NCBI GenBank assembly: GCA_964573995.1
Contig: CAZNLH010000002.1
Coordinates: forward strand, 25,060-89,059
DNA: 64,000 nt
Direction of reading: 5' to 3'
DNA from: an uncultured Gemmatimonadota bacterium
GTDB lineage: Bacteria; Gemmatimonadota; CAZMKB01; CAZNLH01
Both the position numbers and the translations under genes were made by a program. Positions 1 to 64,000 of the stretch are shown in pieces. The notes beneath the pieces are model-generated. The model saw only the letters and a list, made by a program, of their open reading frames with translations. It had not been told where the DNA came from and did no database searches. Positions within the stretch are counted from its first letter, which is position 1. Each line of letters begins with the position of its first letter.

Positions 1-1
1 A

Positions 2-334
2 AAGGTTCTTGGCCGCGCCGAAACCGCCGGGAAAGATCAGCGCGTCTATCTGGTCCTCATGGACCATGCGAATGTCCTGAATCTCTCCCCTGGCTATTCT
101 CGCCGACTCGACCAGGACATTACGCCTTTCTCTACCTTCCACTTCCCCCGTCAGGTGATTGATGACGTGGAACTGCTCGCGCCTTGGGGCCATAAAGAGG
201 ACCTGGGCGCCTGCCCTTCTGAGGAAGTAGAGGGTAAGGACGGATTCATGTATTTCAGAACCATCAAAGACGCCGCACCCGGAAAGGGCTATACCTACCA
301 CGGCCATTTCGCACCGCCTCCTTGTCCTCTTTGA
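2..334 (+). CDS. hypothetical protein, C-terminal fragment (the 5' end lies upstream of the window)
   Basis: The open frame runs from window position 2 with no upstream stop and ends at the stop at 332-334. No family was recognised from ...GKDQRVYLVLMDHANVLNLS... Confidence 0.3.
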   Translation, partial: KVLGRAETAGKDQRVYLVLMDHANVLNLSPGYSRRLDQDITPFSTFHFPRQVIDDVELLAPWGHKEDLGACPSEEVEGKDGFMYFRTIKDAAPGKGYTYHGHFAPPPCPL

Positions 335-463
335 TAACTGATATTGACCTGTTGTGTATCTTCACGGTTCGTTCGATTCCGTCTTCCAAGTCTCCGCAAA
401 AATATAATATCTTGAGATTATTGTCAACTCTGGGGTAAGAGGACTTTCGCCTCGAGAATCCCC

Positions 464-492
464 TTGACATTTCACCGTTGACATCCTATAGA
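464..492 (+). promoter_or_regulatory. candidate sigma70-type promoter: TTGACA, 17-nt spacer, TATAGA
   Basis: TTGACA at 464-469, a 17-nt spacer, then TATAGA at 487-492. It lies about 150 nt upstream of the ferredoxin start, in a lower-GC intergenic stretch. Confidence 0.3.
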
Positions 493-642
493 GTACATTG
501 TGCGGCCACTCGGTCGCCCTGCGCCGGTAGTGGCAAAAGGGGGTTGAAATAATAGAGGGCATTCGTTATAATAATCCACTCTTGATTGGGACATTTAAGA
601 GAATCTTCCTGCATCGTTCGAGGGAAAGGGGGTGAAACGTTA

Positions 643-894
643 ATGGCCTACGTGATTTGTGAACCCTGCATCAATGTCAAGGACAGGGCGTGTGTGGATG
701 TCTGCCCGGTGGATTGCATCCATCCTACCGAGGAGGAAGATAAGGGCGAAGATCAACTGCATATAGATCCGGACACCTGTATCGATTGCGGTGCGTGTGA
801 GCCGGTATGCCCTGTCGAGGCGATCTTCGAGGAGGAGGAAGTGCCTGAACAGTGGCAGGACTATGTAGTCAAGAACGCGCAATTCTACCAGTAG
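643..894 (+). CDS. fdxA: 7Fe ferredoxin with one [3Fe-4S] and one [4Fe-4S] cluster
   Basis: There are two cluster motifs: CxxCx7CxxxCP ([17 protein letters not shown]) and CxxCxxCxxxCP ([12 protein letters not shown]). A GGGGGTGA ribosome-binding site sits before the ATG at 643. The six-frame track begins at 586, but the internal Met fits the ferredoxin family length. Confidence 0.8.
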
Positions 895-1162
895 CAACCT
901 GGGGATCCACCGGCGATCCTCCCGGGTATTCAACGGGCATCTATCAAGAGGCGGGATTGAAGGGATACGGTTTCCTTTCTCATTCCGCCTCTATTGCATT
1001 CGGCGGAGGCCAGAATCTATGGGGGCGCGGATATGCCATCGGTCTTTCACTGTATGGCACGACCATTATCGATGAGGGCCGGGTGTTGTTATTGATCTCC
1101 TGTTTTTCTATATTTTAACGTGAGTACGTTATATCATTAGAGGATGGAGGTACTGTTCTATC

Positions 1163-1777
1163 ATGGAAGGTGAGACACTAATAAAACGGCCTGAATTGCT
1201 CCTTCACATCTGTTGTGCTCCCTGTTCCACTCACCCCATCGACGTCTTGAAGGAAGAATACCAGGTCATCGGCCTGTTTTACGGGCCGAATATCCACCCC
1301 GAGGTAGAGTACATCTTCCGCCTTGAGGAGATGGAGCGGGTTGCGGGTGAGTTGGGTATCGAATTGATACGGGCCGAGTATGAAATGTCGAGATGGTTTC
1401 AATTGACGGGTGGCCTGGAAGATGAGGAAGAGGGGGGCAGGCGCTGCTGCATTTGCTACCGCATGCGCCTGGAGAAGACGGCCGACTACGCGGTGGAGAG
1501 GGGGATCCGGTATTTCACCACGACCCTGTCCGTCAGCCCTCATAAGAACGCCGATGAAATCAACGCGATAGGCCTTGACATCGGGAAGAGGCGTGGATTG
1601 ACGTTCCTGCCCGCCAATTTCAAGAAGAAGGATGGTTTCAAGAAGGCAGTGGAGATGGCGAGGAGGCTCGGCTTGTACCGCCAGGATTACTGTGGCTGTG
1701 CATACAGCCGACGTGAGCGCGATGCCAGGGTCAAGTCAAAGACCGAAAACCAGCGGAAGTTTCAACAAGCGGGGTAG
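1163..1777 (+). CDS. queH: epoxyqueuosine reductase QueH (DUF208)
   Basis: The N-terminal LLLHICCAPCS motif and the downstream CCICYRMR and CGCAYS cysteine clusters are characteristic of the QueH family. Confidence 0.8.
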   Translation: MEGETLIKRPELLLHICCAPCSTHPIDVLKEEYQVIGLFYGPNIHPEVEYIFRLEEMERVAGELGIELIRAEYEMSRWFQLTGGLEDEEEGGRRCCICYRMRLEKTADYAVERGIRYFTTTLSVSPHKNADEINAIGLDIGKRRGLTFLPANFKKKDGFKKAVEMARRLGLYRQDYCGCAYSRRERDARVKSKTENQRKFQQAG

Positions 1778-1779
1778 AA

Positions 1780-3483
1780 ATGAGTGCAATCTTTATCGCC
1801 GTCTTTTGCCTGCTGGCCTTTTTCCTCTCCTACCGTTTTTACGCGAAGTTCCTGGGCCGGAAGATCCTATCACTGGATCCATCGCTTGTGACCCCTTCCC
1901 ACGAGTTTGAAGACGGGCTCGATTTCGTTCCGACGAGGCGGTCGGTCCTCTTCGGCCACCACTTCGCTTCGATCGCCGGCCTGGGACCAATCCTCGGGCC
2001 GGCCATCGGTGTGATCTGGGGCTGGATCCCGGCCCTTCTATGGGTTGTCCTGGGGACGATATTTCTCGGGGCCGTCCATGACTTCAGTGCGCTGGCCGTA
2101 TCACTGAAGAATCAGGGACGCTCGATAGGGGACATCGCAAACGATGTCATAGGGCCCCGGGCACGGATCCTCTTCCAGTTGATCATCTTTTTCCTCCTAT
2201 CGATGGCCATGGGCGTCTTCGTCCTGATAATAGCGCGGCTCTTCACGGAACTATACCCCCAGGCAGTGATTCCAGTGGGATCACTCCTCTTTATCGCGTT
2301 GTTGATAGGCTACCTGACCTACAGGTTGCATTACAGTTTCTACAAGTCTTCACTGCTCGGCATCGTCTTGATGTTCCTGATGCTGTGGATCGGGGTCAAA
2401 TTTCCGGTAACGGGCATCTCGACGACGAACTGGATGCTATTGCTCCTATTTTACGCCTTCCTGGCCTCCGTACTGCCCGTATGGCTCTTGCTCCAGCCCC
2501 GAGATTACCTCAACTCGTACCAGTTATACCTGATACTGATCCTGATGTACCTGGGACTCTTCTTCTCCAATCCCAAGATTGTGGCCCCAGGTATAAACCA
2601 TGTGTCTAAGGACCTTCCATTGATCTTCCCGTTCCTGTTCGTCACCATCGCGTGTGGGGCCATCTCCGGTTTCCACAACCTCGTATCATCGGGGACGACT
2701 GTCAGGCAGTTGGATCGTGCGAGCGACGCCCGCGCGATAGGTTACGGGGGGATGCTCGCGGAGGGCATACTCGCCGCCATAGTCATCCTCGCCTGCACCG
2801 CAGGGGTATCTTCGAGGGAGGCGTGGTACGGCCACTATGCCTCCTGGCAGACGGCCTCGGGGCTCATTCCTAAACTCGACGCCTTTATCTCAGGTGGCGG
2901 GAATTTCCTGATCGCCCTCAGAATTCCTCCTGACATGGCAAGGGCCTTTATCGCCGTCGTGGCCGTCGGTTTTGCCCTGACCACTCTCGATTCGGCAACG
3001 AGGTTGCTCCGGTACAACATCGAGGATATCGGAAAGACGCTCAGTGTAGCCACCATGCAGAATCGCTACGTGGCTTCGATAGGGGCGGTCGTGGCGATTG
3101 GATACTTCGCCATGATGAAGGTAAACGGACAGCCGGCGGGGATCATCCTCTGGCAACTCTTCGGCACCACGAACCAACTCCTGGCGGGTCTCGGCTTACT
3201 CACGGTGAGTATCTACCTCTATCGTGTAAAGAAACCGGTCCTCTATACTCTGATCCCGATGGCCTTCATGCTGGTTGTGACCATCGTTGCCATGGCGATC
3301 AAGATCGGAGAGTTCTGGAGGGGGAGGCAGTGGCCGCTCCTGGTGATGGGCCTGATCATCATGGGGATGTCCCTGTGGCTCGGCGTGGAGGCGTTGACAC
3401 ACTATAAGGGGAAGGGGATGGGGGAACTGGGGGTCCCTGCCCCTGTGAAGGGCACCAGCGAAGCGGGAGAAATTGGTGGCTGA
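1780..3483 (+). CDS. cstA: carbon starvation protein A family membrane transporter
   Basis: Polytopic membrane protein carrying the conserved CstA N-terminal signature (GHHFASIAGLGPILGPAIG). The start is 2 nt after the queH stop. Confidence 0.85.
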   Translation: MSAIFIAVFCLLAFFLSYRFYAKFLGRKILSLDPSLVTPSHEFEDGLDFVPTRRSVLFGHHFASIAGLGPILGPAIGVIWGWIPALLWVVLGTIFLGAVHDFSALAVSLKNQGRSIGDIANDVIGPRARILFQLIIFFLLSMAMGVFVLIIARLFTELYPQAVIPVGSLLFIALLIGYLTYRLHYSFYKSSLLGIVLMFLMLWIGVKFPVTGISTTNWMLLLLFYAFLASVLPVWLLLQPRDYLNSYQLYLILILMYLGLFFSNPKIVAPGINHVSKDLPLIFPFLFVTIACGAISGFHNLVSSGTTVRQLDRASDARAIGYGGMLAEGILAAIVILACTAGVSSREAWYGHYASWQTASGLIPKLDAFISGGGNFLIALRIPPDMARAFIAVVAVGFALTTLDSATRLLRYNIEDIGKTLSVATMQNRYVASIGAVVAIGYFAMMKVNGQPAGIILWQLFGTTNQLLAGLGLLTVSIYLYRVKKPVLYTLIPMAFMLVVTIVAMAIKIGEFWRGRQWPLLVMGLIIMGMSLWLGVEALTHYKGKGMGELGVPAPVKGTSEAGEIGG

Positions 3484-4192
3484 TCCGGTAGAAGGGAAGG
3501 TAGTCGTAATAGCCGGAGCAGGCGGGGGTATCGGCAGGGCGGTCTGCAGGGAATTCCATGAATCGGGCGCAAGGGTCATAGCCCTGTACAGGAGACCGAG
3601 GGAATTGGCGGCGCTCAGGGGAGATGGATCAGTCGAGGAGGGGCCCTTCGGCTACAGGGTGGACCTCGCACGGGAGGAGGAAATTCGCCTGGCGGTGAGC
3701 CGGGTATGTCGTGATCACGGCACTATCGATGTCCTTGTAAACTGTGCAGGTGTTGGATACTTCGCCAAGATAGACTCGATAAAGACGTGCGAGTGGGATG
3801 AGATGGTCGCGGTCAACCTGAGGGGGGCTTTCCTGTTGACCCGCGAAGTGGTCGCCGTGATGAAGGAGAATGGAGGGGGCGTAATCATACATATCGCGTC
3901 GCTGGCGGGGCTCAAAGGTTATCCCAAGTGTTCGGCATACGGGGCGACAAAGGCGGGCGTAATCGGGCTTTCGAGGTGCCTGGCCGAGGAGTTGATCCCA
4001 TACGGGATCAGGGTCGCAGCAATCTGCCCGGGGAGCGTGGACAGTCCCTTTCAGGACAGGATTCCGAAGGTTATTCCCCGCGAGAAGATGATCCTGACCG
4101 AGGACGTGGCCCGGTCGGCCCTCTTCGTGGCGAGCATGCCGGCGCGCGCCTTGGTAGAGGATATTGTGATCAGGCCGAGCGCGATCCCATGA
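3473..4192 (+). CDS. SDR family oxidoreductase (short-chain dehydrogenase/reductase)
   Basis: GKVVVIAGAGGGIGRAV Rossmann motif, NCAG, and a YxxxK active-site context (YGATKAG). The TTG or GTG start overlaps the cstA stop. Confidence 0.8.
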   Translation: MVADPVEGKVVVIAGAGGGIGRAVCREFHESGARVIALYRRPRELAALRGDGSVEEGPFGYRVDLAREEEIRLAVSRVCRDHGTIDVLVNCAGVGYFAKIDSIKTCEWDEMVAVNLRGAFLLTREVVAVMKENGGGVIIHIASLAGLKGYPKCSAYGATKAGVIGLSRCLAEELIPYGIRVAAICPGSVDSPFQDRIPKVIPREKMILTEDVARSALFVASMPARALVEDIVIRPSAIP

Positions 4193-4232
4193 TAGCGGTA
4201 AGTAACCCACTGTACACCAATCATCAACCCGA

Positions 4233-5009
4233 TCATTTGCCGTTTAATATCCGGATGACGGCATCGTGAATCAGCCCGTTTGTCGCGAGGATCTCGTCGC
4301 CGTAAATGCTGTAAGGCCCTCCTCGGAAGGTGGTGACCCTGCCTCCCGACTCCTCCACGATCAACTTGCCCGCCGCGGTGTCCCACGGCTGCAACTTGCG
4401 CTCGTAGAATCCGTCGCACCGGCCCGAAGCCACGTAGCAGAGGTCAAGGGCCGCCGATCCGTCCCTCCGGATGCCCTGGGTGTGCATCAGGATCCTCTCG
4501 AGTGTCTCCATGTATCCCTCATGATTCTCCTGGATATCGTAGGGGAAGCCTGTAGAAAGGAGCGAGGTGGACAGGTCAGCGTTGCGTGATGAATGGATCG
4601 GGACGCCGTTGAGCGTGGCTTCCGCCAGCAATTCGGCCCTGAAGAACTCCTCCCTCAAGGGATCGTAGACGACGCCGTAAATGACCTCCTCTTTTACCTG
4701 GAGGGCGACGCTGACGGCCACGAATGGATAGGCATGGGCGAAGTTAGTGGTGCCGTCGAGGGGATCGACCAGCCATAGGCGATCTGAGGTGCCTTCTCTT
4801 GTCCGGCCGCTCTCCTCGGCCAGGATCACATCACCCGGGAATGCGCGCTTGATGCCCCGCGTGATGATCTCCTCCGACCGGCGGTCGACCTCCGTCACGA
4901 GGTCGATCTTCCCCTTGAAATTTATGGTCACGTCCTTTTCAAACTTGCCCTTGATATAATTACCCGCTTCCCTTACAATCTCCTCGACGACGTGGTATTC
5001 ACGGGTCAT
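4233..5009 (-). CDS. suhB: inositol monophosphatase family protein (SuhB-like)
   Basis: IMPase motifs are present: WLVDPLDGTTNF, a DPLRE-like region, and a WDTAAG C-terminal motif. Confidence 0.8.
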   Translation of the reverse strand: MTREYHVVEEIVREAGNYIKGKFEKDVTINFKGKIDLVTEVDRRSEEIITRGIKRAFPGDVILAEESGRTREGTSDRLWLVDPLDGTTNFAHAYPFVAVSVALQVKEEVIYGVVYDPLREEFFRAELLAEATLNGVPIHSSRNADLSTSLLSTGFPYDIQENHEGYMETLERILMHTQGIRRDGSAALDLCYVASGRCDGFYERKLQPWDTAAGKLIVEESGGRVTTFRGGPYSIYGDEILATNGLIHDAVIRILNGK

Positions 5010-5083
5010 GTTGTGCCCTCTCCCCTTATCAAAGATCTTGTTCCACGTGGATTCCGGGCTGATAGGATATCCATTTCCAAGAT

Positions 5084-5111
5084 CGTGTCAAGTTCCACCT
5101 TACTTGACACG
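5084..5111. promoter_or_regulatory. perfect 10-bp inverted repeat (CGTGTCAAGT-N8-ACTTGACACG), candidate operator in a divergent promoter region
   Basis: Palindrome seen directly in the sequence. It lies between the divergently oriented suhB-like gene (minus) and the DUF5683-like gene (plus). The TTGACA inside its right arm could double as a -35 element. Confidence 0.3.
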
Positions 5112-5210
5112 TCCTATTCTCAAGGTTAATTTGCAGATGTGGAAAGCGTAGCATCTTTATGCCTGCGAAGCCCCATGGAATATCTGCTAAAATACAGGGG
5201 TTGACCCCGG

Positions 5211-5825
5211 GTGGGCGAAGGTAGAATTTCTCAACAGGAGCCACGGCGAACGAGGAGATTCAATACCGTTCACGGCCGTGCGCTATTTTTCACCTTAATC
5301 CTCTTCTCCTCCGCATTTCTATTTGCCGTAAAAAGCCCTGCGGCGGTAGATCCGGTTGGTGAATTCACGGAAGGTATCGTTACACCGGCCCAGGCAGCGG
5401 ACTCGATATCACCCGGCAAGGGCGCCGAAATTGAGGAAGTGGAGAAGTCCCCCCTCGGTGCGATGCTGAGATCAGCGGTAATTCCCGGCTGGGGGCAGTT
5501 CTACACCGATCATCCCTACCGTGGGGGCCTGATTTTCACCGCTGAGGGGATCCTGCTGTCCCTGGCCTGGGCGGAAAAGTCTCAGGCCGATCAGGATTGG
5601 GAGACATACAAGGAGACCTCACAGGCCGGTTACCTCGATGCCTATGATCGACACTTTAATCGGGCCAGGGACCTCTCGAGCCTGTCAATCGCCGTCTTCC
5701 TGGTCAACATCGCGGATGCTTACGTGAGCGCTCACCTCTATGGCTTCAACGGCAGGATACGATTCGATCAGGAGAGTCGTCGGTTGAACATCTCGTTGGC
5801 ATGGAAACGCCGGGTGGAGAAATAA
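5211..5825 (+). CDS. DUF5683-like secreted or membrane protein
   Basis: N-terminal hydrophobic signal segment and an SAVIPGWGQFY motif typical of the DUF5683 family. The start codon is uncertain. Confidence 0.5.
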   Translation: MGEGRISQQEPRRTRRFNTVHGRALFFTLILFSSAFLFAVKSPAAVDPVGEFTEGIVTPAQAADSISPGKGAEIEEVEKSPLGAMLRSAVIPGWGQFYTDHPYRGGLIFTAEGILLSLAWAEKSQADQDWETYKETSQAGYLDAYDRHFNRARDLSSLSIAVFLVNIADAYVSAHLYGFNGRIRFDQESRRLNISLAWKRRVEK

Positions 5826-5922
5826 TGTCGTTGGGTACGGCACCACTGTCGGATAGGCGATCGAACTCTCACTGTCGCTACGGGAGGGGTGGGTGTTGCG
5901 CATGCTCGGAGGTGAACCGTAA

Positions 5923-6396
5923 ATGAAGCACTCCTTGAGGACCGGCCTGAGTTTCGGCCTGACCTCCGGAATAATAACGACGTTGGGGCTGATAGTAGGG
6001 CTTCATTCGAGCACCCACTCCAATATCATAATAATAGGCGGGATCCTCGTCATCGCAATAGGAGATGCCCTGTCCGACGCGATGGGTATACACGTCTCGG
6101 AGGAATCGGAAGACAGGCACTCGGAGCGCGAGATCTGGGAATCCACGCTGGCCACGTTCCTCTCGAAGTTCCTATTTTCCATGACCTTCATCATACCCAT
6201 AGTAATGTTCCCCCTGGGCGTTGCGATACTGATTTGTGTGGTGTGGGGTCTTTCCCTGATCACGTTTTTCAGTCTCTACATGGCAAGGAGGCAGGGGGTG
6301 AGACCCCTGAGACCGGTATTGGAGCACCTCTTTATCGCTATAGTGGTCGTGGTAGTGACACACTATGTGGGAGATTGGGTGGAGACACTTGAATAG
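5923..6396 (+). CDS. VIT1/CCC1 family membrane protein (short form)
   Basis: Glycine-rich transmembrane helices (GLSFGLTSGIITTLGLIVG) and an acidic loop (SEESEDRHSERE), as in the transmembrane portion of VIT iron/manganese transporters. Confidence 0.55.
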   Translation: MKHSLRTGLSFGLTSGIITTLGLIVGLHSSTHSNIIIIGGILVIAIGDALSDAMGIHVSEESEDRHSEREIWESTLATFLSKFLFSMTFIIPIVMFPLGVAILICVVWGLSLITFFSLYMARRQGVRPLRPVLEHLFIAIVVVVVTHYVGDWVETLE

Positions 6397-6538
6397 ATCC
6401 CGCCCGGCCGGGCGTTGAGCCATCGCGGGGGGTGGTGTTGTGGAAGCGGTGGCCTGTAGGGGAGCGGGAATTTTCGGTGGAAGATGAATCTGCTCTGGCA
6501 CCGGGCATCAAGGGGGCGTCGCGTGGGAGGAGGTTGGA

Positions 6539-7093
6539 ATGGAAGAGGTTGAATTGCCCGTGGATAAGTGGTTGTGGCATATCGGTCTGATCCAGGGCAC
6601 AATTGTCCTGATCTCAACGTACGATGCATCCGGGCAACCCAACGTGGCGCCGAAGAGTTGGGTACAGATGGTCTCCTTCGAGCCAAGTGTACTGATGTTT
6701 TCCGGGAGCCGTGGTAACACGACGGAGAGGAACATCCTCGAAAAGGAGTGCTTCGGGGTAAATCTCGTGGACACTTCGATTGCGCCAAGGGCCTTTAGGT
6801 CTATTAAGTGGCATGGCTTGGAGCGAATTGAACGATCGGCGTTCGAACTGGTAAAGGCGTCTCGGATCGATGCCCCTCTGGTGAACGATTGTCCCGGCCA
6901 CCTTGAATGTCGACTGTGCCGGACTATCGAGGTGGGAAGGGGTCTCGTCATCTTCGGCGAGATTGTGAAGGTCTCGATACGTGAGGATATCGTAACCGCC
7001 TCCTTGAGGGATCGGTACAGGCTGCTCGACCCGGCGCTTTATCTGGAGGAGGGGACGTTCGCCTCCCTGAAGGCTACCTTTTCTGTCGATTGA
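6539..7093 (+). CDS. flavin reductase-like domain protein (FMN-binding split barrel)
   Basis: About 180 aa with the fold pattern of the Flavin_Reduct family (ISTYDASGQPNVAPKSW ... GHLECRL ... FGEIV). Confidence 0.6.
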   Translation: MEEVELPVDKWLWHIGLIQGTIVLISTYDASGQPNVAPKSWVQMVSFEPSVLMFSGSRGNTTERNILEKECFGVNLVDTSIAPRAFRSIKWHGLERIERSAFELVKASRIDAPLVNDCPGHLECRLCRTIEVGRGLVIFGEIVKVSIREDIVTASLRDRYRLLDPALYLEEGTFASLKATFSVD

Positions 7094-7332
7094 TCCGTGC
7101 AAACCATGTTTGAACCGTCTTAGGGTATAACCCGGGATGATGGCGGCTCAGGGGTGACATGGATGATCATTGTATGATCGGGATGGTATATGGAGGTTTG
7201 GGTGCCTCTATACCGGCAGGAACCGGGAAGTGGGATGGATGTAATCGCTGTCCCCGGCTGATGGAATCGGTCCTTGGAAGGCGACACGCTTCGAGACTGT
7301 CGTCAAGGTCCGGGTCAGAATGGAGGTGAACG

Positions 7333-8001
7333 ATGAAGGCAGGAAGATTGAAGGTGCTCGCGCTGACCGTTGCGGTCGGGGCTTGCCTGTACGGGCTGTT
7401 CCTGCTCAGCGATTCTGAAGACGTGCAAAGGGACGATGCGTATTCTGGAGTTGATATCCCGCCATCGACCGACCTCGAGGCACTGCCACCTGTCCTTCGA
7501 CGTCGAGCCTCACGCAAGGCGGATGATGAAGGTGAAAAGGGGGTGGATAGAGAGAAGGGTGTCAGTTCCCCGATAGAACTCGAACTGGAGATCATCTCAA
7601 AGAACAAACTCCAGGGAGACAATGCCGGAGGGGAAGTAACCGTAGGAGCCAGGCTTCGGCCCCTGGTCGACTCACCTGACATTCGATGGTTCGTGAAGGT
7701 CCCGGAAGGCCTGTCATTGATCGGAGGACCGGCCTCCTGGGAAGGAAAGATGGAAGAGGGTGAAGAGAGGACGTTTCAATTGACCTTTTCAGTGCCGGAC
7801 GGGAAGGCGTATGAATTGTACAGCCGTGCCGAGTCGTACCTGGGAAATGGAGATGTCGTGACCAAGGGGGCCGGCCTGCGGATCGACCTCGGCCCCAGGG
7901 AATTGGGCGATTATCCACCCTTTGAGCGGGTCGACAGTGAGGGGAGGCGTGTGATCAGTTACAAGGGAAAAGTGAATGGGTCGAGCGCCGGGGGGGATTA
8001 A
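7333..8001 (+). CDS. hypothetical secreted protein
   Basis: N-terminal signal peptide (LKVLALTVAVGACLYGLFLL), then an acidic low-complexity linker and a Gly-rich C-terminus. No family recognised. Confidence 0.45.
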   Translation: MKAGRLKVLALTVAVGACLYGLFLLSDSEDVQRDDAYSGVDIPPSTDLEALPPVLRRRASRKADDEGEKGVDREKGVSSPIELELEIISKNKLQGDNAGGEVTVGARLRPLVDSPDIRWFVKVPEGLSLIGGPASWEGKMEEGEERTFQLTFSVPDGKAYELYSRAESYLGNGDVVTKGAGLRIDLGPRELGDYPPFERVDSEGRRVISYKGKVNGSSAGGD

Positions 8002-8194
8002 AAGATCGAGGATGTGCGATAGCCTCACCGGAGAAGCTTTATATTGTTGTCTTGGTCACAGGGTGTTCCAGGACCATATACACCCCATGCTCAGTACATT
8101 GGCGGTTGCTGATCACGTGTCGTTCCCGATTGCCGGGAATCTTTCTCGATAATGATGCTTAACAAGCCGGCATGGCGAGCCTTATCGATAATAT

Positions 8195-8325
8195 GGGAAG
8201 TTCCACCTGAACTTCCAGTCCTCTCACCCCTTGAGAGGGGGCATTACGCGGTCCCTTAATTTCCCCCCGGAGTGCTCAGTCCTGCAGGACGCCAGATTGA
8301 CGCAAACTTACGCAACTCATCACCA
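8195..8325. repeat. intergenic repeat element, copy 1 of 2 (GGGAAGTTCC hairpin ... CGGAGTGCTCAGT ... AACTTACGCAACT)
   Basis: Aligns over about 130 nt with 19510-19644, including the same GGAAGTTC/GAACTTCC stem-loop at its 5' end. It ends at the stop codon of the minus-strand lpxH-like gene. Confidence 0.5.
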
Positions 8326-8327
8326 GG

Positions 8328-9068
8328 TCATCGGTCCGGCCACTCTTCGAGGTGGATCTCTTCGCCCCTGACGCGGCCGTAAGTGAAATGCTCCGACCAA
8401 TCTCCGATGTTGAGGTAAGTCCCCCCATCCATCAGGCACTTCTCGGGCTGGTGGGAATGGCCGACTATGATCCAGTCGTAGGCGCCTGATTCAAGTTGCT
8501 TGCGGGCGAATGCCCTCAGGTTACGAGCAGTACGTTCCCGTTTCTCTTCTATACGTTGCCGGCTCTTTCTCGAAGTGAGTCTCGCCAGCCAGGCCCCCGC
8601 ATCCGGGTGGAGGAGGCTGAAGACGGTTGCGCTGATCGGGCTTCTCAGGATCCTCTTCATGTAGAGATATCCCTTCTCGTTCGCGGAAAGGCCGTCGCCG
8701 TGGGCGAGGAAGGCCCTTCGTTTGCCGAACAATTCACTGGAAGGTGAATCGTGTACTGTAGTTGCGAGGTGTTGTGAGAGGAATCCCGAGGTCCAGTAGT
8801 CGTGGTTGCCGAGGTAATAGTCGATCCTGATACCGTTGCGTCTGAGGTTCCAGAGTCCTGCGAGGATGGGGAAGTTGCATGACGCGATCACTCGGCGGTA
8901 CTCGAACCAGAAATCAAAGAGGTCACCGAGTATTACGAGTCGATGCCCGTGCGTGTTTACGTGGTCGAAGAAGTCCAGGAGTTTGCGCACCTTTGATTCC
9001 TCGACCGCTGGATCATCTGCGCCCAGGTGGGCGTCGGAGAGGAAGAAGATGTCCTCTTTCATACCCAT
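8328..9068 (-). CDS. lpxH: UDP-2,3-diacylglucosamine hydrolase-like calcineurin-type metallophosphoesterase
   Basis: The DxH...GDxxD...GNHD...GH metallophosphoesterase motifs (FFLSDAHLG, ILGDLFDFW, LGNHDYW, VGHSH) are arranged as in LpxH. The start was chosen at the MGMKED Met; the six-frame track extends to 9110. Confidence 0.65.
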   Translation of the reverse strand: MGMKEDIFFLSDAHLGADDPAVEESKVRKLLDFFDHVNTHGHRLVILGDLFDFWFEYRRVIASCNFPILAGLWNLRRNGIRIDYYLGNHDYWTSGFLSQHLATTVHDSPSSELFGKRRAFLAHGDGLSANEKGYLYMKRILRSPISATVFSLLHPDAGAWLARLTSRKSRQRIEEKRERTARNLRAFARKQLESGAYDWIIVGHSHQPEKCLMDGGTYLNIGDWSEHFTYGRVRGEEIHLEEWPDR

Positions 9069-9261
9069 AATATCAAGCAAGGTCTCGCCGGCGTTACTGC
9101 AAGCCGGCATAACGCTCCCACGGCCATCTTAAGATATAATCGGTCTGGAGAAAGGGCAACCTTGTCGGAGTATTGACTCCGCCCTGATTTTTTGATAGTT
9201 TTTGACCTCTTTCGTTAATTCGATCCATTGAATGGGGCATTGAAAGGTGGAGCGTGGAGAA

Positions 9262-10269
9262 ATGGCTGAATCCAGCAGGGTGTGGGTGCTTCGTAACGAT
9301 CGGGTGGAATCGGTTCACCGGATATCCGCCGCGGTGGTTGACGGATCGGGCGATCTCGCCTTCTCGACAGGGGACCCCCAATTGCGCACGTACTTTAGAT
9401 CTTCGGCCAAGTTGTTACAGGCCATACCGTTCATTGAATCGGCAGGAGATGAGGTCTTCGGCCTGACCCCCGGCGAGGTGGCAGTGATCGCATCATCTCA
9501 CAATGGAGAGAAGATGCACACCGATGCCGTGTATTCCATCCTGTCGAAGATCGGGTTGAAGGAAGAGGACCTCTTCTGTGGCCCGCACGAGCCCATCAAC
9601 CCGGCGGCGGCCGAGGCACTGCGGGCCGCGGGGAGAAAACCGACCTCCGTGCACAACAATTGCTCCGGCAAGCACGCCGGGATCCTCGCGCTCTGCGTTC
9701 TGAACGGGTGGCCGGTCAAGGGGTACCAACTGGCCGGGCACAGGGCCCAGGAGCGCATATTCGGCGTAATCGCCGAGGCCACCGACCAGCGGGTCTCTTC
9801 CATTGAATATGGCACTGACGGATGTGGAATACCGACCTTTTACCTCTCGATAACGCAGATGGCCCTGGCCTACAGCAGGCTCATGGCGTGGGCGAAGCAG
9901 GGTGGAGAAAGGGGAAGGGCGGTCGAGAAGATCATCGGGGCAATAAGGGAGGAGCCATTGATGCTCGACGGGACCGGCGGGTTTTCCACCGACCTGGCGA
10001 AGGCTACATCCGGACGGATCATCGGTAAGGTTGGCGCCGAGGGGCTCTTTTGCATCGGTGTGCCTCGAGAAGGCCTGGGGATAGCGATCAAGGTGGAAGA
10101 TGGAAACCGCCGGGCGACTTCCGCGGCCGCCGTGGAGACGCTGAAGGCATTGGGACTCCTCGCGGAAGGTGAACTGGAGTCCCTCTCGCGGCACCACAGG
10201 CCCGTGATCGCCAATCACCAGGGCGCGATTGTCGGCAATCTGTCACCGGAAATTCACTTTAAGGGGTGA
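9262..10269 (+). CDS. asparaginase II family protein (PF06089-like)
   Basis: Conserved blocks of the asparaginase_II family (SSHNGE, NNCSGKHAG, GTDGCG). An AGGTGGAG ribosome-binding site precedes the ATG at 9262; the six-frame track starts at 9247. Confidence 0.75.
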   Translation: MAESSRVWVLRNDRVESVHRISAAVVDGSGDLAFSTGDPQLRTYFRSSAKLLQAIPFIESAGDEVFGLTPGEVAVIASSHNGEKMHTDAVYSILSKIGLKEEDLFCGPHEPINPAAAEALRAAGRKPTSVHNNCSGKHAGILALCVLNGWPVKGYQLAGHRAQERIFGVIAEATDQRVSSIEYGTDGCGIPTFYLSITQMALAYSRLMAWAKQGGERGRAVEKIIGAIREEPLMLDGTGGFSTDLAKATSGRIIGKVGAEGLFCIGVPREGLGIAIKVEDGNRRATSAAAVETLKALGLLAEGELESLSRHHRPVIANHQGAIVGNLSPEIHFKG

Positions 10270-10946
10270 AGTTGTCTTACGGAGATGTGATAGAACGTTT
10301 CCTCGGACGTCCGGGACTCGACCGTAAAGCGAGACACTTGTGCTGGGTGGCGGCACTTCTTGCGATGGGAGAAGAGGAGGCGCTGCGCGAGGCCGTCATC
10401 GAGGCGATCGATGATGATGTCCCGCCCGGCGCCATCATGGAATCGATCCTTCAGAGTTATCTCTTCGTGGGATATCCACGCGCGATAAACGGCCTGCATA
10501 TCCTCCGGGAGACGTGTCGCGCATCGGGTCTGGATTATCCCGCAGGGACCGACATCGATGAGGACTACCCGTGCTGGGAGGCCTGGCAGAGGCGTGGTGA
10601 GCGTCTCTGTCGCCTTGTGTACGGAGATAGGTACGAGCGCCTGATAGAGAAGATACGGGGATTGCACCCGTTGCTTGCCCGGTGGATGATCATAGAGGGC
10701 TATGGGAAGGTCCTCGGGCGCGGCGGCCTTCCAATAAAGGAGAGGGAGTTGCTGGTCATATCCGTCCTGACCGTACAGGGGGCCTGGAGACAACTCCGCT
10801 CTCACCTCGCCGGAGGGCTTCACGCGGGGGCCTCGAGGGTCGAACTCGAAGAGGCGATCCGCCAACTCGGTCCGTTTCTGCGGGAAGACAGGATCGAGAC
10901 GGCGCTATCTTGCCTGGTGGAGGAAATGGGCCCGAAAGGAAGTTGA
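10266..10946 (+). CDS. carboxymuconolactone decarboxylase (AhpD-like) family protein
   Basis: All-helical 226-aa protein with the CMD/AhpD-like pattern. It is translationally coupled, overlapping the asparaginase stop. Confidence 0.6.
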   Translation: MKLSYGDVIERFLGRPGLDRKARHLCWVAALLAMGEEEALREAVIEAIDDDVPPGAIMESILQSYLFVGYPRAINGLHILRETCRASGLDYPAGTDIDEDYPCWEAWQRRGERLCRLVYGDRYERLIEKIRGLHPLLARWMIIEGYGKVLGRGGLPIKERELLVISVLTVQGAWRQLRSHLAGGLHAGASRVELEEAIRQLGPFLREDRIETALSCLVEEMGPKGS

Positions 10947-11366
10947 ATGGAGGAAGACGACCGAGATTTCACAACCTCGACGGTGCGCGTCCGGTACGCG
11001 GAGACCGACCAGATGGGAGTGGTGTATCATACCAACTACTTGGTATGGTTTGAAGTGGGCAGAACCGAGTATATCCGGGAGAAGGGATTGAGTTATCGGT
11101 TCATGGAGGAAAAGGGGGTGTACCTGCCGGTGCTGGAGTCTCACTGCAGGATAGTGGCATCTGCGAGGTTCGAAGACTCCCTTGAAGTACGAACATGGAT
11201 CAGTGAGATGAAGACCCGGAAGATGGTATTCTCATACGAGGTCAGGAGGGAGGGCGAACTCCTGGCAAACGGGATGACGGTACATATCTGCCTGAACGGG
11301 AATCGACGCCCGATTCGGATACCCGAGTGGGTTCAGAGGAGCCTCCTCACGCGCCTGCCGGAGTAA
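10947..11366 (+). CDS. acyl-CoA thioesterase, YbgC/4HBT hotdog family
   Basis: YAETDQMGVVYHTNYLVWFEVGRTEY is the canonical 4HBT/YbgC N-terminal catalytic motif. The start is immediately after the upstream stop. Confidence 0.75.
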   Translation: MEEDDRDFTTSTVRVRYAETDQMGVVYHTNYLVWFEVGRTEYIREKGLSYRFMEEKGVYLPVLESHCRIVASARFEDSLEVRTWISEMKTRKMVFSYEVRREGELLANGMTVHICLNGNRRPIRIPEWVQRSLLTRLPE

Positions 11367-11390
11367 GGGAGAGTCAACAAGGGCAATGCC

Positions 11391-14303
11391 TTGGACGGAC
11401 GATTCGGTGCAGTCAGGTCCATTCCCTGTGAGCCCGGTGCAAACCGGGTTGTTGTCATGCAGCATTCCCAGCGTTTTCATTCCGCTACCTGTTGGTTGTC
11501 GCGGCTTCACGTCTGTCTGATCGTTGTTTTCTCCGTACTGGCGTCCTGCCGCTTCCTTTCCTCGCAGACCTTTTACTTTGGCAAGAACAAGATCCAGTAT
11601 GTCGATTTCGATTGGCACATACTGAAGGGTGAGCACGTCGATGTCTACTTTTATCCCGAGGAGCGGGAGATCGCCGAGGTCGCTCTCAAGGAGGCCGAAT
11701 CGAGTTACCGGTTCCTCGAGGAGAAGTTCAGGCATCACGTCTTTCGCAGGATCCCCCTGATACTGTATAGTTCACACCAGGATTTCGAACAGACCAACGT
11801 CATCCCCTATTTCGTCCCGGAAGGGGTGGGTGGAGTGACGGAGTTACTCAAGGGGAGGGTGGCCCTCCCCTTCAGCGGCTCTTATCACGATTTCAAGACG
11901 GTAATTCGTCACGAGATGGTGCACGTCTTTGAAACCGGCAAGATCAACAGTTACAGGATGATGAGGAAGGGATACCAGGCGGTTTATTCCCCACTATGGG
12001 TAACGGAGGGGCTGGCCGAGTACCTTTCAGGGGAGTGGAACACGCTCGGCGATCAGGTGATGCGGGACCTCGTCATGCATCACCGGCTGTCCGACATAGG
12101 GGACCTGTGGCACTTCAACGGGACTTTCGCGGTCTACAAGATAGGACAGTCGATCTTCCGTTTCCTCGGGGAGCGCTACGGCGACGATAAGATAAGCCTC
12201 CTGTACGAGGAGATGGGGAGGGGGAGCACCTTCCCGGCGGCGTTCAGGAGGACCTACGGAACTACCCTTGAAGATGTCGGGAGTGAATGGAATTGGTGGT
12301 TGAAGCAACGCTATTACCCCGAGGTGGCCAGGTTTACCGATTTGGGGGTGAGGGCGGAGAAATTGACCCGTGGAGGCTCGAGTTTTCACCCGGTGATCTT
12401 CAAGGACGGGGAAGGAATAAACCGGCTGGTCTATATATCGACACGATCCGGTTACGAGGATATCTGCGAGATATCTATGGATGATGAGAAGACGCCTGAG
12501 AAGACAATCCTGAGGGGGGGCAGGGGCGCCCTGCTCGAGTCCCTGCATCCCTTTCAGAGCGGGATAGACGTGAGCGAGGCAGGCATCCTCGTGTTTTCTT
12601 CGAAATACCACGACCGTGACGCCTTGGTATTTCTCGACCTGGATACCGGCAAGATCACGGGGAGGTACCAGTTTGAAGGAATAGTGGGAATTACATCGCC
12701 GGCCTGGTCTCCCGGGGGCGATCGGGTTGTGTTTTCAGGGCTCACCCCTGCTGGCTACCTCGACCTCTTTGTCTTCCATCTTGGGGATGGAAGGCTCGAA
12801 CAACTGACGAACGATCGATATGCCGATCGGGACCCGGATTTTTCGCCCGGGGGTGATCGCGTCGTTTTTTCATCGGACAGGACACCTTACGGGAAGGGTG
12901 GGGCATTGAACCTCTGCACGATCGATATTTCATCGAGGGAAATCCGTTACCTGATGCTCGGGCCGTGGCGCGACGAGTCGCCGGAATGGCGTTCTGGAAG
13001 GGACGGCGAGATCCTCTTTGTATCCGACCGGGACGGTATTCAGAATGCGTACTCGCTTGGAGAGGGGGGAAGAGTCGAACGATTGACTTCATTCTCAAGC
13101 GGGGTATACTCGCCCAGGTGGTTGCCCGATAAAAAGGGTCTCGTCTTCGCCGCCATGGATGACCAGAGTTTCGGGATCTATCGGATGGACCGGCTGGAGC
13201 GGCCGGATACCGTATCGGTTGTACCGGCGGTGGAGAAGGGTGTGCATTCGTGGGGATGGGAATTGCCGGTGAATGATTCGAGCAGGGTCGAGAGGGTTGA
13301 GAGGTACAGGCGCAAATTTTCGCTCGATATCGCCCAGGGTGGTGTGGGCTTCAGCAGTTCTTTCGGTAACGCACAGGGGGCGCAGTTTGTCCTGTCCGAC
13401 ATGCTGAGTGATCAGTTGGTGGCCTTGCAGGTCTTCAACACGGCCTCATCGAGCAAGGATTTTCTCGGATCCTTCAGCGGGTCCGCAACCTACATAAACC
13501 GCAAGGAGCGGCTCAATTACGGATGGGGGGCCTACCATTTCAAGGGTGACTTCTTCGATTTCAGACGTTCCGACACCCCCTTTTCGGAGCGGCAGTACGG
13601 CGCCTTTTTCCTCCTTGGCTACCCCTTCTCCAAGTTCCTGAGGGTGGAGGGCTCCATCCTTGTCTCCCGTTCCGATCGGAGTGATTATATATCCAACTTC
13701 AGTCGGAAGTCCTACCTTGTTACCAATGTATTCTCCCTCGTAAAGGACAATTCGCTGTGGCTCCCTACGGGGCCCATCGACGGCGAGCGGATCAACCTGA
13801 CGATCGGCATCACCAACGACATAAGCCGGGCAAGTACGGACAACATGACGCTCCAGGCGGATATCCGGAAGTATTTCAGGACGTCGCTGCGATCTGCCTA
13901 TGCGGTTAGGCTGTTCGGGAGGATCAGCGAGGGAACACTGCCGGAACGGGCATTCATCGGGGGTAGTTGGACCCTCAGGGGTTACCCCAGGTTTTCGATA
14001 CTTGGAACCCGGGTGGTCCTGATCAACCAGGAATTGCGGTTTCCCCTCTTGAACCGCCTGATACTGCGTTTCCCGTTCGGTGACCTCTCTTCTCCGCCCA
14101 TCCAGGGGGCCCTCTTTTTTGATGCCGGCAACGCGTGGGACAAGGATGCGGGGTATCCCGGCCTCCTTGGAAGTTTCGGGCTTGGAGCCAGGTTCAGCCT
14201 GGGCGGTCCCCTGGTCCTGCGGCTCGACTTAGCGAGGACGACGGATTTCCATTCGATCTCGCACGATACGAAGGTCGACTTTTTCTTCGGTTATGACTAT
14301 TGA
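11391..14303 (+). CDS. outer-membrane fusion protein: HExxH zinc-peptidase-like domain + PD40 (TolB-like) beta-propeller repeats + C-terminal Omp85/BamA-family barrel
   Basis: HEMVH at about residue 185. There are at least four PD40 repeats (SPAWSPGGDRVVFS, DPDFSPGGDRVVFSS, SPEWRSGRDGEILFVSDRDG, SPRWLPDKKGLVFAA). The C-terminal roughly 330 aa carry Omp85 barrel signatures (RAFIGGSWTLRGYP, NQELRFPL, GALFFDAGNAW, GLGARFSLGGPLVLRLDLA, terminal FFFGYDY). The true start is probably the Met at 11454 ahead of a signal peptide. Confidence 0.7.
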   Translation: MDGRFGAVRSIPCEPGANRVVVMQHSQRFHSATCWLSRLHVCLIVVFSVLASCRFLSSQTFYFGKNKIQYVDFDWHILKGEHVDVYFYPEEREIAEVALKEAESSYRFLEEKFRHHVFRRIPLILYSSHQDFEQTNVIPYFVPEGVGGVTELLKGRVALPFSGSYHDFKTVIRHEMVHVFETGKINSYRMMRKGYQAVYSPLWVTEGLAEYLSGEWNTLGDQVMRDLVMHHRLSDIGDLWHFNGTFAVYKIGQSIFRFLGERYGDDKISLLYEEMGRGSTFPAAFRRTYGTTLEDVGSEWNWWLKQRYYPEVARFTDLGVRAEKLTRGGSSFHPVIFKDGEGINRLVYISTRSGYEDICEISMDDEKTPEKTILRGGRGALLESLHPFQSGIDVSEAGILVFSSKYHDRDALVFLDLDTGKITGRYQFEGIVGITSPAWSPGGDRVVFSGLTPAGYLDLFVFHLGDGRLEQLTNDRYADRDPDFSPGGDRVVFSSDRTPYGKGGALNLCTIDISSREIRYLMLGPWRDESPEWRSGRDGEILFVSDRDGIQNAYSLGEGGRVERLTSFSSGVYSPRWLPDKKGLVFAAMDDQSFGIYRMDRLERPDTVSVVPAVEKGVHSWGWELPVNDSSRVERVERYRRKFSLDIAQGGVGFSSSFGNAQGAQFVLSDMLSDQLVALQVFNTASSSKDFLGSFSGSATYINRKERLNYGWGAYHFKGDFFDFRRSDTPFSERQYGAFFLLGYPFSKFLRVEGSILVSRSDRSDYISNFSRKSYLVTNVFSLVKDNSLWLPTGPIDGERINLTIGITNDISRASTDNMTLQADIRKYFRTSLRSAYAVRLFGRISEGTLPERAFIGGSWTLRGYPRFSILGTRVVLINQELRFPLLNRLILRFPFGDLSSPPIQGALFFDAGNAWDKDAGYPGLLGSFGLGARFSLGGPLVLRLDLARTTDFHSISHDTKVDFFFGYDY

Positions 14304-14322
14304 TAATGGGCGGCCCCGAGCG

Positions 14323-15597
14323 TCAAGGCAGGACACTGATCGCGGAGGGATATACGAAGCCTCCCACGCTTCCCAGTATGTCTCCATCCTTCGACACCTT
14401 TATCACCCTGCCTTCCATCGAGGTTGCGGCCGCCAGCCAGCACGAGCCCTCCACGGGGTCGACTGCCAGGTCGCTGATGAATTCGAAACCTGGTACGTCC
14501 AGGTCGGTAGTGAATGAGGGCCCTACGCGCGTGATGGTCCAGGTCTCGGCGTAATGGGCGATCCAGCAGGAGCCGTCGCCGGTATTTACGGCCACCTTCA
14601 CGGGCGGTGGCTGGATGTCTCCCAGTGCGAAAAGAGTCCCTCCATCCTTGCTCAATATGGTTACCCCGTTGTCATCGGCGATCCAGCACCGACCGTAGAC
14701 AGGGTCCGCGGATAGCGACACGGGGTTGCTGAAACCGCCTATTGCCGTGAAGTCCTCCTCGCCCGGGCCCTTCCTGTAGACTGTCCCCTCCCCGCGGGAT
14801 GCCACCCACACCGTCCCGTCGCCCTGATCGATGTCTATATCGATCGGGTCCGAAATGTAGGGAAAAAAGGCCAGTTCGTTCCCCGAATCGTCGACCTGGG
14901 AAACACCACCGGGAGACCTGTAGCCGATCCAGAGCGTATGGTCGGAGGCGCGCACGCCGAGGGTGACCGGGAGTCCCCTGCCGGCGCCCGAGTTGCTGTG
15001 CTCGAGCAGAAAGTCTCCGTCGATCCCGTATTTTATGACGCGCCTGCCGAAGTAATCCGCCACCCAGATGGATTGTCCGTCCGGTGAGATCTCCACGTCC
15101 ATGGGGCCCGAGAGACCCGTTACGCGTGTCAAGCGGTCGCGGGCGTCTGGGGTGATCCTCCACAGGGCGGGGGAGTCGAGGTCGACCGTCCAGGCCGTCG
15201 TTGGGCCCGGCGTAGCGACGTCAGAGGCCGAATAATAGCGCTCTGAGTGTGGCGCCAGGAACCGGAGGATATAGGTGTACGTGTGGGAGTTAAGGACATC
15301 GGCATCCGTCCAGGTAGTATCTTCAGGTGGAATCCGGGACTGGTTCAGGGTCGTCGTTTCCGGCGAGTCGCCCTCGAGTCTCAACAAGTCGTATCCCACC
15401 AGGTCGTGAAGGTCGAGGTCGTTCCATGCCAGCCTTACCTCCTCGTCTCCGGCGAGCGCATTTAGGTTGTCAGGCGTTCCACCGGTGGAGGGGTTCATCG
15501 GGTCGAGTGGATTGATGTGGTCTCTCCCCTTGCACCCCTCAGTGAGGAGCAGGGTGCAACAGGAGAGCAGAATGGTAACTGTGGCCCTGTATATCAT
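14323..15597 (-). CDS. lipoprotein with a fibronectin-III-like domain and NHL/beta-propeller repeats
   Basis: Start at MIYRATVTILLSCCTLLLTEGC (signal plus Cys), with an ATGA overlap onto the upstream gene stop. Repeated propeller-like blocks (WVADYFG, WIADDNG, CWIAHY, CWLAAAT). The six-frame ORF extends to 15756, but the internal Met fits the operon coupling. Confidence 0.55.
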   Translation of the reverse strand: MIYRATVTILLSCCTLLLTEGCKGRDHINPLDPMNPSTGGTPDNLNALAGDEEVRLAWNDLDLHDLVGYDLLRLEGDSPETTTLNQSRIPPEDTTWTDADVLNSHTYTYILRFLAPHSERYYSASDVATPGPTTAWTVDLDSPALWRITPDARDRLTRVTGLSGPMDVEISPDGQSIWVADYFGRRVIKYGIDGDFLLEHSNSGAGRGLPVTLGVRASDHTLWIGYRSPGGVSQVDDSGNELAFFPYISDPIDIDIDQGDGTVWVASRGEGTVYRKGPGEEDFTAIGGFSNPVSLSADPVYGRCWIADDNGVTILSKDGGTLFALGDIQPPPVKVAVNTGDGSCWIAHYAETWTITRVGPSFTTDLDVPGFEFISDLAVDPVEGSCWLAAATSMEGRVIKVSKDGDILGSVGGFVYPSAISVLP

Positions 15598-16499
15598 CGT
15601 CTGACAGTATCTCCAAAGTACCACGTGATGATCAGGGGGCTTTCTCCCGATCGTCCAAGTTTCAGGGCGGGGGGTGGCCTCTTCCCCTGATCGCCCCGCA
15701 AGTTCCTGAAAAAGAGGAAAATCGTGGCGCCCAGGGCCACCTGGCCGCTTACCCAAAGTATTCGGGCCCGGTTGTCCATCCGCTCCGCGCCGTTGAACAG
15801 GCGGTTCATATCATCCCTGGATGAGGTGTGCCGGTAATCGTCGAACAGGTCGTCGGCGCGCTCCTTGGTGTAAAATCCGAGTGCAGTGGCGCCGATAAAG
15901 TATGACAATGTGGCGTATGGTAACCAGCCGGGGGACACGCCGGGCCTCTGGTCTTTCCCTGTAGCGGCAACCTCCGGTGTGAGGTTCGAGCCGGCGGGTT
16001 CGAGAGACAGGTTGAGCAGGGGCACCTGGAGTCGGGGATCGTCAAGGCGGAAGGTCAACCTGCGGTATCCGATCTTGGCTACGCTCAAGGTGGAATCTAT
16101 GCCGCGGATGATGCTCAGTGCCAGCGGAGATCGCCCGGCCGGATGGCCGTTCAGGAATATTTCACTTGCTTCGGGCACAGTTGTAACCTGCAGGGGCCTG
16201 ACGTCTCCCTGCCGGATGACCAGGGATTCATCCTCCGCCAGCACGAAGGGACACGATTGCACGGGAGGCAACCATCGACCATCCCGGTCGGGCGGAAGCA
16301 GGGTCATGTAATGAAGGCCTGCTTGCACGGTGAGTGTGGCCGAGTCATTCACCCCCTTCGTTTCATTGTCGATAATGAGCACCGCTCCGGGATAATCCAG
16401 GCGGATCACGGCCGTTTTCTCGGCGAAAGCGGGGGAGATTCGAAAGGCCGGCCAAAGGGGAATCGTCGTGGCCAGTAGCGTGATCGTTGTCTTGCTCAC
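15594..16499 (-). CDS. PEGA-domain secreted or membrane protein
   Basis: Signal peptide; two PEGA-like segments (AVIRLDYPGAVLIIDNETKG and TTVPEASEIFLNGHPAGRSPL); a C-terminal transmembrane segment. It overlaps both neighbouring genes by 4 bp. Confidence 0.5.
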   Translation of the reverse strand: MSKTTITLLATTIPLWPAFRISPAFAEKTAVIRLDYPGAVLIIDNETKGVNDSATLTVQAGLHYMTLLPPDRDGRWLPPVQSCPFVLAEDESLVIRQGDVRPLQVTTVPEASEIFLNGHPAGRSPLALSIIRGIDSTLSVAKIGYRRLTFRLDDPRLQVPLLNLSLEPAGSNLTPEVAATGKDQRPGVSPGWLPYATLSYFIGATALGFYTKERADDLFDDYRHTSSRDDMNRLFNGAERMDNRARILWVSGQVALGATIFLFFRNLRGDQGKRPPPALKLGRSGESPLIITWYFGDTVRR

Positions 16500-17719
16500 C
16501 GTGCTCCACCCGTTCTGTCCAGGTCGTCTTCGGCTGCAAAGGCGATCAATTCACCCCTTCCGGTTGTAATGAATAGCCGCCTTCCCGATATGGCCGGAGC
16601 GGCGTACAATGGCGCGGCAACGGTCTCCTTCCACAACAATTCGCCGCTCCCGACGTCCACCATCACGATTTCACCGGCCAGCGATAAGATGATCACCGCC
16701 TTGCCGGAGGTTACTGGTGCCGCCTCGAGGAGACCGGAAGTCGTCCGCCTCCAAAGTAATTTGCCTGAGTGAGGGCCCCATGCGAATGCCGCACGGATGC
16801 CGTCCGTTCCGAGGATGGTATCTCCTGAAATGGACAATTTATAGGTCCTTGGTGCATTGGATACCTCCATGCGCCCTTCCGGGTGCCGTAGCGTGATGAG
16901 GCCGATCCCCCCCGCCCATCCATAAAACAGGCAACCGTCCATGGCAGCGGTGGAGGGAAAGGAATTCGGCGATATGGCCCTGTGATTGATAATTTTTCCG
17001 TCGATCGTTGATAGCACGTCCATCGTATCTTTCGAGGCGACTATGAACAGGGAGTCCCCAATGATGATGGGAGACTGCGGCACCATCGCCCTGAGTTGTC
17101 TCTTCCACAGGAGTTCCCCCCTGGTGATTGTATGGGCGAAGAGGGTGCCTTCATCAGACAGTGTGTATATGATTCCGGCATCTATAGTCGGAGTCGATCG
17201 GCTCGGGCCGATCTTCCTGTTCCAGATCTCTTCTCCCCTCCTGATATCTATCGCGTAGAGTGAGCCGTCGGGATATTCAGTGGTGACAAAGATTCTACCG
17301 CTTGAAACGACGGGGTCTCCGTAACATCCCCCCCCGATCTTGGTCTGCCATAGTTTTTTTCCATCCCTGGCAAGGTAGGCCTTCACCATTCCATCGGTAG
17401 TGGCGGCAATAACTATGGCGCCGACGGGGACGGGTGATCCCTTGAATCCACGCCCAGCCTTTGTCCTCCATGCCTCTATCAGGGGAGGCGAAAGTTCCGC
17501 ATGGATCGATCCACTCCTTTCGAAATCACCCCCCGCCGTCCGCCATTCTCCAATGTAGCCGGTCTCGTCTATCAGGCGGGCTCCACAGCCTGTGAATACG
17601 ATCAAGAGTGAGACAAGGATGAAGAGAAGGTTGCTCGGGGGGACGGATTGCAATTTCAATCCCTCTTGTTTCGGCCGCTTATACCCTATCGTTAAAGGTC
17701 GTGAATGATCCGATTCCAC
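16496..17719 (-). CDS. PQQ-like beta-propeller repeat lipoprotein (BamB-like)
   Basis: Lipobox LLIVFTGC. Repeated beta-propeller blades with the BamB/PQQ pattern (IFVTTEYPDGSLYAIDIRRGEEIW, IYTLSDEGTLFAHTITRGELLW, ILSLAGEIVMVDVGSGELLW). Confidence 0.55.
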   Translation of the reverse strand: MESDHSRPLTIGYKRPKQEGLKLQSVPPSNLLFILVSLLIVFTGCGARLIDETGYIGEWRTAGGDFERSGSIHAELSPPLIEAWRTKAGRGFKGSPVPVGAIVIAATTDGMVKAYLARDGKKLWQTKIGGGCYGDPVVSSGRIFVTTEYPDGSLYAIDIRRGEEIWNRKIGPSRSTPTIDAGIIYTLSDEGTLFAHTITRGELLWKRQLRAMVPQSPIIIGDSLFIVASKDTMDVLSTIDGKIINHRAISPNSFPSTAAMDGCLFYGWAGGIGLITLRHPEGRMEVSNAPRTYKLSISGDTILGTDGIRAAFAWGPHSGKLLWRRTTSGLLEAAPVTSGKAVIILSLAGEIVMVDVGSGELLWKETVAAPLYAAPAISGRRLFITTGRGELIAFAAEDDLDRTGGAR

Positions 17720-18002
17720 CTCTCATCCTTTCTACACCCGTTGTTCACAAGGTTCCTGTGCAACCCTGGTTTGGCCGTTCGTTGGGTGGATCTGGTGTCG
17801 TCTCACACGACGGAGCCCGGGAGGATAGGGGCGCCTGGGCAATGAAGGAGAAACTCCGGTTATGACGGTGGACTTGACAAGTAGCGAGCGAGACGATAGC
17901 ATTCACGTGATTGAGTCTATTACGTTGGCCGGTTGTAAATAGCCCGTCGTTGGTAAGGGCTCCGGGAGATAACGGGCGCCCTCGCGGTTCACAGAAAAAC
18001 AT

Positions 18003-19352
18003 TTGCAAAATAACTTCTGGGACACCACGCTAGGGTCGATTGCCTGGGAGGAGCGGTTGAGTCAGGTATATATCAGGTATTTAAAATCTCACGTGGATCA
18101 AGAGGTCGTTGTCAAGGGATGGCTCTACCACAAGCGATCGATGGGAAAGATTCGCTTCCTCGTTGTTCGTGATGGAACCGGCCTGGTTCAGGCGGTGATG
18201 GTGAAGGGTGAGGTGCCGGAGGACGTATTCGATGCTTACAATGAGATAGGTCAGGAGTCTTCAATCGTGGTGAGGGGTAGGGTACGTGAAGACAGGCGGG
18301 CCCCGGGTGGTGTCGAACTTCAAGTCTCTGACTTGACCGTTGTCCAGGCGTGCGAGGACTACCCGATCACCCCGAAGAGTCATGGCACGACTTTTCTCCT
18401 CGATCACCGGCACCTTTGGCTTCGTTCAAGGAGGCAGCAGTCGATACTGAGGATCAGGGACGAGGTCGTGCGGGCGATCAGGGAGTTCTTTTACGAGAGA
18501 GATTTCATCTTGATAGATACCCCCATACTGACGGGCGCCATAGGAGAGACTGCTACCACGCTCTTCGAAACCGAGTATTTCCATGAGGGGAAGGCCTACC
18601 TGGCACAGACAGGTCAACTCTATTTAGAGGCGGCCGCGGCGGCGTTCAGTAAGGTATACTGCTTCGGGCCGACGTTCCGGGCGGAGAAATCAAAGACGCG
18701 GCGTCACCTTACTGAGTTCTGGATGGTGGAGGCCGAGGTTGCCTTCCTCGAATCCGATGGCAATATGGACCTGCAGGAGGAACTTGTCTGTGCCGTTATC
18801 GAGCGGGTGCTGGAGAGAAAGAAGAAAGAACTCGATGAGCTGGAAAGAGACATATCACCGCTGGAGAAGGTCAAGACACCATTTCCCAGGATAACCTATG
18901 ATGATGCGCTTGAGATCCTCTCCGAACACGGGATGCCGAGACAGTGGGGGGCGGATTTCGGGGGTGACGAAGAGACCGTACTGAGCAGCCAATATGATCG
19001 GCCGGTCTTTATCTGCAATTATCCGCGCGAGGTCAAGGCCTTCTATATGCCTCCTTCACCGGACCGGCTTGATGTCGTCCTGTGCGATGACCTTCTTGCC
19101 CCCGAGGGATATGGAGAGATCATAGGCGGTTCTCAACGCATCGATGACCTGGATACGCTGATGGAGAGGATCAGGGAGAAGGGCTTGCCGCAGGACACCT
19201 ATGACTGGTACATCGATATACGAAAATACGGGACCTTCCCGCATTCCGGTTTCGGCCTGGGGCTCGAGAGGTTGATCGGCTGGATATGCGGCCTGAGCCA
19301 CCTGAGAGAGACCATTCCCTTCCCGCGCACCATCAATCGCCTGAAGCCGTGA
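18003..19352 (+). CDS. asnS: asparagine--tRNA ligase
   Basis: N-terminal OB-fold anticodon-binding domain and class II aaRS motifs (FRAE motif 2; motif 3 GSQR and FPHSGFGLGLERL). Confidence 0.85.
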   Translation: MQNNFWDTTLGSIAWEERLSQVYIRYLKSHVDQEVVVKGWLYHKRSMGKIRFLVVRDGTGLVQAVMVKGEVPEDVFDAYNEIGQESSIVVRGRVREDRRAPGGVELQVSDLTVVQACEDYPITPKSHGTTFLLDHRHLWLRSRRQQSILRIRDEVVRAIREFFYERDFILIDTPILTGAIGETATTLFETEYFHEGKAYLAQTGQLYLEAAAAAFSKVYCFGPTFRAEKSKTRRHLTEFWMVEAEVAFLESDGNMDLQEELVCAVIERVLERKKKELDELERDISPLEKVKTPFPRITYDDALEILSEHGMPRQWGADFGGDEETVLSSQYDRPVFICNYPREVKAFYMPPSPDRLDVVLCDDLLAPEGYGEIIGGSQRIDDLDTLMERIREKGLPQDTYDWYIDIRKYGTFPHSGFGLGLERLIGWICGLSHLRETIPFPRTINRLKP

Positions 19353-19509
19353 CTGCTTTCTGCAACGATTCCCTGACAGCTCGTTCCGTCTGCCGGTGAT
19401 GGATTGTACCCGCAGAGCCGTTCACTAGTGTCTCTCTGCCAAAGTCCGCGTTAGGTTTTATCTCATGGGCGAGACACTTCCATGGGGGCGTGATGCCCCT
19501 CTGGTGGTC

Positions 19510-19644
19510 GGGAAGTTCCGCCGGAACTTCCCTCCCTGTCACCTCTTAAGATACTTCCGCGGCCCCCTAAATCGCCCGCGGAGTGCTCAGTTCTCAAGGT
19601 CGCCACAAGTAACGGGAACTTACGCAACTGAGCACTAGTGCTCC
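19510..19644. repeat. intergenic repeat element, copy 2 of 2 (GGGAAGTTCCGCCGGAACTTCCC hairpin ... CGGAGTGCTCAGT ... AACTTACGCAACTGAGCACT)
   Basis: Homologous over about 130 nt to 8195-8325. The CGGAGTGCTCAGT arm pairs with ACTGAGCACT about 40 nt downstream, and there is a perfect palindrome GAGCACTAGTGCTC. The element overlaps the last codons and stop of the minus-strand DUF72 gene. Confidence 0.5.
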
Positions 19645-20417
19645 CCCCGGAGGATGTCCTTCATTCGCCTCGCGTTGATGATTGCCTTTCCGCCGCGGTG
19701 ATTGTTGAACATGACGTGGATGTCCCTCGCCTTTGCCGCCATCTCGAGGATCTTGTCGCGCCAGTCCGCCAGTTCTTCATCTGAATAGAGGTAATCGTAC
19801 CGTTCGGACGGATCCTGATGCACCCACCACTTGGCAGCGTTTCTGCCGTGTAACCTGACATACCCCACGATGGTGCTGGTAACTATCGCGGATGGTGGGG
19901 GCAATCCCTTGAGCCGCGGCTCGTCAACCGAACAGAAACCAGCGTCGTGTTCACGTAGGAGGTGGAAGACCTCTTCATTGAACCAGTCTCTATTGCGGAA
20001 TTCCAGTATGCTGACGATCCCTCTCGTGGAGGCCAACAACGCCTCCAGGTACTTCACGTTTTTCGAGTTCTTGTGAAATGAGTAGGGGAATTGCAGGAGG
20101 ATCCCGCCAAGTTTTTTAATCATCACAAGCGGGGAGAGTGCGTCGAGGAACCGTCCTAAATGGGATTGAGAGTCATCACCGATTTCGTGGGTGATCCCGC
20201 GGTATGCCTTTATAAAGAAATGGAAGTCATCTGGGGTCTTTTCTCCGAGTCTTTCGAGGAAGGAACTGTTCGGTAGTCGGTAGAAGGTAGTATCCAACTC
20301 GAGGACCGAGAACTCAGATGAATAGTGGCGGAGGAAGTCCCTTTTCACGAGATCCTCGGCGTAGAAGACGCCCCGCCAGTCTTCGTAACTGAAACCGCAT
20401 GTCCCGACATGCACCAT
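19635..20417 (-). CDS. DUF72 family protein (YecE-like)
   Basis: N-terminal VGTCGFSYEDW and the overall pattern of the DUF72 TIM-barrel family. Confidence 0.75.
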   Translation of the reverse strand: MVHVGTCGFSYEDWRGVFYAEDLVKRDFLRHYSSEFSVLELDTTFYRLPNSSFLERLGEKTPDDFHFFIKAYRGITHEIGDDSQSHLGRFLDALSPLVMIKKLGGILLQFPYSFHKNSKNVKYLEALLASTRGIVSILEFRNRDWFNEEVFHLLREHDAGFCSVDEPRLKGLPPPSAIVTSTIVGYVRLHGRNAAKWWVHQDPSERYDYLYSDEELADWRDKILEMAAKARDIHVMFNNHRGGKAIINARRMKDILRGEH

Positions 20418-20528
20418 CGTCCGTCCCTATCCGCCTGAGGATGAATCCCTCCTCTCCCAAGCTGAATTAGAGGTCATTTCTCTCCCCCGTCTTTAACGCT
20501 GTTACGTGTCTTCCTGTTATCTCTTGCT

Positions 20529-21545
20529 CTATTCGCTGTTGGGCGGGTTTCCAATGGTCACGCGCTGGTTTCCTATGTGACCGACGCCCCAGATCATGAA
20601 GTCCCCACCGTAATCCGATCCCGCATTCCCCCAGACATCGTCGATCCGCGTGAACATCTGGTCCGGGTGGTTGACCTCCGCATCGACCCCCTGTCCCTCG
20701 CAGGTCGGGTAGTCCGTCAACTGGTCGTTGGCGATGTAGAAGGCCGAACTGATCGGTATGCCGGGATAGGCCACGGCGTGGCTCGTCCCGGGGGTCACCT
20801 GCGATACATCGCTGAAGAGGAGTGTACCGGGCAGGCCCCCTGACCCATCGTTGTCGAAGACTTGAAGCAGGATATCCTGGTGGATATCGTCGGGCCAGGG
20901 CCAGCCGGGGTCGCCCTCGGAGAGGATATAAACCCCGATCGAGTCGAGGACGGAACCATCGGGCAGGCAACCACGAATTGCCCAGGCGTTGCAGAGGTGT
21001 GACCAAGCCCAGGCGTTTGCCATTACGCCGTCATCCCAGCGGACCTCGATCTCGTCCCTGCTGTTCAGATCGAACTGGAAGAAATCGGCGAGTTGGCCGT
21101 CGATGAACAACTTGGCCGTGTAGCGGCCATAGACTTCCAGATTCCACGGCACGAGATCGCTGTATTTGCGGTAAGTCTCCTCGCCGCCCTGAAGCACGAT
21201 TTCATTTTGGAAGAGCGACCGCCGCGATCCGTCAGGGAAGTCAAGGCGAATTTGGACATCACCGCTGTCCTCGGCTTCGTCCTCGTTCCAGAGTTTGATG
21301 TTGAAGGTGAGTTGTTCACCGGGGACCACCTCAAAGGGAACCGTCCGTTCGATCGAGCCGCGGATGCTTTGATGGTCCATTGTAAAATTCCCGAGGTCGC
21401 CGGCCGAGTGGCCGCCGGTGAGAGGGACCGCTGACAGGGCAGGGTTGTCTATTTCATTGGCCATAAAAGAGATGGCGGCGGTGGGAGTCAGGATCCATGG
21501 TATTAAGGAGAGAGGAAAAAGGGTGAGCAAGAACCTGGTCGACAT
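20529..21545 (-). CDS. secreted protein of unknown family, paralog A
   Basis: Signal peptide from MSTRFLLTLFPLSLIPWIL. It shares long conserved blocks with 21823-22794 (YGRYTAKLFIDG, FDLNSR-EIEVRWDDGV, WAIRGCLPDG, WPWPD, PTCEGQGVD). The six-frame ORF runs to 21596. Confidence 0.55.
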   Translation of the reverse strand: MSTRFLLTLFPLSLIPWILTPTAAISFMANEIDNPALSAVPLTGGHSAGDLGNFTMDHQSIRGSIERTVPFEVVPGEQLTFNIKLWNEDEAEDSGDVQIRLDFPDGSRRSLFQNEIVLQGGEETYRKYSDLVPWNLEVYGRYTAKLFIDGQLADFFQFDLNSRDEIEVRWDDGVMANAWAWSHLCNAWAIRGCLPDGSVLDSIGVYILSEGDPGWPWPDDIHQDILLQVFDNDGSGGLPGTLLFSDVSQVTPGTSHAVAYPGIPISSAFYIANDQLTDYPTCEGQGVDAEVNHPDQMFTRIDDVWGNAGSDYGGDFMIWGVGHIGNQRVTIGNPPNSE

Positions 21546-21704
21546 GGCGTTCTCCTTTTTACAGGCTTGCACCTGAAGGGGTGTGAAGGACAGCAAAGAA
21601 ATTATAGATGAAATATCATGTTATTTAAATAATACAACTATCTGTAACTTCACGCAAGGGAAAATTATTGCCGTACAGCAAAGCCCGGATTTTACGGTAT
21701 GAGC

Positions 21705-21749
21705 GCCAAAAAGAAAGATGGTGGGAGAACATCCTGTTATCCCACCATC
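21705..21749 (-). terminator. rho-independent terminator downstream of paralog B
   Basis: A 9-bp stem (GATGGTGGG / CCCACCATC) with a 15-nt loop, followed on the minus strand by TCTTTCTTTTT. Confidence 0.5.
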
Positions 21750-21822
21750 TTTTCTCCTGCTTGTCGCGAGAACCCTGCTCAACATGTTTGGTGGAGCAAG
21801 ATTCTCAAGCCTTGTATTGTGG

Positions 21823-22794
21823 TTACTGCTGAGCAGGCGGATTTCCGACTGTGACGTTCTGCCCTGCAACGGAAGCAATGGCCCAGATCATCAGGTCTCC
21901 TGAGATCGATGAATAAGGTTGCCATGCGCCGCTGATCTCGGCCCACATCTGGTCGTAGTGGTTCAAGGCACCATCGACGCCCTGTCCCTCGCATGTCGGA
22001 TATGGATCCAACTGGTTGTTGGCCACGAAGAAGGCAGATGTGGTGATCGGTACGCTCACGGTCGCAATCGCATCTCCACTTGCACCGCCGTTGGCGATGT
22101 TATCGGAGAGCAGTGTACCAGGGTATCCACCACCGCCCGTGTTGTCATAGAGTTGGACACCGATGTCCTGGTGGACGGCGTCCGGCCACGGCCAGTAAGG
22201 ATCGTTCTCAGAAAGGACATGAACGCCTATCTCGTTGACTACGGCCCCGTCTGGCAGGCAGCCACGGATCGCCCACTTGTTGCCGGCGTCGTACCAGGCG
22301 TAAGCATTTACCAGTACTCCATCGTCCCAACGGACCTCGATATCCGTCCGGCTGTTCAGGTCGAACTGGCAAAAACTGGCCAGGACCCCATCGATGAAGA
22401 GTTTCAGGGTGTAACGTCCATAGAGTTGGAGATTGTCGGGGACATATTCAGAGTAAGGGTACGTGATACTCTGCAGGCCCTCGAGCGTTACGTTCTCTTC
22501 CATCATGGGAACCTGTGCACCGTTAGGGCAGTCGAGGCGCAAGAGGACGTCGGCACTGTTCTGCTCCTGATCGGTGTTCGTCAGGGTGATGTCCGCGGTG
22601 AAATTCTCACCCGGGATGATCTCGAACTCGATCGTACGTTCAATGTGTCCCTTGATCGGACCCTGAATTGTGACTTCACCATAGTTGACCTGATTTCCTA
22701 TGGGCAGGTTTGCAGCTGAGGCTGTTGTGGCGTAAAGCTGGACGTTCACCAGGAAAAACGCCGCGGCAGCAACAGCAAAGACCTTCCTTGTCAT
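21823..22794 (-). CDS. secreted protein of unknown family, paralog B
   Basis: Sec signal peptide (AVAAAAFFLVNVQLYATTASA). It is collinear with 20529-21545 over its whole length; by eye roughly 45-50% identity. Confidence 0.55.
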   Translation of the reverse strand: MTRKVFAVAAAAFFLVNVQLYATTASAANLPIGNQVNYGEVTIQGPIKGHIERTIEFEIIPGENFTADITLTNTDQEQNSADVLLRLDCPNGAQVPMMEENVTLEGLQSITYPYSEYVPDNLQLYGRYTLKLFIDGVLASFCQFDLNSRTDIEVRWDDGVLVNAYAWYDAGNKWAIRGCLPDGAVVNEIGVHVLSENDPYWPWPDAVHQDIGVQLYDNTGGGGYPGTLLSDNIANGGASGDAIATVSVPITTSAFFVANNQLDPYPTCEGQGVDGALNHYDQMWAEISGAWQPYSSISGDLMIWAIASVAGQNVTVGNPPAQQ

Positions 22795-23259
22795 GACACC
22801 TCCTTGGTTGTTAGGATTTCTCCTTGGAAGATGACGGAAAAGTGCTATGAAGGACCCGTAAGGACCTTCACAAGAAAATCAGTCCCTTCAACCTCCTTTC
22901 CATAGTGTAACTCGAAATGGACTTTCTTTGTGCTTGAATATCCATTGGCGATGCACACGTTATCCTTTTGCCTGTAACAAGGCGTTTACCTCTAATGTCA
23001 CACTCTATCATATCTGTGGGGGGGCGTCTGTAAGGCTGCTTACAGTTATTGCCCTTTTTTCTCTTTCGACCTTGAATCATGACTTAATCGGACAAGGTTG
23101 ATTCTTGGAGAAAAACAAGGCAATCTCCCATTAATGATTTATCTTGACCATTGTTCTGGATGAATTAAACTATAATTAAGGACCTCGTCCGGGAAAACGG
23201 CATTTTCTTTCAGTAGTTGATATGATTACAGTCAAAGCGATGGGGAGGTGAGACAGGTT

Positions 23260-23598
23260 ATGAAGGATCTCGGGACTATGGTTCGGAACTCACTCTATTT
23301 CGGGATTGGAGCCATATCGCTGACGCGTGAGAGAGTGGAAGAACTTGTCGGCGATCTTATCAAGAAGGGCGAGATGAGCAGCAAGGAGGGGAAACGATTT
23401 TCGGAGGAAGTAACCGATTCAATCGACAGGGCAAGGAAGGAGATCGATGAGAGGGTAAGGAGGAGGACGAGGAAAGCGGCCGAGGCCTTGAATCTTGTCA
23501 CTCGGGATGAATTGGTAAAGATCGACAGGAAAGTTTCGAGGCTAAGGAGCGACCTCAGGAAACTGTCGAAAGAAATCGCTGAGGGCAAGGGACATTGA
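23260..23598 (+). CDS. phasin-like coiled-coil protein
   Basis: A GIGAISLTRERVEELVGDLIKKGE N-terminus and a charged coiled-coil C-terminus resemble the phasin family. A GGGGAGGTG ribosome-binding site lies 9 nt before the ATG at 23260. Confidence 0.4.
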   Translation: MKDLGTMVRNSLYFGIGAISLTRERVEELVGDLIKKGEMSSKEGKRFSEEVTDSIDRARKEIDERVRRRTRKAAEALNLVTRDELVKIDRKVSRLRSDLRKLSKEIAEGKGH

Positions 23599-23611
23599 TA
23601 TTAATCGATGG

Positions 23612-24445
23612 ATGAACTTCGATTCTGAGACAATCGAAGTTCGGGAAAACGGGGTCGCATTCCTGTCCTACGGGCCATGGAGGACCAGCCTGCTACAGGG
23701 AGTTACACTGAGATCCCTCCGGGGTCGCGCCGGGAGACCGTTCGATATGAATCGGCAATCTGCCCATTCAAGGAATGGGCCGGCCGAGAACTGGAAGACC
23801 TTTGCAGGTTCAATTGCCGGGGGAAGATATCTAGTAGTTGGTATGGAGCAGGTGCATAGCAACGTTATAAGGAGCGTATCGCCTTCTGCAGAGAACTGCC
23901 GCTGCCATGATATCAGGATCATGACAGCGGCATGCGACGGCCTGGTCACCAATAGGGAGGATGTCTTGTTGACGGCTACCGTGGCCGATTGTGTCCCTGT
24001 ATTCATGCACGACCGGAGGCTTGATGTAATAGGACTTATTCATGCAGGATGGCGTGGCACATGCGGATCTATAATCGTTGCGGGCATCGACCTGATGGTC
24101 GAAGAATATGGTTCGGACGTCGAGGATGTACATGTACACCTTGGGCCCTCCATAGAGGGTGCTTGTTATCCTGTAGGTAAAGAGGTGTTTGACCGTTTTA
24201 CGAGGTGGATTTCACCCGAGGGTATGCAGAGTGGAAAATGGAGGGTGGACCTTAGGGGGGTCAATGCACGCCAGGCCATGGATAGGGGAGTTCCACTTCG
24301 GAATATCTCGATAAGCATCTATTGTACTTATTGCTCTACCGATTTGTTTTATTCACATCGGAGGTCTGTGGAGGAGGTAGGTCAACGGCGGATATCTGGC
24401 CGGATGGTGGCGTTCCTGGGGCTGAGAAAGCAGATTTCTCCTTGA
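23612..24445 (+). CDS. pgeF: YfiH/PgeF family (Cu-oxidase_4 / laccase-domain) protein
   Basis: Conserved HAGWRG and DCVPV motifs of the YfiH/PgeF family. Confidence 0.75.
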   Translation: MNFDSETIEVRENGVAFLSYGPWRTSLLQGVTLRSLRGRAGRPFDMNRQSAHSRNGPAENWKTFAGSIAGGRYLVVGMEQVHSNVIRSVSPSAENCRCHDIRIMTAACDGLVTNREDVLLTATVADCVPVFMHDRRLDVIGLIHAGWRGTCGSIIVAGIDLMVEEYGSDVEDVHVHLGPSIEGACYPVGKEVFDRFTRWISPEGMQSGKWRVDLRGVNARQAMDRGVPLRNISISIYCTYCSTDLFYSHRRSVEEVGQRRISGRMVAFLGLRKQISP

Positions 24446-24477
24446 TTTTTAATGGTTGGGGGTATATATTAACAGTC

Positions 24478-24508
24478 GAGTGGGAAGGCCCCCACTCTTT
24501 ATTTTTGT
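24478..24508 (+). terminator. rho-independent terminator after pgeF
   Basis: GAGTGGG-aaggcc-CCCACTC stem-loop followed by TTTATTTTTG. Confidence 0.55.
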
Positions 24509-24591
24509 GAAGTATGGTCTATAGCGTATGAAATGGTCAGAAAATAGGCGAACAATCACATTCGGATTCAGTTCCGGGAGATCCGCGTGTC

Positions 24592-25932
24592 ATGAGCTTT
24601 GAGATTATTGAAGCCCTGGGGAGGATTACCAGGGAGAAGAGCATCGAAAAAGAAGAACTCATCGGTATGATCGAAGCAGGGGTCCTGGCCGCGGCCCGGA
24701 AGAAGTTCGGCACCACGGACAACATCAGCGTCCGGGTGAACGCAGACAAGGGGAGCATCTCGGTCGTCATAGAAAAGGAAGTAGTCAGAGAGGTCGTGGA
24801 TCGCAAGGTTGAGATCAGCCTCGAGGAGGCCAGGCAATACGATCCGGAAGCGGCCTTGGACGAGCGGGTGGGCATCCCGGTGGATTTTACAGAATTCGGC
24901 AGAACGGCTGTCCAGGCGGCGAAGCAGGTCGTTATCCAGAAGGTAAGGGAAGCGGAGAGGGAAAAAATCCACGAGGAGTACACCAAGAGGATAGGCGAAA
25001 TCATCCATGGAACGGTTCAACAGATCGAGCGGGGAAATTACATAGTATACATCAGCAAACAGATCGAGGCCATCATCCCCTTGCGTGAGCAGAACAGGAA
25101 GGAGCGGTTCAGCCAGGGCGATCCCATCATGGGTTGTCTGATCGAGGTGAATGATACCTCGAGGGGGCCACAACTCATTCTTTCCAGGACGCATGCGTTG
25201 TTTCTCAACTCGTTGTTTCAGAAGGAAGTCCCCGAAATTGCCCAGGAACTCGTGGAAATAAAGGAAATTGCGCGGGAACCGGGATCGAGGTCAAAGGTTG
25301 CGGTAGTCTCCCATGATCGGAGTGTGGATCCGGTAGGTGCATGCGTAGGACTGAAGGGCTCGAGGGTACAGAGTATCGTCAAGGAGATTGGAGGGGAGCG
25401 TATTGATATCGTCCCGTGGAGCGAGGATCCGGACGAATTCGTCAGAAAGGCCCTCAGCCCCGCTGTTGTCTTGAAGACCGTAGCGGATCGGCAGGCCAAT
25501 AGCATGACCGTTGTAGTCTCCGACGATCAACTCTCGCTGGCAATCGGGAAATCCGGGCAGAACGTTCGGCTGGCGTCCAAGTTGACGGGATGGCAGATCG
25601 ATCTCATGACACGTAAGGAGTTTGACGGGAGGAAGAGAGCGGCTGAAGGGGAGAGGGTGATGGTTGATCTCTCGGAATATGATCTTTCCAGGATACCCGG
25701 AATCGGGAAAAAGACGGCCCAGAGGCTCGGAGAGGCCGGATACAAATCCCTGGGTGACCTGATAGATGTGGAAGAGGCCGACCTGCTGAAGGTCAGTGGA
25801 ATCGGCGAGAAGACCGCAAAGAAGTTGAAGGCGATTGCTGATGGTATCGACTCCGGCCTGTTTTACGAGGAAACTGAACTGGTTGCTGAAACTGGTCAAG
25901 ACAGGTCGGACGATGCGGATGGCCCCATATAA
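24592..25932 (+). CDS. nusA: transcription termination/antitermination factor NusA
   Basis: NusA N-terminal domain, S1 and KH domains (GACVGLKGSRVQSIVKEIGGERIDIV), and a C-terminal helix-hairpin-helix acidic repeat. Confidence 0.9.
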   Translation: MSFEIIEALGRITREKSIEKEELIGMIEAGVLAAARKKFGTTDNISVRVNADKGSISVVIEKEVVREVVDRKVEISLEEARQYDPEAALDERVGIPVDFTEFGRTAVQAAKQVVIQKVREAEREKIHEEYTKRIGEIIHGTVQQIERGNYIVYISKQIEAIIPLREQNRKERFSQGDPIMGCLIEVNDTSRGPQLILSRTHALFLNSLFQKEVPEIAQELVEIKEIAREPGSRSKVAVVSHDRSVDPVGACVGLKGSRVQSIVKEIGGERIDIVPWSEDPDEFVRKALSPAVVLKTVADRQANSMTVVVSDDQLSLAIGKSGQNVRLASKLTGWQIDLMTRKEFDGRKRAAEGERVMVDLSEYDLSRIPGIGKKTAQRLGEAGYKSLGDLIDVEEADLLKVSGIGEKTAKKLKAIADGIDSGLFYEETELVAETGQDRSDDADGPI

Positions 25933-25997
25933 TACAAAGAGGGAGAGCATCAGCCTGCCTGGCAGGTTCTTACAAAGGCAAGTTGGGGGCAATTTAA

Positions 25998-28226
25998 TTG
26001 GCCAGATATCGAGTATATGAGATTGCGAGGGAGTTCGATCTATCCAGCGAGGCCCTCGTTAAGATTCTTCTCGAAATAGGCATCGACGTAAAGAGCCATA
26101 TGAGCAGTATAGACGAGGCCGCGGTGGAGAAGATACGGGAGAAGTTCACCCTCGAAAAGGAAGTAATGAAGGAGAGAGACGAGCAAAAGAGGGCACTGGC
26201 TGAGGAGAGAAAAAAGAGCAGCAGGAAGGGCCGAGGGGCTGTAAAGGAGCAGCCCGTTGCCTCTAAGCCCACATCATCGAAGGGAGTGAACGTCAAGAAG
26301 TCCGTGCCCCCGCCCAAGGCAAAGAGGGGAAGGGGAGCCTCAAAGAAGCGACACAGGAAGGTCAACCAGAGGGAGATCGAAGAGAATATTAAGCGGACCC
26401 TTTCATTGATAACCGGTAAGCAGAGGAGAAGGAAAAAGAAGAAAGAGGTGCCGGCCGAATCGACCGCTCCTGAGGGGGAGGCGAACCTGGTAAAGGTAAG
26501 TGAATTCATCTCGGTCGCTGAACTCTCGAACATCATAGATGTTTCTCCTTCCACCATAATCTCGACTTGCATGGAAGTGGGCTTGATGGTTACGATCAAC
26601 CAGAGGCTTGACTTCGACACCATTTCCCTTGTATGCGGGGAATTCGGTTATAAGGCGGAGCCCCTGGAAGAGTATGGGATGGAGGAGATAGAGCATGAAG
26701 AAGTTATGGTGGAAGACCTGCGGCCTCGTCCGCCGATTGTTACTGTGATGGGACATGTTGATCACGGAAAGACTTCGCTCCTCGACTATATCCGGAAGAC
26801 GAACGTAATTGCGGGAGAGAGGGGAGGTATCACGCAACACATCGGCGCCTATCTGGTCAATCTTCCTCAGGGAACCGTAACTTTCCTCGACACGCCCGGC
26901 CACGAGGCCTTCACTGCCATGCGGGCGCGTGGGGCGAAGGTCACAGACGTTGTTGTCCTCGTGATCGCGGCGGATGACAGGGTTATGCCCCAGACCATCG
27001 AGGCCATAGATCATGCGAAGGCGGCGGCGGTGCCGATGATCGTCGCCATTAACAAGATTGATCTGCCTGCTGCCAATCCCGACAGGGTAAAACAGGACTT
27101 GATGAATTATGGAATAGTGGTCGAAGAATACGGGGGTGAGATCCTCTGCGCCGAGGTCTCTGCTAAGAAAGGGACTGGAATAGAGCACCTGTTGGAACTT
27201 GTCCTTCTTCAGGCGGAGATGCTCGAGTTAAAGGCAAGCCCCAAAGGTGACGCCCGGGGGGTTGTTATTGAATCCCGGCTCGATAAAGGGATGGGGCCTG
27301 TTGCTACCGTCTTGATTACAAGGGGGATATTGCACCCGGGTGACAACTTCATCTGCGGCCTCTTTTCCGGGAAGGTCCGGGCAATTCTGAACGAAAGGGG
27401 TAGCCACATTGAATATGCCGGTCCGGCCAGGCCGGTTCAGGTCCTTGGCTTCAGCGGCGTGTGCCAGGCGGGAGATAACTTTTACGTTATGAAGGACGAA
27501 CGGGGAACGAGGGCGATCAGCAGCGTTCGCCAGCGCCTCAAGAGGGAACATGGCTTTAGGCGGAAGAGAACCACCCTGGAGGATATATACAACCAGGTCA
27601 AACGCGGGGAGTTGAAGAGCCTGCGTCTTGTTATCAAAGCGGATGTCGACGGCTCGGTCGAGGCCCTGACCGATTCTCTCCAGAAGATAAGCACCGACGA
27701 GGTTGCCGTAGATATTATTCACAGGGGTGTCGGGTCGATATCCGAGACTGACATCCTCCTGGCTGCGGCCTCTGATGCAGTAGTGATCGGGTTTCACGTC
27801 AAGCCGGACGCCGGTGCCAGGGCTGCCATTGCGCGGGAAAAGGTGGATGTCCGGTTGTATCAGGTCATCTATGAGGTGGTCTCCAACATAAGAGCCGCCA
27901 TGGAAGGCATGCTCACGCCTGCCAAGAGGGAGATCCACATCGGGATGGCCCAGGTCAAGGAGGTCTTCAGTATTCCGAGAATAGGAACCATAGCGGGTTG
28001 CCTCGTTGATGACGGGCTGGTGAAGCGTGACGCAAAGGTCCGCGTCAGTCGCTCCGATGAAGTCGTTTATGAAGGAGAGATAGCGTCATTGAAGCGTTTC
28101 AAGGACGATGTCAGGGAAGTGGCCGGAGGTCTCGAGTGCGGAATCGCGATCGAGGGGTTCAAGGACATACATGTCGGTGATACCCTGGAATTCTTTGTCG
28201 TGGAGGAGATCAAGAGGAAACTGTGA
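25998..28226 (+). CDS. infB: translation initiation factor IF-2
   Basis: IF2_N domain; lysine- and arginine-rich linker; GTPase G1-G4 motifs ([24 protein letters not shown]); C-terminal beta-barrel domains. TTG start at 25998. Confidence 0.9.
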
Positions 28227-28237
28227 ACCGGTAAAGG

Positions 28238-28531
28238 GTGGGATCGGGAATGGTCATCGGAGTGATGACGCTTGAATTTTACCTCCCCTCGTGTCGATCT
28301 CTCAAGTCCAAGCGCTGCACTTTAAAGAGCCTCAAAGAGCGTCTCATCGGTAAGTTCAATGTATCGGTGGCGGAGGTGAATTATCATGACCTGTGGCAAA
28401 GGGCCGAAATAGCCGTCGTCACCGTCTCAAGAGACAGGCGCTTCGCCAACTCAGTTCTCTCCAAGGCGCTGGATCTGGCGCGCGTCGAGAGGGAAGCCAT
28501 CCTTGCCAATACGGAAATCTATTTCATATAA
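28238..28531 (+). CDS. DUF503 family protein (YlxP-like)
   Basis: About 95 aa, located between infB and rbfA as in many bacteria. The MVIGVMTLEFYLPSCRSLKSKR start is typical of DUF503. Confidence 0.7.
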   Translation: MGSGMVIGVMTLEFYLPSCRSLKSKRCTLKSLKERLIGKFNVSVAEVNYHDLWQRAEIAVVTVSRDRRFANSVLSKALDLARVEREAILANTEIYFI

Positions 28532-28546
28532 CCTGGTGCGGGTTCC

Positions 28547-28909
28547 ATGAGATATGGCTATTCGAGGTCGGACAGGGTCTCCGAGTTGATCCTTCAGGAA
28601 GTTAGTTGGATTATCAGGAACGGGGTCAAAGATCCCGGAGTTGGGTTCGTTACATTGACCGGCGTGAAGGTGTCATCAGATTTGCGCTTCGCCAGGATAT
28701 ACGTAAGCGTGATGGGTGATGAGGATGAGAAGATCAAGAGTCTCAGGGCACTGAACAGGGCTAAGGGATATATCCGTTCAGCGTTTGGAGGGAGGGTGAG
28801 GTTGAAATACCTCCCCGTATTCACGTTCGTTCTCGATAGGTCCCTGGAGAGAGTGAAACGAATAGAGGAACTGCTCAGGAAGGTACCGGGGTCGGGGGAT
28901 TCTGCCTGA
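28547..28909 (+). CDS. rbfA: ribosome-binding factor A
   Basis: RbfA KH-like fold signature (RVSELILQEVSWII ... VTLTGVKVSSDLRFARIYVS). Confidence 0.85.
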   Translation: MRYGYSRSDRVSELILQEVSWIIRNGVKDPGVGFVTLTGVKVSSDLRFARIYVSVMGDEDEKIKSLRALNRAKGYIRSAFGGRVRLKYLPVFTFVLDRSLERVKRIEELLRKVPGSGDSA

Positions 28910-28939
28910 CACCTCGATCCTTGGGTATTAGAGGGAAAG

Positions 28940-29884
28940 ATGGCGCTAAAGGGCGGTTATCCCGGCGGTTTTTTGCTTGTAGATAAGCCGCGGGGTCTGA
29001 CTTCGCGTAAGGTCGTCGACAAGATACGAAATATGGCGGAGTTCCGGGGGAAAATCGGCCATTCCGGCACGCTGGACCCGATGGCCACCGGTTTACTGGT
29101 CCTATGCCTCGGCAAGGCGACGAGGCTCGCATCGTATCTCATACGGGACGACAAGAGTTATCTGTCGGAGATCGAACTGGGAGAGGAAACCGACACGGGT
29201 GACATGGAAGGGCGTGTGACTTTCGAGAACAGGGAGAAAGTAATGGAGTTGGACGAAGGGACTGTCTCCAGGGCCTTGAAGGGCTATCGAGGGGTCTTCA
29301 ATCAAGTTCCTCCAAGTTTCTCAGCACGAAAAGTTGCGGGGAAGCGGGCCTATGAATTGGCCCGTCGAGGAGAGAAGGTGGAACTCCAGGCGAGTGAAGT
29401 CGAAATCAAGGAGATAGAAATATTGGAAATGGGGCTCCCGAAGGTCCGCTTTTACATCAGGTGTTCGAGCGGGACCTATATCCGGTCACTTGCCTTGGAC
29501 GTGGGGAGGATTCTGGGAACGGGTGGCCACCTCGTCTCTCTGAGACGACTGACGGTTGGGCCGTTCAGCCTGGGGGAAGCGGAGGGACTGGATAAACTGG
29601 AGAAGGAGTGCCGTTACGGAAACCTGGCTCACTGGCTCTTCCCTCCGTATACTGTGCTCGGGGGCCTCTCGAAGGTAGTCGTGGATGATCGGGCAGAAGA
29701 GTTGCTGCGGCGTGGGTCCCCGGTGGATAAGGTGAGTTTTCAACTCTGTGGCGGGAACTCTTCAGTTCCTCGCTCCGGTAGGGAGGTCCAGGTATGGAGC
29801 CGCACCGATTTCCTGGCCGTGGGTAGAATAGAAATAGAAGGAAAAGGCGGGTTGCTCCTGTATCCGGAGAAGGTGCTCGGATGA
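28940..29884 (+). CDS. truB: tRNA pseudouridine(55) synthase
   Basis: GFLLVDKPRGLTSRKVV and GHSGTLDPMATGLLVLCLGKATRL, including the catalytic Asp motif. Confidence 0.85.
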   Translation: MALKGGYPGGFLLVDKPRGLTSRKVVDKIRNMAEFRGKIGHSGTLDPMATGLLVLCLGKATRLASYLIRDDKSYLSEIELGEETDTGDMEGRVTFENREKVMELDEGTVSRALKGYRGVFNQVPPSFSARKVAGKRAYELARRGEKVELQASEVEIKEIEILEMGLPKVRFYIRCSSGTYIRSLALDVGRILGTGGHLVSLRRLTVGPFSLGEAEGLDKLEKECRYGNLAHWLFPPYTVLGGLSKVVVDDRAEELLRRGSPVDKVSFQLCGGNSSVPRSGREVQVWSRTDFLAVGRIEIEGKGGLLLYPEKVLG

Positions 29885-29917
29885 ATTCTTTGGCAGGAAG
29901 GGTAATAGGGCTTAGCA

Positions 29918-30838
29918 ATGGATAGAGCCATGGAATTGCCCATTACGGGGGAAACGGTGGTCACCATCGGGACGTTCGATGGAATCCATATCGGCCACCG
30001 AAAGGTCCTGGAGCAGGTTGTAAGGGAGGCCGGAAAAAGGGGAATGACCAGCCTTGTAATCACCTTTGATCCTCATCCTCTAAAGGTCTTGCGGCCTTCC
30101 GAAGCGCCGGGACTACTGAGCACTATAGATGAGAAATTGAAACTTCTAACACAATTCGATATCGACCTCGTGGAGATTATACCGTTTACCACGGAATTTT
30201 CACGACTGACACCCAGGAGGTTCGTAGAAGAGATCTTGTTCGAGGAATATTCGATGAGGGCGCTCGTCGTGGGTTATGATCATGGCTTCGGTCGCGGTAG
30301 GGGGGGATCGCCGGCAATGCTGCGTTCGCTGTCGCGGGAGATGGGCTTTTCTCTTGTCGTAGTGGGCCCGGTTGAGGTTGATGGAGAAAAAGTCAGCAGT
30401 TCGAGGATTCGAAAGTACATCGGCAATGCCGACTTCCATTATGTCGGCCGGGCGCTCGGCAGACGGTATTCCCTGTCGGCGAGTGTCGTTCCCGGAGAGG
30501 GGAGGGGAAGGACAATAGGCTTCCCAACGGCCAATCTGAAGGTCCTGGGCGGTGGAAAACTGCTTCCACCCGATGGAGTTTATGTGGTGGAAGTATTGTT
30601 GGATGGCCGGCCCTATCCGGGAATGATGCACCAGGGAGAGCGCCCCACCTTCCCGGGTGTCCCCGCATCCATAGAAGTGCACCTTATCGGTTTCGATGGA
30701 GAGATCATCGGCAGGGATGTCGAAGTGGAGTACATTGACTGGTTGAGGGATATCAGACACTTTGACGGACCTGTAGAACTCAGAGACCAACTGGTGAGAG
30801 ATCGAAGCGAGGCGATGAAGAAATACATTGAGATCTAA
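29918..30838 (+). CDS. ribF: bifunctional riboflavin kinase / FMN adenylyltransferase
   Basis: N-terminal nucleotidyltransferase motif (GTFDGIHIGHRKVL) and a C-terminal riboflavin kinase domain (GFPTANL ... GERPTF). Confidence 0.85.
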   Translation: MDRAMELPITGETVVTIGTFDGIHIGHRKVLEQVVREAGKRGMTSLVITFDPHPLKVLRPSEAPGLLSTIDEKLKLLTQFDIDLVEIIPFTTEFSRLTPRRFVEEILFEEYSMRALVVGYDHGFGRGRGGSPAMLRSLSREMGFSLVVVGPVEVDGEKVSSSRIRKYIGNADFHYVGRALGRRYSLSASVVPGEGRGRTIGFPTANLKVLGGGKLLPPDGVYVVEVLLDGRPYPGMMHQGERPTFPGVPASIEVHLIGFDGEIIGRDVEVEYIDWLRDIRHFDGPVELRDQLVRDRSEAMKKYIEI

Positions 30839-30910
30839 GCCTTTACAAAGGTGAATTTTCGTTTTAAATTGTAGACTCGTTTGGCGCGATGAATCGAAGG
30901 AGAGTCGACG

Positions 30911-31180
30911 ATGGCACTTGATAAAGAGACGAAAAAGGATGTGATCGACAGGTTCAAACTCCATGATAATGATTCGGGGTCCGCCGAAGTCCAGATTGCA
31001 TTGTTGACTCGTCGGATAGAGTCATTGACCAAGCACTTTCAGGTGCATAATAAAGATCACCACTCAAGGAAGGGGTTGTTGAGACTTGTTGGACAGCGAA
31101 GGAAACTCTTGGATTATCTCAAAAAGAGCAATATTAACAGTTATCATCACCTGCTCAGGGAACTGAACCTGAGAAAATAG
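30911..31180 (+). CDS. rpsO: 30S ribosomal protein S15
   Basis: 89 aa with S15 signatures ([28 protein letters not shown]). AAGGAGAG ribosome-binding site. Confidence 0.9.
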
Positions 31181-31226
31181 GTTGTCTCAAGCGCCCTGTA
31201 GGGGCAGTATGGGAGTCAGTAAAAAA

Positions 31227-33368
31227 ATGATAAATAAGGTTGAACTGGATATCAATGAGACCAGACTGATAATCGAGCACGGCAGGGTCGCGAAGCAGGC
31301 CAACGGGGCGGTCCTCGTCCAGTATGGAGAGACCATCGTCCTGGTCTCCGCGGTGGCGTCCGAAAAGCCCGATTACGCAAGGGGCTTCCTCCCCCTTTAT
31401 GTTGATTATCGTGAAAAATCATATGCCGCAGGTAAGATACCGGGGGGATTCTTCAAGCGGGAAGGACGACCGAGCGAGAAGGAAATCCTCAATGCCCGAA
31501 AGATAGACCGTCCCCTGAGGCCCTTTTTCCCCAAGGGATATTTCCACGAGGTCCAGATAATGGCAATTGTGTTGTCATATGATCAGGAGAACGATCCGGA
31601 TATTCTCGCGCTTATCGGGGCCTCTGCGGCACTTGCGGTCTCGGATATCCCCTTTCCCGTGTGCCTTGGTGCGGTCAAGGTAGGTATGGGTCCGGAAGGT
31701 TACATCATCAACCCCACATCCGGCCAGTTGGAGGGGAGCAGGCTGGATATCACGGTCGTGGGGACGAAGGATTCGGTTGTGATGGTTGAGGGAGAGGCCC
31801 TGGAGGTCTCGGAGGCGGAACTCATCGGTGCTCTCAAGATGGCCCAGGGGACAATCGCGCAAGTTATAGAGATCCAGGAGAAACTCCGGGGCCTGTGTGG
31901 CAAGGAAAAGAGGGACTTTTCCCCGCCGCCGGTAGACCCAGCCCTGGAGAAGCACTTGATCGATGTGGCGACGGATCCGGTCCGCGAGGCACTTCAGTTC
32001 CAGGAGAAGGAGGATCGGAGGAGCAGGCTGTCCGAGTTGAGGGATCGCCTGGTCGAGGAGTTTGCCGAGGAATTCCCGGACTCTGAAATGGCGATAAACC
32101 AGTACATTGATGATATCGAGAAGCGGATCATGCGCCGGATGATTCTCGATCGGGGGAAGAGGGTGGATGGCCGGGGGTACGATGATATCAGGCCGATTGA
32201 CTGCGAGGTCGGGTTTCTGCCGAGGACCCATGGTTCCGCGCTGTTCACGAGGGGGCAGACCCAAGCGCTGGCTGTCGTAACCTTGGGGACATCTTCGGAC
32301 GAACAGCGCATAGACAATATCGAGGGTGAATCGAGCAAGTCCTTCATGCTTCACTACAACTTTCCCCCGTTCAGCGTCGGCGAAGTTCGTATGATTCGGG
32401 GGCCGGCGAGGAGGGAGATCGGTCATGGGGCACTTGCCGAAAGGGCCTTGAAGGCCTCGATTCCACAGGACAGCCTATTCCCTTACACCGTGCGAATTGT
32501 GGTCGATATACTCGAATCGAATGGGTCATCTTCCATGGCAACTGTCTGCAGCGGCTCACTGTCGCTGATGGATGCCGGAGTGCCGACCAAGTTCCCGGTG
32601 GCAGGAATTGCAATGGGTCTCGTCAAGGAGGATGATCGGAGCGTCGTCTTGACTGACATCCTGGGGGACGAAGATAAGATCGGTGACATGGATTTCAAGG
32701 TAACGGGGACCAGAGAAGGAATTACGGCCTTTCAGATGGACATCAAGATCAAGGGTATCAGTCTTGAGGTCTTCGAAGAGGCCCTCGAAAAGGCCAGAAA
32801 GGCGAGGATAAGCATACTTGGCACAATGGACCGGGCGATATCCAGGCCAAGGTCAGACCTCTCTCCATACGCCCCGAGAATAATATCAATGACTGTTCCC
32901 AGGGATAGGATCGGTGATATCATCGGCCCGGGTGGAAAGATGATACGCAGGATCATCGAGGAGACAGGTTCCAAGATAGATGTGGAGGATGACGGGTCGG
33001 TTGTAATCGCCTCGGTTGACCAGGGAGCGGGAGAGCGGGCACGGAAGATGATCGAGAAGATTATCGAGGAACCCGAGGTGGGGAAAATCTATCATGGTAC
33101 GGTCAAGAATACCCTGTCTTTTGGTGCCTTTGTTGAGATTCTACCGAAGGTGGAGGGTCTGGTCCACATCTCCGAGTTGGACCACAAGCGGGTCGCGAAG
33201 GTTGAGGATGTAGTAAAGGTTGGTGATAAAGTCTGGGTCAAACTCATTGGGATCGATGATCAGCACCGAATCAAATTGAGTCGCAAGGCGGCCCTCGATG
33301 AGATGACCAGGAAAAAGGGGATGGAAAACAATGATCATAGGTCTTCCGAAAGAAATAAAGAGCGATGA
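31227..33368 (+). CDS. pnp: polyribonucleotide nucleotidyltransferase (PNPase)
   Basis: Two RNase PH domains followed by KH and S1 domains. The start was chosen at MINKVELD, with a GGGAG ribosome-binding site 12 nt upstream; the six-frame ORF begins at 31182. Confidence 0.9.
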   Translation: MINKVELDINETRLIIEHGRVAKQANGAVLVQYGETIVLVSAVASEKPDYARGFLPLYVDYREKSYAAGKIPGGFFKREGRPSEKEILNARKIDRPLRPFFPKGYFHEVQIMAIVLSYDQENDPDILALIGASAALAVSDIPFPVCLGAVKVGMGPEGYIINPTSGQLEGSRLDITVVGTKDSVVMVEGEALEVSEAELIGALKMAQGTIAQVIEIQEKLRGLCGKEKRDFSPPPVDPALEKHLIDVATDPVREALQFQEKEDRRSRLSELRDRLVEEFAEEFPDSEMAINQYIDDIEKRIMRRMILDRGKRVDGRGYDDIRPIDCEVGFLPRTHGSALFTRGQTQALAVVTLGTSSDEQRIDNIEGESSKSFMLHYNFPPFSVGEVRMIRGPARREIGHGALAERALKASIPQDSLFPYTVRIVVDILESNGSSSMATVCSGSLSLMDAGVPTKFPVAGIAMGLVKEDDRSVVLTDILGDEDKIGDMDFKVTGTREGITAFQMDIKIKGISLEVFEEALEKARKARISILGTMDRAISRPRSDLSPYAPRIISMTVPRDRIGDIIGPGGKMIRRIIEETGSKIDVEDDGSVVIASVDQGAGERARKMIEKIIEEPEVGKIYHGTVKNTLSFGAFVEILPKVEGLVHISELDHKRVAKVEDVVKVGDKVWVKLIGIDDQHRIKLSRKAALDEMTRKKGMENNDHRSSERNKER

Positions 33369-34449
33369 GAATCGGGTAGCGCTGGTCCCATCCGGTGTCG
33401 AGGTCCTGGTCTCAAGTGGGCACACCGTGTTGGTGGAGGCGGGTGCCGGAAGGGGGAGCGGGTTCGGTGATGATCTGTACCGGAAGGCTGGTGCGGACGT
33501 AGTTGAAGGCCCCAAGGAGATATTCTCCCGTGCTGAAATGGTTGTCAAGGTCAAAGAACCCCTTGAGAGGGAGTTCCCGCTGATCCGAGAAGACCAGATT
33601 CTCTTTACATTCTATCACTTCGCAGCCGATGAGGATCTCCTCGAGGGTGTCAGAGAGAGGAAGTGCATAGCGCTTGCATACGAAACGGTTCAGGAGGATA
33701 ACGGTGAACTGCCGCTGCTCATCCCGATGAGTGAAGTTGCCGGCCGGATGGCCGTTCAGGAGGGTGCTAAGTACCTCGAAAAGACAAGGGGGGGGAAGGG
33801 AGTCTTGCTCAGCGGCGTGCCGGGTGTTCGCCCGGCGCAGGTAACGGTTCTCGGTGGAGGTATCGTAGGTTCCAACGCGGCCAAGATGGCTGCGGGTCTG
33901 GGAGCCAGGGTGACGATATTCGACATTAATCTTGAACGTCTGAGATACCTCTCAGATATAATGCTTTCCAATGTAAACATGGTATATTCCAGCCCGCAGG
34001 GCATCCGCGAGGCCCTGAAATCAACGGATCTCCTGGTAGGAGCAGTCCTCCGCGCGGGGGCCAAGGCGCCGAAACTCGTCATGCAGGAAGACCTCAGGTT
34101 GATGGAAGAGGGTTCCGTCATTGTCGATGTTGCTGTTGACCAGGGCGGGTGTATAGAGACCTGCAGGCCGACCACTCACAGTGATCCCACTTATGTAGTA
34201 GAGGGCATCATTCATTATTGCGTTGCCAACATGCCTGGAGCCGTACCGAAGACCAGCACTCTTGCCCTCACGAACGCGACATTCCCCTATGTTCTCGACC
34301 TTGCGAACAAGGGCTGGAAGAAGGCCTGCCTGGAAGACCGGATCTTGATGCGCGGCCTGAATCTGGTAAAGAGCAGGATTACCTGCAGGGGTGTCGCGGA
34401 TGCCTTTCATAGGGAGTATTCGGATCCGAATGAGATCATAGGGGAATAA
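33331..34449 (+). CDS. ald: alanine dehydrogenase
   Basis: MIIGLPKEIKSDENRVALVPSG N-terminus and NAD-binding VLGGGIVGSNAAKMAAGLGA. The start overlaps the pnp 3' end by 38 nt. Confidence 0.85.
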   Translation: MIIGLPKEIKSDENRVALVPSGVEVLVSSGHTVLVEAGAGRGSGFGDDLYRKAGADVVEGPKEIFSRAEMVVKVKEPLEREFPLIREDQILFTFYHFAADEDLLEGVRERKCIALAYETVQEDNGELPLLIPMSEVAGRMAVQEGAKYLEKTRGGKGVLLSGVPGVRPAQVTVLGGGIVGSNAAKMAAGLGARVTIFDINLERLRYLSDIMLSNVNMVYSSPQGIREALKSTDLLVGAVLRAGAKAPKLVMQEDLRLMEEGSVIVDVAVDQGGCIETCRPTTHSDPTYVVEGIIHYCVANMPGAVPKTSTLALTNATFPYVLDLANKGWKKACLEDRILMRGLNLVKSRITCRGVADAFHREYSDPNEIIGE

Positions 34450-34514
34450 GCGGAATCTCCGATATTCTCATTCATACTGCTGGCCGGTTTTCAATCGATT
34501 GTAACAGTTTGATG

Positions 34515-34540
34515 AACACCCCGGGTGTTGCTTTCGTTTA
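34515..34540 (+). terminator. candidate rho-independent terminator after ald
   Basis: AACACC-ccgg-GGTGTT hairpin followed by GCTTTCGTTT. Confidence 0.4.
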
Positions 34541-34597
34541 TTACGAGGCTCGAAGAAACTATCGGAAATAACCGTAGATCATTATCCCGCTACCAGG

Positions 34598-35443
34598 ATG
34601 ATCGTATCATTCGCAAACCCGAAGGGGGGTACTGGAAAGACTACAACCGTAGTCAATCTGGGGGCCGCAGTAGCCCTGGATGGGTTGAGGGTCTTGGTAA
34701 TCGATTTGGTCCCCCAGGGAGATGCGACGTTTCTCCTGGGAGAATCATCGCTGAAAGCCAGGTACACCCTTTCGGATACACTTGTCCGGGGTGTCAGCGT
34801 TAGAAAAGCGATACAGAAGACGGCCTTACCCGGGCTCTTTCTGCTCCCCTCAAGTCCAGACCTCATTAACATCGACCTGGAACTCGCGCCCCTGAAGGGG
34901 AGGGAATGCATATTAAAGGAAAGCATTTCCAGCGGCCTCGCCGAGGACTTTGATTTTATCTTCCTGGATTGCCCCTCCGCCGTGAATCTCCTATTGGTCA
35001 ATGCCTTTACGTCATCCCACTCTCTCCTCGTTCCCACGACGCCTTCTTTCCTGTCGGTCCGGGGATTGAAAGAAGTCCTGAGAGTCCAGGCAGAGATGAA
35101 GCGGAATTTGGATTGCGGGTTGGACTTCCTGGGTATTCTCCTCACCATGGTTGATTACAGGCTCGATCCCATTGAAGAAATTGTCGGGAAACTCCGGTCC
35201 AGTTTTGGTAAAAAGGTCCTCAATACCACAATAGAACGTATGGATTCGCTGATGGCCGGGCCGGCAGCCCAGCGCCCCCTCTTGCAGATGAGGCAGGGCG
35301 GTCGGGTGGTACGGGCGTATGTCCGGTTGAAAGATGAATTTATACAGAGGGCTGGTGGGTACAGGCGGATGGGTCGAAGGGGAGGTAAGCACATCGATGA
35401 CGCCGCGCAATCAACCGGTAAGGCCGATACTTCTCGTCTATGA
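34598..35443 (+). CDS. ParA/MinD-like P-loop ATPase with a basic C-terminal extension
   Basis: Deviant Walker A NPKGGTGKTTT and a ParA-family core. The roughly 60-aa Arg/Lys-rich C-terminal tail is not typical of chromosomal Soj. Confidence 0.7.
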   Translation: MIVSFANPKGGTGKTTTVVNLGAAVALDGLRVLVIDLVPQGDATFLLGESSLKARYTLSDTLVRGVSVRKAIQKTALPGLFLLPSSPDLINIDLELAPLKGRECILKESISSGLAEDFDFIFLDCPSAVNLLLVNAFTSSHSLLVPTTPSFLSVRGLKEVLRVQAEMKRNLDCGLDFLGILLTMVDYRLDPIEEIVGKLRSSFGKKVLNTTIERMDSLMAGPAAQRPLLQMRQGGRVVRAYVRLKDEFIQRAGGYRRMGRRGGKHIDDAAQSTGKADTSRL

Positions 35444-35462
35444 CATCAAAGAGGCAAAGGGT

Positions 35463-36632
35463 ATGCTTAATATAGCCACGGAAGAAGAGATAAAGGCGGG
35501 AAAGGTCACCGATGTCTACTTTCTCAGGTGTCGGGAGGTCCTTGAGCGTCTCGGAATTCGAAGGCGTGTCGTGGTTGAGGTTGTGGCGAAAAAATTGCCG
35601 AGTGAATATGAATGGGCCGTCCTGGCGGGAATTCAAGAGGTGGTTGATCTTGTGGAAGGCCTTGAGGTGACTTTGAAGGCGGCCCCGGAGGGGACCGTAT
35701 TCGCCCCGAATCAGCCGGTCGTCGTTATCGAAGGAGACTATCTGGACTTCGGGACCTACGAGACCTCCATCCTCGGGCTCCTGTGCCAGGCCTCCGGGGT
35801 GGCTACTAAGGCGGCTCGTTGTCGTTTGGCGGCGGGCGATACACCCCTGTTCAGTTTTGGATCAAGGAGGATCCACCCGGCCGTCGCCCCCATGATGGAG
35901 CGCAGTGCCTTCATCGGGGGGTGTGACGGCGTAGCGGCCGTAAAGAGTGCAGAGTTGCTCGGCGTGAAACCGGTCGGTACAATGCCTCACGCCCTGGTTC
36001 TGCTGGTCGGTGACACCGTTGGCGCCGCGCGCGCGTTCGATGAGTGGATTCCACCCGATATAAAGAGAGTTGCCCTGATCGATACCTTTCAGGATGAAAA
36101 ATTCGAGGCACTGCGCGTGGCGGAAGCGCTTGGTGACAGGTTATATGCCCTGAGGCTGGACACGCCAATGTCAAGGCGGGGCGACATGCTTGAAATCCTC
36201 CGGGAAGTTCGCTGGGAATTAGACTTGCGTGGACATCAGGATATTAGATTGATGGTGAGCGGTGGAGTCGATGAAGGGGAGATCAGGGACCTCAATGGTG
36301 TTGTCGACGCTTACGGAGTCGGAACATCCATAAGCAATGCACCCGTCATTGACTTTTCTATGGATATTGTAGAGATTGAAGGCGAGCCCGTGTCGAAGAG
36401 GGGGAAGGCCTCCGGCGCCAAGGAAGTGTTTCGTTGTATCGAATGCGATAGGACCATCGTTCGTCCGGCCGGCATCTCGACCGCGGGCGAGGTATGCGAC
36501 TGCGGTGGTGAGTTCAGGCCTGTTCTGAAGGAGATGGTCCGTGCTGGAAAGGTGGTAGAGAGGCCCGAGCCTGCGCCTGTAATCCGGGACCGGGTAATCA
36601 GGCAGTTGGAGAAGGCGGCATGGAGGCTCTAA
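35463..36632 (+). CDS. nicotinate phosphoribosyltransferase family protein
   Basis: Type II PRTase / NAPRTase fold pattern (GTMPHALV, TFQDEK, GVGTSIS). The start was chosen at MLNIATEEE, 20 nt after the ParA-like stop; the six-frame ORF begins at 35334. Confidence 0.7.
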   Translation: MLNIATEEEIKAGKVTDVYFLRCREVLERLGIRRRVVVEVVAKKLPSEYEWAVLAGIQEVVDLVEGLEVTLKAAPEGTVFAPNQPVVVIEGDYLDFGTYETSILGLLCQASGVATKAARCRLAAGDTPLFSFGSRRIHPAVAPMMERSAFIGGCDGVAAVKSAELLGVKPVGTMPHALVLLVGDTVGAARAFDEWIPPDIKRVALIDTFQDEKFEALRVAEALGDRLYALRLDTPMSRRGDMLEILREVRWELDLRGHQDIRLMVSGGVDEGEIRDLNGVVDAYGVGTSISNAPVIDFSMDIVEIEGEPVSKRGKASGAKEVFRCIECDRTIVRPAGISTAGEVCDCGGEFRPVLKEMVRAGKVVERPEPAPVIRDRVIRQLEKAAWRL

Positions 36633-36700
36633 GGCTGGAGGCTCGGTCCACGTTTTGAATTGGCAGCGAATGGAGGGCTAATGACGGGAAGGATGAAAGG

Positions 36701-37744
36701 ATGCTGGGAATCCTGAAAAAAATAAGGGGGCTCAGTCCGACGAGTGAAATAGCGATTGATCTGGGGACCGCTAACACACTCGCCTACGTCAAGGGGCGCG
36801 GGATAGTTCTCAATGAGCCATCCGTCGTGGCCATCGATAAGAAGACAAGGGCGGTCAAGGCGGTTGGTAACGAAGCCAAGAAGATGCTGGGCAGGACGCC
36901 GCAAGAGACGGCAGTAATCCGGCCCCTGAAGGACGGAGTGATCGCCGACTTTGAAGTAACGGAAAAGATGCTTGAATGCTTCATCAGGATGGTATTGAAG
37001 AACCACTTCCTTCCCCTTAGACCGAGGCTCATTATATGTGTTCCGTCCGGGATCACGGAAGTCGAGAAGAGGGCGGTGCGCGACTCTGCGGAGTCCGCGG
37101 GGGCGAAAGAAGTCTATCTTGTCGCGGAACCGATGGCAGCGGCCATCGGAGTAGGCCTTCCAGTGGAGACTCCTTCCGGGAACATGGTGATTGATATAGG
37201 TGGAGGAACGACTGAGATCGCCGTCATCGCCCTGTCGGGTATCGTGTGCAATACCTCGATACGGGAGGGGGGGGATGAGATGGATGAGGCGATGGTGCAG
37301 TTCATGAAGAAGAGTTATAACATGTTGATCGGGGAGCAGACTGCTGAGAATATAAAGATCAACATCGGTTCCGCTTACCCCATGAACGAGGAACTCGAGA
37401 TCGAAGTCAAGGGGAGGGATATCATTACCGGGATTCCAAAGACCGTGACCGTACATTCAAGTGAAATCCGGGAGTCTCTCCAAGAGCCGATTATGGCGAT
37501 TGTGGATGCCGTCAGGCTGGCACTTGAGAAGACGCCGCCTGAATTGGCCTCGGATATAGTCGATCGTGGCGTTGTCATGACTGGAGGGGGCTCGTTGTTG
37601 AGGGGGCTCGATGTACTCCTCCATGAAGAGACAAAACTTCCGATCAATCTCGATGAGGATCCCCTCACTTGTGTGGTGAGGGGGACGGGAAAGGTCCTTG
37701 AGGACCCCGGGAAATACGGAATCGTCGTGATTCCCGGGCAGTAG
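36701..37744 (+). CDS. mreB: rod shape-determining protein MreB
   Basis: Actin-like ATPase motifs ([20 protein letters not shown]). Confidence 0.9.
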
Positions 37745-37761
37745 CCTTCCACTCAATTCCG

Positions 37762-38685
37762 GTGTTAAATTTTCTGAGATACATCTGGTTGCATCGTGAG
37801 AGGGGATTGATTTTCACGCTATCCTTCATATCAATCGTTTCACTTTACCTCCCGCAGGATACCGGATATATCTTTTATCGCCGGGTCAACCGGCTCGTGA
37901 TAACGCCGTTCCAGGTCGTTTTGGACCAGGTCGAACGTTATAAAGAAGCCGCCAGGCGTTCATCCGAACTCGAAGAGGAAAATATACGACTCTCTCTTGC
38001 TCTTCATGCCATGCAAACAATTGAGGCCGAGAATATTCGCCTGCGCAAGTTGCTGGACTTCTCCACCTCGAAGGGCGTGAGGTTTGTTGCGGCGCGGGTC
38101 ATCGGGTACAATCCTTCTGGACCGCTGAGTAGCATCGCCATCGATAAGGGAAGGCAGGATGGTGTCAGGCCTCTCCTTCCTGTAATGACCCCTGACGGGC
38201 TCGTCGGCAAGGTCGCGGAAGTCGATGAAAATAACAGTTTGGTGGAACTCTTCACATCGAGCGGATTCAGCGTGAGCGGGATGGTCGTCGAGAACGGGGA
38301 GGTGGGTATCGTAACGACTCATGGGTCGGGAAGGCTCTATCTTGAAGGCCTCAACTTGAGGACCCAGGTAAAGGCTGGGGACCGGGTTGTATCCTCCGGG
38401 CTCGGCGGTGTATTCCCTGTGGGGATCCCGGTGGGAATCGTCCGATCTGTCGAAATGGACCCGCTTGGGGTTCAGCGCGTTGCCTCCATCGTGCCGGAAT
38501 TGGATCTCAATTCCGTAAGGGAGGTCTTTATATTGCCGGATTCGAACTACATCAAGGCTGATCCGCTATGGTTGATCACCTCGAAGGGCTCACTCTCTTC
38601 GCTATGGCCTGAATTTTCCAGTGGTTCTCCCCATGATCACGTCGCTGACGGGCGGCCGGGTAGTGATGGCCGGGATCGCGAATGA
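37762..38685 (+). CDS. mreC: rod shape-determining protein MreC
   Basis: N-terminal transmembrane segment plus coiled coil, then MreC beta-domain blocks (VIGYNPSGPLSSIAIDKG, DGLVGKV, VVSSGLGGVFPVGIPVG). Confidence 0.8.
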   Translation: MLNFLRYIWLHRERGLIFTLSFISIVSLYLPQDTGYIFYRRVNRLVITPFQVVLDQVERYKEAARRSSELEEENIRLSLALHAMQTIEAENIRLRKLLDFSTSKGVRFVAARVIGYNPSGPLSSIAIDKGRQDGVRPLLPVMTPDGLVGKVAEVDENNSLVELFTSSGFSVSGMVVENGEVGIVTTHGSGRLYLEGLNLRTQVKAGDRVVSSGLGGVFPVGIPVGIVRSVEMDPLGVQRVASIVPELDLNSVREVFILPDSNYIKADPLWLITSKGSLSSLWPEFSSGSPHDHVADGRPGSDGRDRE

Positions 38686-39173
38686 TCCGCAAGATCGCAC
38701 CCATCCTCCTGGTGTGTTTTCTCCTGTTCCTGCAGGTATTCTTTCATTCTTTGTATGGATGGGTGGATGAACTCCCCGACCTGGTACCGATTGCGTTGGC
38801 TATAGCCGCCCTGAGATGGGGAATGGGTTGGACAGGATTTATCGGGTTTCTCGCGGGGGTAATGGAAGATTCCTTTTCCACATCTTACCTTGGCCTTGGT
38901 TCACTTTCATGGATCATAGCCGGAATGGTCGGGGGTTCAGTTAGGGGATCATTGTACGGTAATCAGTTGAGCGTCGCGGTTATCCTGGTAGCCATCATCA
39001 AGATGATCCACGATATCATTTACAATGTTGTTTATTTATGGGATTCCCCCAGCGATATCCCGTCTCGTCTCTTTATTCATGTGCCTTTTGCCGCACTATA
39101 TTCAGTTGCCCTTTCCATCGTATTGTTCTTCTTCATTGGGCGTTTTGTACTGGATACCCGTAAGAGTTCTTGA
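38682..39173 (+). CDS. mreD: rod shape-determining protein MreD
   Basis: Small polytopic membrane protein. Its start overlaps the mreC stop, in the conserved mreBCD order. Confidence 0.65.
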   Translation: MIRKIAPILLVCFLLFLQVFFHSLYGWVDELPDLVPIALAIAALRWGMGWTGFIGFLAGVMEDSFSTSYLGLGSLSWIIAGMVGGSVRGSLYGNQLSVAVILVAIIKMIHDIIYNVVYLWDSPSDIPSRLFIHVPFAALYSVALSIVLFFFIGRFVLDTRKSS

Positions 39174-41008
39174 TTATGCTACGATCGTGGCGAGGCTTGA
39201 AGCGGTCCGACTGGGGAAGGATAAGAGATGTAAGGGACGTGAGGTCACGCCTTGCAAAGGTGCTTATCGTGGCGATCGTCTCGTTCCTTGCGCTTATCGC
39301 ACTTCACCTTCAGGTGTTTCAGACGTCAAAGTACAGGCTCCATTCTGACAGGAATCGACTTCGCAAGATTGAGATTCCTCCGCCCAGGGGGCTTATCACG
39401 GATCGACAGGGGGAGATACTTGCCGAAAACATCCCGAGTTCCGCTCTCTACCTTGTCCCTTATTACGTCGAGTCGGCGGATCAGACCTTGGCCAGGCTTG
39501 ATGATCTCCTGGCCTTGAATGATCGTCAAATGAAAGAAATCAAGTATCGTATTGATCAAGGGGGATTCACCCCGGTATTAGTGGCCGACAATGTGGGTAT
39601 CGCCGACAGGTCCTTCCTGGAAGAGCACCGGGACTTGATTCCCGGCTTGTTGATCCGTTCAGAGCCTCTGCGGTATTACAGGCATGGACGAGAACTTTCT
39701 CATGTAATCGGTTATGTGGGGGAGTCCTCTTCTTTGGGGGAAGAAGAGGAGTCGGGGCGTAAGGCCAGCAATACAGGTTTCGTTGGCAAGGCAGGCATAG
39801 AACTCTATTACGACAAGTTGCTGCGTGGCAGGCCGGGTGCGTACTTTGTCGAGGTTGACGCCAGAGGGAGAGAGGTCAGGGCGTTTCAGGGAAGGGAACC
39901 TGTCAGGCCGCAGAGAGGAGCCGATATCCGCCTTACGATTGACCTGGACCTTCAACTCGAGGCATATCGCCTCTTCCCGGAGGGCAGGAAAGGGGCCCTG
40001 CTCTGCATGGATCCCCGGAACGGCGAGATACTGGCCATGGTCAGTCGTCCGGATTATGATCCGAACGCCATGGTGACCGGGGTCAGTTTCATGGAATGGA
40101 AGGTGATGGTCAATGATCCCGGTTCCCCATTTTTCAACAGGGTTACCCAGGCGGGTTATCCCCCTGGATCGGCTTTCAAGCCTGTCGTGGCGCTCATGGG
40201 GCTGCAAAAGGGAATTATTGATCTCCACTTCAAGGAACCCATCCCCTGCCGCGGCGGCATTCAATTCGGCACGAGATGGTTTAGGTGCTGGAAGGAGGGT
40301 GGACACGGGCGGCTCGATCTCTATCAGGCCATCGTTCAGTCGTGCGACTCGTATTTTTATCAACTCGGGAACCGGATTGGACTGGAGGAACTCCTTGCGA
40401 ACTCGAGGCGATACGGTTTCAACGAACTGACCGGGGTTGATCTTCCGGACGAGTCTAAGGGTTTTATTCCTGACAGAGAGTGGTATGACAGGCAGTATGG
40501 AAAGAGGGGGTGGGGAAGGGGCGTGGCCCTGAACCTTTCCATCGGCCAGGGAGAACTCCTCGTAACTCCCTTACAGTTGGCCGTATTCTACTCCATGATC
40601 GCGAACGGGGGCAGTTTCGTACGCCCTCACCTGTTGAAGAGTGGAGGTGAAGTTGCGGGTCCGTCTGCGTTGAGGCTACCATTCAGCGTGGTGCAACCTC
40701 TTCAGGTGGCACTGGCCGGAGTCGTCTCGGAAGAGAAGGGTACGGGGCGGTATGCGGGCGAGATAGCGGGTGTGAAAATGGCGGGGAAGACCGGGACTGC
40801 CCAGAACCCTCATGGGGAAGACCACTCTATTTTCGTCGGATATGGGCCGGTCGATAATCCCCGGATCCTGATGGTAGCAGTTATTGAAGAGGCAGGCCAT
40901 GGAAGTTCGGTGGCAGCGCCCCTTGTTGGTCGACTCTTGAAGAAATACCTCGGAGGATCTCGCCCTGATCAGGGGCCCGGTCGAGTGGTAGCGGCAGAGG
41001 AGGGCTGA
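39170..41008 (+). CDS. mrdA: penicillin-binding protein 2 (peptidoglycan D,D-transpeptidase MrdA)
   Basis: N-terminal transmembrane anchor, dimerisation domain, and transpeptidase motifs SAFK, SCD and KTGT. Confidence 0.85.
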   Translation: MIMLRSWRGLKRSDWGRIRDVRDVRSRLAKVLIVAIVSFLALIALHLQVFQTSKYRLHSDRNRLRKIEIPPPRGLITDRQGEILAENIPSSALYLVPYYVESADQTLARLDDLLALNDRQMKEIKYRIDQGGFTPVLVADNVGIADRSFLEEHRDLIPGLLIRSEPLRYYRHGRELSHVIGYVGESSSLGEEEESGRKASNTGFVGKAGIELYYDKLLRGRPGAYFVEVDARGREVRAFQGREPVRPQRGADIRLTIDLDLQLEAYRLFPEGRKGALLCMDPRNGEILAMVSRPDYDPNAMVTGVSFMEWKVMVNDPGSPFFNRVTQAGYPPGSAFKPVVALMGLQKGIIDLHFKEPIPCRGGIQFGTRWFRCWKEGGHGRLDLYQAIVQSCDSYFYQLGNRIGLEELLANSRRYGFNELTGVDLPDESKGFIPDREWYDRQYGKRGWGRGVALNLSIGQGELLVTPLQLAVFYSMIANGGSFVRPHLLKSGGEVAGPSALRLPFSVVQPLQVALAGVVSEEKGTGRYAGEIAGVKMAGKTGTAQNPHGEDHSIFVGYGPVDNPRILMVAVIEEAGHGSSVAAPLVGRLLKKYLGGSRPDQGPGRVVAAEEG

Positions 41009-42243
41009 TGTTCGGACGAGTGTTGAGGGATAGCGATCCCTATCTCTTACTGTCTGTTATGGTCCTTACTGCCTCGGGCCTCCTGCTCATCTTTTCGGCG
41101 GGTGAGGGGAGTCAATCCACCGCAACGGCCGATCTCTATGCAAGGCAGGCGATCTGGTGGACAGTCGCCGCGGCCACAGGTGCCGTTGCCTTTTCAATAC
41201 CATTAAAATGGTGGGAGGTAATGGCATACCCGCTTTACTTCATCGGCCTCTGTCTTCTAACCATATTGGCATTGAATCGAGATGGAGGCAGCACAGCGGC
41301 GAGGTGGATCAGGGTAGGGTCCATTCAGGTGCAGCCGGCGGAATTCGCCAAGGTCTTTACCATCATGGCCATGGCCCGATATCTCGGCAACCGGAAGGGG
41401 CCAGTGGAATCATTCAGGGGATTGGTAATTCCTTCGCTCATTGCACTTATCCCCGCGGCCCTCACGGCACTTCAACCGGATCTGGGGACCGCCATGGTAT
41501 TCATAGCCATACTACTCGGTGCACTGTTCTGGTCTGGAATACCGGCAACCCATCTCTTTTTCCTGATTGTCCCGGTCTTGAGCCTCCTTACGGCCTTTAA
41601 TTCCATGATATGGGGGATCTTCACCGCATCCCTTGTGTTTTTCCTCGCTTGGCGCAGGACCTATCTCTTTGATTCCATCCTAATCATGAGTGTCAATATC
41701 GCAACGGGCCTGATGACCGTTCCCCTGTGGGAGCGCCTGAAGCCCTATCAGAGAGAACGGATAGTAGGTTTCTTGAGGCCGCAGACTGATCCACTGGGAT
41801 CGGGATGGCAGATAATCCAATCCAAGGTGGCCATAGGTTCCGGTGGGCTGATGGGAAAGGGTTTCTTGAAAGGGACCCAGAAAAAACTGGCCTTTCTGCC
41901 CGCACAGCACACGGATTTTATCTTCTCCATCCTCGGAGAAGAATTCGGTTACATAGGAGTGCTCTTCCTCCTCGGCCTCTTCCTCTGGATCCTATTACGC
42001 ATCGTTGAACTGGCACGAAGCGTATATTCCAATTCCTTTTCAACCCTGCTGGCGTTCGGTGTCTTCGTTATCTGGTTCTTCCACTTTTTTATCAATGTTG
42101 GAATGGCACTCGGAGTGATGCCGGTCACCGGTCTTCCGTTGCCTTTCGTAAGTTATGGCGGCTCTTTCCTGGTCGCATGTTACTTCTCGCTCGGCATTCT
42201 GTTGAGAATTTCCTCTGAGCGTTTCAATTACTGGGCGAGGTAA
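41008..42243 (+). CDS. rodA: peptidoglycan glycosyltransferase RodA (SEDS family)
   Basis: FtsW/RodA/SpoVE family polytopic membrane protein. Its start overlaps the mrdA stop. Confidence 0.85.
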   Translation: MFGRVLRDSDPYLLLSVMVLTASGLLLIFSAGEGSQSTATADLYARQAIWWTVAAATGAVAFSIPLKWWEVMAYPLYFIGLCLLTILALNRDGGSTAARWIRVGSIQVQPAEFAKVFTIMAMARYLGNRKGPVESFRGLVIPSLIALIPAALTALQPDLGTAMVFIAILLGALFWSGIPATHLFFLIVPVLSLLTAFNSMIWGIFTASLVFFLAWRRTYLFDSILIMSVNIATGLMTVPLWERLKPYQRERIVGFLRPQTDPLGSGWQIIQSKVAIGSGGLMGKGFLKGTQKKLAFLPAQHTDFIFSILGEEFGYIGVLFLLGLFLWILLRIVELARSVYSNSFSTLLAFGVFVIWFFHFFINVGMALGVMPVTGLPLPFVSYGGSFLVACYFSLGILLRISSERFNYWAR

Positions 42244-42374
42244 GGTAATAATTTTTTCTTGACAAAGGATTCAACATCCCGTACCCTATATAGTGCACGA
42301 CACCATATATTGAGTGTCGACCGTGAACGGAAGATCCGGGTGGTATTATGGGGTGTTTATCACAATCAAGATAC

Positions 42375-42403
42375 TTGACTTGATGAATAAAATGGTGTAT
42401 AAT
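42375..42403 (+). promoter_or_regulatory. near-consensus sigma70-type promoter: TTGACT, 17-nt spacer, TATAAT
   Basis: TTGACT at 42375-42380, a 17-nt spacer, and TATAAT at 42398-42403. It lies about 95 nt upstream of the regulator gene, in an AT-rich intergenic region. Confidence 0.4.
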
Positions 42404-42496
42404 GATATAAATTACGCCGTATTGTTTCATATCTGCCCCAGAAAGAACAAATGTTCCGCAATATTGACCGGTTTTTGAACTAGCGGGGAATGTCAG

Positions 42497-43831
42497 ATGA
42501 AAAAGAAGATCCTGGTGGTGGATGACGAGCCAAGGATTGTCAATTCCTTGGAAGTAATTTTAAGCGAGAAGGGTTACGAGGTGTCAAAGGCCTCCAGTGG
42601 AATGGAGGCCATCGAGATTGTCCGCCAGGACGGTTTCAACATCGTGATAGCGGATTTGATCCTGCCGGGGATGACCGGCCTGGAATTGCTGAAGACCGTC
42701 AAGAGCGAGAGCCCTGACCTCCCGGTCTTTATCGTAACCACTTTCGCCACGATCAATGCGGCTGTAATCGCTATGCGGGAAGGTGCGGAGGATTTCATCA
42801 CTAAGCCGATCTTGGAGAGCGAGATTCGCGTCAAGATCGAACGCGCCATCGAGAGATATAGTATCTTGCAGGAAAATGCCCGTCTGAAGAAAGAGATCAA
42901 TGCGAGGTACTCGTTCGAATCGCATGGATATATAAGCCGGGCCATGCACGAGGTATATCATCAGGTTGAGGAATTCGCCAATAACGACCGTCCGGTTTGG
43001 ATTCATGGAGAGGCGGGAACGGGATACGATGAGATAGCAAAGAGTATCCATTACAACAGCCAGCGCAAAGAGTATCCCTTCATAGCCGTGGATTGCAGCA
43101 TCATCCCGAGGAACATTCAGCAAAACAAACTGTTTGGTGGAAAAACGGGCATGAGGGGGCCAAGGGCTTCGATCATACCGGGAGAGATCGATCTGGCAAG
43201 GGGCGGCACGCTGTTTATAGAGAACGTAGAGGACCTCTCCAGTGAGGCTCAGGCCACTCTCTTTCACTATATCGAACAGGGGATACTCAGGCGTGCAGGG
43301 GTTGAAGATGAGATCGATGTCAGGATAATCTGTACCTCGATAAGGGATCTCTCATCGCTCGTCTCTCAGGAAAAGTTTCGTGAAGACCTTTATTACCAGT
43401 TGTCCGTTCTTCCTATATACATTCCACCATTGCGTAATCGGAAAGAGGATATCCTGCCGCTCGTCAACAAGTTCATCGTGCGATGGAACGAGGAACACAA
43501 TAGAAATGTGAAGAGTGTCAGCCAGGACGCCCTTGACCTGTTGATGGCTTACCACTGGCCCGGAAACAACAGAGAACTGGAGAACGTAGTGGAGAGGGCC
43601 GTCTTGCTGGCCAGGGAAGACCTGATCGAGCCCGAAAACCTCCTGATCAACATCGTCAGCCTAAGGGAGGACGACCCTGGCCTGAAGGAACTATCGCTCG
43701 AACTGGTGGAGAAGGAGCATATCGAGAGGGTCCTCGAGTATACCAACTATAATAAGACGAAGGCCTCCAAGATCTTGGGAATAAACAGAAAGACCTTGCT
43801 GGAAAAGCGGAAAAAGTATAATATAAGTTAG
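42497..43831 (+). CDS. response regulator with an intact receiver and Fis-type HTH but a degenerate sigma-54-interaction (AAA+) domain
   Basis: The receiver has the conserved Asp (IVIADLILPGMTG), Thr and Lys. The central domain is homologous to NtrC-type activators (FREDLYYQL, WPGNNRELEN). However its Walker A is GEAGTGYD (no Lys), its GAFTGA loop is replaced by TGMRGP, and its Walker B is IENV instead of DE. The C-terminal HTH_8 is intact. Confidence 0.75.
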   Translation: MKKKILVVDDEPRIVNSLEVILSEKGYEVSKASSGMEAIEIVRQDGFNIVIADLILPGMTGLELLKTVKSESPDLPVFIVTTFATINAAVIAMREGAEDFITKPILESEIRVKIERAIERYSILQENARLKKEINARYSFESHGYISRAMHEVYHQVEEFANNDRPVWIHGEAGTGYDEIAKSIHYNSQRKEYPFIAVDCSIIPRNIQQNKLFGGKTGMRGPRASIIPGEIDLARGGTLFIENVEDLSSEAQATLFHYIEQGILRRAGVEDEIDVRIICTSIRDLSSLVSQEKFREDLYYQLSVLPIYIPPLRNRKEDILPLVNKFIVRWNEEHNRNVKSVSQDALDLLMAYHWPGNNRELENVVERAVLLAREDLIEPENLLINIVSLREDDPGLKELSLELVEKEHIERVLEYTNYNKTKASKILGINRKTLLEKRKKYNIS

Positions 43832-43919
43832 GTTTCTCCTTGCTCCCTTCTGTTCGGGTCTTGGCCTTATCCCAAGGGGTCTTGCTTTTCCCTCCCTCTC
43901 CTATTTCACGCGTCGAACA

Positions 43920-44123
43920 ATGCTGTTTCGGCTCCTTTTAATCATCGTGCTGTTTTACGTGGTCCGCTCCCTGTTCTTGCGCCTTGTCTCGAATGGGGGT
44001 GAGGGCAGTACTACTGGAGAAGGAGCGAAGGACCAGGACCTGGATCTCAGCATGTTCGATATAGAGGACGTTGAGTATCATGACCTGGAGGAGGATTCAT
44101 CCACTCCGGGACCTGGTGAGTAG
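43920..44123 (+). CDS. small hypothetical membrane-anchored acidic protein
   Basis: 67 aa with one N-terminal transmembrane helix and an acidic tail. No family recognised; it may not be a real gene. Confidence 0.25.
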
Positions 44124-44152
44124 TTGTACCAAACGGAGCCATGGAGGGAGAA

Positions 44153-44578
44153 ATGGCCAATCGTGGAGTTAACAAGGTCATCCTGGTCGGGAACCTGGGT
44201 AACGACCCAGAATTGAGGCATACACCCAACGGAAGACCAGTAGCCAGTTTCAGCATCGCTACGACGGATCTATGGACGAACAAGGAGGGGCAGCAGGAGA
44301 CACGGACCGAATGGCACCGCATCGTAGCCTGGGGACGGCTGGCGGAGATCTGCAAGGAGTACCTGAGCAAGGGGAAACAGGTATATATCGAGGGAAGGTT
44401 GCAGACGAGGAGTTGGGAGGATCAGAACGGTCAAACGCGCCGGGTCACCGAGATAGTTGCTGGCCGTATGCTGATGTTGGGATCACGGGGAGTGGAAGCC
44501 GTTTCAAATGGCGAGACCGATATCCAGGAAAAGGTGACTAACGCCACGGGAGAGGCGGGGGAAGATCTGCCATTCTGA
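44153..44578 (+). CDS. ssb: single-stranded DNA-binding protein
   Basis: OB-fold ([18 protein letters not shown] ... [10 protein letters not shown]) and an acidic C-terminal tail ending in DLPF. Confidence 0.85.
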
Positions 44579-44607
44579 TGCACTTGAGATCATGTGATAG
44601 AGATGAA

Positions 44608-44655
44608 CGGCAGGCGTATTATCAATGGCACCTGCCGCAGGGTCTTTTCATGTTT
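44608..44655 (+). terminator. candidate terminator after ssb
   Basis: CGGCAGG / CCTGCCG stem with a 16-nt loop, followed by a T-rich run (TCTTTTCATGTTT). Confidence 0.35.
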
Positions 44656-44675
44656 ATAATTGAGAAAGGGGCGCG

Positions 44676-46157
44676 ATGGAGAGAGAGCACTGGGGCTCTA
44701 AGGTCGGGTTTATCCTTGCAGCCGCCGGTTCGGCGATCGGACTGGGGAATATATGGAAGTTTCCCTATATTACGGGAGAGAATGGAGGAGGGGCCTTTGT
44801 ATTAGTCTATCTCGTCTGCGTCGTCATGATTGGGATCCCGATCATGCTGGCGGAGTTTATCATAGGGAGGAAGAGCCAGAAGGACCCGGTCGGGGCCTAT
44901 AAGGCGATCAGACCGGATTCCCTTTGGTTCTTGGTTGGTGGGATGGGCGTGCTTGCCGGATTTCTGATCCTCTCCTATTACAGTGTCGTGGGCGGCTGGA
45001 CGATCGGTTACTTCGTTGAATCCGTTAGAGGCGTCTTTTATGATCTCAGTGGTCCGGGGCAGATCGGGGATCATTTCGCGACCTTCGCGGCGGATCCGCT
45101 GAAGGCGATCGGTTATCATGCCCTATTCATCGGCCTCTGCATGCTGATCGTCATCAAGGGGGTCAAGGTTGGGATCGAGAGGTGGAGTCGGATTCTTATG
45201 CCTCTCCTCTTCATTATCCTCCTCCTGTTGATTGTGCGGGGTGTGACCTTGCCAGGCTCGGAGGCCGGCCTGGAGTTTTTTTTAAAACCAGACTTCAGCA
45301 AACTTGGACCGGAATCGGTCCTGATCGCCCTGGGTCACGCATTTTTCACGCTGAGCCTCGGCATGGGCGCGATGATCACCTACGGCAGTTATCTCTCCAG
45401 CGATGACAATCTACCGCGATCTGCGTTTATTGTCTCTCTCCTCGATACCGTCATCGCCCTGATGGCTGGCATCGCCATTTTCACCGCGGTCTTCGCCATG
45501 GGCCAGCAGCCGGATAAAGGGCCGGGTCTCGTTTTCGTCCTCCTGCCGGCCGTTTTCGTCGAGATGCCCGGGGGGGCTTTCTTCGGGCCCCTGTTCTTTT
45601 TTCTCCTCGGTATCGCCGCACTCACCTCCGGGATTTCCCTCCTCGAAGTTGTCACCGCCTATTTCGTGGATGAAAAGGGATATTCACGCCACAGGGCGGT
45701 CCTGTGCTTCGGCACGGTGATCTTCCTGCTCGGGGTGCCTTCCGCACTGTCGATGGGTCCGCTGAAGGACCTCACCATAATACGATGGGACTTTTTCGAT
45801 TTCGTAGATCACCTGTCATCCAACTACCTGCTGCCGCTCGGTGGTCTCCTCATATCCGTCTTCATCGGTTGTGCATGGGGAACCAGGGAGGCGGTGGCTG
45901 AGGCCCGGAGGGGGAATCCCGGTTTTCCATGGGCGAAGATGTGGAAGATATTGATCAAGTATGTCTGCCCATTTATAGTAGGGCAGATTCTACTATTCGA
46001 AGGAGTGCTGGCGGAATTCGAGGGAGAAGAGATCGAGAGGACCGTCCAGACCATCAAGTCTTGGACGGGCAAGTTCGATATAGTGATCCTCTTTTTCCTC
46101 GTATTCCTTGCCGTTTACTTCCGCTACTTCTCGCGAACAGAGGAAGAGACGGCTTGA
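44676..46157 (+). CDS. sodium-dependent transporter, neurotransmitter:sodium symporter (SNF) family
   Basis: N-terminal signature AAAGSAIGLGNIWKFPY with 11-12 predicted transmembrane segments. Confidence 0.85.
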   Translation: MEREHWGSKVGFILAAAGSAIGLGNIWKFPYITGENGGGAFVLVYLVCVVMIGIPIMLAEFIIGRKSQKDPVGAYKAIRPDSLWFLVGGMGVLAGFLILSYYSVVGGWTIGYFVESVRGVFYDLSGPGQIGDHFATFAADPLKAIGYHALFIGLCMLIVIKGVKVGIERWSRILMPLLFIILLLLIVRGVTLPGSEAGLEFFLKPDFSKLGPESVLIALGHAFFTLSLGMGAMITYGSYLSSDDNLPRSAFIVSLLDTVIALMAGIAIFTAVFAMGQQPDKGPGLVFVLLPAVFVEMPGGAFFGPLFFFLLGIAALTSGISLLEVVTAYFVDEKGYSRHRAVLCFGTVIFLLGVPSALSMGPLKDLTIIRWDFFDFVDHLSSNYLLPLGGLLISVFIGCAWGTREAVAEARRGNPGFPWAKMWKILIKYVCPFIVGQILLFEGVLAEFEGEEIERTVQTIKSWTGKFDIVILFFLVFLAVYFRYFSRTEEETA

Positions 46158-46183
46158 GCCAACTCAAGAGTATGGGAGGATAG

Positions 46184-46417
46184 ATGATATCTTTACGAGT
46201 CGATGTCGCTTCCCTGACGGAGCACCCCGATAAGGTTTCGGTCCTCTTGGCCAAGGCGTTCTTCAAGGAACTCAGGAGATATAATTTTTCGGATCGTCAG
46301 GTGATCCGTGTGGCAAGTGAGTTGATCGAATGTCTGAACAAGAGCCTGGAGGGCTACAAGGATAAGGTGAGCAGGGAGGGTGGGGGAGATGACGACAGGG
46401 TCGATGCGACCGAGTAG
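46184..46417 (+). CDS. small hypothetical protein
   Basis: A 77-aa ORF in the gap between the transporter and the radical SAM gene. It has no recognisable motifs and is weakly supported. Confidence 0.3.
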   Translation: MISLRVDVASLTEHPDKVSVLLAKAFFKELRRYNFSDRQVIRVASELIECLNKSLEGYKDKVSREGGGDDDRVDATE

Positions 46418-46523
46418 GCTCCTATCATTGCTGGTAGCCGGCAGGGCAGCCCCGTAACCTTATATGATGTAGACTGTTAGCGCCTCACACCGTCCTTTTA
46501 ACCGGATGATCTCGTTGTATTGA

Positions 46524-48290
46524 ATGAAATCGCCGGACCTGAATCATCGACCCCGGACAACGGCTCGATCGAGGTCGGCTCTGCAATGCCATGCGAATGC
46601 CGGCCGCGCGACAGGCGGGGACGTACGTGCATGTAATGCGGAGAGGGACAGGATCCTGGCCTCCGAGATTGGTACGGTCAGGAAGAGGGGGTCGTTTCCC
46701 GTTGAAGTTGCCCTTGTCTACCCCAATAGTTACGAAATCGGGTCCAGCAATCTTGGATTTCAGTGCGTCTATTACACCTTCAATTCCTTCGACGAAGTCC
46801 GTTGCGAGCGGGCATTCTGGGATTCGAGACTTATCGTGCCCGGGATCGGCGGACCGGTCAGTATAGAGACGGGCCGTAGGCTGCCTTCCTTTTCCATGTT
46901 GGCCTTCTCGATCTCCTTTGAAGATGATTACCTGAATGTTGTGCGGACCCTGTCCTCGAGCGGGATACATCCCCTCTCAAGTGAGAGGAGGGAGGATGAG
47001 CCCCTTGTTGTTGCGGGGGGGCCTTGTACCTTTATGAACCCGGAACCTGTAGCCCCGTTCATAGACCTCTTTGCGCTCGGCGATGGTGAAGTGCTTGTAC
47101 CCTTGTTGGTGAAGAAATGGATCGAAGTCTATGGCGGGGCGTTTGCCGGGAAATCGGACTATCTCGAGGCCTTGTCCTGCGAGGAAGGTATTTATATACC
47201 GCGGTTCATGGACGTGGCGTACAGGGTGAGTGGAGAGGTAAGGTCCTTTTCTTACCGAGGCAGGGGCGGCCATCGTATCAGGCCGCTGAGGTCGTATGGG
47301 CATGGTGGGGATATGCCCAGGCTGCTTAGTCCCTATGCCCACTTCTCTTCAATGCCCCTGATCGAAGTCGGGTCCGGCTGCAGTAGGGGATGCCGATTCT
47401 GCGCGGCAAGTTTTATCTATCGCCCCGTCAGAAGGCGCGGGCTTGAAGAGATGAAGCGGGACATAGACCGTCTTATATCCGGGGATTGCAGGCGAATCGG
47501 ACTCGTCGGGGCTTCCATCTCGGACCATCCCCAACTGGTTCACATCCTGGAACATATAGTGTCCAGAGGTGCTGCCGCCGCCCTTTCTTCGATGCGCCTT
47601 GACGGCATTGATGTGGAGGTGGTGCGTCTCTTGAGGCAATTAGGTGTAAGATCTCTTACGTGTGCGCCTGAAGCTGGGTCCCAGAGGATGCGTGACGTGA
47701 TAAAGAAGTCGTTGACGGAAGAAGATATCCTCTCCGCTGTTGAGAGGATAATCGAGGGGGGGATCCGCGGTCTGAAACTCTATTTTATGATCGGGCTTCC
47801 CTTTGAAAGGGATACGGATGTAGAAGCGATAGTTGGTCTACTGAAAAAGGTAAAGGGGATTGCAGGCAGGCATTCTCCTGGGCCGCGTGTCGCCCTGAAG
47901 ATAAACCCGTTCGTACCGAAGCCGTTTACTCCCTTTCAATGGTACCCGATGGAACGTCGCGGGGTACTTGAGAATAAGATAAAATACCTCAGGCGGGAGA
48001 TCCGTAGCATCCGTGGAATCCCGTTGAAGACGGGCTCGGTTCGTGAGTCAACCATACAGGCTGTCCTTTCGAGGGGAGATCGCAGGCTGGCATGCGTTAT
48101 CCTCGATGTTGTAAGCAGTGGCTCTTCTTTCATGCTCGCAATGAGACATTCCGGTTTAGATGGCGGTTCTTACCTCTACAGGGAAAGATCGGCGGGAGAA
48201 GTCTTTCCATGGGACTTCATTGATCACGATGTGAAGAGGGAGTGGTTGTACAAAGATTATCAGAGGGCTGAAAGAGTTGCCTCAAGATGA
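46524..48290 (+). CDS. radical SAM protein with a B12-binding-like N-terminal domain (TIGR03960-like)
   Basis: CxxxCxxC cluster motif GCSRGCRFC. The N-terminal [22 protein letters not shown] resembles the B12-binding-like domain of this uncharacterised radical SAM family. The annotated N-terminal roughly 50 aa are Arg-rich and unlike the family, so the start is uncertain. Confidence 0.7.
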
Positions 48291-48473
48291 GCGCATGATG
48301 GCGCCCGATCGGATGCATCGCGTACAGACGCGCGCCTTCCTCCTGGCGTTCCCCTGCCCTATATGGACGTTCTGAAGGTTGGGTAGCCAGCGCCGCCTCG
48401 TCTTGTTGTGGGCATGGCTGATATTGTTACCGGTCCCGGGGCCCTTTCCACAGATCTCGCACTTCTTTGACAT
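48282..48473 (-). CDS. rpmB: 50S ribosomal protein L28
   Basis: [34 protein letters not shown] is the canonical L28 N-terminus. Confidence 0.85.
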
Positions 48474-48702
48474 CGATAAGCCTTGCCTTAATCCTTCGAG
48501 CCCGGGCTTGATAAAAGCACCGGGCCGGTTCTAATGTCCGTTCCCTGAATATCGACAATTGTGAGGGTTAAAATATAATCGGCTATCCCACTTTTATCAA
48601 GGGTTCTCGTTCCCTGATTGACACGGCACCCGGGTGGATATAGATTATTTGCTCGGCCTGCTTCGGGCAATTCGGCGCCGGGTACGGCATGGGAAGGTGA
48701 GA

Positions 48703-50004
48703 ATGGATCTCAAGAACAGGATTGAAAAGCGGACCGCCGGGGTAGTGGTCATAGGGTTGGGCTATGTGGGCCTTCCCCTCGCCGTGGAATACGCGGAGGC
48801 GGGCTTTCAAGTCACGGGCCTTGAGGTGGATGAAGGGAAGGTCGAACGGCTGAACCGAGGGGAGTCCTATATCCGGGATATTCCCGACAGCCGAATTCGA
48901 CCACTCGTTGAGGGGAAGTTGTTGTCGGCTACGACCTCGCCGTCTGTCCTGAAGGAGGGGGATATCCTATCGATTTGTGTTCCAACCCCCCTGAACAAGA
49001 CAAAAAATCCCGATATCTCTTTCATCTTATCGGCCAGCGAAGAGATCGGTAGACATATAAGGAACGGTCAACTGGTGATACTGGAAAGCACGACTTATCC
49101 GGGGACCACCGAGGAATTGATACGCCCGATACTTGAGAAGTCGGGTCTCAAGGTTGGGGTCGATTTCTACCTCGCTTACTCTCCCGAGAGGATCGACCCG
49201 GGAAACCGGGAGTACGTCATAAAGAACACTCCGAAGGTAGTCGGGGGGGTAACACGTGACTGCCTTAATCACGGCAGGTTATTCTATGAACAGGTCGTTG
49301 ATCGGGTAGTCCCGGTGTCGAGTACCCGCGCCGCCGAGATGGTCAAGTTGTTGGAAAACACATTTCGGAGCGTCAACATAGGACTTGTCAACGAGGTAGC
49401 GCTGATGTGCGAGGTCCTGGGGGTAGATGTCTGGGAGGTGATCGATGCATCAGCAACCAAGCCTTTTGGATACATGAAGTTCTATCCCGGTCCCGGCCTG
49501 GGGGGGCACTGTATACCGATTGATCCTCATTATCTCTCCTGGAAGCTGAAGAGCCTTAATTACTACGCGCGGTTCATCGAACTCGCAGGAGAGATCAATG
49601 CAAATATGCCTCGTTATGTGGTAGAGAAGGTCTCCAGTGCCTTGAACGGTGACAAGAAGAGTATCAATGGCTCCAGGATACTAATACTGGGGATATCATA
49701 CAAGAGGGATATCGATGACGTGCGGGAATCGCCGGCCTTGGACGTGATGAGGCTGCTCAACAGGAAGGGGGGGGAGGTCCTTTACAACGACCCTTACGTT
49801 GGAGAAGTAAGGCTGGACGGCGCGACTTTGAAGTCAAGGAACCTGACACCCGCCCTCCTCGAATCGGTGGATTGTGTGACCATCACTACGGATCATTCGG
49901 TTTACGACTATGATATGATTGTGAGGCACTCTCATCTGGTTGTGGATACCCGTAACGCAACGGCTCACGTGAAGGCAGCCGGTAAGAAAGTCATCAAGTT
50001 GTAA
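48703..50004 (+). CDS. nucleotide-sugar dehydrogenase (UDP-N-acetyl-D-glucosamine or mannosamine dehydrogenase family)
   Basis: N-terminal Rossmann VVVIGLGYVGLPLA and the catalytic Cys region GPGLGGHCIPIDP. A GGAAGGTGA ribosome-binding site precedes the ATG at 48703; the six-frame ORF begins at 48634. Confidence 0.8.
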   Translation: MDLKNRIEKRTAGVVVIGLGYVGLPLAVEYAEAGFQVTGLEVDEGKVERLNRGESYIRDIPDSRIRPLVEGKLLSATTSPSVLKEGDILSICVPTPLNKTKNPDISFILSASEEIGRHIRNGQLVILESTTYPGTTEELIRPILEKSGLKVGVDFYLAYSPERIDPGNREYVIKNTPKVVGGVTRDCLNHGRLFYEQVVDRVVPVSSTRAAEMVKLLENTFRSVNIGLVNEVALMCEVLGVDVWEVIDASATKPFGYMKFYPGPGLGGHCIPIDPHYLSWKLKSLNYYARFIELAGEINANMPRYVVEKVSSALNGDKKSINGSRILILGISYKRDIDDVRESPALDVMRLLNRKGGEVLYNDPYVGEVRLDGATLKSRNLTPALLESVDCVTITTDHSVYDYDMIVRHSHLVVDTRNATAHVKAAGKKVIKL

Positions 50005-50141
50005 CTTCGGGTCCGAACCCCCGATCTTGCCGTTTGACCCACGGAACAGACACCCCGGTGGCTGCGGGAAGGGATGGGCGGTAAAAGAGGAACGTGGACT
50101 CTACCCGATGCACAGGTGCCGTACATAGAGGGGAGTAATGT

Positions 50142-51092
50142 ATGAAGGTATTGTTGACGGGAGGGGCCGGATTCATCGCTTCGAACCTGGCCGAGGCATA
50201 CCTCGAAGCCGGTCACGATGTGACCATAATCGACAACCTGTCCCACGGAAAGCGTGAGAACGTCCCGGAGGGGGCCGAGTTTATAGAGATGGATATCACC
50301 GACCCCCGGCTGGGGAGTGTCTTCTCATCCGGAAGGTTTGATTTAGTCAACCATCATGCCGCCCAGATAGATGTAAGGGTATCCGTCCATGACCCTATCC
50401 TCGATGCGAGGATCAATCTTCTCGGCCTTCTGAACCTAACGGAGAACTGCAGGAAATACGACGTTGAACGGTTTATCTTCGCCTCATCCGGTGGCGTCAT
50501 TTACGGGGAGACCGACCTCCTGCCGGCGGTTGAGACTCTGCCTAAACTCCCTATGTCGCCTTATGGAGTATCAAAGTATGCAGGGGAATCGTACCTCTTC
50601 TATTATCGGATGTTGTATGGAATCAAGTGCGTAACGGTGCGGTACAGCAACGTCTACGGCCCGAAGCAGGACCCGGAAGGGGAAGCGGGTGTAATAGCAA
50701 TCTTTTCGAGGAATCACCTGAGGGGTGAATCTCCTACCATATTTGGCGATGGGGAACAACAGCGGGATTATGTCTTCGTGCGGGATATTGCCAGGGCCAA
50801 CCTGATGGTCTCCGAAGCAGATTTACACTGGGATGCAAAGGCTCCCGACGACCTGGCGTTTAACGTTGGGACCGGCGTCCCCACGAGCGTAAATGAACTG
50901 GCGAGGCACTTCAACTGCATCACCGGGAAGAACCGTCGCGCGAACTACGCCCCTCCGAGGGCCGGCGAATTATTTCGGAATTACCTGGATTGTGGAAAGA
51001 TCAGGAGATATCTCGGGTGGGAGCCCCAAGTCTCCCTCCGGGAGGGGCTTGAAATAACCTACAACTGGTTCTCGGAGCGATGGGAAGGTTAG
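50142..51092 (+). CDS. NAD-dependent epimerase/dehydratase (UDP-sugar 4-epimerase-like, extended SDR)
   Basis: LLTGGAGFIASNL Rossmann motif and a YxxxK motif (YGVSKYAGE). Confidence 0.8.
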   Translation: MKVLLTGGAGFIASNLAEAYLEAGHDVTIIDNLSHGKRENVPEGAEFIEMDITDPRLGSVFSSGRFDLVNHHAAQIDVRVSVHDPILDARINLLGLLNLTENCRKYDVERFIFASSGGVIYGETDLLPAVETLPKLPMSPYGVSKYAGESYLFYYRMLYGIKCVTVRYSNVYGPKQDPEGEAGVIAIFSRNHLRGESPTIFGDGEQQRDYVFVRDIARANLMVSEADLHWDAKAPDDLAFNVGTGVPTSVNELARHFNCITGKNRRANYAPPRAGELFRNYLDCGKIRRYLGWEPQVSLREGLEITYNWFSERWEG

Positions 51093-51336
51093 GCTGATTC
51101 GGGCCCGTGAAGAAGAGGACCGTTTTGCTGGTGGCAGGCATTAAGGGCGTCGGTATTCTCGGAGGGAGTTCCCGCAGCGGCGAATGCCGGGTCTGTCATA
51201 ACCGAGCGAATCGTTTGCACCGGTGAGGCGATTTCCACACTCGCGAGGGATTCATTGTCGAGTAGTTGCCGGCTTGACTTTAGACCTTGGGGCGTCATTT
51301 CAACATTCAATAGATTGCCGGTAAGGAAAAATATAC

Positions 51337-52038
51337 TTGCTGATGGTTTATAGTTATCTCTCTATGGGTATTGCAGGTAACAGCGTGGCTCGCATGGTCC
51401 TTGATTCCGGTGTGTTCGTCAAGGCCATACTACTTGTACTGCTCCTTTTCTCCATCATGGCCTGGGCGGTGATTTTTCACAAGTACCGGTTATTCAAGAG
51501 AGTCGAAAGCGCAAACGCGCGTTTCCTTCGAATGTTCAGGGCGGGGTCCCTGAAGGATGTGTTCGATAGTTGTTCCTCCATGAGTTCTTCTCCACTGTCG
51601 GAGATCTTGAAGGATGGATACCGGGAACTTGAGATGTTCGGGGACGATGGGATTGAAGGAGGCGATCCTGAACTCTTACGTCAGAGCATATCGGCGGCCC
51701 TCGATATAAGATCGACAGAGGAGATTTCCCGTCTGCGTCATCATCTGGTCTTCCTTGCGGTGACGTCCAGTGTTTGCCCGTTTTTCGGTCTCCTGGGGAC
51801 TGTGTGGGGAGTAATGGACTCCTTCCTCTCGATGGGTGCCTATGGAACGGCCAATATCCAGGTCGTGGCGCCCGGAGTTGCAGAGGCATTGATCACCACC
51901 GTGGCGGGACTGGCCGCTGCGATCCCGGCAGTTATAGCATACAACTACTTTGCCAGTCGCCTGAGGCGAATCATCGAGGTGGTCGACGGCTTCTCCATGG
52001 AATTTACGAACGTGGCCGTCCGCGAGGTGTTGGGGTGA
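51337..52038 (+). CDS. tolQ: MotA/TolQ/ExbB proton-channel family protein
   Basis: Three transmembrane segments and the conserved C-terminal TolQ/ExbB region (GLLGTVWGVM ... VAPGVAEALITTVAGL). Confidence 0.8.
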   Translation: MLMVYSYLSMGIAGNSVARMVLDSGVFVKAILLVLLLFSIMAWAVIFHKYRLFKRVESANARFLRMFRAGSLKDVFDSCSSMSSSPLSEILKDGYRELEMFGDDGIEGGDPELLRQSISAALDIRSTEEISRLRHHLVFLAVTSSVCPFFGLLGTVWGVMDSFLSMGAYGTANIQVVAPGVAEALITTVAGLAAAIPAVIAYNYFASRLRRIIEVVDGFSMEFTNVAVREVLG

Positions 52039-52454
52039 AGAAGAGTACTCATGGATTGGAACAACTGCCTGATATAAATGTAACAAACCTGGTCGATGTC
52101 ACTGTCGTCCTCTTGATTATCTTCATGATTACCGCCCCGTTGATGCAGAGCAGCCTGGATGTGGATGTACCGCGGACCCAGGCGGAGCGGAGGGAAATAT
52201 TCGAGGGCTTGATGGTAGTGATAACCTCCAAGGGGGAAATTTATCTGGGGAATCAGCCTGTTTCGCTCAGTGCTTTTCAGTCCCGCCTTGAAAAAATGAT
52301 GCAGGAGGACCCGTCGCGGCCCGTTTACCTCAAGGCGGACCGCAAGGTCTCATACGGCAAAGTGGTCAGGGTAATAGGGGGGATCAAGGAGGCAGGAGTG
52401 ACGAATCTCGGCCTAGTTGTTAAACCCGAGGAGGAGAACCGGGAGGGGGGGTGA
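52035..52454 (+). CDS. tolR: biopolymer transport protein ExbD/TolR
   Basis: GTG start overlapping the tolQ stop (GTGA). Single transmembrane segment (INVTNLVDVTVVLLIIFMITAPL) and an ExbD periplasmic domain. Confidence 0.75.
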   Translation: MKKSTHGLEQLPDINVTNLVDVTVVLLIIFMITAPLMQSSLDVDVPRTQAERREIFEGLMVVITSKGEIYLGNQPVSLSAFQSRLEKMMQEDPSRPVYLKADRKVSYGKVVRVIGGIKEAGVTNLGLVVKPEEENREGG

Positions 52455-53110
52455 TCCCTATCACCGAGACAATGAGAACGGCAATCGGCCTCTCTCTCCT
52501 GACCCACCTCGCCTTCGGCACCATGATAGCACTGATCAGTCTTCATTCCAACGGGGCGGAATTAGTGGGTGAGATTTATTCGGTCCGCCTCCTGGAGTTC
52601 CCCACGGTCGCCGAACTAAAGGTGCCGGATGTCATCGATCAGGTCCGGCGCACGGAGCCTGTGAAGCCCATGCCGCCCGTTGAGGTTGAAAGGATCAAGG
52701 CCAGGAAGGAGCGTGTCGATGTAAAGGGGTCTCGAGCGGTAGAAGTCGCCAAGAAGACCGGGCTGGCTACGAAGGAGGGAAGAAAGAGCGGAATCGGAGG
52801 CCTCCGGGTTGAAGGCAAGGAGTTCGGATATCCCTATTACTTCGAGATAGTTCGTCGTCGTCTTCAGATGAATTTCCATAACCCATACGTAACTGCGGGG
52901 GGGGCGATAGTAAAGACAACGATCTTTTTCCAGATCACCACCTCGGGGAGGATCATTAATACTCGTGTCGAAAAGACTTCGGGGTATCCCGCTTTCGACC
53001 AGGCGGCAAGACGTGCCGTCCTTGCCTCGAACCCCTTCCCGTCTCTTCCCGAACCCTACCAGGGCGATGTCCTTGGAGTTCATTGCGACTTCCTTTCGGC
53101 CAGAGAGTAA
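52451..53110 (+). CDS. TonB C-terminal-domain protein (TolA-like energy transducer)
   Basis: N-terminal transmembrane segment, charged linker, and C-terminal TonB_C-like block (GYPAFDQAARRAV...FPSLP). Its position between tolR and tolB suggests a TolA role. Confidence 0.6.
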   Translation: MIPITETMRTAIGLSLLTHLAFGTMIALISLHSNGAELVGEIYSVRLLEFPTVAELKVPDVIDQVRRTEPVKPMPPVEVERIKARKERVDVKGSRAVEVAKKTGLATKEGRKSGIGGLRVEGKEFGYPYYFEIVRRRLQMNFHNPYVTAGGAIVKTTIFFQITTSGRIINTRVEKTSGYPAFDQAARRAVLASNPFPSLPEPYQGDVLGVHCDFLSARE

Positions 53111-54498
53111 TTGTGATACACAAGGCGAGGAATAGATCAACTCTTGGATTCCTTCGTGGCAGCCTTCTCGTTTATGCCGCCTCCGGCCTTGCATTGTTCC
53201 TCTTTCCGGTAAACGGTTGGGGGCAGAAGGAGATCAAGCTTGAGATTTATCCCTCGACGGACGAGAGGATACCGATCGGTATCGGAAGGTTCGACAGCAG
53301 GATCACCGGCAGCGGACTTTCCCGTGAAGTGTCGGGCCTGATCCGATCTGTTCTCGAAAGCGATCTTCGTTTCTCCCTCTACTTTCGTATCATCAGTGGC
53401 GAGGAGGGGTCCTATGGAACCGGGAGTGCTCCAGATCGAGGAACCGGGAAGCCCGCCCTTGAGGCATGGAAGGGACGTGGCGCCAAGTTCCTGGTCACGG
53501 GATCGTTCGGGCAGACGGGAGAGAGGATTCAACTTGAACTCAAGGTTATCAGCCTCTGGACGTTCAAGGAGATCGCACGCAGGCAATTTGAGACATCCAT
53601 CGAATCCCTTCGGTGGACCATTCACGGGATGGCCGATGCGGTTATCGAGACCGCTGCCGGCGAAAAGGGCGTATCGCAGACCCTGATCGCTTATGTCTCC
53701 GAGAGACAAGGAAAAAAGGGGCTCAACGTAGTGGATTATGACGGTTACAACGCGCGTCCCCTGACCGTGGGGGAAGAGATAGTCATGTCACCGGCATGGT
53801 CGCCTAATGGAAAGAAGATCGTGTTCACTTCATACCGCGACGACAACCCCAATATCTACCTCAGGGACCTTATGAACCACTCCGATACCCGGCTCCTGTC
53901 ATTTCCCGGCATCAACTCCGCGCCTTCCTGGTCGCCAGACGGACGTTACCTGGCCGTAACGCTCAGCAAGGATGGCGCCTCCGAGATATACAGGTATGAT
54001 TATAAGAGTTCGGTGCTTAGACGGTTGACCTATAACATGTCGATCGATACGTCGCCAGCCTGGTCGCCGAATGGGAAACAGATTGTCTTTACATCGGACA
54101 GGATGGGAAATCCTCACATCTTCATCATGGATTCGGACGGCAGCAACCTGAGGAGATTGACTCGCCTGAACCCCTATAACGACACACCGGTATGGTCCCC
54201 GCTCGGGGACAGGATAGCCTTCGTATCGAGGGAGAGGGGGGAACAATTCGATGTCTATACGCTGGGTATCATGAGCGGCAAGGTACGGCAACTCACAGCC
54301 GTCGGGAACAATACCCATCCATCATGGTCTCCCGACGGCCTGCACATAGTGTTCTCCTCTAACAGAGACGGCCAGGACGAGATATACACAATGAATTGGG
54401 ATGGGACCGGTTTGAAACGGTTGACTTACAACGGCGGGAACACGTCCCCGGCGTGGTCTCCCCGCCTGACATGGTACAAAGGGGGTGAGGGCCTATGA
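53083..54498 (+). CDS. tolB: Tol-Pal system beta-propeller protein TolB
   Basis: TolB N-terminal domain and six or more PD40 repeats (SPAWSPNGKKIVFTS, APSWSPDGRYLAVT, SPAWSPNGKQIVFTSDR, ...). An alternative GTG start at 53113 would remove the overlap with the upstream gene. Confidence 0.85.
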   Translation: MRLPFGQRVIVIHKARNRSTLGFLRGSLLVYAASGLALFLFPVNGWGQKEIKLEIYPSTDERIPIGIGRFDSRITGSGLSREVSGLIRSVLESDLRFSLYFRIISGEEGSYGTGSAPDRGTGKPALEAWKGRGAKFLVTGSFGQTGERIQLELKVISLWTFKEIARRQFETSIESLRWTIHGMADAVIETAAGEKGVSQTLIAYVSERQGKKGLNVVDYDGYNARPLTVGEEIVMSPAWSPNGKKIVFTSYRDDNPNIYLRDLMNHSDTRLLSFPGINSAPSWSPDGRYLAVTLSKDGASEIYRYDYKSSVLRRLTYNMSIDTSPAWSPNGKQIVFTSDRMGNPHIFIMDSDGSNLRRLTRLNPYNDTPVWSPLGDRIAFVSRERGEQFDVYTLGIMSGKVRQLTAVGNNTHPSWSPDGLHIVFSSNRDGQDEIYTMNWDGTGLKRLTYNGGNTSPAWSPRLTWYKGGEGL

Positions 54499-55313
54499 GG
54501 TTACGGGACCTGTTGAGAGTGAGGGGGTACGCTGCTTATCCGTTCATCCTGTCTGTCTTGATCGGGACGGGGTGCGCGACACGGCAGCAGGCCGTCGAGA
54601 TAGAGTCGAGCATGGCGGAGGTGAAGGAACAGAACGAGAAAACCAGCAAGGATGTCGCATCGTTACGTGACGCCGTGCTTGCGGAACACGATCTAATAAT
54701 GAACACGAAGGCGGACATCCTCGCGCAGATTTCCACACTGAAGGAACAGATTTCCATGATGGAAAACAGGCTAACGGAGGCAAAGAGCGAGGTACCGTTC
54801 GCACCGGAGGGAGAGGGGAAGATTGAGGAGGGAGAGATCACGCCCCCTTCATCGCCGGGAGGAGGGGAAGGCAAGAAGGCAGGTTCCGGGCCGGGGGTGG
54901 AGGCCAGGCAGGAGACCTCGGGCAAGGTGGAGGGTGGATCTCAAAGCGAACGAATTGCGTACGACACTGCATTTCTCGACATGACCAGGGGGAATTACAA
55001 ACTGGCCATCGATGGCTTCCGCTCTTTCATCGAGAACAACGGGTCGAGCCAACTCATGGATAATGCTCAGTACTGGATCGGGGAGTGTTATTATGCCCTT
55101 GGAGACCTTCACAAGGCGATAGAAGAGTTTGAACGGGTGGTTGATAACTATCCACGCGGCAACAAGATCCCGAGTGCCCTCTTCAAGATCGGCAAGTGTT
55201 ACTATGAACAGGGTGACATGAAGGCGGCGAGGAAATACTTTCAATCGGTTGTCGACGGCTACCCGAGTTCAGACGAGGCCCATCTCGCGGGAGACTACCT
55301 CTCGGAGATGTGA
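54495..55313 (+). CDS. cpoB: CpoB/YbgF-like protein: coiled coil plus TPR repeats
   Basis: Lipoprotein-like signal (LIGTGCA), an N-terminal coiled coil, and C-terminal TPR repeats (AQYWIGECYYALGDLHKAIEEF ... ALFKIGKCYYEQGDMKAARKYF), as in YbgF. ATGA overlap with the tolB stop. Confidence 0.7.
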   Translation: MRLRDLLRVRGYAAYPFILSVLIGTGCATRQQAVEIESSMAEVKEQNEKTSKDVASLRDAVLAEHDLIMNTKADILAQISTLKEQISMMENRLTEAKSEVPFAPEGEGKIEEGEITPPSSPGGGEGKKAGSGPGVEARQETSGKVEGGSQSERIAYDTAFLDMTRGNYKLAIDGFRSFIENNGSSQLMDNAQYWIGECYYALGDLHKAIEEFERVVDNYPRGNKIPSALFKIGKCYYEQGDMKAARKYFQSVVDGYPSSDEAHLAGDYLSEM

Positions 55314-55360
55314 CAACCCTGAGGCTGAGCCGGTTCACTGCTATTGAGAGGATATGAGTT

Positions 55361-55849
55361 ATGAAATGCCCCTTTTGCGGCCACGAGGAAGACAGGGTCG
55401 TCGATTCCAGGTCATCACGCGAAGGAAAGGCCATCAGGCGTCGCAGGGAATGCCTGGCCTGTAACGAGCGATTCACAACTTATGAATACGTGGAACAAAT
55501 CCCTCTTATGGTGGTCAAGAGGGATGGCAGCCGGGAGCCCTATGACCGCCAGAAGTTGCTTGGGGGGATCGTGACGGCGTGCAAGAAGCGTCCGGTTACC
55601 ATGGAGGCAATGGAAGCGGCCGTCAATGAGATCGAAAAGAACCTGGAGGACCTCGAGGTTAGAGAAGTAAAGAGCATCGTGCTTGGTGAGAAGGTTATGG
55701 AACGGTTGAAGGGACTTGACAATATCGCCTACGTCAGGTTCGCCTCCGTTTACCGGAAGTTCAAGGATACAACCGAATTTCTGGATGAGATCCATGAACT
55801 CTTCGACAGCCAGGGCCGCCCGGAAGATGGTACTAAAGCCGGGCGTTGA
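55361..55849 (+). CDS. nrdR: transcriptional repressor NrdR
   Basis: N-terminal zinc ribbon MKCPFCGHEEDRVVDSR...ECLACNERFTTYE followed by an ATP-cone domain. Confidence 0.9.
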   Translation: MKCPFCGHEEDRVVDSRSSREGKAIRRRRECLACNERFTTYEYVEQIPLMVVKRDGSREPYDRQKLLGGIVTACKKRPVTMEAMEAAVNEIEKNLEDLEVREVKSIVLGEKVMERLKGLDNIAYVRFASVYRKFKDTTEFLDEIHELFDSQGRPEDGTKAGR

Positions 55850-56664
55850 GAGAGATGGAAGAGCACGCGCGGGAACCTGGAGGGGAGGGTGGTCCCGGGG
55901 ATCCATCGACCGGTGTAGAGGAAGAAGACAACTATGAGATGACCTTCCTCGAACACCTGGAGGAACTGAGGTGGAGGATGCTCTGGAGCCTTGGTGCGAT
56001 CCTCGTTGGTACCGTCATCGGCTTCGTGCTGACCCAGCGAGGTGGGGTCATTGAGTTCCTGATCTCCCCCGTCTCCGGGCACATAGAAGGCAAGAAACTG
56101 GCGTACCTGAGCCCTACCGAGCCCTTCATGGTGACTTTAAAGATCGCCTTCTTCCTGGGCCTGATTATCGCGCTTCCGGTTATATTCTACCAGTTCTGGG
56201 CCTTCGTGGCCCCAGCCCTCTTGAAGAAAGAGAAGCACATATTCTTCCCAGCCATCCTTTCTTCCGTCGTCCTGTTTTTCCTCGGTGTGCTGATGGCGTT
56301 CGGGGTCGTGTTGCCTCTGGGGCTGGATTTCCTGCTCAGTTTTCAGAAATCGAGCCTGAAGCCGATGATTACTATCGGTGAGTACTTGAGTTTTGCGATA
56401 CATATCTCGCTCGCCTTCGGGCTCGTCTTCGAGATGCCGCTGGTGGTCAGCGTGCTTGCGTGGATGGGTATCTTGACCCCGGCCTTCATGAGGCAGAAAC
56501 GGCGGCACGCCTATGTCCTGATCTGCATAATGTCCGCCCTTCTCACGCCGGCTGATGTGGCCAGCATGATCATGATGGCTATACCGCTCCTCTTTCTCTT
56601 CGAGTTGAGCATATATCTCTCCGTGGTGGTCACGGCGAGGAGAAAGAAGGGGGTGGTGCCTTGA
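55846..56664 (+). CDS. tatC: twin-arginine translocase subunit TatC
   Basis: MTFLEHLEELRWRMLWS start motif and six transmembrane segments. A TTG at 55846 overlaps the nrdR stop; an alternative ATG is at 55855. Confidence 0.85.
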   Translation: MREMEEHAREPGGEGGPGDPSTGVEEEDNYEMTFLEHLEELRWRMLWSLGAILVGTVIGFVLTQRGGVIEFLISPVSGHIEGKKLAYLSPTEPFMVTLKIAFFLGLIIALPVIFYQFWAFVAPALLKKEKHIFFPAILSSVVLFFLGVLMAFGVVLPLGLDFLLSFQKSSLKPMITIGEYLSFAIHISLAFGLVFEMPLVVSVLAWMGILTPAFMRQKRRHAYVLICIMSALLTPADVASMIMMAIPLLFLFELSIYLSVVVTARRKKGVVP

Positions 56665-56680
56665 CGGGGGTACAGGACCG

Positions 56681-58999
56681 ATGCGCGCTTGTGTAACGTT
56701 CTGGCTTGCAGGGTTTCTGCTGACCTATCCACTTGGCGTGGCATTGGGTGGCGAAGGTGAGCCTGGCGCAGGGCCGCAGGCCGTGGGCGATTCCATTCCA
56801 GGCGCCCGGCAGGCAAGATCGGACTCCATACTCTCGCGTCTCAAGGGGACCGAGGGCGCTGTGACCTACTGGGGCGATGTCATTGAATCTCGAATGAAGG
56901 AGCATGCCATACTCATCATGGGAGAGGCCGGAATAAGTTTCGGTGAGGCCACGCTCCGGGCGGATTCCATCCGATATGACTATGATAGAGGTGAACTCAA
57001 GGCTACCGGCTCTCCGGTACTCGAGGATTTGAACGGGGTGGTGAAAGGGAAAAGAATGGGATACCGGCTTGACGAGAAGAAGGGGGTAATCAAGGAGGGA
57101 TCGACCTCTTATGACAAGTGGCTCTTCAAGGGGAAAGTGATCAGCAAGGTGGGAGATCGGGATATCTATGGAAAAGACAGCAGATTCACGACCTGCGACC
57201 TGGAAAAGCCCCATTACCACTTCTCGTGTTCAAGGCTCAAGTTGACCATTGGAGACAAGGTCATAGCGAGGTCGGTTGTCTTTTACGTCCGTGATATTCC
57301 GGTTTTTTTCATCCCGTTTTATATTTTCCCGATTCAAACCGGGAGAAAGTCCGGGTTCCTGAGGCCCAAGTTCGGGATCTTCAACGATGGAAGGCGGGGG
57401 CGCAGCGTAACTGATCTGGGGTATTTCTTCGCGTTAAGCGATTATTTCGACTTCACGGTGGCAAGCGATATCTATGAGAATGCCCGTTGGTCGCTGCGTG
57501 GGGAGGGACGTTACGCCAGGAGGTACAAGTACAGGGGGAACGTCTTCTATTCCTTTATCGACGACGCCCGGACACTGTCGAGGAGGAGCCTCCTCAGGTT
57601 CAGGCATGAACAGACACTCAACAGGGAGACGAACGTCATGGTTGAAGGCAACTTCGCCTCTGACCGGAGGATATACAGCGATAATTCTTACAATATCGAC
57701 GAGGTCCTTCAGCGATCGCTCAAGTCACGTGCTACATACAACCGCAGGGCTTCGTGGGGTTCCTGGTATCTCACCGGTTATAATGACTTCTCTCTGGAAA
57801 GGGATCGGACCAAGACTCAACTCCCCATTTTCAGCCTTTCCAAGAGCGCATCGCCCTTGTTCTCTGGAGTGCGCGATAGTAAGTGGTCCAACGGGATAAG
57901 TTACGGTCTCAGCACGCGATTCGAATCGACCCATATAAAGGATCAGGAGGACATCACGACTTACCAGGCCGCCAGGACAGACCTGGATTTATCGGATCCA
58001 CTAAAACTCTGGGGATTCCTCAACATGACACCACGCCTGAGAGTAAGCCAGTCCTCATACCATAACAGGAAAGGAGGGACCGGCTTCCTTCATCAGGAAG
58101 TTTACGAGGGTTCCCTCTCCCTCTTTACACGGCTGTACGGGATATTCAAGCGACCGGCGGTCGGCCCGTTGACCAGGTGGCGGCACACGCTGTCGCCCCA
58201 GGTCACTTATCACTTTCGGCCCGATTTCGATTCATCCCGTTTCAGCGGCCTTACCGGTTTTCCGGGCGTAACGGGTGAGGCGAATTCCTTTGGGCTCAGC
58301 CTGACGAACGACTTTGATGCGAAGTATCTCGATGGGGGAAAAGAGAAGCAGGTCTCGCTCTTCAGCCTCGTCCAGTCCACCTCGTACAGTTTGGTCAAGG
58401 CCAGACAGGAAGGGCAATCCGGGTGGGGTGATCTCTCCACGAGACTCGAATCGAGACCGAACAGGCGTTTCAACCTCTCGATCCAGATGTCTCACTCCCT
58501 ATTTGACGGTGAGACCTTCGACCCCTTCCTCTCCTCATCCACGATCTCTATGTCGATCAAGGGAAGGGGACATGACAATGAAGCCGACAGCCTCGCGTCA
58601 CTCGGTACCGCCGGATTGAACAAGGAGGGTAATGAACTGAGCGAGATCGTTTCACAACAGGAATACGCGGTTCCGAGGGAGATAGGCCGGTTGCCCTGGT
58701 CGTTGTCGCTCACGCATACCCTTTCAAGGAGCCGTATGGGTACCGGCCCTCTGCAGAGCCTGTATGGGACGATCTCCTTCAACCCCACACGAAAGTGGCG
58801 TCTTACCTACGCGGCGAGGTATAATGTCGAAGAGGGGCAGGTACAGAACCAGAGACTGATCCTCCGGCGGGACCTTCACAGGTGGGAGATGCTCCTCTCT
58901 TTCAGCAAACTGCCGGGGAATCGCTTGAGTTACGAGATGCGCGTGAACCTTATCGATTTGCCCGCGCTGGAGATAAAGCGGGCCATAAGGGAGTTCTGA
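56681..58999 (+). CDS. lptD: LPS-assembly protein LptD-like (OstA family) outer-membrane protein
   Basis: Signal peptide, N-terminal OstA-like beta-jellyroll region (KRMGYRLDEKKGVIKEGSTSYDKWLFKGKVI), and a long beta-rich C-terminal barrel region of about 770 aa. Confidence 0.6.
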   Translation: MRACVTFWLAGFLLTYPLGVALGGEGEPGAGPQAVGDSIPGARQARSDSILSRLKGTEGAVTYWGDVIESRMKEHAILIMGEAGISFGEATLRADSIRYDYDRGELKATGSPVLEDLNGVVKGKRMGYRLDEKKGVIKEGSTSYDKWLFKGKVISKVGDRDIYGKDSRFTTCDLEKPHYHFSCSRLKLTIGDKVIARSVVFYVRDIPVFFIPFYIFPIQTGRKSGFLRPKFGIFNDGRRGRSVTDLGYFFALSDYFDFTVASDIYENARWSLRGEGRYARRYKYRGNVFYSFIDDARTLSRRSLLRFRHEQTLNRETNVMVEGNFASDRRIYSDNSYNIDEVLQRSLKSRATYNRRASWGSWYLTGYNDFSLERDRTKTQLPIFSLSKSASPLFSGVRDSKWSNGISYGLSTRFESTHIKDQEDITTYQAARTDLDLSDPLKLWGFLNMTPRLRVSQSSYHNRKGGTGFLHQEVYEGSLSLFTRLYGIFKRPAVGPLTRWRHTLSPQVTYHFRPDFDSSRFSGLTGFPGVTGEANSFGLSLTNDFDAKYLDGGKEKQVSLFSLVQSTSYSLVKARQEGQSGWGDLSTRLESRPNRRFNLSIQMSHSLFDGETFDPFLSSSTISMSIKGRGHDNEADSLASLGTAGLNKEGNELSEIVSQQEYAVPREIGRLPWSLSLTHTLSRSRMGTGPLQSLYGTISFNPTRKWRLTYAARYNVEEGQVQNQRLILRRDLHRWEMLLSFSKLPGNRLSYEMRVNLIDLPALEIKRAIREF

Positions 59000-59158
59000 G
59001 GAAGATCGTGCAATATGTCTCATTCGGAACATTGCCGGGATCAAGAGTGTATCCCTTCGCACCTGACTCACTTGCGGTTTTCGACCGACTGTATATAATA
59101 TCATGACACGTGATGACGATGATCGACATGGCGGACATGAAAATATGAAAGGATTCCT

Positions 59159-62100
59159 TTGCACCCACGAGCATTGATCCTGCGGATCATCGCCTTGACC
59201 TTCATTGTAACCATCTCCTCCCAGCACGGCCCACTCCGTGGGGCAACCACGTTCCCGGAGCAGGCAATGAGGCCCAGGATGCGGTGCATCGGATTCAATA
59301 CCGAGGCGGAGGCCGCCAGGCGGTTTATGGAGGGGGTCCCCCTCGAGCAGGCCCCCGGTTTGAAGATGACTCCAGTGAGGCATCACGTGGCCGTTATCCT
59401 CGCAGAATTCCCACCTGACCAGGATGAACTCACTACGGGAACAGGCAGGTTCGGGGACCTCCCGTTCTATATGCCCGACCCCGACAGTGCCCGGGCGGCC
59501 CAGGGTTTTGTCGTAAGGGACTCGTCCATCAACAGTCGCTCGCGGGCCTATTACGCCCGCCACCTCCTCTGGATGGCCCAGTATTTTTCCGCAGTCTCGG
59601 GCGGGCTCTTCACCATCGAGGAGCCCGACACGCTGGTCGACATTACGCCGATCATACAGGTGCCGAACGAGATGGGATATTACGGGGATGACGATCCCGC
59701 CCTATTCGCAATGAGGCAGACGGAGTTCGTGCGTGACGCGATAGTGGCGGCGGACACCCTCTCGGACCTTGATTTCTCCCAATATGATGCCGTGATGGTC
59801 TTTCATGCGGGCGCGGGTGAGGAGTCCGATTTTGGCCCTCCCCCCTCGTATTCTGGAGATACGCCCAACGATCTCTTCTCTTCCTATATCCCATTCGAGG
59901 CGCTCAAGACCTATGTCGGTGGAAACGATCCCGCGTACCAGGGGATCGAGACCATGGGTCCTGGGGGATCCGAGTATTACGTTAGGAACGCGATCATCTT
60001 ACCGGAGACGATCATCCAGGACAGTATTTATAATCCATCTGCGGTCTACCTCGATATCCTGGGAGTCATGGCTCACGAATACGGCCATCAATTGGGCCTG
60101 CCAGACCTGAACGATACCGATACCCCCACGCGGCCGGCCGTGGGAAACTTCGGGCTGATGGCCTCCGGGCTCTTTAATTCGTCGGGGCGCCTGCCGGCAC
60201 AGCCGATCGCCTGGTCGAAACTGTTCCTGGGTTGGGAGACCGCGGAGACCATTACCATGGATACAACAGGCGTGATCTTGAAGGGTATAGAGGAACCCGG
60301 AGAGGGGGCGAAACTACTGAAGGTGCCGATCTCATCCTCCGAGTATTTTCTCTTGGAGAACCGACTGCGCGACAGTAACTTCGATGGTGAATTCCGCTTC
60401 GACGACAGGGACGGCGACAACTGGCCCGACCTGATGGATGATGACTACCAACTCGATGACGGCACCTATTCCGAGTTCGACTTCGGCTTACCTGGGATAC
60501 TGACCGTCAACCCAGGCACAGGTCAACCCTATGACAACCCCCTGCTCGGTTCGGGTGTGCTGATCTGGCACGTAGATGACGAGGTGATTCGCAACAACTT
60601 CAACCTCAACTACACCGAGAACTGCGTCAATTGTGATGTCTTTCACCCGGGCATCGACTTGGAGGAGGCCGATGGTATCCAGCACCTCGATGAAACGCTG
60701 CCGGCAACCATCGATCCCGGTTACGGCTCTCCGTTCGACTCCTACGGCGGCGGCGTAGAGGGAATCAAGGATAGCCCGAACACGGACTTCTCCAGCGGGA
60801 CCTCTCCCTCATCGGGGAGTTACACGGGTGGGCCGAGTGAGATCGCGATCAGGGGCTTTCGATCCCACACGCGCGGCGAGCCGGGTGAGGCCCTGGTTGA
60901 TTCCCTGGTCGAAGTTGACGTCTCCTTTGGCCGGTCGGTTGCCGGCTGGCCCGTACGTGTGAGTTCACAGGACGATTTCGATTTCGACCTCGAGCCGGAT
61001 GTCTTCGGCGGGAATGGAATCTGCGCGGCGGATATCGATGGGGATGGCCTGGTGGAGATAGCAAGTGTCACCCGGCAGGGAGACCTCTTCCTCTGGCGGG
61101 GTGATGGGACGAATTATATCGGGGGAGATCGATCCATCTCTCCGTTTTACTCGACCGGGGGCCTGATAGATGGGACTCCCGCCATGGGAGACCTGGATGG
61201 TGACGGAAGGATGGATATAGTCGTTGTGAGTGAGGACGGCTCCATCTATGCAATATCCGCTGAAAAGGGGCATGGGGCCGAGTTATTGGGCGACTTCCCA
61301 GTACAACTGGGAGAGCGCGTGACGTCCTCTCCCCTATTGCTCGACCTCGACTCCCCCCCGGATGGGGTGGTCGATCGTATTATCGTCGGCACCAATCCCT
61401 CCGATGGGTCCGATGGCAAGGTATATGCCATCATGCCGGATGGAAGTATACCCGATGGCTGGCCGGTCGATGTCGTCGGGGCAATCTTTGCAACCCCGGC
61501 TGCGGGAGACCTCGACAGGAACGGGGAGGTCGATATCGTGGCCGGTACGAGTTCCGGGTACTTATATCGTATCGGTCGGGATGGAGTAGTGCAGTGGAGC
61601 CGGTCGGAGGCTGGAGAGTCGTTCGCCGTTTCACCGAGCCTCGGAGATATAGACCGTGATGGTGACGCAGACAGGGATAATATCGCGGAGAGGTTGGGTG
61701 ATATGGAGGTGGTCGTCGGCTCTCAATCGGGACGGATCTATGCCTATAAATCGGACGGCCGGGAATTCGGCGGCGGCCCGCTGGACACTGGGGGGACGAT
61801 CAAGGTCCCACTGGCCCTTGGGGATATCGACGGCGACGGGTTTGTCGAGATCGTTGCCCTGGTCGACGGGGAACGGAAGGTGGCGGTTTATCGTTCGAAC
61901 TCAAGCAGGAGCAGCCTCACCGGCGTAGATAATTTCCCCAAGTACGTTTCGTCGTCCGTCTCCGGGGATTTCTTCTCGCCTCCCCTCCTCGCTGACCTCG
62001 ACAGGGATGGGAAGGAGGAGATAGTCTTCGGCACGGGGAGCGACCTCGTCTACGCCTATGACCTGGGCGGGAACACGACACCGCTAATGCACTTTCCGAT

Positions 62101-62626
62101 GGGTGGAAGGGGGCTGAGCGCGCCATTTATCGGGGCAAGCCCTGGAGATACCCTTGCGATCTTCGCCGCGGATGACCGCGGCATGGTCTATGGCTGGCGA
62201 CTCGATGTACCTTATACGGATATGTCCCTTTCATGGGCCCAGGAAGGCCGGGACCCCTTTCATACTGCCGCAAATGGTGACAGTTTGGGTATCAGTAGTG
62301 GAGGAGAGCCCCCTCCCTTCGCAGCAGGGACCTTTACCATTTATCCCAATCCTGCGCCGGGGAGAGATGAGACTCGAACGGTAAAGATCACGTACAGCCT
62401 CGATGAGTCGATTTCAGGCCTGGACCTCGATATATATACACTCTCTGGTCGACATTTCATGAAGATCGTACCACCATCTCCGTCGTTTCTCCTCCCCGAT
62501 GCGCGGCATGTACTCGACTGGGACATTACAGGTGTCCCGAGCGGGGTATATATCCTGAGGCTCTCCATAGAAAAGATGGATGGGCGGAGGGAGCACCTGA
62601 TCAAGAAGGCTGCAATAGTCAAGTAA
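59159..62626 (+). CDS. secreted M6-like zinc metalloprotease with FG-GAP repeats and a T9SS C-terminal sorting domain
   Basis: TTG start with a signal peptide. HEYGHQLGLPD zinc-binding motif in an M6/immune-inhibitor-A-like domain. At least six FG-GAP-type Ca-binding repeats (DIDGDGLVEI, GDLDGDGRMDIVV, GDLDRNGEVDIVAG, GDIDGDGFVEIVAL, ADLDRDGKEEIVFG). The C-terminal 90 aa match the T9SS type A sorting-domain pattern (FTIYPNPAPG ... LDIYTLSGRHF ... SGVYILRL ... KKAAIVK). Confidence 0.75.
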   Translation: MHPRALILRIIALTFIVTISSQHGPLRGATTFPEQAMRPRMRCIGFNTEAEAARRFMEGVPLEQAPGLKMTPVRHHVAVILAEFPPDQDELTTGTGRFGDLPFYMPDPDSARAAQGFVVRDSSINSRSRAYYARHLLWMAQYFSAVSGGLFTIEEPDTLVDITPIIQVPNEMGYYGDDDPALFAMRQTEFVRDAIVAADTLSDLDFSQYDAVMVFHAGAGEESDFGPPPSYSGDTPNDLFSSYIPFEALKTYVGGNDPAYQGIETMGPGGSEYYVRNAIILPETIIQDSIYNPSAVYLDILGVMAHEYGHQLGLPDLNDTDTPTRPAVGNFGLMASGLFNSSGRLPAQPIAWSKLFLGWETAETITMDTTGVILKGIEEPGEGAKLLKVPISSSEYFLLENRLRDSNFDGEFRFDDRDGDNWPDLMDDDYQLDDGTYSEFDFGLPGILTVNPGTGQPYDNPLLGSGVLIWHVDDEVIRNNFNLNYTENCVNCDVFHPGIDLEEADGIQHLDETLPATIDPGYGSPFDSYGGGVEGIKDSPNTDFSSGTSPSSGSYTGGPSEIAIRGFRSHTRGEPGEALVDSLVEVDVSFGRSVAGWPVRVSSQDDFDFDLEPDVFGGNGICAADIDGDGLVEIASVTRQGDLFLWRGDGTNYIGGDRSISPFYSTGGLIDGTPAMGDLDGDGRMDIVVVSEDGSIYAISAEKGHGAELLGDFPVQLGERVTSSPLLLDLDSPPDGVVDRIIVGTNPSDGSDGKVYAIMPDGSIPDGWPVDVVGAIFATPAAGDLDRNGEVDIVAGTSSGYLYRIGRDGVVQWSRSEAGESFAVSPSLGDIDRDGDADRDNIAERLGDMEVVVGSQSGRIYAYKSDGREFGGGPLDTGGTIKVPLALGDIDGDGFVEIVALVDGERKVAVYRSNSSRSSLTGVDNFPKYVSSSVSGDFFSPPLLADLDRDGKEEIVFGTGSDLVYAYDLGGNTTPLMHFPMGGRGLSAPFIGASPGDTLAIFAADDRGMVYGWRLDVPYTDMSLSWAQEGRDPFHTAANGDSLGISSGGEPPPFAAGTFTIYPNPAPGRDETRTVKITYSLDESISGLDLDIYTLSGRHFMKIVPPSPSFLLPDARHVLDWDITGVPSGVYILRLSIEKMDGRREHLIKKAAIVK

Positions 62627-62643
62627 AAGAAGGAGAAGTATTC

Positions 62644-63573
62644 GTGTCGATACCATCCGCGCCCATTCGTCGAGTCCGTCAACTCTGGCCCATCCTCTGC
62701 GTGGTTGCCCTGTCACCGGCGATCGGCAGGGCCGAGGTGATCAACGGTCTTGATTTCTTGAATATAGGTATCGGTTCAAGGGCCGCCGCCATGGGGGGAG
62801 CCTTCGTGGCTGTATCGGATGACGCCTCGGCGGCCTACTGGAACCCTGCGGGGTTGAGCAGGGTGCGGTCTCAGGTCATGTTCGCGCACAATGCCTACAT
62901 CGTCGACATGAAGCAGGAATACCTGTCGCTGGCGAGCCACATTGGTCCTTGGGCGCTTGCCGGTTCGTTCAATATCTTCGACGTAGGATCGATCGAAAGG
63001 CGTGACGAGGCCGGGAACCTGGTAGGTAAATTCCGCCCCTTCGACCTGGCGGTCGGGTTCTCCACCGCTTATGAAGTCAGGGACGGACTGAGCCTGGGGG
63101 CCACAGCAAAGGGGATCATCTCGGATATAGATGTCCAGACTGCCACTGGTATCTTGGTGGATATCGGTGCACTGTGGGAGAGTGGCATCGAGGGCCTTTC
63201 CCTCGGTTTGAACGTCAAGAACCTGGGTCCGTCGCTCACCTTCATCAGCGAGCCGTTCGACGCGCCACTCGCCGTACGCGGGGGAGTCGCCTATCAATAT
63301 AGCCTGTCGTCCGCGAACAGCCGGATCGTACTTTCGCTCGACGTAGAAAGGATGAGAGGGGGGGATGTGGAGACATCGGTGGGAGGGGAATGGTATTACG
63401 GCAGGTATCTGGCTGGACGCCTTGGATTGAGGCCAAACGCCGATACGAGGGATTTTACTGCCGGCCTTGGAGCACATTACCGTGATTTTATCATCGATTA
63501 CGCCTTCGTCCCCTTCTCCTCCGACCTGGGGAGCGCCCATCGTATCGGTGTGACCTATCTCTTCCATCGGTAG
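62644..63573 (+). CDS. PorV/PorQ-family outer-membrane beta-barrel protein (FadL-like)
   Basis: GTG start 6 nt after an AAGGAGAAG ribosome-binding site. Signal peptide. Family signature GIGSRAAAMGGAFVAVSDDASAAYWNPAGL and a C-terminal aromatic end (VTYLFHR). Confidence 0.7.
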   Translation: MSIPSAPIRRVRQLWPILCVVALSPAIGRAEVINGLDFLNIGIGSRAAAMGGAFVAVSDDASAAYWNPAGLSRVRSQVMFAHNAYIVDMKQEYLSLASHIGPWALAGSFNIFDVGSIERRDEAGNLVGKFRPFDLAVGFSTAYEVRDGLSLGATAKGIISDIDVQTATGILVDIGALWESGIEGLSLGLNVKNLGPSLTFISEPFDAPLAVRGGVAYQYSLSSANSRIVLSLDVERMRGGDVETSVGGEWYYGRYLAGRLGLRPNADTRDFTAGLGAHYRDFIIDYAFVPFSSDLGSAHRIGVTYLFHR

Positions 63574-63633
63574 CCCCATGTGGAGTGGTTTCCACAATTC
63601 TTTTCAATGTGACCAATCTCGAGGGCCTATCGC

Positions 63634-64000
63634 ATGAAGATTGCCGTAACGGGACTTCAAAATTCCGGTAAGACCACGGTGTTCAACGCCCTAACGGGCC
63701 TGAACCTCCCTGCCACTCCCTATCCGTCTGTAGTAGAAGAGCCGGGAATCGGCGTGGTAAGGGTACCGGACCAGAGGGTGAAGTATCTTGCTTCCTTGTA
63801 CAAGCCCAGGAAGACGACTTATTCCACAGTAGAGTATATCGATTACAATGGGCTGATCCCCGGTGACCTGGAACACAACAAGAAGGTGTTCGATTTAATT
63901 CTTAATTCGGATGCAGTCGTGCGGGTGGTCCGTGCCTTCGACGATGAGGCCATCGCCCACCCAGGTGGGGGGGTCGACCCGAAGCGGGATGGAGGTTTCA
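63634..64000 (+). CDS. ychF: Obg-like ATPase YchF (ribosome-binding ATPase), N-terminal part; the 3' end lies beyond the window
   Basis: MKIAVTGLQNSGKTTVFNALTG P-loop at the N-terminus. The ORF runs off the end of the window. Confidence 0.7.
   Translation, partial: MKIAVTGLQNSGKTTVFNALTGLNLPATPYPSVVEEPGIGVVRVPDQRVKYLASLYKPRKTTYSTVEYIDYNGLIPGDLEHNKKVFDLILNSDAVVRVVRAFDDEAIAHPGGGVDPKRDGGF

Follow-up and report, generated by a model that had tools for sequence, protein, structure and literature searches.

The reading frame at 11391-14303 (+) of the window, by which we mean the whole 64,000-nucleotide stretch of DNA analysed, codes for a protein of the WD40-Omp85 ('WD40-like') subfamily, part of the Omp85/TpsB superfamily, and we lean toward the view that this protein is an outer-membrane-anchored periplasmic metallopeptidase for envelope-protein processing or quality control. 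The first-pass annotation had suggested that the combination of an HExxH peptidase domain, a propeller and an Omp85 barrel would be a distinct machine, on the understanding that the Omp85 architectures known so far have POTRA, patatin or TPS as partners. That list is out of date, because the WD40-Omp85 subfamily was defined in 2014 (Heinz & Lithgow, PMC4104836); with the design in the literature since then, the gene has no value as the discovery of an architecture. Its value is that of a pointer to a large family of about 1,000 clusters at 50% identity in many phyla. To the earlier description we add an invariant peptidase active site, which argues for an enzyme over a scaffold, the coexistence of the protein with a canonical TolB, and the recurrence of genes for a BamB-like lipoprotein and an LpxH-like protein beside its own. 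If the notion of an outer-membrane-anchored envelope protease is correct, the functions of Omp85 proteins would extend past insertion and translocation.

Domain architecture

Pfam, AlphaFold2 and Foldseek agree with the first-pass annotation on a peptidase, a PD40 propeller and an Omp85 barrel without POTRA domains, and the motifs that it quoted are all present in the translation (HEMVH; GGSWTLRGYP, 13959-13988; ELRFPL; GALFFDAGNAW; GLGARFSLGGPLVLRLDLA; and the C-terminal DFFFGYDY). JGI calls the identical gene on a metagenome contig of 145 kb. The features to which we refer below are the following.

11391..14303, +, whole open reading frame, 970 aa with a TTG start as called by JGI; the frame is continuous
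11457..11567, +, predicted Sec signal peptide (MQHSQRFHSATCWLSRLHVCLIVVFSVLASCRFLSSQ), with a putative cleavage site
11577..11600, +, nearly invariant mature N-terminal segment FGKNKIQY (F41, G42, N44, K45, Y48), modelled with low confidence
11604..12356, +, gluzincin zinc-peptidase domain (clan MA(E), Peptidase_MA_2), residues ~50-300
11817..11843, +, conserved PEGVGGVTE segment ~25 residues ahead of HExxH (E122, G123, G126, T128 and E129 invariant)
11910..11924, +, HEMVH, predicted zinc-binding and catalytic motif (H152, E153, H156), from its invariance in relatives
11997..12023, +, WVTEGLAEY block with E184 as predicted third zinc ligand, aligning to WWSEGVAEY of M9 collagenases
12135..12137, +, Tyr227, invariant in the alignments of relatives, in a YK(L/I)G motif
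12357..13226, +, six-bladed, TolB-like PD40 beta-propeller, residues ~301-590 (AlphaFold2 model, TolB matches)
13227..13295, +, linker, poorly conserved, of low model confidence and with no helices
13296..14300, +, Omp85-type beta-barrel, residues ~614-948 (AlphaFold2 model, Foldseek, Omp85/ShlB Pfam matches)
13974..13985, +, loop-6 LRGY motif, residues 840-843, counterpart of BamA VRGF (coordinates checked)

The true start is probably the ATG at 11457, giving a protein of 948 aa; we prefer it because of the alignment of the N-terminus with those of 49 relatives, which start 20-45 aa ahead of the conserved FGKNK motif. The signal peptides of the relatives close with A-x-A before a Q, a site of the signal peptidase I type. 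This copy has 'LASC' in its signal peptide, which might be read as a lipoprotein signal; we rejected that reading, a lipobox being unlikely because the Cys is missing from the relatives. A scan for promoters and terminators returned matches at chance level.

In domain searches the peptidase and the propeller pass their Pfam cut-offs (Peptidase_MA_2, 33.7 bits vs 32.4; PD40, 37.6 vs 20.9) and the barrel lies at the border, with 23.7 bits vs a gathering cut-off of 24 for Omp85 (PF01103) in this copy and 22.7 vs 22.7 for ShlB. Among 50 relatives, 30 match PF01103 at E<=1e-3, the best at 8e-11. NCBIfam gives a partial match to Omp85_fam, and the BamA equivalog model TIGR03303 is scored at 14.2 bits vs a cut-off of 297. 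The AlphaFold2 model of the protein (mean pLDDT 81, pTM 0.79) has a barrel whose DSSP string, read from the predicted structure, fits 16 strands, of which 11 precede loop 6 and 5 follow it; Foldseek aligns the barrel with BamA/TamA/Toc75 barrels (probability 1.00, E ~1e-7), and the TM-score against barrel-only BamA chains is 0.54-0.58. Around loop 6, G835, G836, R841 and G842 do not vary among the 50 relatives, Y843 is kept in at least 90% of them, and the strict motif is retained by 80 of 132 distant representatives.

Of the propeller, the first-pass annotation had counted 'four or more' repeats; a propeller it is, with 24 strands in the AlphaFold2 model, that is, six blades of four. TolB is its top match in both Foldseek (E 5e-11) and the PDB, with tricorn and S9 structures also among the fold matches, DPPIV_N is matched by 44 of the 50 relatives, and the identity to the propeller of the TolB that the window itself encodes (53083-54498) is 31%. 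The resemblance to TolB ends with the propeller: the NCBIfam match is partial (TIGR02800, 98 bits vs a cut-off of 343, propeller only), and TolB_N (PF04052), which that true TolB has, finds no match in the WD40-Omp85 gene. The POTRA model PF07244 likewise has no Pfam match in the reading frame or in the 50 relatives. We considered a cryptic POTRA between propeller and barrel and rejected it, this segment being poorly conserved and devoid of helices. In the model, about 550 residues of folded peptidase and propeller join strand beta-1 directly.

The WD40-Omp85 subfamily

With a TolB-like PD40/WD40 propeller placed N-terminal to an Omp85 barrel, no POTRA, and an aminopeptidase-like (M1/M9-type) domain at the N-terminus, the protein shows no architectural difference from the subfamily of Heinz & Lithgow (PMC4104836), for whose members TolB-like and aminopeptidase-like matches are both recorded in Table S3. 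[quoted passage not shown] The gene is therefore a member of a known annotated family, an outcome that the first-pass annotation had itself named as one that would speak against novelty, except that this family has no POTRA-like repeats. Our literature searches found no experimental study of any WD40-Omp85 member.

The family comprises more than 2,284 full-length relatives in 1,040 clusters at 50% identity. It occurs in at least 576 species genomes of Gemmatimonadota, Eisenbacteria, Zixibacteria, Ignavibacteria, Calditrichia, Marinimicrobia and others, and full-length relatives were also found in Glassbacteria and Bacteroidota, so that the FCB-group framing of the first-pass annotation proved too narrow. 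The 2014 table lists its members by UniProt accession, H1XQ58, D0MEQ5 and B0VIY2 among them, and carries no organism names; these members presumably include Deltaproteobacteria as well. The best match among species representatives is a Glassbacteria MAG at 47% identity, all others being at or below that value, and synteny is best with the Gemmatimonadota MAG L022. Outer-membrane biogenesis is largely unstudied in the phyla carrying these proteins.

The peptidase domain

The N-terminal domain is modelled by AlphaFold2 as a sheet plus helices, and its HExxH motif, combined with a downstream Glu as putative third zinc ligand on a thermolysin-like fold, places it among the gluzincins. Within the protein, conservation is highest in this domain (0.62), the propeller reaching 0.57 and the barrel 0.58. 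H152, E153, H156, E184 and Y227 show no variation in 50 relatives at 41-70% identity, nor in 53 genomic relatives at 32-51% identity; W181, G185 and A187 are, like E184, invariant in the former set, and HExxH and the EG motif are found in 132 of 132 full-length cluster representatives at 30-49% identity. A non-catalytic fold, which the first-pass annotation had allowed for, is thus not what sequence and model point to, namely a gluzincin fold with its catalytic residues conserved. Judging from these alignments, the peptidase is probably active as a zinc enzyme.

M30 (lugdulysin/hyicolysin), M9 (collagenase) and M1 (aminopeptidase N) peptidases share the fold and the blocks HExxH, (W)xxEGxAEY and Tyr. 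By analogy with M1 and M9 peptidases, Tyr227 is a candidate for the transition-state-stabilising Tyr, and the PEGVGGVTE segment may occupy the place of the substrate-binding edge strand or of the GxMEN-type motif of M1 peptidases. The identity of these gluzincins to the domain is 11-16%, and they carry neither a propeller nor a barrel; endo- or exopeptidase specificity cannot be transferred from them.

Gene neighbourhood

The following neighbours are relevant to the discussion of function.

8328..9110, -, LpxH-like metallophosphatase, divergent (88 bits to the LpxH model, under its cut-off)
10947..11366, +, YbgC/FadM-family (4HBT) thioesterase, immediately upstream, recurring upstream in Gemmatimonadota loci
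14323..15756, -, NHL-like propeller protein, convergent, no Pfam match (JGI form shorter, 424 aa from 15597)
16496..17719, -, BamB-like PQQ_2 propeller lipoprotein with lipobox VFTGC, whose homologue recurs in related loci

Upstream on the same strand lie genes for asparaginase II, a CMD/AhpD-like protein and the 4HBT thioesterase, as the first-pass annotation had described, and the last of these is probably co-transcribed with the WD40-Omp85 gene. The close convergent neighbour was correctly noted too, the gap to its stop codon being 19 bp. The description of a three-gene lipoprotein operon needs a correction: two of the three downstream genes have a lipobox-like Cys, and the third, a PEGA protein, has an ordinary signal peptide without a lipobox.

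Across the family, the LpxH-like gene is found upstream in 28 loci of at least five phylum-level groups, and the NHL-like propeller gene recurs in Eisenbacteria and others. In 16 loci, belonging to Eisenbacteria, Zixibacteria, Ignavibacteria and unclassified MAGs, the next gene downstream, in the same orientation, is a BamB-like homologue; that of the window is 2.2 kb downstream, on the opposite strand and two genes away. PQQ_2 lipoproteins are common in these phyla. Gemmatimonadota loci have a run with a HEAT-cyclophilin gene, an uncharacterised lipoprotein gene and LptE, and in 23 of them a YbgC-type gene is nearby. Since LptE, HEAT-PPIase, YbgC and RfaE neighbours were found only in Gemmatimonadota loci (and YbgC in the window), we give this context, which at first seemed strong functional evidence, less weight; the neighbourhood links are of moderate strength and mostly clade-specific. 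The window also encodes a full Tol cluster with the canonical TolB, and LptD, and therefore the WD40-Omp85 protein is an addition to these systems and not a replacement.

Proposed function and alternatives

To our knowledge, every characterised Omp85 protein has its N-terminal domains in the periplasm, and the N-terminus of strand beta-1 is periplasmic in all solved Omp85 barrels. The closest precedent of an enzyme domain fused N-terminally to an Omp85 barrel, the patatin-like PlpD, has a lipase fold and a POTRA domain in place of the zinc-peptidase fold and propeller considered here; its enzyme domain was placed in the periplasm by experiment and acts on envelope components (PMC11116518). Because of this precedent, the signal peptidase I type signals of the family and the direct join to beta-1, we favour a periplasmic location. 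The barrel would then be seated in the outer membrane and hold the zinc peptidase at the membrane's inner face, with the propeller perhaps serving to bind unfolded polypeptide substrates or a partner protein, or to filter their access. Its most likely role, we suggest, would be to process envelope proteins or degrade them for quality control in the course of outer-membrane biogenesis, possibly in cooperation with the nearby BamB-like lipoprotein. The functional model that we favour is BepA, likewise an HExxH zinc peptidase with a protein-interaction domain; this BAM-associated periplasmic metalloprotease of family M48 works on the inner side of the outer membrane and targets assembling or stalled beta-barrel proteins, for example LptD (PMC8423444, PMC7950410).

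Peptidases gated by a propeller offer a second comparison. Prolyl oligopeptidase/S9, DPP-IV and tricorn with its M1 factor F3 likewise combine a PD40/DPPIV_N-type propeller with a peptidase, and PD40 propellers are standard partners of peptidases (S9, tricorn). These are soluble serine peptidases (S9, S41), whereas here a gluzincin lies N-terminal to the propeller and is predicted to be anchored in the membrane.

Could the protein act without proteolysis, in line with the 'BamA-BamB fusion' idea of Heinz & Lithgow? It would then be an insertase resembling BamA, with the propeller as the scaffold that BamB or the POTRA domains otherwise provide, and with the HExxH domain only as a chaperone or binding module. 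The barrel does retain the Omp85 hallmarks of the loop-6 RGY and an aromatic residue at the C-terminus, several phyla have a BamB-like gene next to the WD40-Omp85 gene, and BepA too has a protease-independent, chaperone-like role. Against this, a separate BamB-like gene is encoded alongside, and the six-bladed, TolB-like propeller is unlike BamB, which is an eight-bladed PQQ-like propeller. Because the zinc and catalytic residues are strictly invariant in a family of about 1,000 clusters, we favour retained catalysis over a scaffold and consider this possibility unlikely, albeit one to be kept in mind. Marginally more doubtful, and admittedly speculative, is an extension of the metallopeptidase reading to a self-contained outer-membrane quality-control machine: the barrel, through its lateral gate, might catch mis-assembled beta-barrel proteins or lipoproteins, or pull them out, and the propeller might pass them on to the fused zinc peptidase, so that BAM-like and BepA-like functions would be united in one polypeptide with a dedicated BamB-like lipoprotein.

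The six-bladed PD40 propeller, for which TolB is the best match in sequence and fold, raises the question of a Tol-Pal-like tether or remodeller, in which the propeller would bind a Pal/OmpA-type peptidoglycan-associated protein, leaving the peptidase to trim envelope tethers or proteins attached to peptidoglycan at the outer membrane. The similarity to the window's TolB propeller and the immediately upstream thioesterase gene of the tol-pal-associated YbgC type, with its counterparts in the 23 Gemmatimonadota loci, fit such a role; the protein lacks TolB_N and stays far under the cut-off of the TolB model, the full Tol cluster is elsewhere in the window, and the YbgC link is limited to one phylum plus the window. 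Moreover, likeness to TolB does not imply Pal binding, because PD40 propellers are a standard partner of peptidases too. We regard this role as improbable.

The first-pass annotation had also entertained a surface-exposed 'passenger'. In such a reading the peptidase and propeller would be exported through their own barrel, in a type V or two-partner-like manner, to act on extracellular proteins. PlpD-like translocation was indeed raised for other enzyme-Omp85 fusions by Heinz & Lithgow (PMC4104836), and the structures closest to the peptidase domain include those of secreted enzymes, M30 lugdulysin and M9 collagenases. The PlpD precedent has since been overturned (PMC11116518), the protein has neither POTRA nor TpsB-type features, its folded domains are fixed directly to the periplasmic end of beta-1, and the gene context is one of envelope biogenesis and not of secretion or nutrient acquisition; export to the surface thus seems rather less credible still. 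That separate genes were joined into one frame by assembly or gene calling, as the metagenome-contig source and an extra C-terminal PQQ_2 domain in the relative P0190 might lead one to fear, is scarcely conceivable, since the frame is continuous and hundreds of independent assemblies, complete chromosomes among them, show the same uninterrupted architecture of ~910-1,000 aa.

Two observations concern the relatives themselves. The additional PQQ_2 domain of P0190 is odd and a possible artefact of that entry, and some relatives are named BamA/TamA by NCBI.

A peptidase, a propeller and an Omp85 barrel in one protein

Window 11391-14303 (+) is one unbroken ORF of 970 aa with a TTG start; a 145-kb JGI metagenome contig (sample 3300023444) carries a gene identical to it. 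The ATG at 11457 (948 aa) is the more likely start, because the N-termini of relatives begin 20-45 residues ahead of the conserved FGKNK motif; residue numbers here follow the 948-aa form, except the Pfam range of Peptidase_MA_2, which follows the ORF. The N-terminus is a typical Sec signal peptide, and those of relatives finish in A-x-A before a Q, a signal peptidase I type site. A lipobox reading of 'LASC' was rejected, since the Cys is not conserved among relatives.

Pfam detects Peptidase_MA_2 at 122-305 (33.7 bits, cut-off 32.4) and PD40 (37.6, cut-off 20.9), with the barrel just under the threshold of Omp85 (23.7, cut-off 24) and at that of ShlB (22.7, cut-off 22.7). Among NCBIfam models, TolB (98 bits) and Omp85_fam match partially, and the BamA equivalog practically not at all (14 bits vs 297). 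An AlphaFold2 model based on 50 relatives (mean pLDDT 81, pTM 0.79) divides the protein as follows.

Predicted domains in the AlphaFold2 model
Residues 50-300: beta-sheet and helical domain
Residues 309-586: six four-stranded blades, 24 strands
Residues 587-613: helix-free, poorly conserved linker
Residues about 614 to 946: barrel

Because the linker lacks helices and is poorly conserved, we see no POTRA domain between propeller and barrel in this model. Comparison of the DSSP string with the BamA motif order places 11 strands before and five after the LRGY loop (840-843), with a short hairpin (868-879) in a periplasmic turn, so that the barrel probably has 16 strands, as read off the secondary-structure string rather than coordinates. 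The best Foldseek match in the PDB was TolB (E 5e-11); the BamA, TamA and Toc75 barrels came next, at E about 1e-7, with a TM-score of 0.54-0.58 when the comparison was with barrel-only BamA. Each solved chain covered a quarter of the model at most, and therefore the PDB copy searched holds no structure of the whole peptidase-propeller-barrel architecture. The first-pass annotation had recognised these three parts in one ORF, which the Pfam matches and the model bear out, and all the motifs it quoted are found in the translation where it placed them.

A known and widespread subfamily

The same annotation assumed that Omp85 barrels are known only with POTRA, patatin or TPS partners. This was mistaken, since propeller and peptidase domains had already been described: WD40-Omp85, one of ten subfamilies of the Omp85/TpsB superfamily, was defined by the replacement of POTRA domains with a TolB-like propeller (Heinz & Lithgow 2014, PMC4104836), and a 2024 paper mentions its 'divergent WD40 and peptidase domains' (PMC11358297). 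Table S2 of the former gives PF07676+PF01103 architectures for the subfamily (62 sequences by our addition of its counts), and Table S3 assigns every WD40-like member, at >=99% Phyre2 confidence, a barrel match (4k3b or 4c00), a 'best WD40 hit' (TolB 2w8b or 2ivz) and a 'best aminopeptidase hit' (1z5h, 4kxd, 3qnf or 4ar1), the same structures or families as recovered independently here. The window protein very probably belongs to WD40-Omp85; the proposed architecture thus stands and its novelty does not, and the protein is a new addition to a known, widespread, functionally uncharacterised subfamily, on which literature searches found no experimental work.

A word-indexed search returned more than 2,284 relatives. 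Of the top 120 (41-70% identity), nearly all are full-length proteins, and NCBI names several 'BamA/TamA family outer membrane protein'. Exhaustive search of representatives gave 1,040 clusters at 50% identity (E<=1e-30), and a scan of species-representative genomes at least 576 confirmed loci, those listed including Gemmatimonadota, Eisenbacteria, Zixibacteria, Glassbacteria, Ignavibacteria, Calditrichia, Marinimicrobia, Krumholzibacteriota, Fermentibacteria, WOR-3 and Bacteroidota. Variants of 1,000-1,190 aa keep the architecture unchanged.

The peptidase domain

A profile built from 53 N-terminal domains, 52 of which match Peptidase_MA_2, finds by sequence M9 collagenases and M1 glutamyl aminopeptidase, and aligns WFTEGLAEY opposite collagenase WWSEGVAEY. 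H152, E153, H156, W181, E184, G185, A187 and Y227 are invariant in 50 relatives (41-70% identity); H, E, H, E, G and Y remain so in 53 genomic relatives (32-51%), and HExxH with the downstream EG block is present in all 132 full-length cluster representatives (30-49%). Since this catalytic set is invariant and no other part of the protein is as well conserved as the peptidase domain, there is good evidence, from conservation, for an active zinc peptidase of the gluzincin type. FGKNKIQY at the mature N-terminus (window 11577-11600, residues 41-48) and SSHQDFEQTNV..P..PEGVGG.TE (window 11757-11846, residues 101-130) are also among the most conserved segments, although both structure predictions give them pLDDT <50. 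They might serve as a mobile active-site flap or edge strand, or as a partner-binding element.

Gene neighbourhood

Asparaginase II, CMD/AhpD-like and YbgC/FadM thioesterase genes lie upstream on the same strand; an LpxH-like phosphatase gene is transcribed divergently, and across a 19-bp gap downstream lie convergent genes (NHL-like protein, PEGA protein, BamB-like PQQ_2 lipoprotein). Across 80 related loci and the window, the neighbours that recur between phyla are the BamB-like gene, directly downstream on the same strand at 16 loci (Eisenbacteria, Zixibacteria, Ignavibacteria, unclassified MAGs), and the LpxH-like gene, nearby at 28 loci in at least five groups. The links with LptE, a lipoprotein of unknown kind, a HEAT-cyclophilin protein, RfaE and YbgC occur within Gemmatimonadota only and count as one evolutionary observation.

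A 1,321-aa cluster representative (P0190) joins Peptidase_MA_2, PD40 and a truncated barrel match to a C-terminal BamB-like PQQ_2 propeller. It is either a true fusion of the two neighbouring genes, in which case it would speak for a functional link between them, or a frameshift or gene-call artefact.

In Gemmatimonadota loci such as L009, L037 and L049, a clade-specific operon-like run comprises a HEAT-repeat cyclophilin PPIase, WD40-Omp85, a lipoprotein of ~235 aa (start overlapping the Omp85 stop; no Pfam or NCBIfam match) and LptE, with RfaE-like and RdgB/RNase PH genes further downstream. Another locus, L022 (Gemmatimonadota MAG JBFGIA010000029), repeats the window's entire local gene order, with an Omp85 protein just 40% identical, and is the best indication of where the window's organism belongs:

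2169-9680: asparaginase II, CMD, 4HBT thioesterase, WD40-Omp85, BamB-like gene (minus), AsnRS

The convergent gene at 14323-15756 (-) has an ambiguous start: its longest ORF (477 aa) overlaps the PEGA gene, and under the JGI call (424 aa from 15597) the signal peptide contains a lipobox-like LTEGC. Its product matches no Pfam family and, only faintly, ScyE/NHL-like NCBIfam models; in Eisenbacteria, Marinimicrobia and Bacteroidota, homologues lie close to WD40-Omp85 genes.

Proposed function

The barrel would anchor the protein in the outer membrane. To our knowledge, the N-terminal domains of all characterised Omp85 proteins are periplasmic, and by this analogy peptidase and propeller would be periplasmic too. 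The enzyme domain of PlpD, a patatin-like fusion long believed secreted, is in fact periplasmic (PMC11116518), and the earlier idea of a 'passenger' is not supported. [quoted passage not shown] PD40 propellers of S9 and tricorn peptidases bind or filter substrates or partners, and the propeller here might do likewise. The proposed way of working is like that of BepA (PMC8423444), although the protein lies outside the BepA family. This functional reading has somewhat less than an even chance of being right; subfamily membership and function, taken as one proposal, we favour slightly.

A non-catalytic BamA/BamB-like scaffold, set beside the BamB-like neighbours on one hand and the invariant catalytic residues on the other, seems unlikely. 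We give still less credit to a Tol-Pal-like tether or remodeller, even though the propeller is 31% identical to that of the window's own TolB. A surface-exposed protease would share the peptidase but not the periplasmic placement, and is more doubtful again. An assembly artefact hardly merits consideration.

Other envelope genes in the window

The WD40-Omp85 protein adds to the standard machinery and does not replace it, since the window holds LptD and a canonical Tol cluster with a true TolB; the ORFs scanned included no identifiable Pal/OmpA-like gene.

Envelope genes downstream
51337-52038 (+): TolQ/ExbB-like protein
52451-53110 (+): TonB_C/TolA-like protein
53083-54498 (+): TolB, TolB_N and four PD40 stretches
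54495-55313 (+): TPR/YfiO-like protein, possibly CpoB-like
56681-58999 (+): LptD (LptD_2-family)
59159-62626 (+): 1,155-aa protein, M6 (immune inhibitor A) peptidase domain and FG-GAP repeats
62644-63573 (+): PorV/UPF0164-like outer-membrane protein

The stretch 56681-63573 (+) suggests a type IX secretion context and another large metallopeptidase, secreted or in the envelope. Pfam gives no match at E<=0.01 for two ORFs, 20529-21596 (-, 355 aa) and 21823-22794 (-, 323 aa). Cell-envelope genes are abundant across the window overall, and a rod-shape/elongasome cluster (MreB, MreC, perhaps MreD, PBP2, RodA) occupies 36701-42243 (+).

Follow-up and report, generated by a model that had tools for sequence, protein, structure and literature searches.

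An ancient pair of predicted exported proteins with a shared jelly-roll domain in an uncultured Gemmatimonadota bacterium

Genes, export signals and flanking DNA

The stretch of DNA analysed here (the window, 64,000 nucleotides) comes from an uncultured Gemmatimonadota bacterium and carries two adjacent minus-strand genes, A and B, which had been described in an earlier note and are confirmed by their open reading frames. The genes and the elements that flank them are as follows.

20529-21545, minus strand: gene A, 338 aa, ATG start behind AAGGAG, same architecture as B
21601-21629, minus strand: promoter-like site of gene A, TTTAAA-17-TATAAT (10/12), from a consensus scan
21708-21752, minus strand: intrinsic terminator of B, 13-bp stem with one internal mismatch, plus UUUCUUUUU
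21823-22794, minus strand: gene B, 323 aa, ATG start, SD AAGGAGG, from the ORF and its translation
22714-22794, minus strand: predicted signal peptide of B, about residues 1-27, MTRKVFAVAAAAFFLVNVQLYATTASA followed by AN, read from the sequence
22795-22900, minus strand: conserved part of the B leader, from alignments A3, A5 and A6 and folds
22798-22804, minus strand: true SD of B, from alignments and folds
22826-22842, minus strand: pyrimidine tract of the leader, from alignments and folds
22849-22869, minus strand: leader hairpin, from alignments and folds
22883-22900, minus strand: pseudo-SD box of the leader, GAAAGGAGGTTGAAGGGA, unique in the window and in nine loci
23007-23044, minus strand: palindrome TGTAAG-N4-CTTACA, which shares sequence with a -35/-10-like promoter from a promoter scan (CTTACA-16-TATGAT); distance to B about 210-250 nt, on its upstream side

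JGI gene calls also give 323 aa for B and 338 aa for A, and the database holds identical proteins for both (P0001, 100% identical to B, and P0013 for A); a TTG-extended reading frame of 355 aa for A is probably too long. The Sec signal peptides that had been ascribed to the two proteins are recognizable by eye as an n-h-c pattern of the SPase I kind (positively charged n-region, h-region of 10-20 residues, small-x-small site), with an n-region of MTRK or MSTR, a hydrophobic core of 15-18 residues, and cleavage sites at ASA before AN in B and at AIS before F or TAA before I in A. This pattern, without a lipobox Cys, is common to all 30 relatives in alignment A1, where B-type orthologs have the n-h-c arrangement in common as well as a (T/V)ASA cleavage site; the signal segment of B has low pLDDT in its AF2 model. 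No lipobox L-x-x-C of the lipoprotein (SPase II) type is present, as neither protein has a Cys before residue 41. Based on these sequence features, both proteins are predicted to be exported. A divergent neighbour gene in the related loci L002/L006 carries ...TSCG, unlike A and B.

The mature proteins would consist of a short flexible linker, an Ig-like domain, a jelly-roll domain of about 160 residues and a conserved, disordered C-terminal tail, ...GNPPxx, that extends 10-15 residues past the jelly-roll. Scans of A and B against Pfam and NCBIfam gave zero matches at E ≤ 1, including none to the T9SS type A sorting domain (about 70-80 aa; Por_Secre_tail / TIGR04183), and a PDB sequence search with B gave nothing significant. 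The family is thus as unrecognized as had been claimed, and no match to a characterised family covers the conserved core.

The hairpin terminator noted for B is supported by folding: the stem AAAGAUGGUGGGA / UCCCACCAUCUUU is followed by CUUUUU and reaches a dG of -28.8 kcal/mol (z -5.05), with none of 200 shuffled sequences as stable; the consensus scan missed it because its loop is long. With this element, B is a transcription unit of its own. The promoter-like site of gene A is a predicted promoter, and conservation of it is absent in the L002/L006 alignment. Upstream of B, the palindrome has a single mismatch-free occurrence in the window, where chance would give 0.04 matches even with one mismatch allowed. 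L002-L006, L011, L020 and L023 each have one copy in the corresponding position, and the palindrome is part of a conserved block of alignment A3.

The leader of B has no match in Rfam. RNAalifold on nine leaders supports only the small hairpin and a 4-bp helix that occludes the SD, and for this reason a conserved riboswitch-like structure is not claimed; a helix between the pseudo-SD box and the pyrimidine tract appears in some single-sequence folds (L011, L020, L023) and is absent in the window. An exact-pattern metagenome scan for the promoter block of the leader found nothing. It was also considered that the 453-nt AT-rich region upstream of B is a remnant of the relatives' lipoprotein gene, which was rejected for want of any tblastn trace.

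Paralogy, genomic setting and selection

A and B align collinearly in BLASTP with 147 of 279 residues identical (53%, E 2e-108), and every identical block quoted in the earlier note lies inside this alignment, which bears out the description of tandem, collinear paralogs. Several independent assemblies place the pair at one and the same housekeeping locus, infB-nusA ... asnS. The arrangement is B+A in L002-L006 and L020, B+B+A in L011 and B+B' in L022, and the MAG of L006/L007 has an additional, third family copy elsewhere, divergent to a C25 (gingipain-type) peptidase gene. The direct neighbours in the window and in the syntenic relatives are DUF72, asnS, phasin-like and nusA genes, and the syntenic block has a tricorn-like peptidase at its edge.

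The earlier note proposed a recent duplication of a diversifying, possibly toxin-like surface module and hinted at a foreign origin. The tandem layout and the AT-rich flanks speak for this, as does the variable copy number (three in L011, B+B' in L022, the extra copy in the L006/L007 MAG). The flanks are indeed AT-rich (GC 0.41 in 21597-21822 and 0.42 in 22795-23247, against 0.55 in the whole window) but not unusual, since other promoter-bearing intergenic regions of the window have GC of 0.39-0.45; they look like ordinary promoter and terminator DNA. The genes themselves are native in composition (GC 0.58 and 0.56, GC3 0.74 and 0.66, typical of the window), which speaks against a foreign origin. 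Mobile-element genes, tRNAs and repeats are absent from the borders of the locus, and with typical composition and the pair present at the syntenic locus of relatives, it does not qualify as a genomic island. The age of the pair points the same way: besides the 53% identity, synonymous sites between A and B are near saturation (pS 0.68), and the two proteins fall into separate clades, with orthologs of each at the same syntenic locus in other genomes. Selection on B is purifying: comparison with the nearest ortholog gives a dN/dS of 0.10, or 0.07 for the jelly-roll part, and even the only recent duplicate pair, in L011, has a dN/dS of 0.27. Composition, dN/dS and clades refute the recent, diversifying or foreign reading for this locus, and we give it scarcely any credence. 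A collapsed or duplicated contig, for which the tandem layout alone would speak, is refuted as well and has practically no probability, because the copies are only 53% identical and B+A was recovered independently: in MAGs from NCBI, in several Logan assemblies of read sets, and in contigs from JGI and ENA. As judged from these comparisons, the duplication is ancient and the selection purifying, and the maintenance of two adjacent paralogs in the core genome under such selection argues that they are non-redundant.

The Ig-like domain and the jelly-roll module

Both proteins contain two domains in the same order, with the following positions.

20571-21056, minus strand: jelly-roll of A, about residues 164-325, collinear with that of B and included in the domain alignment A2
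21066-21365, minus strand: Ig-like domain of A, about residues 61-160, from the collinear alignment with B
21865-22347, minus strand: jelly-roll of B, about residues 150-310, forming the family's conserved core
22357-22656, minus strand: Ig-like beta-sandwich of B, about residues 47-146, from AF2 strands 47-146

The whole AF2 model has two all-beta domains. The N-domain of B gives Foldseek matches of about 115 columns (rmsd 2.5-5 Å) to Ig- and fn3-like domains (AlkC Ig-like, GH3 fn3-like), and on the basis of model and matches it is predicted to be an Ig-like seven-strand beta-sandwich. The Ig-domain profile gave nothing significant against PDB sequences (best WxLIP, E 0.19). Domains of the CARDB/NEW3 type resemble the N-domain in size, strand pattern and position, and in a WOR-3 homolog (L008) a CARDB domain lies directly N-terminal to the jelly-roll, equivalent to the position of the Ig-like domain in A and B; profile positions 64-135 also weakly match repeats of NEW3/CARDB-rich proteins. 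However, the CARDB (PF07705) and NPCBM_assoc/NEW3 (PF10633) models do not match A or B at E ≤ 1, and hhalign of the N-domain with five bona fide CARDB segments gives a probability of only 16%.

The whole model gave nothing in Foldseek beyond generic matches to tandem sandwiches, with Vibrio cholerae RbmA on top (E 1.6e-6, TMq 0.28, rmsd 13 Å), and for this reason the jelly-roll was re-modelled alone. The domain-only AF2 model of B is confident (pLDDT 92.8, pTM 0.88), yet its matches among solved structures are weak, with E 8e-5 to 1e-2, TM 0.5-0.6 and a maximum TMq of 0.59. The best are the Cwp84 lectin-like domain, phage baseplate and fibre domains, the Eph ligand-binding domain, CBM4 and the C-domain of the KP-43 subtilisin, and all the top PDB matches are non-catalytic jelly-roll accessory domains, weak in similarity. 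Jelly-roll folds in general are very common and serve a wide range of functions. Against PDB sequences, the jelly-roll profile gave nothing significant (best galectin, E 1.2), and the curated CBM, lectin and adhesin models of Pfam and NCBIfam, including PF07675, leave the jelly-roll unmatched in both proteins and in 16 distant homologs.

The lectin-like domain of Cwp84 (PDB 4d59) has one of the two highest TM-scores against the jelly-roll model (TMq 0.58, E 1.9e-3) and is likewise a beta-sandwich of about 160 residues associated with a secreted protein, but at 12% identity and an rmsd of 5.1 Å there is no relation at the sequence level. In Clostridioides difficile this non-catalytic, calcium-binding domain belongs to an S-layer protein of a Gram-positive cell and is joined there to a C1A cysteine peptidase (PMC4089489, PMC4356305), while its carbohydrate binding is putative only and its ligand is unknown (PMC4089489). 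CBM4 (PDB 1gui), the Eph ligand-binding domain and the phage receptor-binding jelly-rolls 9euj_G and 8zdp_v are typically extracellular accessory binding domains of the same general fold class (galactose-binding-domain-like), but their structural similarity to the A/B jelly-roll is only weak (TMq 0.33-0.50) and the CBM and lectin Pfam models are unmatched. A further candidate is the gingipain cleaved-adhesin (haemagglutinin) family PF07675, which comprises jelly-roll adhesin modules of T9SS-secreted peptidases in the same superphylum. One copy of the A/B family adjoins a C25 peptidase gene, which recalls this system; on the other hand its Pfam model is unmatched in A, B and the 16 distant homologs scanned, and no Kgp or HagA structure is among the top 50 Foldseek matches to the jelly-roll.

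True homologs of the C-domain were found by sequence. A search with the family profile gave 383 cluster representatives at E ≤ 1e-3, nearly all of which match at the jelly-roll region only. The small two-domain form accounts for only about six of them, and in the rest positions of about 155-315 are matched in one to three copies inside proteins of up to 3867 aa. Such modules in T9SS type A cargo of WOR-3 and Zixibacteria reach 32-44% identity in tblastn and profile E-values down to 1e-80, and they share the motifs DDG, WPWPD, GxPG, CEGxGxD and GDxMI with A and B. The carriers differ in being multidomain proteins of 500-3900 aa that are mostly T9SS-sorted, whereas A and B have 320-340 aa, a Sec signal and the GNPP tail; neither form has an assigned function. 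A T9SS type A sorting domain is present in 10 of the 16 distant homologs scanned. The domain partners of the module are S8 peptidase, NIDO, fn3, CARDB, CarboxypepD_reg and CBM9-like domains, the last being a weak, sub-threshold match in one homolog (P0037). The cassette of Ig-like domain and jelly-roll is intact in the WOR-3 protein, P0055, P0073 and P0083. Pfam and NCBIfam scans of 16-18 homologs gave no model over either domain, a word-indexed search with the domain profile found 15 proteins, none of them named, cluster look-ups gave no names, and no relevant publication on the WPWPD motif came up in a literature search.

The conserved positions of the jelly-roll are DDG 157-159, WPWPD 201-205, GxPG 223-226, F255, D274, W291 and GDxM 299-302, and across 141 distant modules the conserved residues are Asp, Trp, Pro, Gly, Phe and Met. 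The view of a Cys-containing module is not supported: Cys179 is confined to the small family (0% of the distant modules, where Thr is commonest), and only 44% of the distant modules have Cys268.

Possible functions of the pair

It is our favoured reading, held with about even confidence, that A and B arose by an ancient duplication and are non-catalytic binding proteins, exported by Sec to the cell envelope or exterior; export, the binding function, a metal site, the ligand and the final location are what we infer for them. The Ig-like domain, of CARDB/NEW3 type, would act as a spacer and the jelly-roll as the binding part, in which the conserved acidic and aromatic positions may form a metal-stabilised ligand-binding core by analogy with lectin- and CBM-type jelly-rolls. 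In other uncultured FCB-type bacteria (WOR-3, Zixibacteria and others) the jelly-roll, at times with the Ig-like domain as a complete cassette, is built into large surface proteins secreted by T9SS, peptidases among them, and A and B are its free-standing versions. Since they lack the T9SS sorting domain, they may remain periplasmic and not reach the surface. A and B may bind different ligands or form a heteromer. Among the roles suggested earlier, a lectin or adhesin is compatible with the jelly-roll fold and its domain partners, while a toxin-like role finds no support.

Several observations connect the module with proteolysis. It is present twice in a 2858-aa S8 peptidase of Zixibacteria RBG_16_53_22 (L009), the gene of the 977-aa WOR-3 protein (L008) lies directly after an S8 peptidase gene, the third copy of the L006/L007 MAG is divergent to a C25 peptidase gene, a tricorn-like peptidase borders the syntenic block, and the peptidase-attached jelly-rolls of Cwp84 and KP-43 are among the fold matches. 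A and B could accordingly be accessory proteins that act in trans with secreted peptidases in substrate positioning, prodomain handling or stabilisation, like Cwp84 or the P- and C-domains of subtilisins; we consider this unlikely, as most module-bearing proteins scanned have no peptidase domain, the direct neighbours in the window and its syntenic relatives are housekeeping genes, and the fold matches are weak. Rather improbable, too, is a scaffold of the envelope or biofilm matrix that polymerises or cross-links and binds no specific external ligand. RbmA, a biofilm scaffold of V. cholerae made of two tandem fn3 beta-sandwiches, is the top match of the whole model, the genes are stable paired copies of the core genome under purifying selection, and the conserved disordered GNPP tail could mediate assembly; but at its TMq and rmsd the RbmA match means merely two beta-sandwiches, the second domain of A and B is a jelly-roll and not fn3, and a repeat or polymerisation signature is absent. 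A novel enzyme with an active site of Cys179, His208, Asp205/Asp274 and Glu269 on the beta-sandwich is very improbable. In 32 close family members each of these residues either never varies or is at least 90% conserved, which makes a family-specific activity possible, and the lowest dN/dS lies over the jelly-roll. The 141 distant modules, however, keep His208 in only 54% and Glu269 in 52%, and with the losses of Cys179 and Cys268 no nucleophile is conserved and no pair of nucleophile and general base is kept family-wide, as a Cys/His hydrolase would have. Moreover, some close members (P0028, P0004, P0009) have another residue in place of Cys179 or of Cys268, sequence searches gave no enzyme-family match, and the structural matches are all non-catalytic.

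The interpretation offered in the earlier note is partly supported. The pair is a real and fairly ordinary family of unknown function, old and conserved in a small group of uncultured bacteria. A bolder proposal, which we regard as distinctly improbable, is that the jelly-roll founds a new ligand-recognition domain family, widespread in T9SS cargo and peptidases of uncultured FCB-type phyla and outside the CBM, lectin and adhesin classes, that A and B together form a heteromeric free-standing receptor, and that B is expressed under the control of a new cis-regulatory leader, composed of a palindromic operator, a pseudo-SD box, a hairpin or attenuator, and a tract resembling an anti-SD.

The locus is otherwise an ordinary conserved hypothetical gene pair that challenges no current idea. 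What the analysis defines is a clean domain, about 160 residues long and modelled with confidence, without a counterpart in Pfam, NCBIfam or PDB. Several hundred protein clusters contain it, and most of these are giant proteins that candidate phyla (WOR-3, Zixibacteria and relatives) secrete by T9SS. To our knowledge, next to nothing is known about the surface biology of such phyla. No natural carriers of the domain are smaller than A and B, which have 320-340 aa and look soluble, and they thereby provide a practical entry for structure determination, ligand screening and curation of the domain family.

Two tandem paralogs in the core genome

The ORF listing of the window places two minus-strand ORFs in the interval 20529-22794, with gene B upstream of gene A.

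21823-22794, minus strand: gene B, 323 aa, ATG start with CCAAGGAGGTGTC just before it
20529-21545 (best reading), minus strand: gene A, 338 aa, ATG with AAAAAGGAGAACGCC before it
21826-21864, minus strand: C-terminal tail of B (residues 311-323), (V/I)T(V/I)GNPPxx-COOH
20532-20570, minus strand: C-terminal tail of A, of the (V/I)T(V/I)GNPPxx-COOH type

Gene calls by JGI on the source contig give lengths of 323 and 338 aa. A mechanical ORF list extends A to 355 aa from a TTG at 21596, 17 codons 5' of the ATG (21546-21596); this form, in which the signal peptide would be internal, is probably too long, and the ATG has a good Shine-Dalgarno (SD) sequence. B and A are collinear in alignment and 53% identical (147/279, E 2e-108), and all blocks quoted in the earlier note, which had recognized them as tandem paralogs, are found in this alignment. 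B begins with MTRK, 18 hydrophobic residues and TASA|AN, and A with MSTR, FLLTLFPLSLIPWIL and TPTAAIS|F. Neither N-terminus has a lipobox Cys, and the layout is common to every full-length relative in the family alignment. Read by eye, both look like SPase I signal peptides, in line with the Sec signals that had been proposed. The GNPP tail, apparently disordered (pLDDT about 30), is conserved in nearly all family members and missing from some (P0009, P0015, P0017, and P0031). The tail, with neither a transmembrane segment nor a known sorting motif after it, could serve in interaction or sorting.

Among 5.8 billion clustered proteins searched, 31 belong to this small family at E<=1e-3, none with an informative name or Pfam domain. 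A-type and B-type sequences are found together on the same contigs, within a conserved housekeeping block (truB-rbfA-DUF503-infB-nusA-Cu_oxidase_4-phasin-like-(lipoprotein)-B-A-DUF72-asnS-PQQ propeller-PEGA-NHL-tricorn-like peptidase). Since this block, with the pair, is seen in NCBI MAGs, several independent Logan read-set assemblies and one JGI contig, an assembly artefact is effectively ruled out and the pair is part of the lineage's core genome. In a neighbour-joining tree the A and B sequences fall into two clades, both holding orthologs from the same genomes; thus the duplication is older than the split between lineages whose present B orthologs are only ~52% identical. The view of a recent duplication finds no support in these separate clades and an A-B pS near saturation, nor that of diversification in the low dN/dS, even for a recent duplicate in the relative locus L011. 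A and B are two old core-genome paralogs under purifying selection.

Nei-Gojobori estimates for the family (one close ortholog was available for B, none for A)
Comparison; amino-acid identity; dN; dS; dN/dS
B vs closest ortholog (L010); 86%; 0.088; 0.85; 0.10
B vs L010, jelly-roll only; 88%; 0.064; 0.96; 0.07
B vs L010, Ig-like domain only; 86%; 0.110; 0.75; 0.15
A vs B (window); 49%; 0.448; 1.73 (pS 0.68, near saturation); not reliable
L011 B1 vs B2 (recent duplicate); 89%; 0.080; 0.30; 0.27

The locus varies among relatives. L011 (6919-10440) carries three tandem copies, B+B+A, in which the two B copies are 89% identical; L022 (1737-4238) has two B-type genes without an A-length gene or DUF72; and in L021 (130-2207) DUF72 directly follows B. 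The MAG of L006/L007 has an extra single family copy elsewhere, divergent to a Peptidase_C25 (gingipain-type) gene (L007 1786-5617). A divergently transcribed gene of ~300 aa adjoins B in L002 (6574-7473), L006 (6628-7656), L011 (5652-6542), and L022 (423-1322); in the translated products from L002 and L006 there is a lipobox (...TSCG), and Pfam gives no match. This gene is absent at the window locus, where tblastn detects no remnant in the 453-nt intergenic region 22795-23247, and its sole weak match in the window lies away from the locus (9144-9263, E 0.007). Beyond asnS is an exported-looking cluster (window 14323-17719, L002 12892-16975) of a PQQ-type beta-propeller, a PEGA-domain, an NHL-repeat and then, in relatives, a tricorn-like/Peptidase_MA_2 protein. 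It is conserved in relatives from the PQQ propeller on; the window gene calls differ there, and two window ORFs of this stretch lack a Pfam match. We found no evidence of a functional link between this cluster and A and B.

Both genes are compositionally native to the genome: their GC (0.58 and 0.56) and GC3 (0.74 and 0.66) fall inside the ranges of 52 other crude gene calls in the window (0.48-0.61 and 0.53-0.77). The flanks are indeed AT-rich, as the earlier note had remarked, with GC of 0.41 (21597-21822) and 0.42 (22795-23247) against 0.55 for the window. They are not unusual for this genome, because other promoter-bearing intergenic regions of the window have GC of 0.39 (42244-42496), 0.43 (24446-24591, 30839-31181), and 0.44-0.45. 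There are no tRNA genes or Rfam matches anywhere in the window, and nothing suggests a genomic island here.

Transcription signals and a conserved leader

The hairpin terminator ascribed to B is strong: the intrinsic terminator at 21708-21752 consists of a 13-bp stem with UUUCUUUUU after it (dG -28.8 kcal/mol, z = -5.05). A consensus scan predicts a sigma-70-like site upstream of A (TTTAAA-17-TATAAT, 21601-21629), and the two signals together suggest that B and A are separate transcription units. Between A and the downstream DUF72 gene no convincing terminator was found.

The 453-nt region upstream of B contains a conserved leader, and leaders of this type are present in relatives.

22795-23050, minus strand: B leader in the window
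L002 7719-8000: B-type leader
L006 7728-8000: B-type leader
L011 6705-6918: B-type leader
L020 5720-6000: B-type leader
L022 1407-1736: B-type leader
L023 1406-1735: B-type leader

A perfect palindrome, TGTAAG-N4-CTTACA (23029-23044), lies in a block conserved between the window and relatives; its 3' arm is a -35-like hexamer, with TATGAT 16 nt on. Without mismatch it occurs once in the window, where 0.04 matches are expected at <= one mismatch, and once at the same relative place in L002-L006, L011, L020, and L023. About 100 nt downstream is an invariant pseudo-SD box, GAAAGGAGGT(G)NNNGGGA (in short GAAAGGAGGTG...GGGA, 22883-22900), unique in the window and in nine loci. Next comes a hairpin with a covarying stem; a U-tract after it in five lineages, not in the window, makes it terminator-like there. 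A pyrimidine tract separates the hairpin from a nearly invariant GTCTTGACAAC-CAAGGAGGTGTC-ATG segment, whose UCUU is able to base-pair with the true SD. When leaders are folded singly, the pseudo-SD and the pyrimidine tract form a helix in some lineages, not in the window, and a consensus fold of nine sequences supports only the hairpin and a 4-bp SD helix. Rfam gives no match to the leader even at E<=10. The leader is a candidate gene-specific regulatory element (operator plus attenuator or SD switch), which may act as an attenuator or SD-sequestration switch with only partly conserved structure.

An Ig-like domain and a widespread jelly-roll module

Pfam, NCBIfam, and PDB sequence searches with A and B returned no matches, so that no recognized domain could be assigned, as before. 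An AlphaFold2 model of the whole protein, built on a 32-sequence family alignment, is all-beta with two domains (mean pLDDT 79.5), and is of low confidence in the signal peptide, the linker and the last 12 residues. Foldseek against PDB matches the whole model to generic tandem-sandwich proteins (RbmA, transglutaminase C-terminal barrels, arrestin/VPS26) at TMq <= 0.29, and also gives ~115-column matches to Ig/fn3-like domains (rmsd 2.5-5 A), which mark the N-terminal domain (about 47-146 of B) as Ig-like. A homolog in WOR-3 has Pfam CARDB at the equivalent position, and the family profile weakly matches repeats of NEW3/CARDB-rich proteins. Pfam CARDB does not match A or B, and hhalign against five bona fide CARDB segments gives a probability of 16%. 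We describe the domain as an Ig-like fold of CARDB/NEW3 type, a candidate member of these families.

The C-terminal ~160 residues were modelled separately from 34 diverse copies of the module (pLDDT 92.8, pTM 0.88). All PDB neighbours are jelly-roll accessory or binding domains of weak similarity: a phage phi812 baseplate protein (E 8e-5, TMq 0.50), the Cwp84 lectin-like domain (E 1.9e-3, TMq 0.58), a PBCV-1 minor capsid protein (E 4.8e-3, TMq 0.59) and, scoring lower, a mycobacteriophage fibre, the Eph ligand-binding domain, a SUN domain, CBM4 and the subtilisin KP-43 C-domain. The Cwp84 domain is a Ca-binding jelly-roll, only putatively carbohydrate-binding, attached to a peptidase (PMC4089489). 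A and B thus have an Ig-like plus jelly-roll architecture.

An exhaustive HMM search of 1.84 billion cluster representatives with the family profile yielded 383 proteins at E<=1e-3 (122 at E<=1e-10), about six of them small two-domain proteins. In nearly all the rest the match is confined to profile positions ~155-315 and is present in 1-3 copies, in proteins as long as 3867 aa. These include a 977-aa WOR-3 protein (beta-propeller, CARDB, module, CARDB, scan-unnamed region, T9SS tail) and a 2858-aa Zixibacteria S8 peptidase (two modules plus NIDO, fn3 and a T9SS tail). A T9SS type A sorting domain forms the C-terminus of 10 of the 16 large homologs scanned, and none of the 16 has a Pfam or NCBIfam model over the module. 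The jelly-roll of A and B, which lack a T9SS tail, is homologous to this module of T9SS cargo proteins and peptidases. Module architectures recur at L008 3910-9746, L015/L018 (about 4770-7746), and L016/L017 (about 5700-7770); WOR-3-type proteins of ~980 aa combine a glutaminyl-cyclase-like propeller, CARDB, module, CARDB, an unnamed region and a T9SS tail, with an S8 peptidase gene directly before the one at L008, and ~690-aa proteins (Ga0180437/8 metagenomes) have the module immediately after the signal peptide.

Conservation was counted over 141 distant modules from 125 proteins. The kept positions are D157 (89%), D158 (84%), G159 (87%), W203 (89%), P204 (95%), G223 (91%), P225 (100%), G226 (79%), F255 (94%), D274 (97%), W291 (93%), D300 (72%), and M302 (93%), while Cys179 is found in none of the modules, His208 in 54% and Cys268 in 44%. 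As these modules share no conserved nucleophile and their pattern is dominated by Asp, Trp, Pro, and Gly, the economical reading is a non-catalytic, probably metal-stabilised binding or structural domain.

Possible function and significance

A and B could well be binding-module proteins, each an Ig-like spacer joined to a ligand-binding jelly-roll. Export would be through Sec, with processing by SPase I, and would take them to the periplasm or the surface. The Ig-like domain would act as spacer, and the jelly-roll would bind a polymer or partner (glycan or protein) via its conserved acidic and aromatic surface. That both paralogs have been kept for so long suggests that they are non-redundant, and they may have different ligands or form a heteromer.

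A role as peptidase accessory factor draws on the fusion of the module to an S8 peptidase, on S8 and C25 genes adjoining module or family genes, and on Cwp84 and KP-43 among the fold matches; it is unlikely nonetheless, as most module carriers have no peptidase and the neighbours at the window locus are housekeeping genes. A structural or matrix scaffold seems a little less likely again, and a family-specific enzyme, with no nucleophile conserved across the distant modules, is improbable. The recent, diversifying module of the earlier note, taken as foreign, agrees poorly with the age, selection and composition of the pair and has very little probability left, and an assembly artefact practically none.

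For A and B as putative binding-module proteins, the closest true relatives of the jelly-roll are modules without annotation, carried by T9SS cargo proteins of candidate FCB-type phyla. Among characterised domains the nearest analogues are lectin/CBM-like jelly-rolls on secreted peptidases (Cwp84) and, for the N-terminal domain, CARDB/NEW3 Ig-like spacers. The resemblance is at fold level only and no curated sequence family tested includes them, which makes this a new sequence family of a well-known kind, the secreted beta-sandwich binding modules. Such a finding is unsurprising among genomes of uncultured bacteria. The B leader deserves follow-up as a by-product, and curators and structural biologists can make use of a clean new domain whose carrier protein is minimal.

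Follow-up and report, generated by a model that had tools for sequence, protein, structure and literature searches.

The response regulator analysed here is probably an atypical protein of the enhancer-binding protein (EBP) type that is specific to the Glassbacteria lineage of the Gemmatimonadota. The protein descends from NtrC1-like activators of sigma-54, retains their three-domain fold, and is encoded by a gene that is predicted to be transcribed from conserved sigma-70-type promoters. Neither ATP hydrolysis nor remodelling of the sigma-54 holoenzyme appears to be possible for this protein and, in one of the two subclades of its orthologues (subclade A below), ATP is probably not bound either. 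Most likely, it is a phosphorylation-switched, sigma-54-independent DNA-binding transcription factor that would serve sigma-70 promoters and is built on a pseudo-ATPase scaffold. The window denotes the entire 64-kb stretch of DNA that was analysed.

Domain architecture and fate of the AAA+ motifs

The gene and the domains of its product are the following:
42497-43831, + strand: gene for a REC–AAA+ (degenerate)–HTH_8 response regulator of 444 aa (ORF list; Pfam domains; identical to P0001)
42509-42838, + strand: receiver (REC) domain, residues 5-114 (Pfam Response_reg, PF00072, E = 2.9e-28)
42815-42907, + strand: alpha5-linker helix, continuous from REC to AAA+, residues 107-137 (AlphaFold2 monomer model, pLDDT about 85-91)
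42935-43417, + strand: AAA+ alpha/beta core, a catalytically degenerate homologue of the sigma-54 interaction domain, residues 147-307 (Sigma54_activat, PF00158, E = 1.4e-40)
43433-43657, + strand: AAA+ lid, residues 313-387 (AAA_lid_14, PF25601, E = 1e-24)
43694-43819, + strand: Fis-type HTH_8 DNA-binding domain, residues 400-441 (PF02954, E = 3.9e-14)

The sequence-only reading that preceded this analysis had described an intact receiver and an intact Fis-type HTH on either side of a central domain resembling sigma-54 activators, and all three assignments are borne out. The residues D9, D10, D53, T81 and K103, i.e., the DD acidic pocket, the phospho-acceptor Asp (codon 42653-42655), the Thr and the Lys that are characteristic of two-component response-regulator receivers, are all present and invariant within the clade of orthologues (alignments A1 and A2), and the domain is accordingly predicted to be an authentic receiver. 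In the HTH_8 domain, the stretch ILGINRKTLLEKRKK shows no variation within the clade (invariant columns of A2), and the recognition helix is likewise invariant. The PF00158-type central domain combined with the AAA+ lid is of the kind found in the bEBPs.

The AlphaFold2 model of the window protein (pLDDT 86) has an intact fold. The modelled AAA+ domain superposes on that of NtrC1 (1ny6) with a TM score of 0.92-0.94 and an rmsd of about 2 A, and a fold search with the full-length model retrieves inactive-state NtrC1 (1ny5) as the top match. A continuous helix between REC and AAA+ is a mark of NtrC1/DctD-type receiver control (coiled-coil linker, off-state dimer), with which the helix in the monomer prediction of the window protein and the 1ny5 match would be consistent.

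The motifs of the AAA+ domain were located by a residue-by-residue HMMER alignment to NtrC1 from Aquifex aeolicus (4l4u/1ny5) and by a column tally in a MAFFT alignment of 256 sequences, with 15 clade members and an outgroup of the 241 nearest full-length homologues from outside the clade:
43007-43030, + strand: Walker A remnant GEAGTGYD, residues 171-178 (NtrC1 alignment; column tally)
43148-43165, + strand: remnant of the L1 loop, GMRGPR instead of GAFTGA, residues 218-223 (NtrC1 alignment; column tally; A2)
43208-43225, + strand: Walker B remnant TLFIEN, residues 238-243 (NtrC1 alignment; column tally)
43331-43345, + strand: sensor I region CTSIR, residues 279-283 (column tally)
43376-43402, + strand: FREDLYYQL, residues 294-302 (NtrC1 alignment; column tally)
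43556-43585, + strand: sensor II motif WPGNNRELEN, intact, inside the lid, residues 354-363 (column tally)

The two procedures agree, so the apparent losses are not due to misplaced motifs. In Walker A, GESGVGKE of NtrC1 corresponds to GEAGTGYD, with Lys177 replaced by Tyr; none of the 241 outgroup sequences lacks the Lys, and the position is occupied by Y, C, S or R across subclade A. Both the Lys and a Ser/Thr had been reported missing from this motif. The first of these losses stands, whereas the absence of Ser/Thr is normal, given that canonical EBPs have GK[E/D] here rather than GK[S/T], and the loss of the Lys alone is abnormal. As had been claimed for the other two motifs, GAFTGA and the Walker B DE are gone. 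The former reads GMRGPR (Phe replaced by Arg, Thr by Gly; across the clade, Phe is replaced by Arg or Lys and Thr by Gly), with the clade consensus [RK]-G-[PIMV]-R in which G221 and R223 are invariant, and is modelled as a beta-hairpin (pLDDT about 72-74). In Walker B, FLDE has become FIEN (residues 240-243), i.e., DE is replaced by EN; the outgroup has LFLD-E, with the Asp in 239/241 sequences, and clade members read E[N/D] or [E/V]H.

Two further changes come in addition to the three motifs recognized earlier. Sensor I reads CTSI instead of AATN, so that the Asn found in 208 of the 241 outgroup sequences is an Ile, and the arginine finger, which is the second Arg of FREDLYYRL and present in 240/241 outgroup sequences, is Gln301 (43397-43399) in the window protein and Q or H throughout the clade; the first Arg of this motif, R295, is retained. 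All clade members and 241/241 outgroup sequences have the sensor II Arg359, and the P-loop glycines and R190, the Arg that follows Walker A, are also conserved in the clade.

Altogether, the lost residues are 86-100% conserved in the outgroup and changed in all 15 clade members, the only exception being the Walker A Lys of subclade B; by this tally, the losses are far beyond chance. Of the elements expected of a functional bEBP, the window protein thus lacks GAFTGA, the Lys of Walker A, the DE of Walker B, the arginine finger and the sensor I Asn. In the EBPs studied, exchange of either the Phe or the Thr of GAFTGA is by itself sufficient to abolish activation (PMC3162934 and references therein). 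Because mutation of such residues eliminates activity in characterised EBPs (PMC3162934), the window protein is predicted neither to hydrolyse ATP nor to contact sigma-54, in support of the original proposal that it cannot activate sigma-54.

Orthologues and selection

Independent metagenomes (JGI, NCBI, ENA and Logan assemblies) yield 16 orthologue clusters, with 58-100% identity, that share the degeneracy. Subclade A (11 clusters) has lost all of the motifs, and subclade B (5 clusters) retains the Walker A lysine alone, in the form GENGTGKE; no orthologue that keeps all the motifs was found among them. The retention of this lysine in subclade B suggests stepwise decay. Comparison of unsaturated pairs yields dN/dS of 0.04-0.07 for the AAA+ core and 0.016-0.043 for REC, which indicates that the AAA+ domain, although catalytically degenerate, is under strong purifying selection.

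An artefact of sequencing or assembly, or else a decaying pseudogene, would be suggested by the unusual motifs taken alone, and the chance that either applies is practically negligible. The protein matches P0001 with 100% identity (JGI, NCBI and Logan) and is present in identical form on three contigs, each of which was assembled independently; the reading frame is full in all orthologue clusters except for a single fragment (P0016) that is frameshifted at the C-terminus; and the Tyr codon at position 177, TAC, is at least two base changes away from AAR. The degeneracy shared by the 16 clusters, the three contigs and the low dN/dS of the AAA+ core jointly lead to the rejection of this explanation.

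Among 1.84 billion representatives scanned, the clade stands isolated: it scores 874 bits, compared to at most 377 bits for any other full-length protein, and no broader degenerate family was found. The protein P0241 shows similar degeneracy but, with 34% identity and a different gene context, is an independent case. The nearest canonical EBPs are no more than 42% identical to the window protein. No non-degenerate orthologue was found at the same locus in relatives, 0/79 canonical EBP loci in the genome collection sharing the rodA/ssb neighbourhood.

Genomic context and possible modes of action

In 10/10 loci examined, the gene is located between mreBCD-mrdA-rodA and ssb. No cognate kinase is encoded in the 64-kb window or adjoins the gene in any locus examined. 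The upstream region contains the following elements:
42259-42287, + strand: distal sigma-70-type promoter-like element P1, TTGACA-17-TACCCT, directly after the rodA stop codon (locus alignment)
42302-42313, + strand: near-palindromic element ACCATATATTGA, a candidate operator, about 15-18 nt 3' of the P1 -10 hexamer (conserved in the loci)
42375-42403, + strand: proximal sigma-70-type promoter P2, TTGACT-17-TATAAT, 93 nt 5' of the ATG (scan; 11/12 consensus positions)
42485-42489, + strand: Shine-Dalgarno-like GGGGA, 7 nt 5' of the ATG, within a conserved 5'-UTR block (sequence; alignment A3)

P2, which had been noticed previously, lies at a conserved position, with a conserved sequence, in 10/10 orthologous loci. 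The position of P1 is conserved in 10/10 loci as well; in the window, P1 has a weak -10 hexamer. The element next to P1 has the consensus AC.A.AT.TTG, with a perfect ACAATATATTGT in two loci (L086 and L089); the 136 kb of clade loci contain 15 copies, in all cases at P1, compared to 2.0 +/- 1.6 occurrences in shuffled sequences. Given that no second copy is present in the window or in the 136 kb of clade loci, including the regions upstream of mreB and ssb, this element does not support a regulon. As an operator, this candidate would be a short near-palindrome whose left half varies; alternatively, it might be an RNA 5' element. Rfam gave no match at the gathering threshold for the long intergenic region upstream of the gene, either in the window or in four subclade-B loci.

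Within the 64-kb window, neither an RpoN box nor a second EBP nor the -24/-12 consensus (TGGCAC-N5-TTGCW) is found. Sigma-54 is present in Gemmatimonas aurantiaca, a member of another class of the same phylum (Francke et al. supplement); two comparative papers on Gemmatimonadota do not mention rpoN.

Under the preferred explanation, Asp53 would be phosphorylated by an unlinked kinase, and this modification would alter the association of the pseudo-ATPase scaffold into dimers or oligomers, which is controlled by REC and the linker; the changed scaffold state would then alter DNA binding via the invariant Fis-type HTH. The conserved element that overlaps the start region of the distal promoter is a candidate autoregulatory operator, by analogy with the repression of the ntrYX promoter by NtrX, and the basic [RK]-G-x-R hairpin that takes the place of GAFTGA might provide a new contact surface. 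Considering the intact P-loop of subclade B and the retention, across the clade, of R295, the sensor II Arg and the glycines of the P-loop, nucleotide or ligand binding of some sort may persist.

Several other functions are compatible with parts of these observations. That the protein still activates sigma-54, through non-canonical residues, would agree with the overall PF00158 homology and with the occurrence of sigma-54 in the phylum, at least in G. aurantiaca; nevertheless, this is highly improbable, considering that five independent catalytic or contact elements have been lost together, that, in the EBPs studied, one substitution of the Phe or Thr in GAFTGA suffices to abolish activation, and that the gene's own promoters are of the sigma-70 type. 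An anti-activator role, in which the dead AAA+ domain co-assembles as a poison subunit with a canonical EBP paralogue or the protein fills the enhancer sites of that paralogue and so blocks sigma-54-dependent activation, would agree with the AAA+ fold and lid, which are intact in the model. In addition, two canonical EBPs, P0019 and P0021, have nearly the same HTH recognition helix (ILGINRKTLLEKRK-YN), which makes competition for shared sites conceivable. However, identity of 42% or less to the nearest canonical EBPs is low for the assembly of mixed rings, P0021, the canonical EBP with the most similar HTH, resides in an unrelated gene context, and neither a canonical EBP nor rpoN nor a -24/-12 promoter is found in the window, so that this role is improbable as well.

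Less remote, albeit still unlikely, is control by a ligand in the manner of VpsR and FleQ, whereby the remodelled nucleotide pocket or the arginine-rich L1 hairpin binds a small molecule (c-di-GMP, ppGpp or, in subclade B, ATP without hydrolysis), alongside or instead of phosphorylation. The conserved P-loop glycines, Arg359, R190 and R295, the new invariant basic motif in L1, the GENGTGKE of subclade B, and the precedents of VpsR and FleQ, in which c-di-GMP binds to the AAA+ domains of EBPs (PMC6158489; PMC10714721), all point in this direction. The c-di-GMP site of the FleQ/VfmH type consists of the post-Walker-A Arg and the arginine of an ExxxR motif (PMC10714721). Arguing against a ligand, the neighbourhood of the gene includes no diguanylate cyclase or phosphodiesterase, and the free variation of the Walker A position in subclade A (Y/C/S/R) is at odds with a constrained ligand pocket there. 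Furthermore, the ExxxR arginine, which we take to be the arginine finger (R334 of FleQ), is Gln or His in the clade; if the two are equated, the FleQ-type site is not intact, R190 being present and its partner lost. Ligand control is compatible with the phosphorylation-switched, sigma-54-independent factor described above, to which it would add a second input.

A more far-reaching version of this sigma-54-independent factor, which we consider rather doubtful, holds that the dead AAA+ domain has been repurposed and is not merely tolerated, the [RK]-G-x-R hairpin and the nucleotide-free P-loop forming a new surface that would contact region 4 of sigma-70, the alpha-CTD or else a small ligand. 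If true, envelope growth in Glassbacteria, represented by the elongasome operon mreBCD-mrdA-rodA next to the gene, would be tied to a signal by a conserved, phosphorylation-gated regulator, and the two subclades would represent successive steps in the formation of an AAA+ pseudoenzyme, from an ATP-binding, non-hydrolysing form to a nucleotide-free one.

Comparison with known regulators

The window protein is a further example of the known atypical EBPs, such as VpsR, NtrX and TyrR, and not a new kind of system. Atypical EBPs are defined as EBP homologues in which GAFTGA is defective or absent (PMC6158489, PMC3162934), a combination that the window protein displays at the sequence level. EBPs that lack GAFTGA or Walker B constitute an established category, so the case is more ordinary than the sequence-only reading implied, and, since such proteins have been known for decades, no long-standing question is opened by this one. 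Its interest lies in a lineage-wide case in which the ATPase and sigma-54-contact functions have been completely erased from a fold that is under strong selection, with a sister subclade that keeps the P-loop lysine. This makes the clade a natural test case for the transition from AAA+ activators to pseudo-ATPase transcription factors and for a scaffold role without nucleotide. The clade also carries a warning for annotation: its members are labelled "sigma-54-dependent transcriptional regulator", "NtrC family" or "AtoC" by NCBI and JGI, and these labels are almost certainly wrong with respect to function.

The closest solved relative, NtrC1 from A. aeolicus (E = 5e-94, about 41% identity), has the same REC–linker-helix–AAA+–HTH layout but possesses GAFTGA, all the catalytic motifs and a working ATPase. 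VfmH was ruled out as a precedent for a dead ATPase because it keeps the Walker motifs and hydrolyses ATP. TyrR/PhhR, HupR, HsfA and DhaR have a defective GAFTGA and are sigma-54-independent (PMC3162934; PMC6158489). None of them is orthologous to the window protein, which scores 195 bits with the NCBIfam model for TyrR (cut-off 576) and 238 bits with that for DhaR (cut-off 551). The sensory domains are different as well: TyrR, PhhR and DhaR are not known to carry a receiver domain.

The NtrC proteins of Rhodobacter capsulatus and Caulobacter crescentus, from which GAFTGA is deleted, are phosphorylation-dependent response regulators of the EBP type that function at sigma-70 promoters (bioRxiv 10.1101/2023.06.06.543975). 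Both proteins keep Walker A and B; the R. capsulatus protein requires ATP binding, and the C. crescentus protein depends on residues of both motifs (K178A and D235A are null), whereas in the window protein both motifs are destroyed.

NtrX (Brucella, Sinorhizobium and Caulobacter) is likewise a REC–AAA+–HTH response regulator without GAFTGA and is the second-best full-length structural match to the model (5m7p/5m7n/5m7o). It recognizes palindromes of the form CAA-N3-5-TTG and acts as a repressor of its own promoter (PMC6158489; bioRxiv 10.1101/2020.11.06.341933); the element at P1 in the window (CAATAT.TTG-like) resembles this motif. NtrX is linked to cell-envelope and cell-cycle genes and is apparently specific to Alphaproteobacteria. 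With 282.7 bits against a cut-off of 600 for the NCBIfam model NF051870, the window protein falls outside the NtrX family, and it shares neither the adjacent kinase gene, NtrY in the case of NtrX, the window gene being an orphan, nor, apparently, nucleotide binding, given the missing Walker A Lys; crystals of NtrX with ATP and ADP (5m7n, 5m7p) show that its nucleotide site is retained. Moreover, the L1 loop is shortened in NtrX but full-length and rewritten in the window protein.

VpsR from Vibrio cholerae also combines the REC–AAA+–HTH layout with the absence of GAFTGA and a replaced Walker B DE, which is ND in VpsR and EN in the window protein. It needs no ATP and activates transcription with sigma-70 RNA polymerase (PMC6158489; bioRxiv 10.1101/2023.06.06.543975). 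By analogy with VpsR as a sigma-70 activator and NtrX as a repressor (PMC6158489), the alternative roles proposed at the outset (repressor, anti-activator or sigma-70-dependent regulator) would match those of known atypical EBPs. VpsR, which is c-di-GMP-dependent, comes from another lineage and genomic context and is 24-25% identical to the window protein in a structural alignment; in the window protein, the Lys of Walker A and the arginine finger are missing in addition.

Domains and motifs of the regulator

The gene of the NtrC-like regulator is intact, and its start follows a Shine-Dalgarno sequence, GGGGA, at a distance of 7 nt. Its product has the complete domain set of a response regulator related to sigma-54 enhancer-binding proteins (EBPs):

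42497-43831 (+): regulator gene, 444 aa (ORF list)
residues 5-114: Response_reg (Pfam)
residues 147-307: Sigma54_activat (Pfam, E 1.4e-40)
residues 313-387: AAA_lid_14 (Pfam)
residues 400-441: HTH_8 (Pfam)

The protein falls below all NCBIfam equivalog cut-offs: the best score is for AtoC (316 bits vs the cut-off of 714), and that for NtrX is 283 bits vs 600. The nearest solved relative is NtrC1 from Aquifex aeolicus (E 5e-94, about 41% identity), and a HMMER alignment to this characterised EBP was used to place the motifs.

Motifs of NtrC1, the regulator, and the two subclades of its orthologues (A, including the regulator, and B, its sister group)
Motif; NtrC1; regulator; subclade A; subclade B
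Walker A; GESGVGKE; GEAGTGYD; Lys gone, position freely variable (Y/C/S/R); Lys retained (GENGTGKE)
L1 loop (GAFTGA site); GAFTGA; GMRGPR; [RK]GPR; RG[IMV]R
Walker B; FLDE; FIEN; E[N/D]; [E/V]H
Arginine finger; FREDLYYRL; FREDLYYQL; Gln (His in the homologue P0004); His
Sensor I; AATN; CTSI
Sensor II; Arg; Arg359 retained

The alignment agrees with every motif call of the sequence-only reading, upholding the proposed losses of Walker A, GAFTGA and Walker B, and adds those of the arginine finger and sensor I. The statement that Walker A has neither Lys nor Ser/Thr holds for the former residue; lack of the latter is normal because canonical EBPs contain GK[E/D] rather than GK[S/T], so that only the absent lysine is abnormal. 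In an alignment of 256 full-length homologues, the 241 sequences outside the regulator's clade are nearly uniform in the respective columns (Walker A Lys in 241/241, Walker B Asp in 239/241, arginine finger in 240/241, sensor II Arg in 241/241, and sensor I Asn in 208/241), and the deviations of the regulator are therefore highly non-random. The receiver domain is intact, as originally described, with D9, D10, D53, T81 and K103 all present.

The AlphaFold2 model of the regulator (mean pLDDT 86) includes a normal receiver domain, one continuous helix (residues 107-137) like those in linkers of the NtrC1/DctD type, an AAA+ alpha/beta core and lid that are both complete, a beta-hairpin in place of the rewritten L1 loop, and an HTH domain joined via a flexible tether. 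A Foldseek comparison superimposes the AAA+ model on the NtrC1 ring subunits (1ny6) with TM scores of 0.92-0.94 and rmsd of about 2 A; over its full length, the model is matched best by NtrC1 in the inactive state (1ny5) and by NtrX (5m7p), an atypical, i.e., sigma-54-independent, EBP.

Orthologues, subclades and selection

A homologue search identifies a clade of 16 clusters with 58-100% identity to the query, followed by canonical EBPs at 42% or less. In a profile search of all 1.84 billion cluster representatives, the clade is a single 50% cluster (874 bits), and the next full-length match scores 377 bits. One clade member carries the name Candidatus Glassbacteria, which GTDB ranks as a Gemmatimonadota class (PMC11316326), and the species-level genome collection contains just one close relative, with the label Gemmatimonadota. 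The degenerate motifs are common to clade members from independent JGI, NCBI, ENA and Logan assemblies, which rules out a sequencing error or other artefact.

The clade alignment splits into subclade A, with 11 clusters including the one from the window, and subclade B, with 5. The most parsimonious reading of their motifs is that sigma-54 contact and catalysis were lost in the clade ancestor and the P-loop lysine later, in subclade A. In the two pairs that are informative for dN/dS, most others being saturated at synonymous sites, the AAA+ core shows values of 0.04 and 0.07 vs 0.016-0.043 for the receiver, so that the domain is still under strong purifying selection.

Genomic neighborhood and promoters

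In 10/10 independent loci, the regulator gene is preceded by mreB-mreC-mreD-mrdA-rodA and followed by ssb, in the same orientation, with a long intergenic gap (232-678 bp) before it and no adjacent histidine kinase. This neighborhood occurs in 0/79 retrieved canonical EBP loci. The window is a housekeeping/envelope block (in this order: nusA, infB, truB, ribF, pnp, the elongasome genes, the regulator, ssb, ugd, tol-pal, tatC, lptD), and no kinase, sigma factor, second EBP, RpoN box or -24/-12 consensus was found within its 64 kb. Features around the regulator gene, and ORFs of the window without a Pfam match, are as follows:

42259-42287: P1, distal sigma-70-like element directly after rodA
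42302-42313: near-palindrome, ACCATATATTGA
42375-42403: P2, proximal promoter, TTGACT-17-TATAAT
42455-42490: conserved 5'-UTR block, TTGACCGGTTTTT.AAC..CGGGGA, including the Shine-Dalgarno sequence
43920-44123 (+): 67-aa ORF between the regulator and ssb, no Pfam match
44676-46157 (+): SNF-family sodium symporter, between ssb and a radical-SAM gene
46184-46417 (+): 77-aa ORF, no Pfam match
7333-8001 (+), 8328-9110 (-), 14323-15756 (-), 20529-21596 (-), 21823-22794 (-): five ORFs of 222-477 aa, no Pfam match at E 1e-5

The near-consensus promoter noticed at the outset, P2, matches 11/12 consensus positions and is kept in 10/10 loci, 67-93 nt from the ATG. P1 is likewise conserved in 10/10 loci, with equivalents at the same position in L002, L082, L084 and L086-L091; P1 and P2 are about 90-120 nt apart in subclade A vs 270-430 nt in subclade B. 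Some 15-18 nt after the P1 -10 hexamer, there is a conserved near-palindrome with the consensus AC.A.AT.TTG, which in two loci is the perfect palindrome ACAATATATTGT. In 136 kb of clade sequence, there are 15 occurrences of the consensus, all of them at P1 (2.0 +/- 1.6 in shuffles), and in 3/4 subclade-B loci (L082, L084, L090) an inverted second copy is located 30 bp upstream, in the promoter spacer. No known RNA family was detected in these promoter regions. The element may serve as an operator, or form the 5' end of a small RNA or leader. NtrX acts as a repressor at its own promoter through CAA-N3-5-TTG sites (bioRxiv 10.1101/2020.11.06.341933; PMC6158489), which the P1 element resembles in geometry and in its CAA-N4-TTG form; by this analogy, autoregulation through the candidate element is plausible. 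Within the 5'-UTR block, short complementary CCG/CGG segments could pair to give a small hairpin close to the ribosome-binding site.

Downstream, the 67-aa ORF, whose N-terminal segment is hydrophobic and whose tail is very acidic, is found in subclade-A loci only (42-52% identity) and is absent in subclade B. The symporter is present in most subclade-A loci but missing from L088 and every subclade-B locus, which makes it a small, lineage-specific insertion into a gene order that is otherwise rigid. In L001, L086, L087 and L089, it is followed by unnamed genes of 71-77 aa, at the position of the 77-aa ORF, and L088, which lacks the symporter, has a 75-aa gene directly 3' of ssb.

Predicted function and relationship to atypical EBPs

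Homology and the structural model indicate that the regulator retains the EBP fold. It lacks the ATPase and sigma-54-contact residues, yet is under purifying selection; its phospho-acceptor site is intact, its HTH invariant, and its own promoters are of the sigma-70 type. As far as sequence analysis goes, the initial interpretation of a phosphorylation-controlled DNA-binding protein incapable of sigma-54 activation is supported. Such a protein would be unable to power sigma-54 open-complex formation and is likely to be a phosphorylation-switched regulator at sigma-70 promoters, in which the pseudo-ATPase domain would act as a scaffold for dimerisation or oligomerisation, and possibly, via the L1 hairpin with its conserved basic character, as a new contact surface.

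The survey also revealed further sporadic degenerate EBPs. One of these, the EBP-type response regulator P0241 (locus L093, 6001-7377; 34% identity to the clade), from an independent lineage and another context, retains GENGTGKE but has a deleted or rewritten L1 loop, LNN in Walker B and His at the arginine finger, showing that EBPs have degenerated severely in other lineages, too; its gene is divergent from a ferredoxin/NrfD/cytochrome c3 operon with a HAMP histidine kinase. Three separate stretches in each of the homologues P0121 (1027 aa) and P0124 (942 aa) match the clade profile, so these proteins may hold tandem EBP-like modules; a regex pass detects a lysine-less Walker A-like GEHGTGLA in P0121. 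In the same phylum, Gemmatimonas aurantiaca T-27 encodes several EBPs besides its one sigma-54 gene; among them, gi 226227420, with GAFPGA and a Walker B, GGTLYLDN, ending in DN, is partly degenerate, and another sigma-54-related gene is located about 8 genes away from mreD (Francke et al. 2011 supplement).

Established atypical EBPs include TyrR, PhhR, HupR, HsfA, NtrX, VpsR, DhaR, and NtrC of Rhodobacter and Caulobacter (PMC3162934; PMC6158489; bioRxiv 10.1101/2023.06.06.543975). VpsR already combines GAFTGA loss, a dead Walker B and ATP independence, and the VpsR paper mentions atypical EBPs with non-consensus Walker A or B motifs. The regulator clade, which scores below the cut-offs for NtrX, TyrR and all other NCBIfam families, is outside every named family but within this known kind. 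Three features set it apart: how complete the loss is (Walker A Lys, Walker B DE, arginine finger, sensor I and GAFTGA), the two-step pattern of loss across the subclades, and its fixed place beside the elongasome operon.
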